In this document: piece by piece, positions 1 to 64,000 of the stretch
Layout of the letters: every line of letters begins with the position of its first letter
How positions within the stretch are numbered: position 1 is the stretch's first letter
Source: Antedon mediterranea
Lineage: Eukaryota > Animalia > Echinodermata
Direction: 5' to 3'
Assembly: GCF_964355755.1 (NCBI RefSeq)
Contig: NC_092671.1
Location: forward strand, 9,858,001-9,922,000
Length of the DNA stretch: 64,000 nucleotides
Program-made: the position numbers and the translations under genes
The notes under the pieces: generated by a model
What the model was told of the DNA's origin: nothing
The model's database searches: none
The model's input: only the letters and a program-made list of their open reading frames with translations

Positions 1-1792
1 ATACTCCATGTTATAATATTTGTTTTTGAAGGCTTAAATGGTGTAAACTACCCTTCATTAATTAAAATGAAATGATAATGGGCCTTCACTCCTTGTCATG
101 GGTTGAGTCCAGAGATGAAGTTTTGACTTAATATTAGTAAAAAGATAGATATGTTGGCGTTTTATATGTACAGTATACTACTTCAGCTTGTGTATTTCAG
201 ACAAACATCGAAAAAGCAACTACAGATTACAAATTAACTGAAAAGTACAAAATATGCAATTCAATAGACCCACCGCAATACCAAACCAATATGTCAAGAA
301 TCACGGTTGATCTTGACCAATCAAATGATAGATTCGCAATATTGCAGCGTTATAGTTTAATGGATTATACAGTCCTGGTGACCTATAAATGACGATGGTA
401 TTAAAGTACAGGTACAACCATGGTACAACGTACAGTAAAATTGTCACCATAAAAGACAGTACCATCCATTGTTTGTGGTTTAATCCTATTAGTTTTATTA
501 CCAAGCGCAATAAAATTACCTCTGCACTTTCCATTGTTTTATTTGTTTGCCAAGTGTAAGCCCTATCCTTTCAATTGAATAGAAGTTCATACTTTTTAAC
601 AATTATTACACTGTGGTTGGTCTCCAGGCAGCAGACTCTTGTTGTTACACTTAACAAGTATAACCGAATACCTCCCATGGGACGAATCTTGTACTTTAAC
701 AGCCAAATTCTTTACTTTTTATTATTGAAAGCAACGTTGCAACGGTGGTATATCAGTATTTCTCTCCAATGAAAGTGGACGTTTTTTAGAGTTCGTTGAA
801 TAAATAAATCGTGTTGAAACGCTTACGAATAGTCCCGTTTGGATTATCACTTAAAACCGTAAGTAGTCTATAGGCCTACAGTTAAATCACAGAGGTATAA
901 TATTAATATTTGAGAGCACGTACTGTAATTTCGTACCATATTACAAACTGATCAGTGTTTCATTGTTGGGCGTATAGTACTGATATAATAATAATGTACT
1001 AATACTAGAACTATCGCCGGAAGACCAAGTACAAATAGGTAGGAGAAACAGCATTAAGAGAACCCACGGTAATTTATTGTGGCAATGTGCAGTTTGGGTT
1101 GAAGATGTATTCTCACCCATGAAAAAAACATTTTTTTTTATTTTGTTGTTGAATATGCCATTTTAAAGTCACATAATAATTATCCACTTTGACCAAAAAT
1201 TGGATCGAAAAAAAATGTATTTACCTGAAAAAACTGTAATTTAAAGCAAAAAAATGGTCAAATTGGCTGCCAGCCAATCAATGGTTTTTGGTGAAATTTA
1301 ACCATTTATTTTGTCATTTTATAAGTAAAAACATTATTTGTTTCCATTTTTTTTGCTACGGAAGTGATTAACTTTATTAAAACTACAATATGATATATTC
1401 AAAGTCTGATTTAATTAATCTTAATTTTTCATGTTTTTGGTGTGCAGTCAGTAGGGTCGATTAGAGGGTGTGACGTCCCCCTATAATATGCCTATATTTC
1501 GAATTCATCAATATTCAGAACTTGGCAATTTTAATTGAAAACTACAATTGTATTTAAAAAGTAATAGCTTATACCTTGAAAGAACTGTCCAACAAGGAGG
1601 TGTTATGAATTAAATTGAATTAGTAAAACACAAATTTCAAATATTTGTTCCTGGTGAAAGAATTTATGATATTCTACTGACCCTTAAACAAGCTTTTACT
1701 GTTTCGGTTGTCAAATATTTTCCGACTAGTATAATTTATGGATTTTTTTTTGTTGAAACAGTCTCCCACAAAGATCGCAGGTGGACCAATGA

Positions 1793-2046
1793 ATGGAAAC
1801 GGAATATAATATATATACTGTAGCTACCACAAGTATGGTAGGACCGATTTTCACGGCTCCCAAACCTGTGTCTGTGGTACGCAGTAAAAGTTGCCATGTG
1901 AGCCGATATGTGGGGCAACCAGGAGGGAAACCTAAATTACAACATTCGCCGGGCAAGATACATCATGTGATCGAAGCATGGGCAAGTAGACGGAATACGT
2001 CAGATATACCAAATAGACGACCAAGCACTACATACCCAATAACACG
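1793..2046 (+). CDS. Coding exon 1 of an uncharacterised 690-aa coiled-coil/low-complexity protein
   Basis: ATG at 1793 is preceded by an in-frame TGA. A polypyrimidine+AG acceptor ends at 1761. The exon ends at CG|GTAAGA (phase 2), matching the downstream acceptor at 3068. Confidence 0.7.
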
Positions 2047-3068
2047 GTAAGAAAAAAATCATTTAAAATGTGTGTAGGTAAAAACTCAGTTAATGAATTG
2101 AACAGAATTACTGGAAAAACATAGGCTATATCGATGGGTGGGGTGTGAACATGAAGGCCTAATCTTCGGAATATAGGAACGGTATTGGAACTAATCAGTG
2201 AGGGAACTTCTATTGAATATTGGGGGTACGGTGTGGATAAAAGAGCATGAGAAAATGAAGGACATGCAAGTGGCATAGGTTTATATTCAAATGTACGAGT
2301 ACACTACAGCGACCGATTTTTTGGTCTTCCTTATACCAACTCCCCCCCCCCCCCTTCCCCTTCCTGGATAAACCAATCAGAATTCAAAGTTGTGGGTCTA
2401 CTAGTTATTTATCAAAATAAAATTACTCAGTGAATTAAAGGTTAAACTATTATTGTAGGCCTACTATTGATTTAGGTTCACTGTTTGAGTATACTAATTA
2501 ATGACAAACATTAGCCTATCAGTCAAAAACCCTTATCAAGAACACTAATCACACAAACACGGAACCTTTTTCAAAATGTTTACAATTCTCTTCAAAAGAA
2601 TCAAAGTCTAGACTAACATTTAGCTAAATTAAAACAGATTTATTACTTACGTTTGTCCATCCACGTCGTCTGTGTTCTCGCGTTAAAGTGTCGAGAGAAC
2701 TTAAACATATTATTCAAACGTACGTTTGATTAATAGGTTATGTAATATAGGTGTTTGAATAATCAGAAATGGAGAAATGGAACAGGTAGGTTAAAGAATT
2801 CCTTCATGATTTAGACGGAATTGTCGAATGGCGCCTTGTATTTGGATTTTTGGGCACGCACACAGAATGCTTGTATTTACCAATTCAATGTTTCAATTCC
2901 TCACTCTGTATATTATTGCCATTTTTGTTTTTCCATTCTGAAAATGATGATCCTCAGTGGATTTTAATTAGTGGAGTGACTGCTACTCGAGCCTAGAAGT
3001 GACTGTAGGACCAAATACAATATTTCGCCAATGAATTTATATTAACACTCATCTCCTTTTTTTGACAG

Positions 3069-4887
3069 ATCATGGCATCGAGAAGGCCCCCAAAACAGTC
3101 GCATGACCGCAACGGCAACAGGTGGTAGATCCACAGCTTCCAAAGTACAATGTAGTGCAAATTCAAGAATATCATACAATCATCCAAATAGTCATCCCAA
3201 AATAAAAACCAACCCGTGCAATGTATCTACACATACACACATTCAGGAAAACCCGCAAGTAAAGGCAAAACCATCTTCGTTTGTATATATTACTGATGGG
3301 CTGTTTTGTCGCGATTTAGCATCTAGAAGTTTACGTGGAAACCCCAAATTACACAAAAGAATGAATCAAAGAGTTTACCATGGTAGATCAAAGTCGTTTC
3401 CACTTGAATGTGATACTATAGGCCTATTACCTTTTCTAGGGCGACATAATAATGTTAAAAAAGAGACTGTGTTGATACCATCTAAAGAGGGATATCATTC
3501 TAGAAGTAAATCACCAACGTATTCCACTCTGATGGAAACTAAAGATATTTTGATGTTAGAATTAAGTAAAAGAATTCGCGAATTACGGCGTGATCTGGAT
3601 GGAATTAAAGCGCGGGAAAATTCAGCAGTAAATGAACATTCGATATCTGCCACATATAATGCAATCACAGGTGACAATGAATGGTATATACAAATGATGG
3701 ATACATTATTAGAAGATGATGATTTATCAATTGGAAGAATTAATAATAATTTACCACAATCAGTTCCTATAACAAACCTTCAATTTTCTGTTGAATGTTT
3801 GCGTTCTCATATCACTGATTTAGAAATTGTTGAAACCAATATCGAGGAAGCAGAAAGGAAGATAAATACAAGACGAATTAAAGATAGGAATAAAAGCAAA
3901 TACGTTTATGACGTCACCACACCAGAACTGTCACCGAGAATCGAGGAAGCGAAGAAGATGACGTCAAAATCTAGTAAAAAGAAATTGTTGATTTTACCTG
4001 AAGTCAGAAAATCTAAAAGTAAGGTCATTCAAACACGTAAAGTTAAAAGGAAATTTAAAAACGCATCACCGTCACATATTGAACCTGATGTAAAGGTAGA
4101 AAGGGACACGACGGTAGACATAAATACCGATGAAACTTTATTGGTAACTGCAGGGGAATCAACAGAAAAGGTTGACCATTCAGAACAAAGTCTGAACACA
4201 ACGCAAACGAAGATAAAGAGTGATACGGATGATATAAATAAGCAATTCATTTCAGAGACAGATGAAGATAATGTCAAGATATCACACACGTTAAAAGAAA
4301 ATAACGTCACAAGAGACTCCACAACGCCAGAAACTGACGTCACTCTGGAGAGGCAGCCATTAACTTCAAAATTATCTCGAGACAGTATTGAAAAGACAGT
4401 ATTAACTCCAACTCTATCTGAAACCAATCTTGAAAAAAAGTCATTGTTAAAAACAGAATCAAGGGTTAGTTTAGATAACACAAGTTCTGGAACAACTTCA
4501 ATGAATCAAAATGGACTGAAAGAAAGACGTCCAAGAGATATTCTTCCTACTCAAAAGACAGACGACGTAGAACCTTCTAATAGTTTTTCTGTAACTCACG
4601 ATAAGCCCCAAAAGGTTGATGTACCGGTGATCGAACAAAAGAAACAGCTGACTGAAAAAGAGAAGTTTCTCGAGATGCGGAAGCGGATGCAAGAACGTAA
4701 GGAAGAACAGTCCAAGAAAAGGGAAAATTTTCGAGACATTTCGATGCTAGGTTTAAGTTTTCATAACCAGCGGGAAAGACGCGGGAAACTTGGGAATATA
4801 ATAGCCTCTAAGATTGATGGCATGCTGGAATTTGGAGATAATGATGATGACGACGATGAGGAGGATGATGATGACGAAAGCATATAA
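3069..4887 (+). CDS. Coding exon 2 (terminal) of the uncharacterised 690-aa protein
   Basis: Acceptor ctttttttgacag|A at 3068. The frame is open from 3069 into the 594-aa ORF 3103..4887. It has heptad-like segments (ELSKRIRELRRDLDGIK; LRSHITDLEIVETNIEEAERKI), a T/S/E/K-rich middle and an acidic tail. AATAAA signals occur at about 5143 and 5281. Confidence 0.8.
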
Positions 4888-5068
4888 GATGCTGGCATTT
4901 GGAGAGGATGATGATGACGACGAAAGCTTCCAAGCTTGTTAGCATGCTGGCACTTGGAGAGGATGACTCGAGAGGATTATAACTCGCGAGGATGATGACG
5001 AAAGCATATAAGTTGTTGGCATGCTGGCATTTGGAAACGAGGATGATGACGATGACGTCACATCTAAG
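4819..5068 (+). repeat. Degenerate tandem copies (about 4) of the final coding segment, extending past the stop codon
   Basis: Unit (C)ATGCTGG(A/C)A(T/C)TTGGA...GATGATGACGA...TAAG recurs near 4821, 4889, 4944 and 5020. Confidence 0.75.
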
Positions 5069-7324
5069 CTTCCGTCATCAATCGAGGAAGATAGCAACAA
5101 AAACCAACTATTAAAAATGAAAATGTTAGGCTAATGCAATAATTACAAAGCAATTTTTGGATTTCGGAAGAAATATTATACAATAAATATTGTAGAAATA
5201 CACTCTTTTCAGTCAAACGATGTCTGTTTGTAAGTCGTTCTTATTACCTGTCATTGTCACACGTTAAGTCTATCTACATCAATAAACATTTAAAATCATG
5301 AATGACAACGAAAGAAAACACAACAACATATTTATGTTCATAGCATAGACGATTTTTTTTTCAATTATCATTGTTTTAGTTCACATGTGAATATCTAAAT
5401 CTAAATTCTTTCAATCAACCATCACAAAAATATTGGCAAGGAACAAAGAAAAAAGCTTATAATAACACGAGTTTAAAAAAAAACATAACAGATCAACTGG
5501 CACCAGCGTTTCTGATGACGGGCAAATGGTGACAAAATAAACCCTCATAAGGGAACTAGTGCACTATTAGGTTTACCTTATACTGTAGATGACAGACAAG
5601 GATATGTCCTAACCATCCAACAATAATTTGAAACGACCCGAGGTACCTTACCTCAAACCCTCCGAGGCGATTATTTCGAATATAATCTGCACAACAATAA
5701 CATATTGTGTCTTTCTCCCCTTGTTTTATAAGTAATGTCACACATTTACAAGTACCCTTATTCAATTAGAAAAGTCATGAAGAATTGAGATGTTTTCAAA
5801 ATGACGAGCCACCTTGCAAAAAATACGTGACAAACCAAACCTTTTAGGAAAAATAGTAAAAGTAGACCTAAACATGCTTTTATACGCCATACATACTGAA
5901 ATGCATACAACGCAAAACCCACACGTACATACACACAACATAACGTACTCACATAATATGTGTGTTTACAAACACTTTTGTCATCAAGTTTACAAGTGTT
6001 TATAACAGTACAGAATGATGCATACATCAACACTGATGTAATGGTAACCTATGGACGTTCACATGCGTCGATACCGACACTAATGTCGTGTCTACACGTT
6101 TGATTGTAACATGTTTACAATAAACCCCCAAATGTATCCCAAAATGCCAAAACCAGACGAATAAGAACGTCACATCACAGATGTGTTATTAACGTCAGCT
6201 TGGACTTTCAAAAGCACATGTTCACAAAGTTTCCTAAATAAACCCCCTCTATTTTGTCAAACAATGAACAGTTTACAACGATTTGTATTTTTATATTATA
6301 ATCTGGTTTTGATGATTCTTATTCACAATAGTTTACCTTATAACTAGAAATCACACATATTTTCAGTAATCTGATAAAACACAAATTAAACTTCTTTATA
6401 AATGTAGTAGGTAGGCCTATATATAACTAAAAGAAAATATTTTAAATTAGGACCATTTTATAGTTACACAAAATTTATAAATGAAAATAATATTTGCAAA
6501 CTTAAAATTCAAAGACGGTGGAGAAACAACATTTTAACCGAACCCATACCTTTCATACAGTATATGGTTTACTGACAACATATGGTTCATTTTCATAATA
6601 TGGCTTTATATTTCTTTACATATAATTGCTGTATTTCTTACAATCATAATGTACAGTACGACCCAAATCACAGATGTTTGATGCGTTTACCAACATCAAG
6701 TTTGACGCATTTACTAACATAAGTTTGACGTCTGAACGCGCTAAACAATTTAGCATCGACTGAACCTGTGTGATGCAGTGACTAACGCTGAGGCCCTGGT
6801 TTAGGAACCCTAAGTGGCTCTCCAACGTTGGGAGGCCTCGGGCGTTTTTAGATTTTTCTGTCGAATGTTTTCCTCTTGTCACTGCTCAGGGACTCCCATA
6901 AGCTCCGAGGCCACTGGTTTTAGCCAGTGAGCGCTCATAGCCATTACGCCACCATTGTTATGGCACATATAATTGCAATTTTTGTAATCCCCGTCAAGTC
7001 ATCACCAATTATTAACAATAATTATAAAATTCATTCCCAATATATTGCATTCCAAATTAAAGTTTCCTTCAAAAAATATCGTGACAGGAATTTGATTTTG
7101 AAATACGACTGGCAGTGAATGAATTCCATGAATTACACTGAACAATAGGTTCAAAACTAGACCCAACGCAAACACGTCTGGTTGGATCGGTTGGGAACCA
7201 AATTAGCCAGATAAAAAACACAGAATAACAATATTCAACACTTAGCAGTACCAAAAAAAAACAAAAAACTCCAAATGGATTGTACAATTACACATTGAAT
7301 ACATATATTATCATTTTCCTTATA

Positions 7325-7483
7325 CAGTAAAACCCTATTAAGGAGACAACATTTGGAAACATAACCCATAACAGTGGTGTCTCCTGTCTAGTGGTTGGCC
7401 AGCTGTATTGTTATACAGTATACAGATATTTCACGGAAAAAGTGTCCCCTTAATATGGGTGTCCCAAACAAGGGACTCTACTG
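7325..7483. mobile_element. Short TA-flanked CAGT-ended MITE (Tc1/mariner/pogo type); related degenerate copy at about 59716-59880
   Basis: TA|CAGTAAAACCCT ... AGGGACTCTACTG|TA imperfect TIRs. Internal GTGTCCCCTTAAT-like motifs are shared with the 59.8-kb copy. Confidence 0.55.
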
Positions 7484-10400
7484 TATTTGTTTAGGTTGTT
7501 TTGATAAACTAAATGAAAATGTCAAAGCCTCCAAAGGCCACATATAGACTGAATGACAGATAAACAATTTCTATATATTTTGTGTAAGCCATTTGATGGG
7601 ATTCAATTCGCTTTATTATACAAAAACCATTAGAATAATGGTATATAATATAGCAAATTAAAACTTACAGATTAAGCATCTTCTATTTGGAACCTGCAGC
7701 CTAATTTTCATTTTAATATTCTACACATTCTCAAGGTATAAACAAAAATAATGTTGACATTGAGAAGGAAGCAATATTGACTTGTATTATTCTGCCATTT
7801 ATACCTTAAACGTTAGAATTGCACAATAGCTGTGAAAAATAATGAAAAAAAATAAACTTGATTAACTATAATACACATTACATACTTTGAAACATGTGAT
7901 CGACCAAAAGCTTCACGTTGCTAAGTTACTAAACACCTCAAACCCACATTTAAAAAAACCAAACCCAAACAATCCTGTTTTTAGAATCTATAATAAAAAT
8001 GCAAGGTTTCAGTCCTTTTAATTTGTTATATAATTATTATATTATATAGTTTTTTAGAAGGCATTAATAACAAACTTATACATTAAGATGAAGTTGGCTG
8101 TAGACGAGCTATTTACCAATATACATATATAAACTTGTACATAGGCTATGTCAGCAACTTTCTTAAAATAACTCTTTGTTTCGAAGCACACTGTATCCAC
8201 TTTGCTTATAATAATTCTCTTTTTTTTTTTACATTTTAGTGAGTTGCAATTATTAATACATTCTGAAAAATTAGTCTAACTAAAAACCCAAATACTTAAT
8301 TAATCATCAAACATGGTACTGTATATAATGTTATTTGATTATAAAATGGTAGCTCCTCTCCCATACCCCTCACAGAATAAGGACAAGTCAATTATTAGCC
8401 AATGAGTTGGAAGTTGTCTGCATATAAAAAGAAATTGAATAAAAGCTAGTGAAAAGAAGGAAGGAAAACTCAGCATAATAAACATGTCTCATTTTATAAA
8501 ATATATAGAAAATTGATCTCAAAATCTTAACCATGACCGGTGCTGGTACCTTATAAACCAGAAGGTATAGTTCAATCTAAAGTTGACTACATGGTAACAA
8601 GAAAAATAGAACCTTGGAAGTTTAATCAGTGTAAATATGATAAAAACGAGTGCAATTGAGGCAAATCATAAATATATATAATTTTTCTCTCAAAATGTAT
8701 ACAATTTTAATTAAATAATTTTAAATAGTGTTGTATCTTTTTCTCAACATTTATAAAACAATTAAAACTGATATCAACAGTGATATAAGGGAATACGCAT
8801 AAATTAATTTAAAACAGAATAATAAACTTAAACATTTTAAGGATATTAATTAAATATTGAAATATCAACAGGAAGTGATGTCATCATGCTAATGGTTAAA
8901 TGACCTCAAGTGACCTGTATAGTACTGAAATGGCTGTTTATAGCTGACCAATCAACAGTAGAGGACTATCATCAAATGGCGCTTGCAAAATCCGGAATAC
9001 TGAAAATCATGAACATCTACTGTAAAACAGAAAATTAAACATTTTCGCAACTGTAATTATTACATTATTTTCAAACACAATATATACATATTTATATGAT
9101 ATGTATAGATATATATATGTGTAAACATACACAGATTCTGTTGATATATAATATATATTAATATACACAAATTCTTCTATAAATTTTGCAGATTTTTGCT
9201 AATTTAATTATAGAAATCAAAAATGATATTACAGCAAACTAAATATTCAAATTTAATGATCAAGAAATAATTTATATGTAGAGCATTAAAATTTAACATT
9301 ATTTAAAATCCTCAGATGTGCACATGTGCCTAATCTCAGTGTAGGTACAGTAATGCTAAATAACTCAAGCATTTTCTTCCACAAAAAATCTGTGAAATGC
9401 CAATTAAAAAAAATGGATTTATCTTGATTTTGAGATACAACCATTTTCTGTTGATGGAGATCGTTACCACAGAGCACATTGAAATTAAAATAGCAAAACC
9501 AGCTGTCTACAGGGTGCTTGGGGTATTCTTACAGACCTACATCAAGCTACATTCACAGAAGACAGCATCATTTAATCCTGTATATAATTTTCCATTGATA
9601 ACATAACAGCGCCTTCTTCCATTAAATGAAACCAATGAAAAGTGTTAATGTAGCATTCGAGGAACTGATGAATAGAATGCAATAGAACAACACTGGCCAC
9701 CAGTACACAAAAAATGTTCCCTCTGAAACTAACATGCCTAAGAGCATGTTAGGCAGTGCATGTTCCAGCACAGCAACAAAATGGTTAAAGATGTCTGAAG
9801 TCAACACTGGGTAACTGACCATAAATCAGATATGGGAACCAATGGTCTTTCAAAGCAGAGGTCAGTTTGAGTTCAACATGAACAAGCCAGAGATCATAAA
9901 CAGGTTACTGTATACATTCTGTAAGTGGCAAACAAGCATTTAACTTAATTTTCTAAAACTTGATTTGCTAAAGGACAAAATTATCAAATGACAATTTTTC
10001 GATTGAATTGCACAGAAAAAAAAAAAGCTTAGCTGATAAATGGAAGACCATTGCCAGTAAAGATGAGAAACTAAAGGCGTGATATGTCATCGAATGTAGA
10101 CATTGGAGTTAACAAAATTTACACAAATTTACATTCACTAATACAAAATTAATCCCAAGACAACAACCCTACTAGTGCGCACTAACAAACCTGGTTAAGG
10201 ACAGTTTGTCACACAAGATTAGAAAGTTCACACAAAAACAACTCCCATTAAAGTCCCGCAATAATAAGCCAAAACACTAAATTTCACAAATTCTTAATAA
10301 ATGATCTCATTATTAGCACCAGCAGCTGCAAAAACTAACTTTATCAAATATATTTCTTTTTTCCTCGTAATATTATAATATAATAATAATTTGACTGATA

Positions 10401-11099
10401 CATTCACTTAATTGCTTGCTCAATACAATTGTATTCAACTTTCAGATGAGTTTTGTTTTCTTTTACTCATCTTCATGGTTGGATCACGGTTTGTGCATTC
10501 ACCCCTGTGTGCAATGAAGTCCACAAAGGTACTTCTCCAAAATTGTACACCATTATTATACAACCCTTGAATTATTTATTCTAAATGAAGAAAAGACTTC
10601 TGTTAAATTTGTTTAACCGGAACGTCTTTGCATGTTTCTTTTCATCAAGGTGAAATTACATCAAAATACAGCATAAGAAAAAATTAAAAATCAAATTTTC
10701 CTTTTGTTTGCGTAAGTAAATATCTTCCACTCAACATTTGCATTATCTTGATATGAGAAGAAAGTTGTTTTTGCTTTATAGGTTTAAGCCCAGGAAATAA
10801 TACTCCCTATTCATCTATTTCAAATTAGTAGGAATTGAAAACTGTGCTGTACTTATCTCAACTTTCAATGTTTTAACAACATGAATATCAACTAAAGTTG
10901 ACACAACTTTCACGCACATTCCACTCTCGTCAAAACTGGATAACTTTGGGTGGTATCATAATAATTCCAGGTTTTTTTGGCATTTCATAGAGAAAAGAGA
11001 TGTATATATTATTAACCAATGTGTTGATACAAAAAGGTAGCAAATATAACCAATGGCAAAACAGAAGGATTTACTTATTCCATGTGTATAGAACAGTAA

Positions 11100-11393
11100 G
11101 ACCCTATTTACACTTGCGATTTGGGTCCGGCAATCGATATGTTTAAACATGTCATAAAGTTAGGCTGGGCGGGATGCAGACCTGGGCCAGATGCAGACCT
11201 GGGCCGGATGCAGACCTGGGCCGGATGCAGACCTCGACCTCCTCTTGAGGTGGGTCGAGGAGCAGCTTTATGTTTAGGCCAGCATATGCCAATGGCTTGA
11301 GAAAATGAAGTAAATGAATCTTCAGGGCTGTATTTTGGAAAGTGTAAACACGTTGGATCGTCCCACGACACAATCGTAAGTGTAAATGGGGTT
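11100..11393. mobile_element. PIF/Harbinger-like MITE with an internal 17-bp tandem repeat and hairpin, downstream of the LARP4 stop
   Basis: TAA|GACCCTATTTACACTTGCGATT ... AATCGTAAGTGTAAATGGGGTT|TAA. About 4 copies of GGATGCAGACCTGGGCC (11166-11234). Hairpin CCTCGACC...GGTCGAGG at 11232-11260. Confidence 0.7.
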
Positions 11394-12435
11394 TAAGTAA
11401 CATCATGGTAACACACCCATAATGCCACACCCATAATGCCTAATTTAAACCAATAAAAAAGTAAACATAAAACATATAATGCAGGAAATATCTTAATTAT
11501 CATTGAAAATACTAATTGTATAGTAAGAACTATCAATTAACAATTATTACATTTAAGTATTTACATAATATTCTTTTTTTTTCCTCAGAAAATAAAACAT
11601 TTACAAGGTTGTTTTTTTTCTCGCTAAATAATTTGCTCTTTTTTTCAATTTTAAATGGAATGCTCCAACCTGGGAGACTTCTCCACTTTTAAACTGAAAA
11701 AAGAACATCACACTTATTTAAAGAGCGGTGTTCTTATGTTGGCGAAAAAATGGTTAGCACGATACACAAACGTGGTAACGTACTAGTAGGAACATAATAG
11801 CGCCCTCTATATTTATAAACTGGTTGTTTCCCCAAACAATAAGAACCTCATATTCCCCAATTCTTTCACATTTCTTTCAAACATCACTTTTTTTTTGGAA
11901 ATCTTCTCTACTTTCTTCTTGTATTTATTCAGCAAAAGCATTTTCTACTGTAACCACGGCAACTAAACATCCAATAAGAAATCTTTATCCATTATATTTT
12001 CTTTTTTTTTTCTCTCTTTAAAACTTAAAAAGCATGCGATTAAAATTAAAAACATGATCCCAAAATTCTTTTAAAAAAAACCTAAATCCAATACAACCTT
12101 TTCTTTGAAAACTTGATTAAAAAATACTTTTGCTGAAATATTTAAAAGTAAGTGATTAAAAAGTAAAATGTTTCTTAATTTCCATAAAAAGTTCTTTTTT
12201 AGTGAAGTCTCTGAAGTCTTTGTTGATGGCTATACAGCACATCTTTACCAGTACATTATCATGATGATTACCACACGACCTGCTGCTGTGAAATATTCCA
12301 AGCAAATATATCCGGTAAAATTATTCTATATTTTACATCTAGCATCACGTATAGGTCATGGATTGCTATTCATTCATCTACCTCAAAAACCATACTCCGA
12401 AAACCATGCACTTGCTAATCTTTGGCTCAATTCGT

Positions 12436-12738
12436 TTATTTCGTCTTCTGCGATGTCTGGTTTCGTCCGGCAGTCGGAGATCTACGGCCTCCAGGCGACC
12501 TTCGGCTTCCTGGGGAGCTGCGACCGTTTGATCTTCTTTTGTCGTTATCTCTATGGTTGCGTGTAGGTTGTTCGTTCTGGTCACGTTCTTTGTCTTGTTT
12601 TGGATTCGTTGTGGCATTTTTATTAGTTGGTGCGTTCTTTGCAGGTGGGGTATTGGTTTGACCTTGAGTCGGGCAAACTTCCCCTGGTCCTGGCTTCCTT
12701 CGTGCAATTGCAGCGTAGCTGAATTTCTTAGATGCATC
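12436..12738 (-). CDS. LARP4: LARP4-family coding exon 14 (terminal; SYAAIA motif, R/S/P-rich tail)
   Basis: Phase-0 acceptor gcag|GAT. DASKKFSYAAIARRK resembles the LARP4/4B RKPSYAEIC motif. Ends at TAA. Confidence 0.85.
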   Translation of the reverse strand, partial: DASKKFSYAAIARRKPGPGEVCPTQGQTNTPPAKNAPTNKNATTNPKQDKERDQNEQPTRNHRDNDKRRSNGRSSPGSRRSPGGRRSPTAGRNQTSQKTK

Positions 12739-13161
12739 CTGCGTTAACAAATCGACATAAGTGATTATAATAATAATTAATATGTTAATAACAATCAAAA
12801 TTAACAATAAAGTTATATTAACAAGATTTAAAAAAAGTGAAAACATCAGTTAATGCAGTAGAAATTTAAAGACAACAACAGTAAGAAAAAAGTAAATTTT
12901 TCTCCAGAAGACAGTTTAACAACAGAAACGTTAAAACATTTTCAGATCCAGGAGTAGTCTGGAGCTTTATTCCTTAAACTAGTTTGACAGTGTAGACAGA
13001 GCTTCAGAAAACACATAATGTACCGAAAACCGAATTTGCAATGATTTTTCATAAGTAAAATATGTTTGAAATTTATCATATTTGTTAAAAACAGAGAACA
13101 ACACAAACAAATAAAATAGAAATTTAATTATTTTCTCCACGATATACAAAAAAATACTTAC

Positions 13162-13417
13162 ACCAGAAGATGCACATTGTATTTCTGTTGCACTTGTTGT
13201 ATCAGCTGTTTCTTTTGCATTGATGTTACTAGTATTACCTTTGGTTGAAGCAGTCACGGGTACAGTCTCCTGTGGTGTAGGTGACATCTGATTACTGGCG
13301 GGCTTGGTAGTTGTTGTAGACGGGGCCTGAGATGATGAAGGTGTTTCATCAGATGAGCTCACAACGGCTTTGCTAGGCTCACTTGCTGCTTGATAGGACT
13401 TTTTTGTTGACTTTTTA
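13162..13417 (-). CDS. LARP4: LARP4-family coding exon 13 (S/T-rich)
   Basis: acag|T AAA AAG TCA ... TCT GGT|GTAAGT; phase 2 to 0, consistent with neighbouring exons. Confidence 0.8.
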
Positions 13418-14159
13418 CTGTGTGGGAAAAGTAGTTATAATAATTAGGAAAACAATTTTTTATCAATGTTTAAAACCATACAATTAGATGTTAATTACCA
13501 AACTGTCCATGCAATTAGATGTAAATGATCAAACTGTAATATATGGTATTGTGACGCTTGACCAACGAATCAGATTTTTCTTTTTTGTAATAATTGAATA
13601 TAAAAAATGTTATAGAATTTGCATGCACCAGTGAATTTTGTCTTTCAGTTTTTGGCGGTATTATTATGTGAATAACTCAAAATCAGCTTTACAAAGAAAG
13701 AAGAAATATAACCTTAAATCCAACCGATGATGCCGTGTTAACATAAACATTTGTTAAGGCCTTATTACTCTACCATGAACACATATTTTTCTGCATCCCT
13801 TTAGATACATTTTCACGAATGCAAAATTTATTTGATGAGATTTTATTACAAGAATTCTGTAGAGTAAGTAACACTTGCACATATAACTTATCAGTAGAAC
13901 AGCGTGTACAAACACCTCCCACACATTGTCACACATTAATAGTACTTGTATAACGATAATTTACCATCATTAGATGTGTGGGAATGAGAACATCAATACA
14001 GAGTTCACCAACAATTAATAAGCTGCTTCAAACGCAAAGTGCACAAATAAATCTTCAAGGCAACATGGATTTTAATTAAAAGTAACCCCAAAATGGATTA
14101 CTATCATTAATAACATCTTAATGTTTAAAAAAATTTTAATTCACCGGTAAAAAATCTGC

Positions 14160-14720
14160 CACATATCAAGATTTGGAGAGATGTATGGGTTTTGAAATGT
14201 TACAGACAGCATACATAACAAGAATAACTGACGACAATAGGTAGGTGGAGAAAAAGATTTTATAGAGTGGCGACCAAGACCTGGAAAAGTTGAAGACAAG
14301 GAAGAAAAAAAAGAAGGTGGAGATGACATGAAGAGATATTTGAGCAATTTAAACAGGTCGAATGATTGACAAAGGAAATTGAAAATTCTTGAGAAGGGTG
14401 AAATCCAGCAACCACAAAAATGAAAAGAATAAGCGAGAGACCAAGATCAAAAGATAGAAATGGATTGTGCCATGTGATGAGAAGGAAAAACAATAGTCAG
14501 TATATGCCACCAATCTGGTGATTCAAGCGTTGCATCCATTTTAAATAAAGTTGTTATTATTATATTATTATAGTTATGACATGAAAAGGCAGAAGAAGAG
14601 TTGGACGGCCCAAAACAACATGGAGGAGGACAGTGGAAATAGAGAGAAAACCTAGGATGGAGGACATGGAACGAAGAAAAACAAATCGCCGCCAATAGAA
14701 CCAACTGGAAATTGCCAATA
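14160..14720 (+). mobile_element. Degraded 3' fragments of RTE-like non-LTR retrotransposons
   Basis: Remnant peptides such as WRPRPGK and RRVGRPKTTWRRTVE...QIAANRTNW resemble RTE ORF C-termini; frameshifted. Confidence 0.5.
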
Positions 14721-14848
14721 CAGCCATATGGGCCAGGAGGCTCAAAGAGGTTAGGTAGGTAGTGGTGAGGTCATGTGGTGAAATCAAGTCATTAAGCAAA
14801 GATATCAAAACCATCAAAAGTTAAAAGCTATATACAAACTATACAAAC

Positions 14849-15021
14849 CTTTGTGTATTCGTCGTTTGTGGTGTTATAGGTGTTGATTTGTCAGGCTCTA
14901 TAGAGTTTGTAGGTGACACGCCAGATTTAGATGCAGGAGAGACATCAGATTTATTAGCTTGAGTTGTAGTTGTTGAACTACTTGCGTTCACGGTTTTAGA
15001 ATCTTGAGTTTTAACTGCTTT
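14849..15021 (-). CDS. LARP4: LARP4-family coding exon 12 (S/T-rich)
   Basis: ttcag|AAA GCA GTT ... CAA AG|GTTTGT; open frame KAVKTQDSKTVNASSSTTTTQ...; phase 0 to 2. Not present in the ORF track. Confidence 0.8.
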
Positions 15022-15462
15022 CTGAAATTTTACATTTAAATATTTTATAAAATCTGATAGAATAAAGACATTACAACATTATGAATGAAGATTTGATGCA
15101 TACTAACTACATTAATGGCTAAATAAGATATAGAGTACAATAAAACTCTAATTTTCTGACTACATCACTACTAAAACTAGAATTTATTAAGATTTTATAG
15201 AGAAATGTGGTTACTTGAAATATAGAAACCGGAAACATTGATAATAATAAAACTTATTTAATTATTTCTATGAATCATTAAACTCTCAATTCTCAAGTGT
15301 TTAATTCCCTTGTGCTGAGATTTAAATTTGAGTATAAAATTTGTGTTTTAATAGTTTGACATTTAAACCTATAATATCCATGCATAATCAATGTTATTTC
15401 ACGGTATTCATTTAACTTCATATTACACTCAAAGACAATCAACATAATTTTTCGTTACTTAC

Positions 15463-15721
15463 GATTCCTTTACAAATATCTGCAAACTTGGTAACAGTTT
15501 CTGCTTCTGTAACCTCTTTTTGTACGACCTCTTTCCCAACTTCGACTCTGGAGTTTTCGGTATGTCCTGGAAGTGGTGGAAAAGAGGAAGGGTCTAAAGA
15601 GGGCGAAGGAATTTTAACAACTGGTTCCTTCTCTTTGGTTTCTCTGAAAGATTTTCGACTGGATGCACTATCATGACGACGTCGAGGGCGCTCGTTGAAA
15701 GGCAAGCTTCCAGTACTTCTT
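15463..15721 (-). CDS. LARP4: LARP4-family coding exon 11 (PSPSLDPSSFPPLPG motif)
   Basis: Resembles LARP4B PSPSFELGLSSFPPLPG; ttcag|A ... ATC|GTAAGT; phase 2 to 0. Confidence 0.9.
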
Positions 15722-16051
15722 CTGAAACCAAATCAATTTAAACATTTTAACATGACAAAAAAATAATTCTTATATTATAAAAAATAGAGAAACAGGAACT
15801 GAGGTAAAAACCGCTCATTGTATAATATTCTGATTGTCTATACAATTAGTATCTTTCAAGTATGTTTTGAAAAATTCATTCACAAACAAATTTATTCACA
15901 GTAATACAATACCACTGTTTTTATGATAATTTAAAATATGTGAAACTGCAAACCGTCCGGTGATACTGTATACTGGTAATTAATTTAAGTAATTAATTAA
16001 TAAACATCTGTGACAATGAGAAAAAGTCGCCACAACCAAGATATAAACACA

Positions 16052-16176
16052 TAAGCATACTACCATATTTTATGTAAGCATACTACCATATTTTATGTAA
16101 GCATACTACCATATTTTATGTAAGCATACTACCATATTTTATGTAAGCATACTACCATATGTAAGCATCCTACCAT
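16052..16176. repeat. 23-bp minisatellite TAAGCATACTACCATATTTTATG, about 5.5 copies
   Basis: Direct tandem copies visible. Confidence 0.9.
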
Positions 16177-17197
16177 TAGACAACTGGGGTTTTTATGGTA
16201 TGGTTCAAACACAATTTAATAGTAACTCTTTAACATCCTTGGCATGGTACTATGGAAAACCACTGGTTCTCAATTGTACACATATGCAACAGATTATATG
16301 CCTTAGTCTTATATACTAATTTAAACAACACATAATCTAAAACTTCCATATTTCTATGAACTTATTTTTCTTCACGTGCTAAGTGTCCTAGGGGCCCTAT
16401 ATCCACAACCTGCAATCAATGGAACCTCACAACTGCCTCCTACACTCTTCACTGAAAACCTCTTGTATTACACCATTGAGGTCTGATTGCATTCAGCCTT
16501 ATTATATACATGTGGGCATATATCATTAAATCTATATGAAAAGCATTTCTTTAAGTTCTACATGACTTGTCTAACGATCCTCCCGAGTCTCGATTGCAAA
16601 ATATCAACACATAAAGAGCCGCGTGATGTAGTTATACTAAAATAAAGTTAATGAACTTTGGTTTATATGCTAGAATTGTTTTTATCATGTAGTTTCCATT
16701 TCTTATAAGCTATAATATGAATCAATTTCAACCAAGTATTTCTAATAATATTTTTCAAATTAGTACTAGTAGCTTTTACTCCTAATTTCTTTTGCATACA
16801 TATATTAAGTAACGAATAAAAAATGCGAATTCAATGATTTCCTTCTTTGAAGTAAGCTTTTCTAGGTCTTTGGATTTATTTTAGAGTTACATTAATATTC
16901 AGGGAACAAAACTAATCAGGGGACACTTTCCTGTGAAACAAAAAATGGACAAAACATTGTATGTTTTAACGCTACAGTCAACCAACACCTTTTAACATAG
17001 TGTTTTATAGGAGTTCATATTTTATGCTTAAAGCAGAATAGCTATATCATATCAGTTAGATATGTATAGATTTTTCTTATCAATCTCGCAAATTTATCCT
17101 TCACATTTACATATTGCTGGCAGTTGCCTTGCTGTTCAAATGTAAAGTTATCAACAACTGTTTTATTAATATTAATTATTTGTTTGCTTGAGCTTAC

Positions 17198-17491
17198 CTA
17201 TTCATTTGTTGTTGTCCCTTTACATTGTTATAATCCTCGTGATTCCTGGTTCGCGTATGCACGGGTCCATCATTATTCCGTCTGGTGAATCCGTTTTGTT
17301 GATAATCACGTCCTTCATTTGAAAGTTTCCTTTCATTTTTTTGTTCTCGGTCATAGTTCATAGGTCGAGGGTTACTATTAATACTTTGAGCTGTATGGCG
17401 TCGTTCATTTGCTTTATAAATGTTCTCATCAGAAACGCCATGCTCTATTGATCGAAATTCAGGTGTGCTCAATGTTCTGGACTTTGTTTGC
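17198..17491 (-). CDS. LARP4: LARP4-family coding exon 10 (R/N-rich)
   Basis: atcag|G CAA ACA AAG ... AAT AG|GTAAGC; phase 2 to 2. Confidence 0.85.
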
Positions 17492-18911
17492 CTGATAATT
17501 AATAATAAATGTTATTACAGCATAGCATAATAATAATAAAAAAAATATGAAAAAAACAGAACCAAAGACAATGAAGCTATGGTAAATAATAATGATACTA
17601 CTGTATATTAATAATGATGATGAAAGCAATGATGGACTAATAACTAAGGTTGGTTGGTTCAAATGCAAAGATACGGTACAGTAGCTAGGGTATAGATAAA
17701 TGCCGATTTATGTGGATCCCCAGTCGATAGTGATTTATAGTTCACTTTTGGGGTTCCCTGTTTGTTTGGGTCTATGTTCTTAGCTTGTGTATTTTATTGT
17801 TTTTGTTTTTGTATTGAGAAGTATAAAGGAAATGATCATTAAAACAATGATAGTTATACTGTTTAAATGTTGATGTTAAAATGTATTACATTACAAGATA
17901 AGTGAAAAGTGAAAATCACATTTGGATCTCACAAAACATTATTGAAACAAAAATGCAGCAATTGTGGAATAAAAATAGAATAATTTAAAATATGAAATGA
18001 TTGATGTCCGTTTACTTATTAGAGTGTTATTGTGTTTACGTATCACAACTTTATATCAAAACAAATTGATTGCCATGGGACCAAGTCCAACTAGATATTG
18101 GACGTTCATCTTAATTAATTATTCATTTTGTAATTATTAAAGATAATTATTAGATACTAAATGATATTAATCATAATGTATTTATTATTCTTTTTCCTGC
18201 TACCGATTTGTAAATGTTGACAACTAGCTATTATTTTTGGTTATATTAAAAAAGGTTTATTAGTAAATAAAATCTATTATTAATGTTTAACAATATTTAT
18301 TATTATTAATATAAACAGTTTATTAATAAAAACAATCTGTTATTAATGCTTAACAATATATTATTATTAAAAAGTTTATTAGTAAATATAATCTATTATT
18401 ACTGTTTAACAATATATTTTATTTTTAATATAAACAGTTTATTAGTAAACAGAATATATTATTAAAGCTAACAATATATATAAAATAATGTTGATTATTA
18501 TTATTGTTTAACAATATATATATTATTATTAATATAACTAGTTTATTATTAAACAGAATCTATTATTAAAGCTAACAATATATATTAAAATAATTTTGTT
18601 TATGGTAATAATTATGTAAGATATCCCACCGCACCAGAAATCATTAAACATATATTGTGCCTAGCAAATTATGACTATGATAGGATTCTAACTTGAATTT
18701 TGTATTACTATTCCCAAACATGGAACATCTTCAGCCCTAATGGTTCCTTCGGGGCAATCATTTAAAACTCTAGCAAATTACACTGCCTTAATGTTCACTG
18801 AACAATGCTATTAAACATTTCTCAGCACAGGGTATGAATTTACAATAATGGATATTATGTATGATTGTTTGCAATCAGTATACATATTAAAATAAACTGA
18901 AATCACATTAC

Positions 18912-19006
18912 CTGCTAGTCATATTTCTATTTGTATATACTTGTCGATTTCCGTAAGGTATTTTTTGATGAGGTGGAAAGGCACTAGAAGAGAAAGGCTG
19001 CTGCGG
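18912..19006 (-). CDS. LARP4: LARP4-family coding exon 9
   Basis: ttgtag|CCG CAG CAG CCT ... AGC AG|GTAATG; PQQPFSSSAFPPHQKIPYGNRQVYTNRNMTSR; phase 0 to 2 bridges exons 8 and 10. Confidence 0.8.
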
Positions 19007-20656
19007 CTACAAGACAAAATAAAACACCAGAAAATGTTATATATAATACATTTTTTGTTATACAACAAGCAAGTAATGAGCCAAACTGGATGGATAAACT
19101 ATAATTTATCATGCTTATAATGTAAATAATCCTTTCACATCGCCTAGCAAACACTTGAGCTTACACATAGCATAAAAAGCTAGGGAGGAGTGGAGGTGGA
19201 GTGTAAACTCTGAAGTTTTTCTAGGCAATGTCAAAGGGGTACTAGTCTCGTTTAAGGCTTTAAGCGCAGTAGAAAGAGTTGACACTAGGGTAGGACTGGA
19301 AGGCAAGCACGTAAACCACCAAGCAAAAGGGAAAAAAAAAACATTAAAGGCATTAACATAGCCTGCCCTCTATATGCATTAAATTTCTTTTCCAATTTAT
19401 TTCTTATGACTGTGCTAATTTATTGGTTCTGACACGGAGATGTATCACGGAAAACAGAAAAAAAAAAGAACTTGAGACAGTAATGTAATAAAACCATTTG
19501 CAGTTATTAAATAGACCATTTATGAGACTATATAATAATTGATTTCTCAGGTTTTCATGTGTTCTTATTGTGATAATAATGACGTAGGTATGAGGATTGA
19601 TAATGATTAATGATAACGGTAAGAATAATGTCAAATATTGCGTAAAATTAATAATCACATAACGGTTGATGATACAAGAAGAATGGGTAGATAAAACTAG
19701 TGAATAAAGGAGGTATGATGACGGCAGTGACGAGGTCGGTACTGGCAATGATAAGGAAGAGGATGTTAAAAATAATGATAACGCCAATGTTGTTCAGGAA
19801 GATGTCGCTAATTCAATGATGGATGATGACACTGTTGATAAAACGAAGACGACAACATAGTTATCTCTGGCATGAGCTAAAAAAAGACTAATGCTCTTAA
19901 TACATGGAAAGATAATGGTAAAGAATCTTAAATAATAAGATCAGGGCTAACAGCAAAACTTTGAAACAATTCATCATATCCGTGATTCACTAAGACCGTG
20001 AGCGTGCCCGTTAGTACATCCATCAATCTACTTGTCACAATCTCTTAGCGTACATACTGCATTAATCTATATGTTTTGTCTTGCCCACTCATCTTTCTGC
20101 CGTTCAACATGTATCACCACGCACTGCACACAAAACATTAACGTAATAAAAATAAAAGATAAATGAACTATAATAGCTATATATAAAAATAATCAATCTA
20201 AAACCTAATAAATATCAATAATATTTGAAATCAAATCAAACTTCAGCCCACACTAATGCCCAACAAAATCAATGTAAAATTATAAATAAATACAAAATAC
20301 ACAGCCAATAATAATTTCAAAATCATTAACTATTTCACAATTAAATAATAGAGAATATCAATAAAAAATGTACATTCACTTTGAACATTTTCACCTGCCA
20401 AAAAAATGTATGAAAACACTTTTCAGAACTAGTGGCAGATGGTACAGATTGAATGTGTTATAATCTCAATGCCAATTTTATAAATCCTTTATATTATATG
20501 AAAAACATGTTTGCACATAAATAATAAAATGAATATCATTATCAAACAGAAAATAAATTATGCGATAATTTTTAAACAAATTTTAAGAGGAATGATAGTA
20601 CTGTATATGAACAACTAATAAATGTTATTTTTGTGAATACTTCAATAAACTTGTAC

Positions 20657-20783
20657 AAGCCCATCCTCAATAGTAAGCCCATCCTCAATAGTAAGCTCAT
20701 CCTCAATAGTAAGCTCATCCTCAATAGTAAGCTCATCCTCAATAGTAAGTCCATCCTCAATAATAAGCCCATCCTCAATAATA
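20657..20783. repeat. 18-bp minisatellite AAGC(C/T)CATCCTCAATAGT, about 7 copies
   Basis: Direct tandem copies visible. Confidence 0.9.
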
Positions 20784-23081
20784 AGGCATCTTAAGTCACA
20801 AGTCCGTCTATAGAAAAGCTATTTGTAATGTATTTTAATTTTATTAGAGGCCTGTGAATAATATCAGTTGACACTCTGGGCAAAAACGGATAGATGGTTG
20901 AAAAAAAAAAATAAATAAATAAAAAGTAATTAGCCCAATTTTCTTCCACCCACCCAGTCAAGGCCTTCTAAGGTATTCTCCTAAGCGTAATTTTTTACTT
21001 TCGCACACAAAATGAGCCTAGGTTAATACCACCATCAAGAATTGTTTGCATACATCCTAACCAAGTTTATAGATTTCAATTTAATTCTTTTTTATTTATT
21101 AAAGATTAAATAACAAGTAGGTGTGTAACAAAATCACATGACGTTTTTCATCCAATACGGTTTAATTATAAAATATGATAATTTGGTAGGTAAATAAAGC
21201 ATGTCCGGTACAAATCATGAATGGAACAAAGGTTAATTAATTTGTATTTAGATTATATTGCTGTCACGCTTCACTGAATTCTATTGTTTATATTTAATAA
21301 TCATAGTTGAAATAATTAATTTTATATCAAATATTAGCCGGTTCATGTTAGTTATGTACAGATGTCTACGATTACTACGATAAAATGAATGTGTTTTTTT
21401 TTTTAAACTTTGGCTAGGAAAACAATTACATTTTACAAAGAGCTTATCATATTCTCAAGTGTAATTGTATCAATTTAGAAAAACAAAAATGTGTTAATGA
21501 CGTTTCCTGTATTGAATTTTAAAAAGAATTACCGAGTATAAAAGGCGATTATCAATTATATTGTTATGTTGTTTTTTATTCAGCACATTTACAGTGAAAT
21601 ATAAAAACATAAGAATTATACATTTAGATTAAACAAGAAAATTATTTGTACACAACGTAAACAACGATGTATCAAAAAAGAAATACAAGTATTTAACAAA
21701 TTAAAGGACTGGCATACAATATCAACTGAACATCAGACGAGTGATGGCGCAATTCACCGAACCATGACGAATGACAGAAGATCATGTCAACGTCATTTGC
21801 GTGACCAAGGCTACTGAAAATAGCCGAAACATAGCAACTAAGTACTTGACAACTGGTTTAACAAAAAAGTTAACATTTATTTTTTTAAATACAATATCAG
21901 ATTTTCTACACCCCCATGCTTTTGATCACAACATCTCCATTAAACTCTTATATTCTTACAATGACAACAAAATCATTCATACACAGTTGTTGACGTAAGC
22001 ACACGCTTAATGATGTAACAAAATCAGCTGTCTTTACTCTCCTGTCTTTTCTTTAACTTGTTTTTCACAATTTCTGTTCAGATTTCTGAGAGGCTAATGC
22101 ATGATGAAATAGCGATCTTAATAGGAAAGTATATCAAGATAAATTTCACAAGTTTTTATTGTAACGCAACTCTAAAGATAAATGGCTGGCTGTTAAAAGA
22201 TTCTGGATCTATTAATTAAAACTATTTTATACACATTGCTAAAAATGGCTGCTTTATCAACGTTTACAAAGAATAAGAATCAATTTTAATTAATCTAAAG
22301 TAACAAATTAGTATGATTATGTGGGACAAGTTATAATGACAGAATTTTTTGCAATACTGTCTTCTATTCTATAGATTTTTTCCATTTTCTAATGATGATC
22401 ATTTTTTTTTCCTGTAGAGATACTTTATTAGTTTTCCACAGAATATTGGAAGCAGCGCTCTTCGGAGATTTGTTAAATAGATTAATCAAATCATTGGAGC
22501 ATTAGGTACCAGCTTTAAATAAAAAATGATGTATTCCAAAGCGAGTTTGACAATTACTTGTCGGCTGCCATTAAAATTTAATCTTCAATTATATGTCAAG
22601 ATTAGCATGGCAGACATGAAAGGTTGCCAGGTTATCTGTACAATTATACCAATATAAACATTTTATTTTAATATGATAGATAATCTCAGATACTGTTTCC
22701 CAAAATTATGTTAATTACCATCTATACAAATATTAAAAAAAAAAAGTTTTATGATATTGCAGGACCATTAAGTTGTATATTATTTGTTGTATTGTGAAAT
22801 AAACAAATTGCATGCCACCTGATTTTAATGATGGCATATCTAAAAGTAAATATATGAATACACGATATTCAAATGGAAGAGCAATCAAAATGCACAGAAA
22901 TGTTTTTATTTTAACATTGTGCCCTCAACACACAACTGTGGAGTACAGTCACCAGCACAACTTCACAGAAGTGAGATATGATGGATGAACTATTGTAGTG
23001 CAACACAAAAAAATAGGAAATTCCCCATTTAAATATTATGTATGCGTATATATTGCAAAAAAAAAACCAACAAAATCTTAC

Positions 23082-23333
23082 CACATTAGGTGCCTCAAAA
23101 AATGATTGCGTTGTTGTCCACCCTTGTGGCAGTATTTGTGGATAGTACGAGAGCGGTGGGCCAGTATGTACGCCGTTCATCTGCGGTTGTGAAACGGCAG
23201 GGTACTGGAATGCCTGTGGTATTGCCGCTGGGGGCTGGGCATACGTAGATGGACCGGACGGCGTTTGACTAAATCCATTACGGGATTTGGGTGGGTAAGG
23301 AACACGTTGAAGAGGCTTGGCTTTTATCCTTGC
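23082..23333 (-). CDS. LARP4: LARP4-family coding exon 8 (ARIKAK end of RRM, then P/Q/Y-rich region)
   Basis: ttttag|GCA AGG ATA AAA GCC AAG ... AAT GTG|GTAAGA; ARIKAK matches vertebrate LARP4B. Confidence 0.92.
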
Positions 23334-23709
23334 CTAAAAATAATCAAACAATAAATAGTATAAGGTTATAACAATACTATAATACTTGAGGTTATCAGAA
23401 AAATCCCATGCCTAGCCTTCTAACCAATTGCACTCAAGGAAAAATGGCATGACCACACAGTTATACGTTAACAATTGTGTAGGTACATCAATATCAATTC
23501 TCAGATGGCTACTTTGTACAATGATAAACGTCATCCATTCTGAATGCGACATTAAAGTGATGAGGTAATATTCATTTCTTAATCGCAGGCGTAAGCACTT
23601 TTAAGTATCATCAGTACGCTCTCATCAAGCCTCATAAGAAGACAGGATAAGTCTGGTATTGGATTCATTTTCCGCTGGTAATTAAACATCTTCTGAAATT
23701 TGAACATAC

Positions 23710-23874
23710 CATAATCGGTTTTCCTTGAAACGTCTGGACAACTTCACGCAAGTAGCGATACGCATTTTGTGCGTCGATGTCCGAGTCAAAGGTGATGTAC
23801 CAGTTGTTGTTATGCGCAAATTCACAGCTTACCATCGGAGGGCAAGTTGGACCTGAAAACAACTTACGAACATC
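23710..23874 (-). CDS. LARP4: LARP4-family coding exon 7 (RRM)
   Basis: [39 protein letters not shown] closely matches the LARP4/4B RRM; phase 0 to 0. Confidence 0.96.
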
Positions 23875-25067
23875 CTAGAAATTAAAGATAAAAAGCAAGA
23901 GTTTGTCATGAAAGAGAACATATATGAAGCGAATAGATTATTATTGCGACATCCAAAAATCTTTCTCAATCATCATTATTATTGTACTGTACATATTTGT
24001 AGACAGTACAAATTTGTTTTGAAGAGTTTTCACGAATTAAAAATAATCCACAATTGCATGACATCAAATGTTCAGTTTAATCTATTATCTTCAATTGCTA
24101 TAATGCCACAGGCATACATTTAATACAATAACCAATGTTTTCATGTATTATAAATCTGTATATGAAAATAATCTCATCTGGTTTCGGTCTAGCATAATTT
24201 CATTGCTATGTGATTATTCGTACTGTATACAATGTATTCGTTAGTAATACGGGGCAAACCATAAGCGATTTGTTATAGCTTTCATTTGTTATTGGTGAAA
24301 AAGAAATCATGTATAATATTTGAATTTTATTGATTTAACAAAATCTGTACTGTACTGTAAATAGACTAGAAAGAATGTTAGTATTTGCAGAATGGCATGA
24401 TGGGTAACATGGTTAGCTTATCAATACAGAGGTTTAGGTTTAAATCCTTCCAGTACCAGGATTTTTCTCATGATCAAGATAGACACACTACCTTGGCCTC
24501 TATATTATAATTGGAATTTTATTAATACTAATTACTATATTATAACTACTGTACTGTTAGATGTGACATTTGGCAAAGTAAAATATTCTATAAACAAATA
24601 TGTAATATATATTTTCCTGTATTCAATTTAATAAATTTGACCTGTATCTTTAAATTACTAGAGGTGAAAGACCATAGTTCACGCATGAATACATTGTTAA
24701 CAAATATTATCCATTAAATTCAGCTTCTTAGCTCGTCCGCAAGGAATATGCGATACACCGAGACGCTTCAAAATTCAAATCGAAGTAATTACAAAATTCT
24801 GACGTGCTTATGTGTCATGTGATACACGTTTTATGTCACATGACACGGTAAAACGCGTTTAAAGCATGTGTACTCTTCAACAGTTCAGCTTACATATTCA
24901 TTTTCATTAATTTAGTGACTAGGAATAATTTATTCTTCCAATTATGTCTCAGTCTATTTTAGACACAGATAATATCAATCTAACTCTGTAATACCTTGGT
25001 GAAATTAACATATCCACAGCATTTGTAAGAGTGGTGGATGAATTTATAAGCAAGTAAATTTAAATAA

Positions 25068-25600
25068 GGAGTGAATGAATAAATAAGCAAATAAATGAGT
25101 GAATAAATAAGTAAATAAATAAGTGAGTGAATAAATAAGTAAATAAATAAGTGAGTGAATAAATAAGTAAATAAATAAGTGAGTGAATAAATAAGTAAAT
25201 AAATAAGTGAGTGAATAAATAAGTAAATAAATAAGTGAGTGAATAAATAAGTAAATAAATAAGTGAGTGAATAAATAAGTAAATAAATAAGTGAGTGAAT
25301 AAATATGTAAATAAATAAGTAAATAAATAAGTGAGTGAATAAATATGTAAATAAATAAGTAAATAAATAAGTGAGTGAATAAATATGTAAATAAATAAGT
25401 GAGTGAATAAATATGTAAATAAATAAGTGAGTGAATAAATAAGTAAATAAATAAGTGAGTGAATAAATATGTAAATAAATAAGTAAATAAATAAGTGAGT
25501 GAATAAATATGTAAATAAATAAGTGAGTGAATAAATATGTAAATAAATAAGTGAGTGAATAAATATGTAAATAAATAAGTGAGTGAATAAATATGTAAAT
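25068..25600. repeat. A-rich minisatellite, about 28-bp unit AAATAAGTGAGTGAATAAATA(A/T)GTAAAT
   Basis: Roughly 19 tandem units built from tetranucleotide-like subunits. Confidence 0.92.
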
Positions 25601-27270
25601 CTACAGTAGTGAATGGAAGAATGACTGTGTAAATAAATTAATGATTGTGAAAATATATGAATGAATAAATAAATGAATGGCTGGTGACAGACTATGACTT
25701 CTATAAGAAGTAAATTTACATTATGTTTAATTATTTCAATCAGCATGACACAGAACTGACTCAAGTTGTCTTAATGATACTGCAACTATGACATTAAAGA
25801 CAAATTGTAAAAAGTGAGGGCACTTTAGACAGACACTGGTCATATGACTCATCTAATATCAATAATGCATCAACTCATTCACAAATTATCAATTCACTGA
25901 AACCATGAAACGTATAACACGACCCGTTTCTCAAGCTTAGTAAAACACTGACTTCAATAAATCAGCTTGCCTAGTTTGTTCGTAGTAGACTTTAGCAGTT
26001 TAATGAATGAAATTCTAGTAAACAACCACTTCCGGAGATTATGATAAATTATCGCAAATTCGAATTAAAAGCCGGATTGTAGAATCCATCATCCTACTGG
26101 ATGTCAAAGTAATACAAAAATAGCAATAACAGATTATGGCATCACCATGACAAACTAATGAAAAAACGATCAAATTGAATTAATGAATAATAATAATTAA
26201 CAGAGAATTTCAATAAACTATTATGCTAATTTTATTCCGTTTTTATTCTCCTTAATTTCAATGGTTCATTATAATAATAATATAAAATTATTTAATTAAG
26301 CATTAACTATAGGTCAAAGCTTACGTTAAAAGTATGCAATGTAATTTGCATCTGATAAAATTAAAATATAAATAAAAACAGATTTTGTACTATAGTATGT
26401 AGTATTTTTACTAAATTTATATATTTTTGTATTGTAAGATGGGTAATTACTGACTGTGATGGCTTTTTATTTATTCCAGTTTTGTCTCTTCTTCAAGCAT
26501 TGGTCAAATAGATAATGCAATATGAAAGGGAACTAAATGTAATTGAAATTTCTTTGATACTAAACACTGACTGGTTAATATTCAGTTCTAATATGTCCTT
26601 TCTCATGGTCTACTCAAACAAACGGAATAAAATAAACAACAAATATGAATGAAAAAAAAGACAATTTGCTAGATTGGCCTTCCCACACACCAACTAAAAT
26701 AGTAGATTGTGCAATATAGAGAACAAAATTCAACCATGGCCATTAAAACATCAATCAAAAGCCGGACGCAATAACAACTTTTTGTGAATGACAATTAATT
26801 TATCAAACAAAAGAACATTCAATCAAGAAGCCAGATTTTATACTAGAATTTAATTGGTATAATTTATTTATTTGTTAAGTACGGTATAAATAATACTCAT
26901 TCTTCACAAAACAATGACGTATGTCATTTGATGAAACAAACGTTTGTTGAATTTGAGTGTAGAGTTTGTATACTGTACATTAATGACAATTTGTTGGTCT
27001 AAAAATTTGATAGACTTGATACAAAGATACCCCAAGGAAACATCTTGGCAGCTAATTTTTATAATGGTACCTCCAGAAACACAGTTAACAATGCAGAGTG
27101 ACACCAAGTCAACATGCTATTAAATAGATTAAACAAAAGGAAAAGTTAATTTATCTTAAAGGAAAACCATTGGAATATAAAATAGCCACAATTGCACTGT
27201 CAGAATTTCAAGATTTAGAACCACAGAAAGCAGTATTGGAAAGTAAACAGCTTTAGCATTAAATTACTTT

Positions 27271-28255
27271 GCTCTGTGAACATAATAGGAACAATTAAAC
27301 ACATCAAATTACAACTTCTCTGTGAACATAGCATGATTTTGAACACACCCAAATATAATTGCTCTTTGAACATAGCAAGATTTGAACACACCCAACTATA
27401 ATTGCTCTGTGAACATAGCATGCTTTGAACACACCCAATTATAATTGCTCTGTGAACATAGCAAGAATTAAACACATCAAATTACAATTTCTCTGTGAAC
27501 ATAGCATGATTTTGAACACACCCAAATATAATTGCTCTTTGAACATAGCAAGATTTGAACACACCCAACTATAATTGCTCTGTGAACATAGCATGCTTTG
27601 AACACACCCAATTATAATTGCTCTGTGAACATAGCAAGATTTGAACACACCCAATTATAATCTCTCTGTGAACATAGCAAGATTTGAACACATCCAATTA
27701 TAATTGCTCTGTGAACATAGCAAGATTTGAACACACCCAATTATAATTGCTCTGTGAACATAGCAAGATTTGAACACACCCAATTATAATTGCTCTGTGA
27801 ACATAGCAAGATTTGAACACACCCAATTATAATTGCTCTGTGAACATAGCAAGATTTGAACACACCCAATTATAATTGCTCTGTGAACATAGCAAGATTT
27901 GAACACACCCAATTATAATCGCTCTGTGAACATAGCAAGATTTGAACACACCCAATTATAATTGCTCTGTGAACATAGCAAGATTTGAACACATCCAACT
28001 ACAATTGCTCTGTGAACATAGCAAGATTTGAACACATCCAACTACAATTGCTCTGTGAACATAGCAAGATTTGAACACATCCAACTACAATTGCTCTGTG
28101 AACATAGCAAGATTTGAACACATCCAATAATAATCGCTCTGTGAACATAGCAAGATTTGAACACACTCAATTATAATTCTCTGTGAACATAGCAAGATTT
28201 GAACACATCCAACTACAATTGCTCTGTGAACATAGCAAGATTTGAACACACCTAA
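27271..28255. repeat. 43-bp tandem satellite GCTCTGTGAACATAGCAAGATTTGAACACACCCAATTATAATT, about 23 copies
   Basis: Period of 43 measured between copies at 27706 and 27749; head-to-tail with no spacers. Confidence 0.95.
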
Positions 28256-29307
28256 ATATGACTGCTCATAGCAAGAACTAAACTAAAGAATATAATGCTG
28301 AAAGATGAACAGTTTGAGAACATACTTCAATTGTTCACGATCTGAACTAAAGACTATTTAGTATATTAACATCACAACCAGTGATAAATGTTATCTTAAA
28401 TATTCCAAGAATGAACATCAATTTTTAAAAAGAATAAGCCATTACAATCAACATGATAGACATTATTGAATACTGCTCTTTTCGATTGATTTTATATAAA
28501 AAAAGAGGAGGGACTTATTCAATTGCTGATTTGTTACATGATTGGAAGATTTAGTCTCCACTGTGTGGGAGAATGAAATCTGAGGAAAGTTACAAAAGAT
28601 GATGTAAATAACTTCCGTTACGAACGGTTCACAATTCTTGCGAGATTACTAATATTAGATTAATTTTGCTTGGATTTCAACTTTATATTAATTTGACGGA
28701 AGTTGAATGGACAAAATGATTTGACTCCCTTAGGAATTTAATCTATACGTTACACTTATATCATTGTATGTAACACGATAGATACAACACTCACGAAATG
28801 AGCAGAAAGGGATTAAGATTTCGGATCGTATTTTATGAGATGAGATCATCCAAAACCTAGAGTGATGCAGTAAATAGGTTATCATCTTTCATATTCTCTT
28901 CAGGCTGTTGTGGTTTCACACTATTTTAATACCACTACAGCCACTACATTTCACCCGATTCAACATACTGTAATTAAAACGATCTAGGCTTTGTATAAAA
29001 AAAAAATGTTTCAGAAGTCATTTCATCCCAATTTTAAGGGTTGAAGGTAGTGTCACTTTGATGCCATGATACTGTAAGTCTTTGATGCCATGATAAGTTT
29101 CTTTATAAGCCTAAGCTAGTGTTTCAGGAAAAAATCAGAACACTCAAAATGTTCTTTCAATGGGCATGTTGACTAATTTACCCAGGTGAGTTTGTTGGTT
29201 ACCCACCAAAGCAATAATTAATCCACAAAGGTAAATTAGTGGGTAAATTAACCATAGCCTGAACCATTTATTTATAGAGAGGGGTATTCAATGAATTTTC
29301 TACTTTT

Positions 29308-29385
29308 TGACTATATCTCGCTCTTCAAAGGAGAGAAGGGCATTTGTCAGTTTATCCAGGTAAGCTAGGCACAAAATAGACTAAC
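29308..29385. repeat. Dispersed repeat fragment; second copy at about 55896-55965
   Basis: Shared TATATCTCGCTCTTC...GTTTATCCAGGTAAGCTAGGCACAAAATAGAC. Confidence 0.7.
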
Positions 29386-29450
29386 TATGTCTGAACGGGC
29401 ACAATGGGAGAACCTGATAAAATATTTAGAAACATTATTTAACAACTAAC

Positions 29451-29554
29451 CTCTAGTGGTGTACTTTCGGGTACCTCTCTCAGTATGACTGTTCGTCTTT
29501 TATGGCTTGGCCGCACCTTCTTTGAACTTGGATCTACTTCAACACATGTTGATT
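29451..29554 (-). CDS. LARP4: LARP4-family coding exon 6 (end of La motif, start of RRM)
   Basis: ESTCVEVDPSSKKVRPSHKRRTVILREVPESTPLE; phase 1 to 0; GT-AG. Confidence 0.95.
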
Positions 29555-29848
29555 CTGTAACGAGAATTATTTTGACAGAAAAAAAAACCAAAAAGTGATT
29601 AGACTATCAAGAAAACAAACATTGAAGTTGTCTATGAAGTAAAAAAAAACTAGTTTAATAGTAATTAAAATTTCAAATTTAATGTAACTTGCAACTGACA
29701 AAATTAAAGGATTAAAATTAAATCTTAATATTTATACAACAGAAGAAAAAATTAATTTATGGAAACAATTCTGCATATAAAAAAGCACTTAAATTGATGA
29801 ACGAAAAAATTAATAATTCATTTGTGTAATACGAGAGACATTGTCTAC

Positions 29849-29985
29849 CTTTAAGTACAGCAATAATAAGTCCTATATCTGTTGTTAATCTCTTAATAGC
29901 GTTGAAATTTGCTATCGTCCAGATTGGCACATACTGGTCTGCGTCCATTTGAGACTGAAGATAACGATCATTCGTTAAATTCTCC
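29849..29985 (-). CDS. LARP4: LARP4-family coding exon 5 (La motif)
   Basis: [46 protein letters not shown]; phase 2 to 1. Confidence 0.96.
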
Positions 29986-32900
29986 CTGAAAAAAAAAATA
30001 TGTCCATTTAGAATATTAACAATATCCATAATAAAAATTTAATTAAAAATTTAAAATGAGCAAATAATCAAATTTAATCCAATTGAAACCATCTTGAATA
30101 ATATTAAAATTTTAAATGTAAATTAAAAATGAGCAAATAATAATAATAAATAAAATTGAATAATCTTGAATAATTACTACTAACATGAATGTAAGCAAGT
30201 ACTAAAAGATTGAACATATTAATATTATTATTAAAATATGGTATTGACAAGATAAATATTACATCTGCACTATTTATTAGGCAAGGCTTGTAACAATGAT
30301 AACAGGGAAATAAGTGTGTCAGGGCAAGTCAATTCCTTCCGCCAATATACTGTCTTCCACTACATAAATGTTTGTATAACACAGAAAAATATAGCTTTAA
30401 TAATTTCAAATTATATATTTCTAAAAAAAATACAGGAAGCTATCACATTACAGAATATAATTTAAGAATAGATGTATGTACTTTGAACAAACATAAAATA
30501 ACAGTATAATTTTAATTATATTTACATATGGAAGATATAAATCATCATATAAAATAGTAGTATTGCACAATACCTGAGCAATAAAATAAATTACAGCGAC
30601 TTTGGGTAGGAGAAAAAAGGGGAATTTTAATGACTAGGATGGAACTGCCGGAAATAACAATCACTTAAAATGAAAGAACTATAAAGAAACCACAGTAAGA
30701 CAATCTTGATGTTGAAAGCAAAACCTTCTCAAAATCACATTAAATCAATTTGCGGATGGACTGAATATTAAAATACCTAAATATATCAGTTGAAACCGCA
30801 TCTTACATTTTTGTGAAATTGCATCATTTACTTGCTAAAGCTAACTAGAAATACAAAATGTCTTGTCTATCAAAATAGCTCAGTTGAATATTAAAAATCT
30901 TTTGAGAATTCCTCATAAAATTCAGTTGACAAAGTTTGAAATTGACAATTCCACCCACTGTTGAAAAGCAATATATTAAATAGACTTCATAAAGGTTAGA
31001 AATTCTGTCACCTTTTCAACATTTCACAGCCAATTCAGCGTTTATTGAATTTACCATAATATTTTACTGTACATGGTATATTTTTGGCAGTGAAGTACTC
31101 ATGCTCATTATACATACCGTAGGTTCAGACTTTCCAACACATTGAAAGGCAGCTTTGGTTTTTTTAATTTTTTTTAGCAGGACCACCCAAAAAGTACTAA
31201 AAATATGGTATTATATACTTAATGCTTTATACCATATTTTGTGGATCTCTCTCTCTCTCTCTCTTAGAAACATTTTCTGTCATTCCTACATTACGCTTTC
31301 AATGAAATTACTGATCATCATAATTTTGTGGATATGCAGCAGAAACAGACCCCAAGAAATTGAACATGTAAACAAAAGATAAATTTGAAGATGACTATAT
31401 GTTATTGATAAGTATAACTAACATTAATAAAACTAGCCATTTAATCCAAAGCATTACGAGAACAATGCTTAATAATGTAAAACGACTTCAGTCGGTACAG
31501 ATACTGTAAGTATCTGCTATCATTGCTGTGTATTCATTCAGAGATAATAATTGGCCCTGTGCCAAATTCGACATGTTTTAACTTGATTCAAAATAACTGA
31601 GCAAGTTGCAATCAAACATTACCATATGGGCACAGACGGTAGATAAATTGTATGCAAACTTTTAAAGCACACAAAGTCGTTTTATCACGTCACCTATAAA
31701 CTACATTAGCATATTATTAGCATATCATTTGCATATTATATGATACAATTTTGGAAGTTAGATATACGTACGAATTACAATGTTAACCAATAAATTAAAT
31801 GCTAATTTCTTAATACAAAAACTACTGTATTATTGTTATTATTATTATTATTATAATTAATTAACAAAACATTTATTTAATCAAAATAATTAATTTTAGA
31901 AATTATTAAAATTGTTTATTAAAACTGTAGTGATTGCTAGCGTCATCGAATAATCATCACATTATTATAATATCAAGCTAATTAGCATTAAACACCAACA
32001 ACTCAGATCAACAATATGTTCATAACACCTGTAAACTCACACGCGTGGTTAATAACTCATTATGTAAATTACTGATCACTGTCCAGCACGACAAATAAAT
32101 GAAAAGAACAAGATATCATGATTGCCGTTGAGAATATTATGAGCCAAAAATAGCTTGGCTATTTTTAATGTTATAAGGAGAGAGAAAGAATAAAGATTTC
32201 ACTTTATTTGTAATAGTAGTTTTTATTATAAATCAATATTTGTTATACTTCCTCCTAACACCAAAACAAAACCTCAAGCAAATAATTAAAACATAATCAC
32301 ACTTTAAAAAACTTCTTGCCTTAGGTTATAATTATACATTTTTAGAATCTTCAACATCTACTTTCAATTATAAAATCGGTTGCAAGATAATTGTTAGGTT
32401 TGAGACATAGAGACTGGTTCTGGTCTAAGCTATGGAATATATACCCAGCATTTCTTACATTGTGCATACCAATTATCGTAGCCCTTATTTTTCTCATTTT
32501 AATCTCAATTGCAAAAAAAATCCCTGCATTGCATTAGTGGTTTTTTCAAGTTGGTTTTAATAGCATTTTGGTAAATTTTTTTTATAGACATTGATTTAAG
32601 TTATCTTTATGTTTGAATAATGCTCTCCAGATAGTGATGTAGAATTTTATGGCAACATAAATCCTTTTCAAAGAAAACCAGCAAAATACATCATAAATTA
32701 TTTGAAAGTTGTTTCAGACATGTCCTACAACATCATTATCATTATTCTTTTTTTTTTTTGTATTTAAATACAAATTGAACAATTTATAAATAATGATTTT
32801 CATTTCACAATTAACGAAGATTTATGTTTGAAAGAAAAAGACATCACTAAATGCAATTTAGTGTTAATAAAAACATTCTTAAAGCTGAAAACTTTCGCTT

Positions 32901-33444
32901 TCTTTAATAAATTGCTTTATTCACTGCACTGGTTTACATGACATGACAAAAAACCTTCATACATACAATACAATCTACTGTATGACTAGCCTATTCTACA
33001 AGTGTTCCACAAATGATGGATAAACCAGGTTAACAATACCCCAGCAATCTTATGAATCAACCATCTTGACAACTATTGTCTACGTTAGACTTAAGTAGTT
33101 GTAGCAAAACATTGATATACGCGCATAAATTAAATACAAATGAGAACATGTTGTCTGACAGACAGTTGACTTAGAGAAATAAAAAAGACCAACTAATAAT
33201 TGCAAGGATACTTAACGTTGACTGTGATTTCCGACTATTAAACCCATTTGAATTGGGTAACCAATAATTTGAATTATAATAAATAACGAAGGAATTACTA
33301 TCAATATCAAAAATGTTGTTGTACGACCAATGTGTGTTTAAACACTGGTTCTTGTCAAATCACCAAAGTTAACCACGCTGGGCCAGGTTGTGTTCATATA
33401 TGAGAGACTGCATAGGAATCGCATCGGATGATGTACACTAAGAG

Positions 33445-33690
33445 AGTATGTCGTATAGTGTGTCGGAAGTTGGGCTTCTAATCGCGAGCTCATCGCACTA
33501 CATGTGTCCTAATAGGCAAGACACTTTACTGTACTTACATTTGTCACTCTCCACCCAGAGATTTTGGTTAGGTCAAAGCACTACCTGCGCTGATTTACTG
33601 GCTGCAACATTATGGAAGTATGTTTAAATACGCGTTTGATAAGAATAACCGGGGTTAATAATATGAAAAGGTTTGTGAGACATCCCTTTC
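33445..33690 (+). mobile_element. Degraded tRNA-derived SINE-like remnant
   Basis: Contains GTGTCC...GGCAAGACACTTTAC...CTCTCCACCCAG, resembling a conserved SINE central region; recognised by eye only. Confidence 0.4.
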
Positions 33691-36061
33691 TGGCCTTCCA
33701 TTTTGTATAACTATCTATCTACTATTTTGTATGCTACATTTCAAAATAATGTAACAACTATAAGTATCAATAAATATGTCTATCATAAATTCAGTAGGGA
33801 ATTATTAGCAAATAAACATTAGATGCACATTATTACCGAAAATCATAAAACTATGTCATTGGGCATAAACATAATTATAAATATGTAAACAACAGATGGA
33901 GAAAATGCATTAAAAGCTCATTACATAGACCAATTGCAGACAATAAAGTGTACAAATACGTAATGATTTGCAATAAAATTAGGTGGAAGATGAGGTGGTG
34001 GTTGGGTAATACTCAAATAAAAAAATTTAAGTACAAAAACAAAACAATTTCCTGAATTTATTATTGATCAGTTCTTGGTAAAATAAAATACAAAGATTTA
34101 AGTGCAAGTACGATTGTCCTGAATTTATTAATGATCCTTTGGGTACAAGTTCAGATAAAAATTTAGAGTGGAGATGGTTATAGGTTGGTGACTTAAGCCT
34201 TAGAAATGTTTTCTCTTGGTACAGAAGAACTTGATTGAAATGTTCTTTCAATTAAAAATGTTGAGACAGTTCATTTTTTTTCTGGGTATTTTGGTTTATA
34301 ATATAAAATGTACCTGAACATCAAATCCAAATATATAGGACCATTCATTAATCTAGCCGATTCGTTTTTTGTTAATTTCTTTTTCATACTAGGCAACACC
34401 GTTTTCCCCGGGAGACAATCTTCTATTACTTTTTTTTAAATAGTGTACCAAGTTCTTTCTATGTACAAAGGATCAATGACTTTATGTTCCAACCGAAGGA
34501 TGAGGAAATTACAGCAAGTATACATAAGCAATTCCCAATTAAGTTTACAAAGATGAAGATGGTTGATATAATTAAAGTTAAAAAAAACCTCTATAGGCAA
34601 ATAATCTGTCTCAATAAACCAATCAAAATCACGATAATTTAATCCCAAATTGAATACTGAAACTCAGTGCTATCATGCAATAACACATGACAATTGAGAA
34701 TTTAAAACTATTAATAGTAACATATAACCAACAGCAGCTATAATTAAATGTTGTATGTTAAATGCTAACTGCTATCTTTGTTTTAAAGTAGACCAAATAA
34801 TCTTTACATTTTGGCTTCTTTATAGTTAATTCAAAAACAATTTAAGAGAGAAAACCTAGATTCTTACAGCGAACAGTTAATTTAGTACAAACTTGTAGTA
34901 GAAGCATATTGAGGCTTTGTTCCAATTTCTTCTTGTTTAAATGAAATATTGTTATATGTCAACATCATAAAAACAAAAAGGGAAAATTAATTTGATGCAC
35001 TGTAATATTTTGAGTTTCAAAGCCATTCATTTGTGATTTGTTATCAATTTTTGTGATTTTGTTATCAATTTTTTTTGCATATTCTGTCTTATCAATTTGG
35101 GCATCTTCCGTCTCATCAATTTTATGCATCTTCCATTTTGAAAAAATTACCAACTTTTCAAAATATTATCAATTTTGCATGACTAATGATTGATTAATAA
35201 TGGGTAATTTCAGGGTGCTAATTTTATTGTCTAGAAAATAGTTTTGCAGCTGAACAATACATACGTCATTGTACATTAAGTTTAATATTTAAAATGACCT
35301 AAGGTCAGAAATTGGAAGTAATGACGTTGGAAAGAAACGAGAAGAATTGAGAGCATTCACTAGACCTACTTTAAAACACCTGCTTGGGTAATCTACAATT
35401 TATTACTTTTACAATCAAATATAGGTTTACTGAGGCTCATCCAACAATCATTCAGGGGGTTACGACAACGATGAAATGGTTCCCAAAATAGCCCCTGTAT
35501 CAGGAGGAGGGGTGGGGAGAGGTTACAGTCTATATGATAGGACAGTGATTAATTTACTATTGGTAATCCTTGGCCACATATGCCAAAAAACATTAATTAA
35601 AGGGGTAAAATTATAGACCAGTAAAACCCTAGTGAAAGCAGATGGTAGTTCATTCTTTTAACAGGAAAATGTTACCTTAGTAGGGGTGTCCTACAGTAAT
35701 AAAGTGGTTCTACTATAACTTTACTGTAAATTGAGGTAAAAACATGTTTTTCAAGGCCCAAATAGGTTGAAACGGTAACATTTCAGTATGCTGAATCTAG
35801 GCATATTTGTTTTATCTATCTTTCATTGTCTGCCAAAGGCAAGCTATACAATCACTGTAGCAATAATAATAAATGTAAATATCAAACAATAAATGTATGA
35901 GTGGTTTTATAATTGGATTTTGAGATTGATTATTTTAGTTTGGCCAAGTGAAATTAAATGAGACAATCAATTTTAGCCCAATTTCTATAACCAATTGTAA
36001 TAAGACATCTCTGCATGCAGTAACATTTCAAACAACTTTTGAAAAAGGTTGAACGTACGAT

Positions 36062-36180
36062 TCTACACTATCAAACAAATATGTGATTTGGACATTATGA
36101 TGTTACTACCATATTTGGGCATATCACTACCATATTTGGTCACATCACACTTTTTTTTGTCAAACTAGTTTGATAGTGTT
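36062..36180. mobile_element. Truncated copy of the 36851-37015 MITE, internal region in the opposite orientation
   Basis: CTACACTATCAAAC ... GTTTGATAGTGT ends. Internal ACTACCATATTTGGGCATAT is the reverse complement of ATATGCCCAAATATGGTAGT at about 36907. Confidence 0.7.
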
Positions 36181-36458
36181 CTAACAACATTTGAGAAAAA
36201 TGTGAACGTACATTTTTAGACAATCTAGAATAAATTTAGTTTTTAAACGAAAATAGAAGCGTTAACAGTTTATTACAACACTGATTAGGTAGCATGCAAA
36301 AATATACCGCATGACATCATGGGGATTTGGTGTTGCATAGTAAAATAAAGGAATCCTATTGGGGCTTGGGTTCACTTCTCAATCTATAATTGTCGCGTTA
36401 GGAGTTAAGTTGAATCATGTGTGCTAAAATAAAAAAAATGTTATTTTGATGTTCATAC

Positions 36459-36540
36459 CTTGAAAAGTAGTACTCTAATTGAACTTGAAGTTGTTTGCGT
36501 AAATCCCCATCCTTAGGAGATCCTTCTCGGTTCATATCAT
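36459..36540 (-). CDS. LARP4: LARP4-family coding exon 4 (start of La motif)
   Basis: DDMNREGSPKDGDLRKQLQVQLEYYFSR contains the La-motif QLEYYFS signature; phase 1 to 2. Not present in the ORF track. Confidence 0.95.
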
Positions 36541-36850
36541 CTGAAAAAGAAAGTAAAAAATCATGAATATCGATAAAAATTGCAAGAATGTACTCATAAA
36601 CAGAATGTCATTCATATACTGTAAGAATGGTTTTTTTTCAAAGTAAAATAATAACTACGAGTTGTTCATCACAAGACCCTGGATATCAATGTTACTTGTT
36701 AGCGAGTTTTTGCCAAGTTTTTAACATTTTATGAGGCACTAAAGGGGATATGATTATTATATTTAGAATATTGATTTTTAAATCAATAGAACATGGCATA
36801 GGTACAAGCCAATTTGCTATACAGCAGAACATCTTGAGACACCCATATAA

Positions 36851-37015
36851 AGCTCTGTCTACACTATCAAAGTGTGATATGTGCTCAAATATGATAGTAA
36901 TAATAATATGCCCAAATATGGTAGTGACATGCTTAAATATATGATGAGTGATGTCCATATTATGGGCACATCATATTTTCTTGACACGTAGAGTTTGATA
37001 GTGTAGACAGAGGCT
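36851..37015. mobile_element. PIF/Harbinger-like MITE (TAA target duplication); one-ended remnant also at about 12977-13005
   Basis: TAA|AGCTCTGTCTACACTATCAAA ... TTTGATAGTGTAGACAGAGGCT|TAA. Confidence 0.8.
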
Positions 37016-40000
37016 TAAGGTGGCACATAATATTATAATGATAGTTATTATAGGTTTAAAATATTTCGATGAGTGGTTGATAAATGAAATCTGAAACAAA
37101 CTACTCTTTCTAATTTTACAAATTTCACAATCAAACAGGAATACAACAAAACATTGCAATTAGTATCTAGTATAGTCAGTATTTAATATTTATAACTATT
37201 GTAATTAATTGAATGAGATTCAATTCTGAGTTTATAAATTATATTGATTGAAAGAACTGTCTGGTTGGTAGAGTGGTTAGGGTAGTAGTAGCCTAGATTT
37301 CATGAACTGATCTACTTCCCATTCACACGGCCAACATTTCCATACAATCTTACCTTTGAAAAGCACAAGAAGACAAATAAATGTCATTTTTAGCACTTTT
37401 GTAATTTCACAACAATGGAAAACGTTTGTTATGAAATACAAAGCAACCCACCGTTTCATAACACCAAAGCATCATCAATTTTTATTACCAGAAGAACTTG
37501 AGACTTATGCTAAAAAGTGATCTCTTTGGCTCTAATTAACAAAGAAACTATCATTATCTGTTTATTAGATGAGAAAATGTATACAAGATATGAATAATAA
37601 GAAGAGGTTTAAGTAGTTGGTTGTAAGTATGATGAAAGAGGAACGTCAGGTATACAGAAAAAATTATGCTACTTTATGATAAAATACATCTACAAAAGAA
37701 ATCAGTCATACTGAGATAATTATTAATTCATTTGCTATTTACTAACTTATACTCTACTCTTTAATATTTTATCAACATAAAATTAACATAAAGTACTGTT
37801 ACATCCAAGCACAGTAGATAAACGGTTGCCTAGTAATTCCAAGGCTTTGTGTTCGAATCATCTTAACATCCCTCCCAAAATGTTGTTTATATTTAGGTTG
37901 ATTGTGCTTAGAAAAGCTAGAACTGAAATGATTTCATGTGTTACTATACAATTCAACTCGTAGACAATGAACTAAAAATAACTAACATTATCATCATTCT
38001 GTTGAAACTAAATATTTGTAATTACGCATAGTCTTAAAGTAGTAACAATCAACCATTTTAATTTCACAAGTACAGAATTAACAACAAAAAAAGAATTGTA
38101 ATTAGATAAATGTCAAACGAGAGTAGATAATTTGTAATAAGACCTTAATGTGATTCCATAGTTGCTGAAACATTACACATCATATGAACACAGTGTACAA
38201 TCGAATAGGACAGGATTAGAACGTATCCGATAACTGTTAATGCATTTGGGACATGAATGCTGTTTCTGACGCAGGTTTTAGCAAAGCAACACGTAAACAC
38301 TACGTAATACTAAACACTGCTTCATTTACCATCATAATACAGACTACATATCTCGTTTATTACATTGTCGTCATCATCTATCCCGTGTCATTAAATCGCT
38401 AGGTTAGCTAGCTACATAAAATGGTGAATTGATATCTATCCTCAGGCCCAAGAGATCACCTAGAATACTACCGTTGCATTTATTATAGTGCTTTTTATCA
38501 ATTATAGCATATAGTTACTCTCCAGTAGCTACAGTATCTTACAACCAGCGAATACTTGACAATTTTTAAAAAATGCATTTTAAATTGAAAAATATTGTAA
38601 TTAAAATGCACTGCCTTTTCAATGTCTGTTTGTATCTTGATCAGTCTGCTGGTTTTAGAACGCACCAACACATTGAACGGCGCCACCGCATATAAGAAGG
38701 TGTACATTCAAAATAAATAATATATAATTATGTTTATATTTAGCATTAATCTTGTTTTATAGTTTCAGTCTATTGCTTGACTAGAGAAGGTGCCACAGCT
38801 AGGAAAGCATAACAATCATGATTATGTTATTTACAAAACATTTACAGCATGGATTATGAAATTATTCTCAAGATTTAATCAAACAAATTTGAAATTGTTT
38901 GACCAGAAAAGTAGATAAAAATCGAGCATTGTCTTGTATTAAATTTAAATTAAAATGTTTATTAACAGAATCTGAATTTAAAACTAATTCAATTTGATGA
39001 TTTGTATAAACATAAAAGATTTTAAATATAAAAATCTAAGGTAGAAAAAATGGAATATTGCATTCAATTTAATCACAAAAGAAATTTAATATATTTGTCT
39101 ATAAATAAATAATTAAAAAATGTTTATCATGGGATTTGATTGATAATGTATAAATTAATAAACATTAAAGCATTTTTAAATTTTTTAGTTTTAAATGGAA
39201 ACAAATATTGTAATTGTCAACATGTGTATTAATTTTCATTATAATATGCATTAAAACGGAATAGCAAATAGATAAAAGAATAAGAAAATTTCATGAAATT
39301 ATTTACTAAATAATATTCACAATCACATACAAAAATTCTATGAATTAAATACGACAATTTTCCTATCCAGAGATTATTTTTTAAACATCAATTTGCAAGA
39401 TAATTGATATTACAATTGCATCTGCCATACACTCAGTTAGTATGTGAATGAGATCCCACTCAGTATCTGCGTAAAACGTGTACTGACGCAAGCTGAAGAC
39501 AAAAATAGATGGTTGACATACGGTTGAGTACATTCAATAGTTACTATGGTATTTGTGATTTTCATTCCAGAATTTGACAACTTATTATAGCGATCGTTTT
39601 AACTTTATCCTTTTTAACACCCCTCGAGAATGTTCATTTATAATGCTATTAACTAACACAGTATATTTTAAATATTTGTTTGAAAGTCTAATTTATTATA
39701 ATCTGGGATTAATTAAGAAATAATAAATTATGATACAGTAGAGAAAATATACAGAATCAACTAAGAGTAAGACAGTTATGCATTTATTAAGATTATACTA
39801 TAGCAACATAAATTATTATTACTTGTTTAAGTATTCATTATGTGTACATTTTAATAATAATAAATATCAAATATTATTTATTACATTCTATGCTGTTCTG
39901 CATTAACATGTACAAATTATCCAAGCATTAATATAACTTTTCATTGAGGTTATACACATTTTCTGAGCGCGCAAGACCACCATATAATGCCAGCAACTGG

Positions 40001-40905
40001 ATAATGATAATGGCCTGCATGACTTTTTTATTGTCAAGGCAAACTACTGTAACTTTATTTTTTCAATTTTAATGTTATATGTGTGTACAGAGAAACAATA
40101 ACAACAAACAAAGGCATGGACCTATATACTGTAGATCCATTGTCAAGGTATGTAATACTGCAATATAACATAAGATGGAGAGATGCAAATATGTATGAAT
40201 ATCCATGTAATTGATATTCTTCCTAAATATTCTTCTGTCAGAAATATTTCTCAAATAAAGCAATGAGGAGCAATGGTTGTTGTTTTGCTTGGCCTCTATA
40301 TGCAAGATTCAATTCAGAAAGTATTATATTTGGTGGTAACTAGTACTAGCATCTTGTCAGATTATTGAGTTGAATAATGCATAAAAAACATTTTGATCAA
40401 TGCTAGTTAACAACTGCGTAACCCTAAAACTGAATAACTCTTAACTTATCGGTCAAACAACACCAACTGTTTGATGAATGACATGTTTTTAAAGTTGCGT
40501 AACATTAGTCTAACAGTCTATTTCGTGGAATTCGGCCACTAGAAGCACTTGGCTAATCATTCTGGAATATTTCAAGTTATTTTTCGCTAAAAAGGTAATC
40601 TACTTCTCTATTGTACTTTAATGGACATTCGTTTATTATATGAAATTCCCCAATAATAAATTATATAATATATCAATTTCTTTTATATTTTAATATGTTA
40701 AATTTTGATAAGTTTTTGTTTTATATTTATTTATTTAAAAATATATACAAATTTAAGTTAAATTGGTAAAAGGTGAATGTCACTTGGGTTAAAAATGAAT
40801 TACCTTATCCTTGATTGTACCACATAAATAAATACAATTATCAAATATAAATAATATATCAATATTATTATATACTGTATATATTTATAATAAATATTAT
40901 ATATA

Positions 40906-41677
40906 CCGTAGTTCCTCGGGTATAATCCCACCTCGAGTATAATCCCACCCCCGACTTTACGATTACCTTCGCACGCAAGCATATCCCCGGGCAAAGTCCC
41001 AGTGTATAATTTATCATTAGGACAGAGGTAGGCCTAGCTAGCTAGGCCGATTTTTTTAAAAGAAATTCTCACCAAAAAATAGAGTCATTTCTCTGAATTC
41101 GGCTGACTTAAAACTCATCAAACATTGGCCATCGTAAAGTTGAATACAACCTTAATATCATCGCCCCGATCTTCGCGTTCTGCACATCATGCATTCGCCG
41201 CACACTCGCTCGCCGTGTACATACACTGCATGCCTTGTTTACACTACTGCATGCTCGATTACCATAAAATAAACACCGCCCTCTATACCGACAGGAGCAG
41301 TACTGTAGTTCGTGTCACATGCAACAACATGCGATTTGCACAGAGCTCGAGCGTGGGGAATCGGGAGGAGAGACGGAGAACTCGTATGAGTTATGTCGAT
41401 ATTATTTAGGAAGCCAGCCCCAGATCACATTTTAGGGTATTTCTTAAGTAGAAATCTGGAAGAAAATCTATACAGTAGGCATAGACCAATTAGGCTGCCT
41501 AGGCCTAGATGACCTGGCAGTCTAATGTCTAGGCCTACATTGGAATATAGCTTTAGATAGCCTAAATGTTGTCATTTTCAGTTCATGCACCGGGAAATCC
41601 CCGGGTATAGTCCCACCTCCCAAATTCGGGCAAATTTTACGTACAAGGGGGGTGGGATTATACCCGAGGAACTACGG
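40906..41677. mobile_element. 772-bp non-autonomous Tc2/pogo-like element (MITE)
   Basis: Perfect 27-bp TIR CCGTAGTTCCTCGGGTATAATCCCACC at both ends, TA on both flanks, and extra sub-terminal copies of GTATA(A/G)TCCCACC. Confidence 0.92.
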
Positions 41678-41704
41678 TATATGTATTAGCTTACAAAGAA
41701 ACAG

Positions 41705-42035
41705 TTCGCAACAGCCTACGAGAGTGAGACAAAACACAAAGCCGAAACATATGTTTTCTGCAGCATTTTATATAATTATTTATTATTAAATTGTACAAAG
41801 GTACATTTAAATTTTAATAACTGTAAATATAAATAAATTATACCAAGTATCATTTATTGTTTAGAAGTAATGACACTGATTGTATTACCACCCTTTGTAA
41901 TTTGTACAGTAATATCACTAAAATATATATTTAGTTAAAAATACAGTTAGCAATAAATAACATTTTTGGTATTTTAAGGTTGTGTGTGATATTATCGGCC
42001 TTGTGTTTTGTCTCGCTCTCGTAGGTTGTTGCGAA
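41705..42035. mobile_element. About 330-bp foldback/MITE-like element
   Basis: About 41-bp imperfect inverted repeats TTCGCAACAGCCTACGAGAGTGAGACAAAACACAAAGCCGA and TCGGCCTTGTGTTTTGTCTCGCTCTCGTAGGTTGTTGCGAA around an AT-rich core; no target duplication identified. Confidence 0.65.
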
Positions 42036-44075
42036 AGTGTTTAGTTAAAAATACATAATTATATTATATATTGGGTCTGAAATCTTAATAGCTAAAGGAA
42101 ATGGGTAATAATGATGAATAAGTCTTAAATACTGTATGTGGGAAGTGGATTATGAAGTAACAGTTAAAACACAATGATGATTTTAGTTACATCATTGAAT
42201 CAATAGTTTAATTTATTTTTTTAAACATGTTAATTAAAAAAAATAACCAAATAAAATTTGTATTCTAAAAATAGGTATGTAACAAGACGAACCATGTTAC
42301 GAATTTAAGAATTCAAATGGGTACTTAACAGTAAATAAATAATAAAAGTACCATCAATTATTCATGGTACATTGTGGACCCCCTTGTATATAGGCAGAGG
42401 AGCAGGCTTAATATAATTTGTGTTTATTAAGATTCATTCACATTTTTGATATTATTATTATAATATGTGTGGGTTTAACTCGGTATTGTGACAACTAAGC
42501 ATGAACTACGAAGGTCAACTTACAGCAGTATAAGAATCATAATCAATATTCATTATAAATATTTTGAATAAAAAAGCACTTTGCATTTGAAGAACATAGC
42601 ACACACCCACACAACCTAGCCATGGGTAGTTGTGAAATGTCATCACACACAACCTTAAAATACCATATTGATTAGATAATGTTGAAAATGATGATAGTAA
42701 TACAGGTAAAGATAATAATATAGTGGTGACAGATAATTGCACTGATGGTAGTCCAGGCACCCACTGACCAATAGCAAAGTTGCCATAAAACTTGTTTGTA
42801 TCGACGAAAAATGGCTGCTTTATCCATTTTGCCGATGAGATACTCACAACATAGATCATCATTTTGGTGAAAAAGCATAAAATCAGGGGGGAAAATGCCA
42901 CTTGCCGATGGTTTAGTGCCTTACTTTGTTCGTTTATCAAATAAATAATTAAAGCTCAATTTGTTGGTCTTTTTTAACCAGGACGGTTTCTGTGTTATTT
43001 TTTCTGTATATGAGGTAGATAGGCCTACTGTACAGAGGAAAGCATGAAATGGCTGGATGATGAAATAAACATCTGAATTATCGCAAAAACAGCGATTACA
43101 CAGTCAGTTTAATCATGCGCTCTGGAGTTGGAGAGAGGCATCACTATTTATCATAATAATGTATTAAATCCTTCGTAACTGTTTTTATTGGTTTTTACTT
43201 GTGACAGGCAAAATCTGTATACCAATCATTACTGATCCAACAACCAGCAATCCTATGATAGTATACTTAATACTGAAGTGCTGTCTAAGTTTTAAGACAA
43301 GTACCCAGAAAAAGACAGAATGATTAATATGGGTCGCTTCACAGTAGTAACTCGCATCAAAATTTATAGTAAGCTGTCAGTTGGAAAATAATTACATTTT
43401 TAATTGCAATCGTTTATCTGAACCCACCTTCCATTTTTTTTTATATCAAAAGGATAACTTTTGTAAATTTATTGATGTCTGAATAAATTCTATGAATAAA
43501 ATTGTCGTTTAGAGTTTGAGAATTATCTTGTCTTCAATTACATGGTGTACTTAAGTAAACCATATATTCAGTAGATTTAATGTATGGTAATGATACGGCC
43601 TTAATATATGCACGGTATACAATGACAGTTGATAATACTATTGATACTATAGGCTACAAATATTATATTCCATCCCGAAAGATGCTTTTAAAGATAAAGT
43701 GTTCATTACAAAACTAATATGCAGGGACAATCTATATACAGTATAAGCCCCCGTTTATGTTATAATTTGCAAATTGACAATTAAACTTAAATTGCAACAT
43801 CAATGTTTGAAAAACTTGTGTAATTTGTTTTACACATTTTTTATGAATTTGTATTAATTTGTTTAAAAAATAATGTGTTATAGATTCATAATTGCCTGGT
43901 GGCAAAATCTGAAAAATGCAGTCTAAACAAAAACAAATGATTAGTCGATATGGTTGATTCCATTTCTAGGAGGGGTGTCTATATTAGAGGCTCAAGATTG
44001 TATGGATTATTTTTAAATTATCATGTCTTGAAATTTGATGGAAACACAAAAAATGACTAGTATTGATGCACTTAC

Positions 44076-44234
44076 CTGAACCTACACTGCCATTATGGAG
44101 AAAGGAATACTCGGTATGGTTGATTCCATTTGGAAGAGCTGGTGTCTGTACCGGAGACTCTGGATTTGATGGATATCCCATGCTACCACTAGTACTTGAA
44201 TACTGGCTGTTATTACCATTTATAAGATACGGTA
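44076..44234 (-). CDS. LARP4: LARP4-family coding exon 3
   Basis: ttatag|TA CCG TAT ... TCA G|GTAAGT; VPYLINGNNSQYSSTSGSMGYPSNPESP...; phase 1 to 1. Confidence 0.8.
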
Positions 44235-45617
44235 CTATAAAGACAAATTTTGTTTATTAATTTAATCAATCACTATCAATTCTCATTATTAACATTAAAG
44301 TAAATGATATCTAAATCTATTTTGCATGGCAAATACCTTGTCAGCTAATAGAGTGGATTTATCAATCAGTATGGCTACTGACCATATGGAATTGCAGTCT
44401 CTTTAAAGCCTTACAAAGAGTAGTTACAATAAAATATACAAATGTAAATTGCCTAATTTAAATGCACTGATCATAGCAGAAAATGACCTTTGAACTTCCC
44501 TGGGGCAATACAAAAATCCAGTAATTTACTAATTATTGTCAACGTACATATTAGTATAAATCGCACTTACTGTACAAGCATCTATCTTTTTTTCTCAACA
44601 ATTCATTTTTAAAATATTAAGATATTTCTCCTTAATAGAAGGCTTGTTGGACAAAATTTGATCATTTACTATCAAGATTACTTTACACGGTTAGCTTCCA
44701 AGACTACCCACATTCCAAAATTTAATCAGCATACCTGGGTATCTCTATATTAATTTCACATAACGTACTGTATTGGATTTTTTTATAGTTCTTAAGTTAA
44801 CTTAAAAGCCTTGTGTAATAACAAACTCGTCGAGTCATAAATGTGCTAGTTTATTTTGCACCTGAGGGACATAATATAGCAACAATTACTATTGTACTTT
44901 GTTTTATGGGTTCCTTCAAAATAATTTTTTTTTTACTAGTCTTGTGAACGATTGGTTGCGAACATATATGCCTATTTCGTTGTTGTGTTTAACAAACAGA
45001 GTTAATGAATAAATCATCAGCATTTTCCAGACAGCCATACCATTACAGATTAAAAATTTATAAAATTATAGCTTCATGACCTACCTATTCACACTGACTA
45101 GTCAAACTACAGTGAGTTCTTGCACTTCAGATACAAGTAGCTCTATATGTTAGTGGTGTGAATGGCAAAAATAAATAACACAGGTGCTTATACCAATCAC
45201 CTGTCTGTCACATGGCCATAACAGTATGTATCAACACATTACTGAAAACATGTTGTTAGAATAACATGTTCTTAGGGAGTTTCCCATATCACATATTGGC
45301 AATACAGTAGGTGTTTAAATTATTAAACACCATTGCAAGACTATAAATCTCACATTTGTTAGACTAGCCATCTCAATAAAATCATGTACTACAATATTGT
45401 ATAAATATCAACTGCAATCTTGGACTATTAAAAAGCTTTCCAAACTGGCAACATGACACAACATGAAACCAACCGCAAATTTAACTCGGCGCATGCAGAA
45501 TATTATATACGAGGGAAGCAACAGCGTTCCGATCGAGTGATTGCCGGCATCTCCTGTTTTGAAAACTTTTTTCTAATTGTCCGCACAGAAGAGATCAATT
45601 AAATATATAACTATTAC

Positions 45618-45768
45618 CTTTACTATTCATTGCTACCTGTGATGGTGCAGTACCTGAATCCCTATTGTCATGATCTACCAGCTCAAAGTTGTCGTTTGCG
45701 TCTGGGGTCACAGACCTCTTGGGTACCGGGAATGCCTTAGCATTAGGATTGAGCGTTGTCGATGCAAC
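45618..45768 (-). CDS. LARP4: LARP4-family coding exon 2 (PAM2 motif TLNPNAKAFPVP)
   Basis: ttgcag|GTT GCA ... AAA G|GTAATA; PAM2-like LNPNAKxF; phase 0 to 1. Confidence 0.9.
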
Positions 45769-48321
45769 CTGCAAAACAATACGACAGGAAATATTTACTT
45801 TGTTAGTAGAAAGAGAAATAACTTCACATACAGAAGAATACCTCTTTTGGAACACTCCTATTCAATGGGCATCCCAATAAGGAGAAATATGTTTATTGTC
45901 TATAAGGACCAAAAGGACAGTGTCCCCATATTAAAGGTTCTACTGTACTAAACCACATTAATAAGGAAACATCCAATATTTATTTTCGCAATTATTTACA
46001 TACAACCTGTCCTATTGGTATATAAGTACCCTAGGCGTTGTTTTCTGTTCTTCTGATGATGAGAATAGTTTCTTGACACATGTCACATTTTAAGGCAGTT
46101 TGCCTATTCATTATGCCTCGCTATAGTTATTTTAACTGTACAACAAAACAAATCAAAATATTGGTCCCACTTAACCGATGAATAATTTTAGAGCCTGGGA
46201 TTTCTTTCTTTATTAAACAGCTGAATGAGTGGTATTAGTTTTAAAATTACCTAAATGATTGTAGTAATTGAGTATACCCAGATCAATAATATAAACGTTT
46301 TTTTTTTTTTAAATCACGATACTGTAGGTTAAAAAATTATTTCATTTGCTTTTATTTCAGAATTTTATGCACAAACGAATGTTAATCATTCATATCAAAA
46401 TATATTCTATTAAGAAATTCTAGTATGTTTAGTAGGATTCAGTCAAGTATGTTAATCATCAGCAAGCTTTAATGGTGTATAGCAGAAATGAGTAATTGTT
46501 GACAAGACAATAAGAATTCAATTTAATAGATATTTTCGCTAACGCAATCAATCATCAACATCAAGTTAGTGGGTCTATTCTCTCAGATTATCCTTCAAAG
46601 ACGTCATGGGACAGGAAAGTAAGACTAGATATTTTATGCACAGTTTTTTATGACCACATAATAATGCATTTGTGTTCTCTAAACAGCCATTTAATATGTG
46701 TGCGGTGCAATACTATCTAATACTACTACAGTATATGATACATTTTGCAGCTGACCTTTTCATTTTAACCTTTAGTCAGGTCTTAGCGAAACAGAAGTGT
46801 TGTTTTTCTAGTTCATGATAAATCTAGCCTCTGCTATTCAATATCACTTAAAACCTACTCATAGCTTTAATGATTTCGCCAATATGCTACATAAATCTAC
46901 ATAAATCTATACGTATATATATACTGATATCATATAATATTAATCAATTTAATCTAAAAAAATCCTATTCATTTTTATTCATTACATGACTGAACTAACA
47001 AAATATACAGCAAACTGTGATATGAATAACTGAATAAGCAAACATGCGGTTTCATCATTTTTATTTTAAAATTTGTTTATTCATAAATCATAGTAAATTG
47101 CATGACGGGTTCCTGTACAAATGTGGTTTAGTTTCAATTTATTATTATTACCGTACTGACTCGGGTATAAGCCCACCCCCCTTGAACATGAAATCACGTC
47201 AAGTTTGGGGGTTGGGCTTATACCCGAGGATCCAAAAATGCAGATCGTCAAAAACAGCACATGTACACTGTGTATTCCACCATGCGAGCGAGCGCCCTCA
47301 CGTGTACGACGTTGCCTCTACTAAATACACGAGGTGTACAGTACCGGACAGAATTATTGCAGATTTTGAACGCATTCAACGCATTGTTAAAGTGTTGACA
47401 ATGCGTTGAAACTGCGTTGTCCGTTGGCGTTGAAAGTGTTGAGTTCGTTGAACTGTTTATTCAACCAACACAATGTGTTGCGTTGAGTTTGCGTTGAAAT
47501 AACAATCGTATGTTATTTACAGATTGCCAGTGTGTATTAGTAGTAGTAGTAATAGTATAAAATACAGTATTACAAATAATGAAGAAAACAAACATAATGT
47601 GTATTTTTCCGCGGAAACTAATAATAAATTACACAAGGCTAGGCCTACTACTAACGTCGTAACGAGTAGGCCTGTGTGTATATGAGCTACGTCTGCCCTC
47701 GCATCTACAGTAGCGGTCATGTCCTCAATTACTGTGTGCCTACCGTATATTAAAACTGGAGTAGTAAATACCCATGTTAAGGCGGCGGTGAATCATGGAG
47801 GTTAGGCCACATCGTAATTAATTATTTCCAAACTAAAAACTTCGCAGTACTACATTTCTCAATTGATTGTAAAAACTACGTAGCCTATGCCAGTCGTGTG
47901 GAAGGCAACAATACACCAACATAATTTTACGATCTTTGGTCGTGTCTTTTTCACGCATGCTTTTCGTGACGTACAGTATGGGGGAACGAACTGATCGTCG
48001 AAAGGTGAAGAGTTCATTCATTATGAAATAACGCGTAATTGCAAGAAAAAATCGTTTAGTTTTATTATCCCTAAAATTATCATATATTATATTATAAATT
48101 AATTAATTAATTATTGTGACGCCTAATGTAACCCATGCAGAGAAAAGCGTTAAATAGAATAACCAAGAAATAGGAATGACTAATCTGATGCAAGACAATA
48201 AGGCAATGTTAGGCGTTTTCTTTAAAATCAAAACCTTATTGTTCCTTATAATAACACAATTGTATGAATGGGATGGGAGTTTTTGCGAAAGATTTTTGTG
48301 GACACATTCGAAAGAAATTTC

Positions 48322-49185
48322 ATGATGAAAACACCTTGCACTACTAGATCCAGAATTATACGTTTACGCGACCGTGGTAACACTGTCAAACAGATACAGG
48401 AAACGCTCAACGATGATGGCATAAAGGTACACGACACAACGATTCGGCGAATTTTGGAACGATTCAATAGCAATTCGACGATTGCCGATAAAGCTCGCAC
48501 TGGCCGGCCCAGTAAATTTAGAGACGAACACTTGGCAATTATAAACAATGAAATGGATGCCAACTCAGAATTGAATTCAAGTAAGTTGCGGGATATATTG
48601 GAAGAGAAAACAGGCTGTACATTTTCAGACAGATCCGTAAGACGACGACGTAGGAGACTGGGATGGGTTTGCGAAGGTGCAAGATATTGCCAATTAATAA
48701 GAGTAAAGAATCGGATTGATCGATTTGATTTCGCAGTGAAATGTATACGAAATGCCGAACAGTTCAAACGTGTTATCTTTACAGACGAATGTACAATTGA
48801 ACTTGATAATCACGCTAGAATTACATTTAGGAAGCTGCATGAACAACCGAAATTGAAACCTAGGGCCAAACATCCAACAAAAGTACATGTATGGGCGGGA
48901 ATTTCTACAGAGGGAGCGACGCCAATAATCATATTCGACGGGATAATGCGGAAAGAATTTTATGTGGACACGATTTTAGATCAAGTATTACGTCCGTATG
49001 TTTCAGCTAAGTTCACAGATAACAAATTCCGTTTCATGCAGGACAACGATCCCAAACATACTTCGCGTTACGCTGCCGATTATTTCACAAGAGAGAACAT
49101 ATATTGGTGGAAAACCCCGGCGGAGTCACCAGACCTTAATCCCATCGAGCTTGTGTGGCATCAACTTAAAGATTTTTTACGAAAG
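48322..49185 (+). CDS. Tc1-family DD34E transposase, exon 1
   Basis: Paired-like HTH N-terminus, RTGRP linker, poly-R NLS, VIFTDE, VWAGIS and FMQDNDPKH...SPDLNPIELVW with 34 residues between D and E. Donor AAG|GTAATT. Start placed at MMKT; an upstream in-frame ATG at 48268 is possible. Confidence 0.93.
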
Positions 49186-49344
49186 GTAATTCAATTCATC
49201 TTTTATTGGTCTAATTCTCATAATGTAAGTAAAAATCGGTGTTCATACACTGCAGTTTAAAAACAATGTTTAAAACATTTTAATTGTCTACGAAATTGTT
49301 TATAATTATTCTGTATAACGTAATTTTACGATTGTATTTTATAG

Positions 49345-49500
49345 GAATGGAAACCGATGGTGAAGGCTGAACTGGTTGCAGGCATCAATCAGTTTTGGAA
49401 AACAAAGATGAACCGTAAACTGTGCAGGAAATATGTATCCCATCTGAGAATCGTCGTACCTGCTGTTATTAGATGCAAGGGACACGCGACGGGTTACTAG
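49345..49500 (+). CDS. Tc1-family transposase, exon 2
   Basis: Acceptor ttttatag|GAA. EWKPMVKAELVAGINQFWKTKMNRKLCRKYVSHLRIVVPAVIRCKGHATGY* matches the typical Tc1 C-terminus. Spliced product is 339 aa. Confidence 0.9.
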   Translation, partial: EWKPMVKAELVAGINQFWKTKMNRKLCRKYVSHLRIVVPAVIRCKGHATGY

Positions 49501-49726
49501 TGCCGATTTATTTCGAGTCTCATTTATCTCGCGTTTTTAATATTGTGTTTAGTTTAACGAATGTAATATATAATGTTTAGTTGCCATTTATCTCTGGAAA
49601 TTACGCTTAGTTAAGTTTTATGCTGTACATATTTACTGTGGTATGATCCATATTTTAATGTGTACTGTATTATTAAATTCCTTATTTCAATCATGCTATT
49701 ATATATATTATATATTAAAGTATACA

Positions 49727-49950
49727 ACAAAAAGCCAAACTATAATTGCAATTGATTTTATTTATTTATATATCAAAGACCTAGAAAACAAACGAAAGGA
49801 ATAAAAACAAAAAGCCAAACTATAATTGCAATTGATTTTATTTATTTATATATCAAAGACATAGAAAACTATAATTACAATTTAATTTTATTTATAAATC
49901 AAAGACATAGAAAACAAACGAAAGCAATAAAAACAAAGGCTAACAATGGC
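49727..49950. repeat. About 80-bp AT-rich tandem duplication between the convergent transposase and cargo gene 3' ends
   Basis: ACAAAAAGCCAAACTATAATTGCAATTGATTTTTATTTATTTATATATCAAAGAC occurs twice at a period of 80, plus degenerate copies. Confidence 0.8.
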
Positions 49951-50011
49951 AAAGAATAAAAAATAGTACAATTTAAATACATTACAATTACAATATAAGT
50001 TAAATCTAGGC

Positions 50012-50746
50012 CTACTCTCGTTGGTGTCTCTGTTTAAATTTAATTTGTCTACGTGCTGAATCAATTGACTTAAGGCATTCTTTCCATCTAATATCAATTT
50101 CTGCAACAGGGGCAGGCGCTAGGTTAAACACTTCAGTCTTAATGTAGTCCAGTCTAGTCGCGTCGAGTCGAGCAGCGCCGTTTCGTCCTGACGTATTGCA
50201 ATTGCGTCTTTCTTCTTCAGTAAAGAAGTATTCAGTCAATAGTCGTGCCATCTTTAGTCGGTCGTCAGTAAAGCTAAGTAGTCGTCGTCGTAAGTCCTGT
50301 GGTATTTGATGTGTATCATTGTCATTGTTCAATGGTGGTTGGTGTTGTGCTGCTTGTGGCTGTTGTCTGATGTTAGTTTGTTGTTGTAAAGTTGCCATAA
50401 TGTCAGATACCTGTTGATGTAGTGTTGCGATTTCGTTTGTTTTCTGGTCCAGTAGTTCTCGTAGCTGTTTGTTTTCGTCCTTTATGTCTTTTAGTTGGTC
50501 TTCCGTACGTCCCAGTCTAAGTTCAAGTCGGTCTTGGCGACGCTCCATCTCATTCTTATCATCCCATCTGTCACTCGCAAATGTCATTTCCTTGTCGTAG
50601 TCGTTGGTCAGTTCGTCTAGTGTCTGGTCTGCGTTGTGGAGGTCGACGTTGTCGGTGTCATAGATCATGAATCTGTTCTCAAATTCTTCGTCAGAGTCAG
50701 CAGTTGGTGGTAGCGGCGGATGAGTTACTTCTATAACTGTCGCAGC
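50012..50746 (-). CDS. Cargo gene exon 3: coiled coil plus C-terminal BEN domain
   Basis: Acceptor atgtag|GCT is in frame with ORF 50012..50668. Heptads RLGRTEDQLKDIKDENKQLRELLDQKTNEIATLHQQV. ARLLTEYFFTEEERRNCNTSG...LDATRLDYIK...WKECLKSIDSARR fits the BEN pattern. Confidence 0.88.
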   Translation of the reverse strand, partial: AATVIEVTHPPLPPTADSDEEFENRFMIYDTDNVDLHNADQTLDELTNDYDKEMTFASDRWDDKNEMERRQDRLELRLGRTEDQLKDIKDENKQLRELLDQKTNEIATLHQQVSDIMATLQQQTNIRQQPQAAQHQPPLNNDNDTHQIPQDLRRRLLSFTDDRLKMARLLTEYFFTEEERRNCNTSGRNGAARLDATRLDYIKTEVFNLAPAPVAEIDIRWKECLKSIDSARRQIKFKQRHQRE

Positions 50747-51120
50747 CTACATAAAATATAAACAAAAGAAACTTCATTAATCGACCTGCAAAAATTACGT
50801 AATTAATAAGGGACACATGTACAGTTATGGTTTTGTTTTTTTGTTTTTTTTGGTTTGGTTTCAAGGTATTAAAGATGTATTGTTTCCCCAAAACCATGAA
50901 AAATTAAAATTAATAAAATCTGACTATGAATGGGTTATTTTATAGTTTCAATAAAGTTACTCACTTCGGCAAAAAAACCCAAAACAATTTGACTATTTTT
51001 TGCTTTAAATTACACATGTTAAGGTAAATACATTTTTTCAAACAAATTTTTGGTAAAATCTATGCGACATTAACATTGTGATAAGTAATCTAATACAATG
51101 TCAACAGAATTTAAGCCTAC

Positions 51121-51354
51121 CTTCTTTGTAACATCGACAGTACTCTGACGGCGTCTTCTTTTTGGTGCAGGTTCTGGTATGTTATCTACATTATCGCCAT
51201 CACCATCATCACCATTGTCGTCATCATCACTATTGTCGCCATCATCATCATTGTCGCCATCACCATCAATACCATCGTCATCTTTGTCAACTCGTTGGTC
51301 GTCTGCCTCGGTCATAAATTCGTATGGGATCGTTTCCCCCGTTTCTGCTTTTAC
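51121..51354 (-). CDS. Cargo gene exon 2: D/G-rich acidic tract and NLS (PKRRRR)
   Basis: atacag|GTA AAA GCA ... AAG AAG|GTAGGC; phase 0 to 0; open frame. Confidence 0.85.
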
Positions 51355-51781
51355 CTGTATCAGAAAAAAATATTTAGTTTAAACATTTGCCATACATTTA
51401 AAAAACGATACATTGGTTGGGTCAAGTATTTTAACTAACAATAAATTTAACAATATCATTTGTGGAAATATGTAAAACAATTTAATTAAAAGGTGACTTA
51501 TTCCTTAACACTTTTTAAAAAGATGCTCGACTTTGAACTAAAATATCATAAAACAAAAGTGAATGAACCTATAACGAAATAAATAAACCATAGATAATTA
51601 AGTATTTTAACTAACAATAAATTTAATTTAAAACGGGCAACAATAGGCCCCTATCATTTTTGAAAATATGTAAAACAATTTAATTAAAAAAGCGACCCCT
51701 TCCTTAACATTTTTAAAAGAGATGATCGCCGTTTGAACTAAATATCATAAAGCCAAAAAAATATGAATGTCGATTACTCAC

Positions 51782-52093
51782 CTCTGATGCAAATATATCA
51801 TTAAACTTAACAGCAACTACTGGTCCTCTCAATCCTGACGCAAGTACTCGTTGGACCAGGTCTCCTCTTTGTAACTTTTTAGGGTCGCCTGTCTCCGGAA
51901 AGTGTTCGCGGTTGATCTTACATTGTCGTTTCTTCATTGGAAGTCTTACGTACTGTAATTTGACGTGGCTTACAGAATTATAGCCAGTCCAGGATACTAC
52001 AACGGCATCGGGATAAACTCCCTTAACAGTTCCTCGTAACCAAATACCAGAATCTGGGTCAATAGCTTGTACAGCTTGTCCGCGTTTAAACAT
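51782..52093 (-). CDS. Cargo gene exon 1: Tudor/Agenet-like beta-barrel
   Basis: aaaATG start. FKRGQAVQAIDPDSGIWLRGTVKGVYPDAVVVSWTGY...VKLQYVR fits a Royal-family barrel pattern. Donor GAG|GTGAGT, phase 0. Spliced product is 426 aa. Confidence 0.8.
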
Positions 52094-55000
52094 TTTGTAA
52101 CAGTAATATAATATAATTCGATAATGATCAGCAGCAACTAAGATTGGAATGGTGGAAAAACTGAGTATTGCTAAGGTTTTTATGCTTATTTCCATGAATT
52201 GAAATATTTATATTGTTTTTTTACAATAACTGACCGTCACAAAAGCCATTGTTAAAACTAGAGCGGCGACGACTTGAAACGCGTTACCGATAACAGCGGT
52301 TTCACTATTGATGTCACTGACGCATTGTTGAACGTTTCATCAAAGCTCAACGACTTCAACGTGTTGAACGCTATTGAATTCCATTGTCTAACGTATTCAA
52401 TGAACGATACGCGAACGCTCAACGGGTTCAACACATTCAACGCGCTTGTTTTTAAACATAATGTTTTATTGGATAATTATTTATTTATTTTGGTATACAA
52501 GATAAGAGGAAATAAAGGCCGGTATACAAACATTAAAAATTCCCAGCCAATATTAAGTAACACATAAATGATAGTAGTATAATATACAATCTACCTTATT
52601 TGATTTAGTAATTAAAAACAAACATTTCTAATGAAATAACATGCCTTGTGTAAGCAAAATACCCTTTTAAATACAAAATACAGTGTATTCTAATATAACA
52701 TTTGACAGTTCATCAATCAATATTGTTTGTATTGTTTTCGGCCACAAGTAGCGATCAGGGAACGCGAGACCATGTTCGTTGACTCTCTTCCTCATTTGCT
52801 TCCACTTTTAAGCGCAGTTTCTGCTGCCAAAAAAATACGGTATATATACGTCCGGTATTAAAAAAATACCGTATAAAATACGGTATTTTCTTGGCAGCAG
52901 AAACAGGGCCTTATATGAGTATCAGTCAATGTTTATTATTATTTATGATGCAGTCGTATTTTGAAAATAAGGAGATAATTCATGTTTTTGATCTCGGGAG
53001 TGGAGGAGGATTGAGTGTTTTTGAGTTTTATAAATTAAAGTTATGAGTTCAACCAAATGTGTTTATTGGTGGTTTTGGTGCTATTAGCTACTGAGTTGTT
53101 CACCGGAAAATTTAAGGGTGGGTTACTATTTTCAGATTCCTAATTTAAGATTAGTAATAGTAACCCCCCTTCTAATAGTAACCCACCCTAAAAAACAATC
53201 AAATAATAGTAACCCATAAATACGTAAAAAGTTATTAAGAAAAGAAACACCGTTCCGTTGCTTTATCCCTACCATAGACCTACCATATCATTAACCATAA
53301 CATTATTATAAATTAACATTCACGCCTAATGTAACCCACGAAGAAGAATAATTAGAATAACAAAAACAAAACACCGTTAGTTTTATTAATATATTTATAG
53401 GTCTATCTCTTAAATTTAATATACATTACAACTACAATGTTATACGGTAAGTCTACGGTGCCATACCATATTATTTACGCCTACAGGTAGGTGTAACCCA
53501 CAAATATTAGAATAACAAAACAATTCAGAATAAAGAATTATTCTGATGCAAGACAATATAGTATAGGTTAGGCGTTTTCTTTTACCATATTATTGTTTCT
53601 TGTTAATAATTACTTTGGCCTGCAACTGTATGAATGGGATGGGAGTTGCGAGAATATGCGAGAGAACAGTCAACATTTCAAACACTTACAGTGTACCGGA
53701 TAGAGTGGAGCGCATTGTTTGATGCTTTTCAAAACGCTTAACGTTTTCAACGCGTTCAACGCTATGGAAATCAATTGTTTAACGTCGTCAATGAACGGTC
53801 AACGGGTTCAACACATTCAACGCGCTCTATTGTTAACGTATTCAAAACGCTTTGTTGTACTTAAAAATGTAAATGTAATGTTGTTCGATTTATATATTGG
53901 TTCAAAGGCGTCGACACGTCGCATTTTTTAGTTCTTTAAAATTACATGGGACCAATTACAAAATAAAAACCAAAATAGAGAAACATTATTTTAACTTTAT
54001 TTCTTGAATCCTCTTGAATCTCGAACAGCTAAAAAATGTAGGCCTAAATAAAATTAGTTACTTCGTCGTCTCATTAACGATCGTTAAAATACGTCATAAC
54101 ACACGTGGTGTTTTTCTTGAGGAACCGGAAGCCGGAGTGGCGGCCTCGTGTGTTGATTTTTCAGTTTACCAGGTTGTTTGATTTTACGACGTGAGATCGT
54201 GTTTTTCTCGTCAGACCTACAGTACAGTGACTGTTAGTGTTAGGCTTAGCATCGACCTTATTATTCGATGTTTTCCTTCACTAAACACTGGGAAATAAAT
54301 TAACACTGAGGATCACTGTGTGTTTTATTTGGTAACTGTCTGTTCAATACATAAAATATATAATATGAAGCTATATTTTGTTTTATATTAAAATATCTGG
54401 TAGTGACTGCCGATAGGTATTTTGCCTGTTGTTGTTACTGATCGTTCAGGCGTGCAATCGGCCAGTCAAGTGCTGCAGCAGCTAGCGTTGAAATAACTAA
54501 TTGTTTACTTGACATGCTGATAATGACTTTCGTTGAATAAACAACTAAACGTTGAAAGCCGTTCAACGCAACGCAAACACAACGCAACGACAACGTGTTG
54601 AATGCGTTGGGATTTTTGCAATAATTCTGTCCTGTACTGTAGAGTGTCGGAAAATTAAGCTTATAGTTCGTGTAATTTATCGTAGAATATTTTATTTTAA
54701 ACATCAATTGAACAAGAATTTATCAAGCAGAAAAGCAAGTATACAATGTTCGTTAAATAGAAATGTACCAAAGAAATTTAATAAGCTTGTTTATGGCAGC
54801 CGATACCAAATAGTGGTTTGCCGTTTTGGCGACTTGTAGCGTCATGTGTGAAGCGATCTTCGACCGCTATGGAGTGTAAACAAAACAGGACCGCTAGGCC
54901 TCATATGGCCTAGCGTATATTAGCCTAGCTTGGTTATGATCAAAGGTAGGTGTATTCGGTGTATGGACGTCGCCAAATACAAAATAATGTATTACGACAC

Positions 55001-55621
55001 ACACTGTAGATCTTCAAATTAATGGGTGGGCTTATACCCGAGTGCCTCATTTTTCATGAAAATTAGTCAAAAGTCGGGGGTGGGCTTATACCCGAGTATG
55101 GGCTTATACCCGCGTCAGTACGGTAATCAGAGAAGTTTGTACACACGTTAACTGTAAGTTGCTTGGTTTTCATTTAATGTTATTAATGTTATTATATTAA
55201 TATTACTTTTCTATTATTAATATAATGACTGCATTCAACATTTAAGCAGGGTACAGTTTTGCGTAATTCCTTTATTTGTAATGATTTAGTCAGAATTAAC
55301 TGCATCTACAGTTCTGACTTCTGTATAGTGCTGAATAAACCATTTATTTCAATAAAATCATTCTTAGACTGACCGCATTTCTGCTAAATTTGTGCTCTCA
55401 ACTAACCGAATAAATTAGTTGGTAAATGACAAAAACCTTAACGTATTACCCAAAATGCAATGTGATCGTTCAATTGTTCACGATTCTACAGTACAGCTGT
55501 CAATCAAATTTACCGTTATTTCGTGGTGAAGCTAAAAGTTGCAGTGATAACCGGTAAATGGCGTTGAATATTTTATAAACTATTTGTGTCAGAATACAAG
55601 CAATTTGTGCTTTCAGCGAGT

Positions 55622-55858
55622 TAATATTTTTTTTATGATATCCCAGAAATGACAGAAAAAATATGTTGGCATATCTGAAGAAATAAAAGCCATTATTTAA
55701 ACAACCACACAACTGTAAAAAAAAAATTCCAATGTACTAATATTTTTTTTTATTATATCCCAGAAATGACAGAAATAATATGTTGGCATACTGTATATGA
55801 AGAAATAAAAGCCATTATTTAAACAACCACACAGCTGTAAAAAAAAATTCCAATGTAC
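55622..55858. repeat. Tandem duplication of about 120 bp
   Basis: ATATCCCAGAAATGACAGAAA...TTCCAATGTAC occurs twice. Confidence 0.85.
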
Positions 55859-58330
55859 CAAGACAAGTGATAGTACTTATAATTACTTTTCGAGGTATAT
55901 CTCGCTCTTCGAGGAGAAAGGCTATTGTCGGTTTATCCAGGTAAGCTAGGCACAAAATAGACAAATAATAATACTAACAAATTAATCTCCTCACCATGTC
56001 ATATTTTTCACCACTTTGTTATTTTCAATAATGAAAATAGAAGATTAAATTTTACACTTCTTTGCATTATTAAATAAAGATTGAAAGTAGAAATAAAAAA
56101 AACAATCTTCAGGAAAGTGACGTAGAACAAGTGAGCAATAAAATCATGACATTGAAATTTTTGACGTCAATTGTGTCAGGTTATTGTGTATTAGTTATGA
56201 GTTAAAAGATTACTCAAAATAATGCTTGAATATTCTACACAATGTCATAGTTTAATCAATTCCAATGTCATTAGCAAAAAAATCAAAGCCGTGATATGAT
56301 GAAAGCACTGAAAAATAATGCACATGCTACAAGAAACTCTATTAAGGAAACACTTCAAGGACCAATGTCCTTCTAATAAAAGAATCTCCTGAACATGGAT
56401 TAGGCCTTAAAACCTACACTTTTATTTCCCCTTGTCGTTTCATATGAAATTTTCCCCTTAATTGTGCGTTCCAAAGGTGAGGTTCTAGTCTACAGTACAT
56501 GCAATAAAAAAAAATTAATACTGAATACCAAATACTGAAGACTGTTTTCTTTGAAAAACCCCGCAATTACTATTCTCAAAATCATAGGGATTTTCCCAGA
56601 AGATATTAATGCGATTTACTGTGAGCTAAAAAACCCTGAATTGGAATTGTGAAATACTTCAAGGTACATAAATCATAACATTGTATGTGCTTTCTTTTAA
56701 TACCAAGTACATACTGGTACTGTATATAAATTATCCTCACATGATCCACCATTATGTGAACTCATCATAATCCGAGAATTTATTAATTTCATTTCATCTC
56801 TCTTTCAGAATTGACATCCATAAAATATTATAAACTGTCTAAAAAATAATTTATATCCGTATATCCTATATATCCTACCCCCTACTTAATGTCTGATGTC
56901 TCATAATAACGTTAAATAAACACAGTAAAAATCAGAAACGTGAAATGTTTAATCAGAAACGTGAAATGTTTATCGCCGATTTAATGCGATTGATAAGAAG
57001 AACCTTGGAAACACACAATATAAACAAAACATGACAAAAATAATGATGTAAAAATAACTAAGAACACATGGTAACAGGAATTATCGCTGCAAAATTATCA
57101 AAACCAAGAAAATTAAAAGTTCTATTGTAAACTACCAATGTTGAATGACAGAGCAATATGTTAGGTATTGTCACATAACATCATTTTATATCACCATGAC
57201 ATGTTACATTTCTAAAAAATAAATAAGTGTACTAATAAAATTGAGCATTTTACTTTAAATTAATAAAATGTCTATTCAGATAAGTACAGTACTGTACATG
57301 TGCCAAACACTATAAAATAGATTCCTTTTTGTGGCAGTGTGTCCTATGGGATATATTTATATTCACATAATAAAGTGTTTATTTGTAAAGGTATTACTGT
57401 GTAATCATTGTTAACGTCTCCGTCATGAGCTGGAATACGTGTACTGTACATAATAGTTGATAACAATAACACAAAAGCCCTGTATATAAAATACAATTAC
57501 GATATATTTTTGGAAATAGAAATATAATCTATGGTGATAAATTTGTGGATAAAATGTGGTATATAAACTTATACCGCATTTTGTGTAGCATTTTCGGGAA
57601 CCAATAAAAAATACTGTATGTCTTTGACCTATGAGTTTGACCTATAACACGAAGAGTTTAATTTTCTGCATTGCGTCATTAAAACTAACTCATAATACGA
57701 ATGAATACCAAAAGCTCAAAATATGGATCAGTACGTTAATTAAATCTTTTATTTATCGTTTTTGGTTTTGGAAACTATTTATTTAATCAAAGCAGTGACA
57801 TATTAACATTATTACAAAAAGCCGATACTATATTATTGTTATTATGCTGGCAGGTAGTTGAATATGGGTACCCTTCAATAACAATGAACACAAAATGTGG
57901 TAACATTGTTGCTTGTAACCTTTCACCTATAGTCTGTTAATACAGTCACCAGTTTAAATATCATAAAATATTTATTATAGCCAGTTAACACACTTGCATT
58001 CAATCAAAGAAGCTTATTAAAACACTTTTTCCACAATACATAAAACACAAATTAATATTGGATGAATATCTCCATGCTTTTTACAATCTCGACAAAAAAA
58101 TTTAAATTCTTAAAACAATATGAAGTACTGTACTTTTTATTTTTTTATTTTATTTTATTCAGTTTCCAGGTAACATACAAAAATCATAAACAAGGTACGG
58201 CATCATTCAACAAAACAGAACATACGCATACAGTACATAGCTTTTAAGCCATGGAAGATGTCATAAAAATGGAAATTCAAGCATGGTTGCCAATACAACA
58301 AGGCCTACAGTATATAGTGAAATTAGGTTT

Positions 58331-58545
58331 TGTTGCCTAACAAGGCATATACAGTACTGTAGTATGTTGCCTACCAAGGGCTATATACTGTACTATGTTG
58401 CCTAACAAGGCATATACAGTACTGTAGTATGTTGCCTACCAAGGCCTATATACTGTACTATGTTGCCTTAACAAGGCATACAGTACTGTAGTATGTTGCC
58501 TAACAAGGCCTATACTGTAGTTAGGTTATGTTTCCTAACAAGGCC
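58331..58545. repeat. Minisatellite with alternating 34- and 31-bp units (TGTTGCCTA(A/C)CAAGGC...)
   Basis: Unit starts at 58331, 58365, 58396 and onward. Confidence 0.85.
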
Positions 58546-60348
58546 TGTGAAGTTGTATAACCTCACAAGGCTTATGAATAAATGCTGTCAGTCACAAGAC
58601 GAGGCCTACAATGTGGTGTATACTCTACCATGGAGAAATTACTTACCATCTATAAACCAGAAAAAATGGTTGATCCTAATATTGTCAACAAAGTGAAGCA
58701 GATATAGCAATTTTACTTTCAATAAAATTCCTTTAAGTCTACTTAACAACAGGTACTAAGCACATGGTCCTATATAATACTGTATTAATGGTTCCCGCTT
58801 GTTTGTCATACAGTGCATTATAATATTATCACAGATCAATGAGTTCCAAGGAGACCAGATCACATGGTCTATTGATCTATTAATAGAATATCAAGCCATA
58901 TTGTTAGTTTCTCCATTATGGTTTAAAGACCAGCAAATGTATAGTTTTTTATTACATATTGGTTTAGTGATTTATTTAAATTTGTTTACTTTAAAATTAC
59001 TAATGCGTGACCATGACCTCATAAAGGTCAGCCAAGTTTTTTTTCCCCTGAAGAAATGAATGGACTATTAAGTATTACAACCATTTAATTTTCACTTAAG
59101 GGCAGGGTTTTTTGTTGAATACATGGGAACAAAATGTAATTAATATTATCATCATTTTATAGTGATAGTAAGTTAAAAAATAACTACTTACCGTACATAC
59201 ATAATATTTCTCTTACCATCAGATTTATATTCTTGCGATTTAATCTAAACTCATTATTATTATGTTAATCTAAATGTGCATTACATTGTCATCATTATCT
59301 AAACTGGCAAATCAACAACAACAACAAAACTTGACAATCTTGTATTACAGTAATACCACAATAGGATTGATATTTTAATATGGGTAATTCAGATCAGAAA
59401 AATCAATAACCAAACAATAGTATTCAAATAAACATACAATTACTAATAATAGCAACATAAAATGAATTTATACTATTAATTATTTAATCATATTGTAGTA
59501 CCTATTATCCGTGTTACATCTATTTCAATTATCATGAGATTTTTTGTGCAATATTATTTGACAATAACTTGTTGTAATCTCACAGACTTTCCTGTCTAGA
59601 TCATAACACTCAATGTTCTCTGGAAGCTGGTTTTTCCAGCAATATTTAGCAGGCAACGAAACGAATTGCTTTCTACTGTACCCAAATTTAAAATGCTGTA
59701 AGAAAACAAAAATAACTGTAGAACTTCTAGGGAACACCTACAGTGACCCAACAAAATGTCCCCTAAATAAAGTGGCCCCTACATAGAGGGGGTTTAAATA
59801 ATAATAATAATTGCTGAGCTAGTTCGTTTCACAAGTGTCCCCCTTAATCAGGGTGTACCACAGGAGGGGTTGTTCTACTGTATTTGACACTTTACAGATT
59901 TAAAGTATATCACTTTAGGATTCAGTACCTAGCTTAATAATTTTCGTGAATTTATTTTTATATTAGTAAAAGTCATTGTAACACTGCACATCAATCTGTT
60001 TTAATTCCCTATAGGAAATGAATCAGACCAAACATGAAATAGTTACTATATTAAGAAATAACAATATAGTTTAGTTTTCCGAATATTGGACAAATCATAA
60101 ACTTGGATAAATATTTTCAGATTACTGTATGAAAGATAGAAAATAAAATGCTTCCCTTTAGAGAATTGCGACTATACTATTTAAATTAGCCGTTATTACA
60201 GTATATTACCCATGTTCACAATATATCACTACAGATTGGTTATTATATCATTTAAAACTGTGTAACACACTGTTTGTGAGTATAGCTCAACATGGAAGTC
60301 TGTTAAATTGTATTAATCTATTAGTATTGGGCAACATATATACTTCAT

Positions 60349-60680
60349 AGGATCAGGTGACCAAGCAGTTAAGACAGTGGAACCTTAATTACGTAGCCAT
60401 ACATCAGCAAAGGTTCTAGGCTCACACGCTCCATGGTTCTGGTGGTAGAACGAGTCTTCACAGATAAGGACTATAAACCGTAGGTCTAGCATCTAGCTCA
60501 TGTCCACTTTAAAGCACCTATAGTAGTACATCTTTTGAGATGAGTAGGGCGTTACCCCGGTGTACTAGTCCACAGAGACAGCCACTATCAAACACCGGCG
60601 ACTAAAATTAATACCCCACTAACTCCTTCAGGAGCATGGTGTGGAGGGTGGAAACCCAGTTGGTACTAAAAACAAAAACC
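60349..60680 (+). mobile_element. tRNA-derived SINE with a Deu/Nin-domain-like core
   Basis: Degenerate A/B-box-like head, then GATAAGGACTATAAACCGTAGGTC...CACTTTAAAGCACC...GAGTAGGGCGTTACCCCGGTGT resembling the DeuSINE core; A-rich tail. Confidence 0.6.
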
Positions 60681-62282
60681 AAATATAAGGGTGTCGATTC
60701 AGGCGAACCAATGACATGCCATCCAACAAAACCCCCCCAGCCCAGAGAGGAGATAGACATACAGTAAGCCTGTGCATTGTATCATAATGGGTACAACTAC
60801 TCTATCTCATCTGCTACACCCCTACGATTCCTCTAGGTCATAGGACAACTAGAACTAAAACATACTTCAGATGGAACATACAGTAATGCAGTTGGTTCTA
60901 TACAATACCAAGCAATTAACTATAAAATTAAAAAAAATAATATATTCTTTTAGTTTTAAATATTACAAAGTTTTCTATCTTTTATTTATTTTTTCCTGGT
61001 ACATTACCAAGTTAAAACATTATAAATAACTACCTCAGAAACATTATAATATCAGTATTATGTGCATGTACATCATTATGTTTGACGTCAATATACAGAG
61101 TCGGCTGTTTATTAATCTCGTTATGGATGACATTCAGTATCAAACTTGAAAATAACAAATTCCATCGATGAGAAATAAACTACAATTAACAACACCAAAC
61201 TAGCATGACAAAATGCTGAAAACGGAAAAAAATACTTGTTTTCAATTGAATTACTTATGAGGTAGACGATCCAAATCTATTCTAGAATTTGCCAATATGG
61301 CTTAGAATGAAAATGCTCAATACAAAACATAATGTCAGTATTTACTGAAATAAAACTAAATGCTAAAAATTTGTATTTAATGGAAAGTGAGAAAATTCTG
61401 ATTGCTACAGTAGTGGTACACACGATGCAGTAATCTGCTGCTGTATGAAATACACAGTTTTTGAGCTACACTTGTGCATGTACACCACAATGGTATACCG
61501 AAAGAGGAGGCAAATATGTGTGTAGTCCGTATTAAAACACAACAAAGGAGAATGACACAGGGTGTCGAACCCATGCCTTCTCACACGGAAGTCTGATTCC
61601 TTACCAATGGACCATCTCTTTGCATGTCAGAGATTAATAATTAACATTTCAAAAAATGTAACGTCAAGAGAATCATCTTCAAATTAATGAAGCAATGATA
61701 TCTACTAGGTCTAAGATGCTAGGATAGGTAACACCAATTACTACCACCCACTAAACCACAATTAAATTTGTGACATAGTTATCTATTGTAGAAGTCAAAT
61801 GTTTACTTAAACATTAATTACAGGTAAAATATCAAAAGCTAACTGTGCAATAATCTTGAAACTGCAAACTAAACTATATTCTATGTTAGTTGGTCTGCTA
61901 AATTGGAACTTTTATACCAATAAATTAAAGTAAAACACTCTTAAAATAAGCATAAAAAAGTCATTACTAGTACTACAGTAATAGTACAATTCTGAATGCT
62001 GTTGTCTTGAGATAATCAACTCTGTTGAACATCTTAAAAATTCGCAGTTTCTATATCTGTAATTTAGGTTTTTTTTAAATATTTATTTTGGCCATAAACA
62101 TGATTGATTGAAGGAATTATAAAAATCCATACTTAATTTTGAACTTCAGTAACATCCACTTCAAAATAATTAAAAAGCTTTTACGAATGTGAAGTCACCC
62201 AATCCTATTTACATGATCAGCATACTGTAAGACCTTACTGTTAGATAAATTAAAGTTTGTTGAATTCAGAAACATACAGTAA

Positions 62283-62461
62283 AGCGTGGTTCCCACTAGA
62301 ACGTAATGCAAGGACGTAAACGCAACGCAAGCGTTTTAACCAATCACAAGCGAAGTTATAGACAGTTAGCCATCACAAGCGAATAAGCCATCGCTTGTGA
62401 TTGGTCAATTCACTTGCGTTGCGTTACGTCCTTGCGTTGCGTCGCTAGTGGGAACCAAGCT
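62283..62461. mobile_element. 179-bp near-palindromic PIF/Harbinger-like MITE; end fragments at about 62606 and 62648
   Basis: TAA|AGCGTGGTTCCCACTAG ... CTAGTGGGAACCAAGCT|TAA with about 70-bp inverted arms. Confidence 0.85.
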
Positions 62462-63033
62462 TAAACAATAATTACTATTAAGAAAAAATTAAATGCAATG
62501 ATAATTTATACATAATAAAATATAATGCCATTGTTACAATTCACTACTGACCAGTTTACATACTATAGTGGTCTTAAACAAGGAAAGATCAAGGGGTTAG
62601 TGCTAAAGCTTGGTTCCCACTGCTGTGCCAGATCAAAGGGTTAGTGCTAAAGCTTGGTTCCCACTAGGAGTAGGAGCATGCTTCTTGACAGCTAAAATAA
62701 AATCAACCCCCCCCCCCCCCCCTAAAAAAACAAAATCACAGATCCACCCACTGTTAAATTAAACACAGATCCAAAAACCCTTACTGTAAGATTAACATAC
62801 AAACTTGTTTACACCCATTGTAACCTTTTGTAATCATTACTGTTTCCTTGGATTATAATTATTAAGTCTTTCATTTCTATTGACTTGAATGATGTTTCTA
62901 GATAACACTGTATGTAACATATGGTTGCCTAACAAACTGGTCAAATCTACTACTAATAGCAACCACAATACACATTATTATTATTGTTCAAAGGTGAATT
63001 CAAACTTTATAAAAAAAAAAGATATTTCCTTAC

Positions 63034-63084
63034 CGTAGTTCTAGAATCCAAAGTAGAGCTCTCGTTTGTCTGGTCGGAAGTCAT
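63034..63084 (-). CDS. LARP4: LARP4-family coding exon 1 (MTSDQTNESSTLDSRTT)
   Basis: Begins MTSDQ, as I recall human LARP4B does. Donor ACG|GTAAGG, phase 0, matches exon 2. Probable acceptor at about 63201, so non-coding exon(s) may lie further upstream. Confidence 0.75.
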
Positions 63085-64000
63085 GGGCTGTGTAAGAGGA
63101 GAATTCAGTTCCAATTCAGCCGATTTACAATTCAGTAATTCACCGGCCAATTTACAATTAAACGGTTTATCTGGAGGTGAGAGGATCACGGTCCAAAAAG
63201 CTTGAGGGGGAAAATTCAACATGATACCAATAAATAAATACACATACATACAAATGATCTTGCATGAAAAAATAATTAGTAGAAAAAATATTTTTTCTTA
63301 TAAATATTTCCAAAGATGAGAATATGTAAAATCCATAATTAAGTAATCCATTATTAATGAACTAAGCGAGGAAAAATGTTTAGTTCACAGATGGTACACT
63401 TGAAGAAAATATCCTTTGCAAGGGACCACTTAACTCCTGTCTGAGCAAGTCCATAATAAATGTAGAATCCACGCACTTAATAATACTTTAAAAAATCAAT
63501 TATCATTTGAAAAACTGAAGGTAAGCAAAACAGGATGTTGAAATTCATTCATAAAATCCTGCGAGAGAAAGGCACCGCTTGGCAAGGAATAATGCAATCA
63601 CACAGTATATCAGCTATCAGCTACACTTTGCAATGTTAATCAGTTATGTTTACACTGATTTGTTGACTAATGCCAAAGTGGCACACACACACACACACGC
63701 ACTTCTCCAGCTAGCAGACAGTGCTGCATGACTTTCGGAAAAACACAAACTACGGCTAGGCTGTACAATTAGGAATTACGTAATTATTATGAATGTCTTC
63801 TAATCATACTGAAACCGTTCCTACAGAAGTGTCTTGTATACTTAACAGCCGGTTACCGTTCAATACAACTACACTAGAATTACCGATTATCAACCAACTC
63901 CCACGCGCTTACTTCCTACGTATATAAACGTATGAAATATTTTGAATTGAAGAGCTAGCTTCGCAAACCATTTTTGCAGAGAACAGCAACAGCGGTGTTT

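Follow-up and report, generated by a model that had tools for sequence, protein, structure and literature searches.

A two-gene Tc1-type element

The window, i.e., the whole stretch of 64,000 nucleotides of Antedon mediterranea DNA analysed here, harbors a two-gene Tc1 transposon with intact transposase and cargo genes, and arrays of one short CpG-containing motif are embedded in it. Its features are the following:

47339..54639, + strand: whole Tc1-type element, 7,301 bp; TA at 47337-47338 and 54640-54641
47339..47361, + strand: left terminal inverted repeat (TIR), 23 bp, candidate transposase site
47365..47500, no strand: C1, left subterminal array; 6 TCAACG, 8 CAACG; CpG observed/expected (o/e) 1.56
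48047..48281, + strand: segment P (blastn), probable promoter/5' leader upstream of the transposase
48237..53457, no strand: stretch deleted in a high-copy non-autonomous derivative, of which about 2.08 kb remains
48325..49500, + strand: transposase, 339 aa, DD34E; two exons, 48325-49185 and 49345-49500, free of stops and frameshifts
50012..52093, - strand: cargo gene, 426 aa, intact; three exons, all phase 0
52093-51782, - strand: cargo exon 1, predicted Tudor fold
51354-51121, - strand: cargo exon 2, acidic
50746-50012, - strand: cargo exon 3, coiled coil and predicted BEN fold (BEN domain: final 97 residues of the cargo)
52270..52446, no strand: C2, internal array; core 52321-52447
53245..53647, + strand: two diverged copies of segment P (blastn)
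53711..53850, no strand: C3, internal array, paralog of C2
54486..54610, no strand: C4, right subterminal array; 4 TCAACG, 9 CAACG
54617..54639, - strand: right TIR, 23 bp

The TIRs begin with CAGT, as in the Tc1 family, the TA is duplicated on either side of the element, and the inverted arms (47337-47361/54617-54641) share 96% identity. The empty site is present in three runs, whose contigs connect 47320 with 54638 and have only one TA there. The transposase, whose splicing was deduced from GT-AG borders and homology rather than from RNA, has 34 residues separating the second D from the E of the translated triad (Pfam DDE_3, 57.6 bits) and an N-terminal paired-like double helix-turn-helix (HTH), with HTH_Tnp_Tc3_2 and HTH_32 both above the Pfam cut-off; its best relatives are about 50% identical. 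From what is known of Tc1/mariner elements, the 23-bp TIRs are presumably the sites bound by this enzyme. Tc1 elements are usually compact and contain the transposase as their only gene, a trait that is not strictly defining and from which this element departs, being 7.3 kb long and carrying a second intact gene. Viral contigs gave no match to either the cargo or the transposase. Segment P is duplicated at 53245-53364 and 53492-53647 (blastn, 69-74% identity), and the CpG o/e of the element is 1.29 vs. 0.55-0.64 in the flanks, which would fit hypomethylation of the element, as an indirect sign at most, and may simply reflect a young insertion.

The preliminary description of the locus had regarded the cargo as a BEN protein, and the Pfam BEN profile agrees (32.2 bits vs. 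a cut-off of 23.2). In profile comparisons, the solved structures nearest to the cargo are those of BEND3-BEN4 (E 1e-18) and BANP; likewise, the top Foldseek matches of the BEN model (pLDDT 96.9) were all BEN structures, the best being BEND3/BANP (probability 1.0, E 0.03). The model of exon 1 matched Tudor domains best (E 0.002, TMt 0.88), and an Atlas search with the same exon returned merely sub-threshold Tudor/Agenet leads. On these models, the cargo protein is predicted to combine a Tudor and a BEN fold, and the relatives P0124, P0130, and P0135 exhibit the same layout. Word-based protein searches retrieved no relative of exon 3 or exon 1; these blanks are weak, since HMMER detected 184 BEN relatives. 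No TnpA or VANC domain (DUF1985, DUF287) was found by Pfam (E<=1) on the three cargo exons. Residue R86 of the cargo aligns to R810 of BEND3, the CpG-contacting arginine, and is nearly invariant in the BEN alignment, while the position of BEND3 E807 is occupied by a serine. The R810-equivalent is K or Q in the related loci L027, L020, L019, L070, L063, and L075, yet their motifs hold CpG.

The motif clusters and the gene-less derivative

The four clusters had originally been chosen by eye, and motif counts over the whole window recovered them where they had been described. In a 150-bp sliding count of CAACG/TTCAAC, they rank at the top (14, 14, 9, and 8), followed by a weak cluster near 726 (6), which does not align to the element, and by counts of at most 3 elsewhere. 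The enrichment that had been proposed also emerged: on both strands, TCAACG occurs 18 times in the 578 bp of the clusters (6, 4, 4, and 4 from C1 to C4) vs. 12 times in the remaining 63.4 kb, that is, twice in the rest of the element (6,723 bp) and ten times outside it (56,699 bp). TTCAACG is found 19 times in the window, with 14 copies falling in the clusters, vs. 6.6 +/- 2.5 in 100 dinucleotide shuffles, none of which reached 19. The outer clusters had been placed inside the TIRs; the near-perfect TIR spans just 23 bp, and C1 and C4 are located directly internal to it, their first units adding an imperfect extension that brings the inverted match to about 50 bp.

The repeat unit is T-T-C-A-A-C-(G/A)-C, often arranged in triplets at 9-bp spacing (52349/58/67, 52421/30/39, 53740/49/58, 53801/10/19, and 47428/37/46). 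C2 and C3 align as one array in two copies (75% identity over 138 columns, same strand) and, judging from this alignment, are not independent clusters. A TIR-like word at 53689 raised the idea that C3 marks the end of a nested element, which was dropped because this word has no inverted partner. In the comparison of C2 with C3, the motif cores are not significantly better conserved than the spacers (p 0.09 and 0.41). This result, the duplication itself, and the fixed 9-bp step, as expected from slippage, are compatible with arrays that are by-products of repeat expansion or that host factors recognize (CpG-island binders or a Myb-like protein), no protein of the element binding them. We consider this quite unlikely: from family to family the motif changes while its subterminal position stays the same, both ends of an element carry one motif in mixed orientations, and almost all the motifs hold CpG within CpG-poor flanks.

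The high-copy derivative lacks both genes and C2 and retains C1, C3, and C4 (14 motif copies retained, six lost). Its deletion joint, 48236 to 53458, has a depth of 12,333 in run X4 and of 162 in run X8, whose RNA nature is merely guessed and which also holds the empty site. In X4, the mean depth is 21,722 in the bin 53716-53999 (C3) vs. 522 in the bin 52296-52579 (C2), contig depths serving as a rough ratio only. Contigs of a second organism follow the cargo promoter up to 52232, and C2 is uncovered in organisms B and C, which represents a hole rather than an absence.

According to the preliminary description, the promoter-proximal cluster might allow the BEN protein to regulate its own gene; an extended reading of this idea would make it the main function of the arrays. 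In fact, C2 is situated upstream of the cargo ATG, at a distance of 180-350 bp, and directly upstream of a TCAGTT (near 52229-52234) that we take to be initiator-like. Moreover, the targets of the plant VANC proteins are internal non-coding tandem repeats (PMC5735166). However, C3, which has no adjoining gene, persists in the gene-less derivative, where C2 is lost. It had also been anticipated that the same internal clusters in cargo-less relatives would argue against binding by the BEN protein, and the derivative is formally such a relative; since a BEN protein supplied in trans could serve it, the derivative's retention of C3 counts against autoregulation and not against BEN binding. Outside the window, no internal array of the own motif was found in L027, L020, L063, L003, and L019 (at most two hits per 180 bp), the internal arrays being unique to the window's element in the comparison with these five BEN families. 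An apparent internal array in L003 was rejected, its comparison with L004-L006 revealing a permuted assembly that joins the right and left end arrays. Autoregulation as the main role of the arrays therefore appears highly improbable.

BEN genes and end arrays in related Tc1 loci

A BEN ORF was detected near a related transposase in 15 of 80 loci (purpose-built HMM, E<0.005), in convergent, tandem, or divergent layouts. In a quick tree, from which 5 of 81 rows were omitted for short coverage and where two compact elements form long branches, the BEN loci are spread across six subclades besides the window's own branch. Eleven related BEN ORFs were submitted to Pfam (four above the cut-off, three below, four without a match), and other cargo exons are present at L004, L010, L011, L024, L049, L053, and L080. 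BEN is carried by all four in-group loci that are complete and include the whole transposase region (L020, L027, L063, and L066, representing three families of 6.3-9.0 kb).

A 6-mer array (-log10 p of at least 5) was found at 28 of the 32 in-group ends tested, a figure inflated because these ends were partly found via their arrays; 25 of them have CpG. The controls gave 44/600 random windows and 2/32 outer flanks, and none of the four ends of the two compact, cargo-less, more distant Tc1 elements has an array. The in-group left TIR of L076, omitted from this test, has no array, and no BEN was found within 9.8 kb of it. The motifs are family-specific. None of the 80 loci contains a CAACG/TTCAAC cluster of at least 6 in 150 bp, and the array of the L003 family is built of TCTCG/CGAGA. 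L020 and L019 differ by ATTTCG vs. ATATCG in the motif and by N vs. H in the recognition helix. Arrays persist in BEN-less loci, both where the transposase is partial or broken (L039, L078, L079, and L042, the last with no BEN-bearing kin found) and where its ORF is intact (L028). At the sequence level, the two-gene design and the family-specific end arrays recur in the related elements, as a lineage-wide feature.

The same arrays might be additional sites for the first HTH of the transposase (HTH1), acting as transposition enhancers or self-activation sites, with the BEN protein having another role. In Lemi1/Emigrant, subterminal repeats are bound by transposases of the Tc1/mariner type, as they are, according to citations in that study, in Sleeping Beauty and pogo (PMC1636448); in AtMu1, the transposase suffices to bind the ends and hypomethylate them (bioRxiv 10.64898/2026.08.24.746577). 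At both ends, the first motif copy adjoins the TIR with a comparable offset (+26 to +42 in several families), that of the L027 family lies within the perfect TIR (+26 to +33), within possible reach of the HTH, and terminal arrays are kept in all the gene-less derivatives. Nevertheless, the motifs of the window's lineage match TIR bases 1-25 in none of 11 families. In Lemi1, an element of the same superfamily whose repeated motifs are also just internal to the TIR, the repeats are expected to copy part of the TIR; on this trait the window's lineage gives a mixed picture, with no match to bases 1-25 and yet first copies at +26 to +42. TIRs are similar in L063, L064, and L080 while their motifs are wholly different (between L063 and L064, 22/25 TIR bases are common and just 3/6 motif bases), and the HTH1 recognition helix starts with SRRGV in both L063 and L064, whose motifs nonetheless differ. 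Furthermore, C2 and C3 sit 0.8-2.3 kb from the nearest end, and arrays are absent from both of the compact single-gene elements.

This alternative, already raised in the preliminary description, is thus weakened by the difference between motifs and TIR, yet HTH1 diverges as fast as BEN (identity between L063 and L075 is 43% and 49%, respectively), which leaves it as an unlikely but serious contender. The co-variation check gave motifs that are indeed family-specific; it cannot separate BEN from HTH1, because BEN and transposase are inherited together. The proposed element-specific protein/motif pair is supported indirectly, by the BEN domain with its conserved arginine and by the BEN genes and own end motifs that related Tc1 families carry.

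Known systems and a possible role of the BEN protein

In Arabidopsis, the TnpA protein of Spm1/CACTA binds to dense clusters of family-specific motifs at the termini and renders the ends hypomethylated (bioRxiv 10.64898/2026.08.24.746577). The window's element resembles this system in having a second DNA-binding protein (BEN, whose binding is putative), dense CpG-containing clusters at both termini with family-specific motifs, and non-autonomous copies that retain them; unlike Spm, it has a Tc1 transposase, a TA duplication, and an animal host, and its helper is a Tudor-fold/coiled-coil/BEN protein without the transposase-derived TnpA domain. Harbinger3_DR is likewise a two-gene animal DNA transposon, whose Myb-like (MADF) second protein binds a 9-bp subterminal motif (PMC9710019); the element does not belong to PIF/Harbinger, having BEN instead of Myb/SANT/MADF and a TA instead of a 3-bp duplication. 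With VANDAL VANC it shares a fast-diverging second gene and short tandem motifs differing among related families, but VANC acts on non-coding regions in the interior of plant Mutator-like elements, whereas the arrays of the window's lineage are mainly subterminal, internal ones occurring solely in the window's family, and no domain is in common (PMC5735166). The multi-gene Tc1/mariner elements Tec and TBE of ciliates also combine a DD34E transposase with extra genes, which are not BEN (Tec carries a recombinase), and the word BEN is absent from the survey describing them (PMC7325037). No Tc1 with a BEN gene was found in the papers searched, Repbase being outside the scope.

BEND3-BEN4 binds a CCCACGC core through R810 (PMC8887127), and the BANP motif is AAATCTCG (PMC10206803). 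The cargo shares with them the predicted fold and the CpG-reading arginine (PMC8887127, PMC11514455, PMC10206803, PMC11472053), and the cores CCCACGC and TCTCG resemble the motifs of the window, whose array unit ends in ACGC, and of L003, whose array resembles AAATCTCG. Mammalian BEND3 and BANP are, however, host genes, whereas this BEN is transposon cargo, and the identity of about 30% is too low for transferring specificity.

On the whole, we judge the chances to be somewhat better than even that the arrays are sites for the element's own Tudor-fold/coiled-coil/BEN protein, which would have a role comparable to that of Spm TnpA or of Harbinger's Myb-like protein. The BEN domain would prefer TTCAACGC arrays, its monomers reading the AACG(C) core via the conserved arginine, and the coiled coil would let several proteins load on the 9-bp-spaced units. 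Once bound, the protein would act on the ends in cis and on gene-less copies in trans; its most likely effect would be to prevent methylation of the ends and leave them accessible to transcription and to the transposase, which itself would bind the outer 23 bp, and it might also aid the pairing of the ends. C2/C3 would be a duplication peculiar to the window's family, C2 perhaps tuning the cargo promoter without this being the general role of the arrays. The broader proposal, that a widespread lineage of animal Tc1s encodes a Tudor-BEN anti-silencing factor binding, and co-evolving with, family-specific CpG end arrays, is more tentative, and we regard it as possible rather than probable.

Tc1/mariner elements, on which gene-transfer tools are based, are the textbook case of a transposon with one gene, and a BEN-plus-array design is unexpected in a group that usually has a single gene. 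If the proposed role is correct, animal DNA transposons would join the plant Spm and VANDAL in being able to carry sequence-specific factors for counter-silencing or end assembly, and the BEN protein would be an animal counterpart of plant TnpA and VANC. The families would then constitute a natural panel of BEN domains, each with its paired motif; since each of them supplies a BEN domain and a candidate motif, both the BEN recognition code and the evasion of methylation by animal transposons become directly testable.

The two-gene element and its motif clusters

The transposon is a Tc1 element by its triad, TA duplication and TIR, and an empty site with a single TA is present in contigs of three runs. 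It departs from the usual one-gene Tc1 build: besides an intact transposase (+ strand, 339 aa, DD34E, one predicted intron), an intact cargo protein of 426 aa is encoded on the - strand in three predicted phase-0 exons. In exon 3, a coiled coil is accompanied by a BEN domain that scores higher than its Pfam threshold and whose model (pLDDT 96.9) finds BEN structures as best fold matches (E 0.03, probability 1.0); when 70 relatives are aligned, the alignment hits BEND3-BEN4 (E 1e-18) and BANP (1e-10). For the first half of exon 1, a prediction based on a 4-sequence alignment gives a Tudor-domain fold (E 0.002). This layout is identical in three database proteins. Database proteins P0121, P0122, P0123, P0125 and P0126 (840-1030 aa) contain two or three BEN domains of the cargo's subfamily. 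Elsewhere in the window, 3046-4884 (+) is an open frame of 613 codons with a low-complexity second half.

Features of the element (window coordinates)
47339-54639: Tc1 element, TA on both sides
47365-47500: motif cluster C1
52270-52446: motif cluster C2, upstream of the cargo ATG
53711-53850: motif cluster C3
54486-54610: motif cluster C4

The four clusters claimed in the preliminary description are confirmed and all located where it had placed them, and C1-C4 are the top four in a sliding count across the whole window. TCAACG, counted on both strands, has 18 copies within the clusters (578 bp in total), 2 in the rest of the element (6,723 bp) and 10 outside it (56,699 bp), and TTCAACG occurs 19 times in the window (6.6 +/- 2.5 expected from 100 shuffles). 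The array unit is TTCAAC[G/A]C, with frequent triplets at a 9-bp step. C1 and C4 are not inside the TIRs, which are only 23 bp long; both are directly internal to them. C2 and C3 are one array in two copies (75% identity). The CpG o/e is 1.29 in the element and 1.6-2.5 in the arrays, the flanks being depleted (0.55-0.64). At 47402 the window has T and the high-copy family C, which restores a palindromic CAACGCGTTG unit; the T looks like CpG decay. Beyond the element, a weak fifth CAACG/TTCAAC cluster (726-830, 6 matches in 150 bp) has no alignment to it, and a small hairpin element at 62300-62450 has arms rich in AACGC.

Copies and derivatives in the host

In X4, a sequencing run with contigs of the element, depth is 384-512 on single contigs over the genes and C2 (flanks 270-330), about 11,000-22,000 at the element ends and 12,333 at a joint of 48236 to 53458. 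Although depth is no copy number, the ratio of roughly 25 for ends and joint versus genes reveals that a derivative about 2.08 kb long is present at high copy; C1, C3 and C4 remain in it, whereas C2 and the two genes are missing. Cargo-less relatives with internal clusters, named in the preliminary description as evidence against BEN-protein arrays, are thus formally represented by this derivative; its C3 speaks against autoregulation only, because a non-autonomous copy would need sites for a helper in trans. That the arrays, C2 upstream of the cargo ATG included, serve mainly for autoregulation is very improbable.

Both genes are also present in two other organisms (B and C) at about 83-97% identity, linked by one contig in each. 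Contigs of both organisms join the transposase (48728) directly to the BEN exon (50076), showing that the genes are linked there too, in another deletion derivative. In organism B, contigs match through cargo exon 1 and its promoter as far as 52232, beyond which they diverge; they do not cover the unique stretch of C2, which is a hint only.

The right 1.4 kb (53245-54639) consists, in order, of a transposase-leader copy, a cargo-promoter array copy and the element end, and has the anatomy of an older gene-less derivative; because of this resemblance, the element may be chimeric, its left part autonomous in origin and its right part non-autonomous. The Tc1 element itself lies within a non-autonomous element (47149-55125) that is small and very high-copy, has TACCGTA ends and contains internal inverted repeats; a relative (77-84% identity) is located at 40904-41679. 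Three small high-copy repeats are inserted in the Tc1 element (50888-51058, 52811-52910 and 52940-53216); in X4, two of the bins exceed a depth of 100,000. The first repeat is found again at 1188-1440.

BEN genes and end arrays in related transposons

Metagenome contigs were scanned with a 30-sequence transposase alignment, and the best 80 of 540 loci were taken. A BEN ORF, detected with a profile built from 150 phmmer hits, adjoins the transposase in 15 of these best 80; other cargo exons occur in seven more, most remaining contigs ending too early to judge. Among 11 related BEN ORFs, 4 pass Pfam, 3 are sub-threshold on split exons and 4 are missed. In a quick tree built from 76 of 81 rows, the BEN-bearing loci, whose layouts are convergent, tandem and divergent, belong to six subclades of a 74-row group to which the window element also belongs. 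Eight in-group loci have both TIRs: the four with a full transposase region (L020, L027, L063 and L066, three families) all carry BEN, and the four without BEN (L039, L078, L079 and L042) have partial or broken transposases. L039, L078 and L028 are derivatives of the L027 family, L028 retaining an intact transposase ORF. Related cargo first exons resembling small beta-rich domains were seen in L020 (3592-3843), L024 (4730-4960), L063 (14039-14266) and L041 (2878-3069); the three scanned had no Pfam match. A Tudor-like module may be general but diverged among these genes.

Directly inside a TIR of about 25 bp, the relatives have arrays 150-300 bp long, each family with a motif of its own.

Array motifs of related families (named by locus)
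L027: CGCAAG
L020: ATTTCG
L019: ATATCG
L010: AATTCG
L063: AAGTCG
L064: ATTACG
L080: AAACGG
L040: CCCGTA
L006: ACGAGA
L008: ACTCGA

Of the in-group ends, 28 of 32 pass a fixed array threshold, 25 of them with a word that contains CpG. This count is favourable: six of the ends were located by way of their arrays, the loci that supplied the TIR seeds themselves bore arrays, and near-duplicate ends and L076 (in-group TIR, neither array nor BEN) were left out. Among controls, the threshold is passed by 44/600 random windows, 2/32 outer flanks and, in the compact elements L072 and L077, 0/4 ends. The window's motif was not found in clusters in any of the best 80 loci, and internal arrays of the own motif, absent from L027, L020, L063, L003 and L019, were seen only in the window element. 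In one family (L001 3760-3888, L005, L006 3460-3649, L003), the end array is made up of TCTCG/CGAGA and includes TCTCGCGAGA palindromes; it resembles the BANP motif and could also recruit host BANP. L002 (2290-4005) is a gene-less 1.7-kb element whose TIRs are related and whose two ends each bear CTCGA arrays.

Candidate proteins for reading the arrays

The clusters hold as motif arrays; their interpretation as BEN-protein binding arrays is supported in part. The motifs agree with BEN sites in their size and in having a CpG core, which counts for BEN binding: BEND3-BEN4 binds CCCACGC via R810 (PMC8887127), methylation of its CpG blocks binding (PMC11514455), and BANP prefers AAATCTCG (PMC10206803). 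The arginine equivalent to R810 is kept in the window cargo protein, a point in favour of BEN; K or Q stands there in six related cargo proteins, a point against. Between C2 and C3, conservation of the motif cores does not significantly exceed that of the spacers, which also counts against BEN binding. It seems improbable that the arrays are host-factor sites or a neutral expansion.

The preliminary description allowed that the terminal clusters might be extra transposase sites, which we consider unlikely for the arrays. In 11/11 families the motifs fit foreign TIRs at least as well as their own, and TIRs stay similar while motifs change, L063 and L064 sharing 22/25 TIR bases vs 3/6 motif bases; both count for BEN. 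The transposase-bound subterminal repeats of Lemi1/Emigrant, by contrast, copy half of the TIR (PMC1636448). On the transposase side, HTH1 diverges as fast as BEN (L063 vs L075, 43% and 49% identity), the first motif copy abuts the TIR, and the AtMu1 transposase alone can bind and activate its ends (bioRxiv 10.64898/2026.08.24.746577).

No Tc1/mariner element with a BEN gene was found in the freely available literature that was searched. L31 elements with a second ORF have reportedly been described, and prior notice is possible. The word BEN is absent from a Tc1/mariner superfamily survey (PMC7325037). By Pfam, the cargo belongs to none of the TnpA, Harbinger Myb-like and VANC families. In its putative working, the element most resembles two systems: Spm TnpA, a protein that causes hypomethylation of the ends and binds dense terminal clusters specific to the family (bioRxiv 10.64898/2026.08.24.746577), and the Harbinger Myb-like protein (PMC9710019). 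The likeness to VANC (PMC5735166) is weaker, because the arrays here are mainly terminal. We lean slightly towards a mechanism in which the BEN protein would load onto the arrays and, once bound, act on the ends of full and gene-less copies, either by maintaining them in an unmethylated, accessible state or by assisting the transposase.

Follow-up and report, generated by a model that had tools for sequence, protein, structure and literature searches.

The gene that occupies positions 50012 to 52093 on the reverse strand of a 64,000-nucleotide stretch of the Antedon mediterranea genome (contig NC_092671.1; the whole stretch is hereafter called the window) is predicted to encode a protein in which Tudor-like modules are joined to a BEN domain. 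It raises two questions: to what does such a gene belong, and what might its product do? Because the answer to the first is a transposon, we refer to it below as the accessory gene. Its exons are as follows:

52093-51782, reverse strand: accessory gene exon 1, 104 aa
51121..51354, reverse strand: accessory gene exon 2, 78 aa (aa 105-182), with the end of barrel 2, the acidic tract and the basic stretch
50012..50746, reverse strand: accessory gene exon 3, 244 aa plus stop (aa 183-426)

Homologues were collected with HMMER, exon 1 being searched against 1.84 billion proteins; of the 30 hits, 27 constitute one family, and the other three were excluded as Agenet repeats (P0137), canonical Tudor repeats (P0141, used only as a bridge in alignment) and a spurious match (P0144). 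Neither exon 1 nor exon 3 had a homologue in word-index searches; the homologues came from the full HMMER search. Ten of the 27 homologues are at least 340 aa long and are treated as full-length; seven of these match Pfam BEN at an E-value of 0.01 or better, and a BEN profile built here matches nine of the ten at the C-terminus. The source was checked for 24 of the 27, and the 13 that are named are all from echinoderms, representing 8 species. The homologues are patchily distributed, with several per genome, and are 33-43% identical over exon 1.

The original prediction, that three open reading frame fragments are joined through phase-0 GT-AG introns, is backed by homologue matches across both junctions. 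The introns are 427 and 374 nt long, both GT-AG and both phase 0, and joining of the window sequence gives one frame of 426 aa, laid out from N- to C-terminus as two barrels, an acidic tract, an NLS-like basic stretch, a predicted coiled coil and the BEN domain. The open frame alone is little proof because 30 GT/AG splice combinations keep it open, and it is homology that picks the three-exon model. At the first junction the exon 2 residues Y115 and E116 are matched in 11 and 12 of the 27 homologues, respectively; most of the others end or diverge past residue 105, as unspliced gene calls would, and two homologues (P0128 and P0133) are identical until this junction and different afterwards. 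A V-x-K-K-A-like motif spans the second join in most of the full-length homologues. By these sequence comparisons the three-exon gene is real. The one read run guessed to be RNA (X5) contains no joint at either intron, leaves most of exon 1 uncovered, and has no weight either way. Elsewhere in the window, a long simple tandem repeat at 24980-25770 yields spurious open reading frames, and an exon at 29757-30038 on the reverse strand presumably belongs to a host gene of the La-motif (LARP) type, which it resembles.

The predicted protein has the following parts:

51935..52093, reverse strand: barrel 1, predicted Tudor fold (aa 1-53), with a partial cage of D12, L19, W35 and Y38
51782..51874, reverse strand: barrel 2, first part (aa 74-104), ending at aa 120 in exon 2
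51178..51309, reverse strand: acidic tract (aa 120-163), encoded by 9-nt repeats, with 23 of 44 residues D or E
51148..51165, reverse strand: NLS-like basic stretch PKRRRR (aa 168-173), from sequence
50378..50557, reverse strand: predicted coiled coil (aa 246-305), from a simple heptad score only
50045..50254, reverse strand: BEN domain (aa 347-416), PF10523 at an E-value of 1.2e-7

The N-terminal region was recognized by structure. Pfam and PDB sequence searches with exon 1 and its profile gave no Tudor match, an SH3 identity (CD2AP, E-value 0.045) was rejected as weak, and modeling of exon 1 from its sequence alone gave a poor model (pLDDT 52.8) with no Foldseek match at an E-value of 0.001. 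The sea-star homologue P0139, which is 37% identical to exon 1, was modeled from 28 sequences; 124 residues of the model reach a pLDDT of at least 90, and it contains two strand-rich modules. The first of these superposes with VIA-align on TDRD3 (Z 9.7, 0.9 Å, 51 residues), SMN (Z 9.4) and UHRF1 (Z 8.9, 1.3 Å, 55 residues, 27% identity), the top matches covering residues 1-55 only, that is, barrel 1. Foldseek with the same model ranks the UHRF1 tandem Tudor best (E-values of 1.3e-5 to about 3e-4), followed by plant Agenet H3K9me readers, FXR1, 53BP1 and SETDB1. Atlas leads for the N-terminus are Tudor and Agenet, under 0.9, and exon 1 matches the Tudor protein P0141 pairwise at an E-value of 2e-7. 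As modeled on the homologue, barrel 1 is a five-strand, SH3-like Tudor fold, and the suggestion of a Tudor-like N-terminus thus holds.

The second barrel, which had been proposed as a similar module across the junction of exons 1 and 2, is sustained as a module and loses its similarity. In the homologue model it has five strand elements at high pLDDT, the last of which straddle the junction (aa 104-107, 112-114 and 118-120), and its N98-D99 pair is invariant among homologues; it has no separate structural match and was modeled jointly with barrel 1, and we consider it a folded module, probably of SH3-like type. Its sequence likeness to barrel 1 is insignificant, as 241 of 2000 shuffles score as well and the hhalign probability is 2%. 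Foldseek alignments across both barrels of tandem Tudors have TM scores of about 0.3 and rmsd values over 10 Å; no known two-barrel arrangement was matched by the whole domain, a result that does not in itself make the arrangement a new one.

The ligand pocket of barrel 1 was mapped by alignment through P0141 to SMN, whose cage roles (including the Y109 position) we take as given, together with the aligned ranges of the UHRF1 superposition. The pocket positions are D12, L19, W35 and Y38, and D12, W35 and Y38 match UHRF1 residues 145, 188 and 191 by range arithmetic rather than by residue-level alignment. All three aromatics earlier suggested for a cage (W18, W35 and Y38) are present at the numbered positions, and W35 and Y38 map to the cage; W18 is invariant (27/27) yet lies beside the cage, the cage position itself (SMN Y109, UHRF1 F152) being L19, which is Leu in 22 of the 27 homologues. 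D12 is kept in 25, and residues 35 and 38 are aromatic in 26 and 27 of the 27, respectively; the pocket is therefore under selection. The UHRF1 cage is formed by F152, Y188 and Y191 (PMC10464304), so that two of its three aromatics are retained, and the UHRF1 acidic pocket (D142, E153; PMC10464304) is not kept. Models described in the same source have incomplete cages with a hydrogen bond binding mono- or dimethyl-lysine.

Between the barrels and the BEN domain the protein is less uniform. The acidic tract, which had been likened to those of histone chaperones, is present in the window protein and strong in six of the ten full-length homologues, but is missing from four, including both of the Holothuria genes that adjoin transposases (see below), and a histone-chaperone role is therefore not the core function. 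The predicted nuclear localization signal and coiled coil are both found, the former as PKRRRR from aa 168 (basic clusters are present in nine of the ten full-length homologues), the latter as a heptad pattern at aa 246-305. The BEN assignment is likewise confirmed, at 32.2 bits against a Pfam cut-off of 23.2; the domain also matches BEND3 (E-value 3e-4), and the best solved match of the family BEN profile is BANP (E-value 7e-9), followed by BEND3. S409, S412 and R415 align with BANP S310, S313 and R316, which are helix-5 base contacts of the CpG type, and the site of NACC1 R469 is Gln. BANP R316 marks CpG-binding BEN domains, and coiled-coil oligomers select unmethylated CpG (PMC11472053). 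The corresponding arginine is kept in nine of the ten full-length homologues and is absent from several non-echinoderm elements. The pairing of BEN with BTB domains, coiled coils or further BEN repeats, as recounted in the original prediction, agrees with section 5 of PMC8887127.

The accessory gene sits within a 7,301-bp Tc1-type (DD34E) element at 47339-54639, and is convergent with the element's transposase, which lies on the forward strand. The features of the element and its insertion site are:

47147..47175, unstranded: left inverted repeat of the high-copy MITE that hosts the element; partner at 55099-55127
47337..47338, unstranded: TA target-site duplication, left; an empty site with a single TA is in the reads
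47339..47361, forward strand: left TIR, starting CAGTAC; 25 nt including the TA, 96% complementary
47369..47498, unstranded: left subterminal CAACG/CGTTG cluster
48268..49185, forward strand: Tc1-type DD34E transposase exon 1 (HTH domains and catalytic triad)
49345..49500, forward strand: transposase exon 2, after a 159-nt phase-0 GT-AG intron
52342..52460, unstranded: CAACG cluster, 255-349 bp upstream of the accessory ATG
53539..53840, forward strand: diverged duplicate of the region preceding the transposase, 74% identical to 48181-48281, with a second CAACG block
54486..54608, unstranded: right subterminal CAACG/CGTTG cluster
54617..54639, reverse strand: right TIR, pairing with the left TIR over about 25 nt
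54640..54641, unstranded: TA target-site duplication, right, from reads and sequence

The transposase is an intact frame of 357 aa with a complete DD34E triad, 34 residues separating the second D from the E (PF13358, E-value 2e-15), and N-terminal HTH domains (PF01498, E-value 2e-8; PF13565, E-value 3.5e-8). The TIRs and the TA duplication are those of the Tc1 family (ITm), whereas a length of 7,301 bp and two spliced genes depart from the single open reading frame and length of about 1.3 kb described for it; the element is a two-gene variant of the Tc1 type. Reads also contain the unoccupied site, where a single TA lies within a high-copy MITE. This MITE (47147-47336 and 54642-55127) has TA-CCGTAC ends, internal GGGCTTATACCCG repeats and a high copy number, and pieces related to it lie near 40904-41679. 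The right part of the element looks composite from its sequence, resembling a piece of a non-autonomous relative. The region 53440-53840 also copies the repeat block at 52321-52455 in diverged form, and a high-depth derivative in the reads joins 48236 to 53458; many non-autonomous derivatives are present in this host. Small high-copy repeats lie within the element at 50880-51040 (accessory intron 2), 52812-52909 and 53111-53193. Transposase intron positions vary by lineage (804-1912 in L001, 7818-9057 in L018 and 49186-49344 in the window). No relative of the transposase was found in viral contigs, and structure matches among viruses were weak and unnamed only.

The pairing of the two genes extends well beyond the window. 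In Holothuria leucospilota, P0122 (KAJ8049555) is consecutive to transposase P0030 (KAJ8049556) and P0146 (KAJ8026315) to transposase P0025 (KAJ8026316); the genes and transposases came from separate searches (2 of 2 accessory genes and 2 of 5 transposases checked), and consecutive accessions are taken as neighboring genes by GenBank practice, not by map. An identical P0025 sequence appears under two accessions, each on its own contig, which points to recent movement. On animal-type contigs of five prokaryote assemblies, 27 related transposase loci were counted after exclusion of weak matches and of those that were clearly bacterial and IS-like, and a convergent BEN match lies within 2 kb of 18 of them; one of the remaining nine has a convergent BEN at 6 kb and eight have none. 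Seen from the other side, a convergent transposase accompanies 18 of the 25 BEN loci. With random placement the mean is 0.2 such linkages and the maximum 3 in 5000. The BEN profile used in this count derives in large part from the loci it counts, and eight of the 18 linked loci share a contig and seem to be a single family, which is why an independent check with the Pfam BEN model matters; in the five genomes all three of its matches are convergent to a related transposase, 0.3-6 kb away.

Individual loci differ in detail. In L001 a related spliced transposase is followed by a BEN gene in tandem (E-value 1.5e-9) rather than convergently, matching TIRs in L018 enclose both the transposase and the BEN gene, and L004 has matching TIRs with no BEN match inside. 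The 16 BEN-linked transposases fall into 15 groups at a 75% identity cut and are spread through one clade with SH-aLRT support of 100, in quick-search, midpoint-rooted trees made without named Tc1 reference elements. The contigs that carry these spliced animal-type transposons (G001:C9, C14, C17; G002:C3, C4; G003:C87; G005:C72, C76, C182) reach 2.6 Mb and look like host contamination of the prokaryote assemblies. Two further BEN domains terminate open reading frames of 1475 and 1779 aa (L013 1096-5520 and G001:C17:2455322-2455585), neither of which is paired convergently with a Tc1 transposase, and L013 also contains, at 9435-14874, a Cys-rich transposase-like frame within long inverted repeats.

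The N-terminus is the variable part of the family. In the non-echinoderm elements the BEN gene opens with another small module, which shows no detectable likeness to the echinoderm one (hhalign 0.4%; the family profile matches in none of the five genomes), and a Tudor step is therefore not universal. This module has three aromatic positions (L006 11974-12153, L007 16630-16824, L010 4511-4705, L018 11012-11224, L001 2694-2858); Pfam, searched with that of L001, and PDB sequences gave no match for it, and the idea of a permuted or hybrid Tudor was not supported.

We conclude that genes of this class regularly form the second gene throughout a Tc1 clade, as a family trait, and that the accessory gene is very probably dedicated to the element. 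Like factors of the VANC and TnpA type, it is encoded within its element and kept with it. Among sister copies in the host reads, 14 of the 28 listed changes in exon 3 are silent, against 22% expected (p about 9e-4; 40 of 181 rows, with one stop included and transition bias ignored).

CAACG/CGTTG occurs 37 times in the element, against 5.7 expected, the block near 53750 listed above being a duplicated one, and the CpG observed/expected ratio is 1.29 in the element against 0.62 in the rest of the window. The high CpG content may only reflect a young insertion. Subterminal repeats in Tc1 elements are the usual sites of the transposase, and the CAACG/CGTTG repeats may simply be such sites; L004, with no BEN match within its TIRs, carries repeats too. 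The CpG arginine and a CpG-bearing end repeat occur together in the window and L001 and are both absent from L018, an anecdotal agreement among three elements only.

We propose that the accessory protein binds the CpG repeats of its element and counters silencing, a reading to which we assign somewhat less than an even chance. The coiled coil would form an oligomer, as in BANP, and the BEN oligomer would bind the CAACG/CGTTG clusters, both the terminal ones and the one ahead of its own gene. On nearby chromatin, the partial cage (D12, W35, Y38) would read methyl-lysine, H3K9me3 being less likely than a low methylation state or some unusual ligand. The net effect would be sequence-specific protection or activation, in which ends and promoters are kept unsilenced, as by VANC or TnpA. 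Several observations count against this protective reading: the BEN-less L004 has repeats and repeats are usual in Tc1 elements, the F152 aromatic and the acidic pocket are missing, and several BEN factors are repressors (PMC8887127). The wider proposition, that an animal Tc1 lineage encodes a sequence-specific anti-silencing factor, consisting of BEN and in echinoderms fused to a double-Tudor reader of repressive marks, we regard as rather doubtful.

A somewhat improbable alternative is that the protein is a transposition cofactor, which binds the subterminal repeats and the transposase and pairs the ends or steers insertion through its Tudor barrels. The Myb-like protein of Harbinger is a precedent for such a cofactor. 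The TnpA-TnpD pair is another (PMC1636069), and the linkage of the genes, the repeats under both ends, TIRs of only about 25 nt, and the persistence of the pairing across the 15 transposase groups all suit this explanation. The transposase has HTH domains of its own and a full triad, however, ordinary Tc1 elements are single-gene (PMC7325037), L004 has matching TIRs in the absence of a BEN match, and the repeat cluster just upstream of the accessory gene suggests transcriptional control. That same cluster, ahead of the gene's own start, would also suit a self-limiting repressor or insulator that dampens or confines transposase expression and so lessens harm to the host, as would the repressor activity of several BEN factors (PMC8887127) and the convergent layout kept in most loci; but the closest solved BEN domain is that of BANP, a binder of unmethylated CpG islands, and the many non-autonomous derivatives in the host do not suggest tight restraint, and we consider this explanation unlikely. 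That the gene is a passive passenger, taken up from a host on a single occasion and of no use to the element, is very unlikely, even though its introns are like those of a host gene, N-termini and orientation vary between lineages and some loci lack the gene, since linkage over many lineages and several hosts, the excess of silent changes among sister copies, and the patchy, multicopy, divergent homologues, unlike a conserved host gene, all stand against it.

Tc1 elements are textbook one-gene transposons, and the clade described here keeps a BEN gene over many lineages. What is new is a Tc1 clade of two-gene elements whose accessory gene encodes a BEN protein and, in echinoderms, the fusion of that protein to a double-barrel, Tudor-like domain that has a partial cage and belongs to an unannotated family without a Pfam model. 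A literature search, with Repbase and subscription journals outside its scope, found no paper on BEN genes in Tc1 elements, and the available parts of PMC13269885 and 10.64898/2026.08.24.746577 contain nothing bearing on the pairing. Annotated 'uncharacterized BEN' genes of echinoderms can be reinterpreted as transposon genes. One protein, one repeat motif and two promoters make a small, directly testable system for studying the ways in which DNA transposons of animals oppose or exploit host chromatin. If the proposed function is true, the gene would be an animal counterpart of plant VANC and TnpA, and elements of this kind could be a source of many lineage-specific BEN genes of invertebrates.

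Second open reading frames are known in L31 elements. Among ITm elements, extra open reading frames are described in the ciliate Tec and TBE elements (PMC7325037) and in yeast Dici (PMC13469147), as in the window element; the additional proteins there are a recombinase, a zinc-finger protein, a transposase relic or of unknown kind, and none is named as BEN or Tudor in the available sections. With the Tc1 family of the IS630-Tc1-mariner group, which Dupeyron et al. (2020, PMC7325037) describe with a single open reading frame and a length of about 1.3 kb, the window element shares the DD34E triad, N-terminal HTH domains, short TIRs and the TA duplication, and it differs in being 7.3 kb long and spliced, with a second gene kept across its clade. 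TLEWI is a spliced Tc1-like transposase in marine invertebrates (bioRxiv 10.1101/656579), but is DD36E, lacks TIRs and looks domesticated, whereas the window element is DD34E, with TIRs and a second gene; membership in TLEWI was rejected on the triad and the TIRs.

The modules of the accessory protein also have host counterparts. BANP and BEND3 (PDB 7yuk, 7v9f; PMC11472053) share the BEN domain with a CpG-reading arginine and, in BANP, a coiled coil before it, but they are host transcription factors without Tudor barrels, and K314 is Ala in the window protein. The tandem Tudor of UHRF1 (PDB 4gy5; PMC10464304) shares the fold of barrel 1, over the superposition given above, and differs in F152, which is Leu here, and in the acidic pocket; over both barrels the alignment with it is poor. 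The closest functional analogy is with VANC of Arabidopsis VANDAL (PMC10398659) and TnpA of maize En/Spm (PMC1636069), which are the proven sequence-specific anti-silencing proteins in the cited papers, both from plants; these too are transposon-encoded, non-transposase proteins, with short repeats in the non-coding parts of their elements, although those of the window element may be transposase sites. They belong to Mutator-like and CACTA transposons, respectively, and the likeness is one of function without shown homology, the window protein being built of BEN and Tudor modules and its comparable activity being a proposal.
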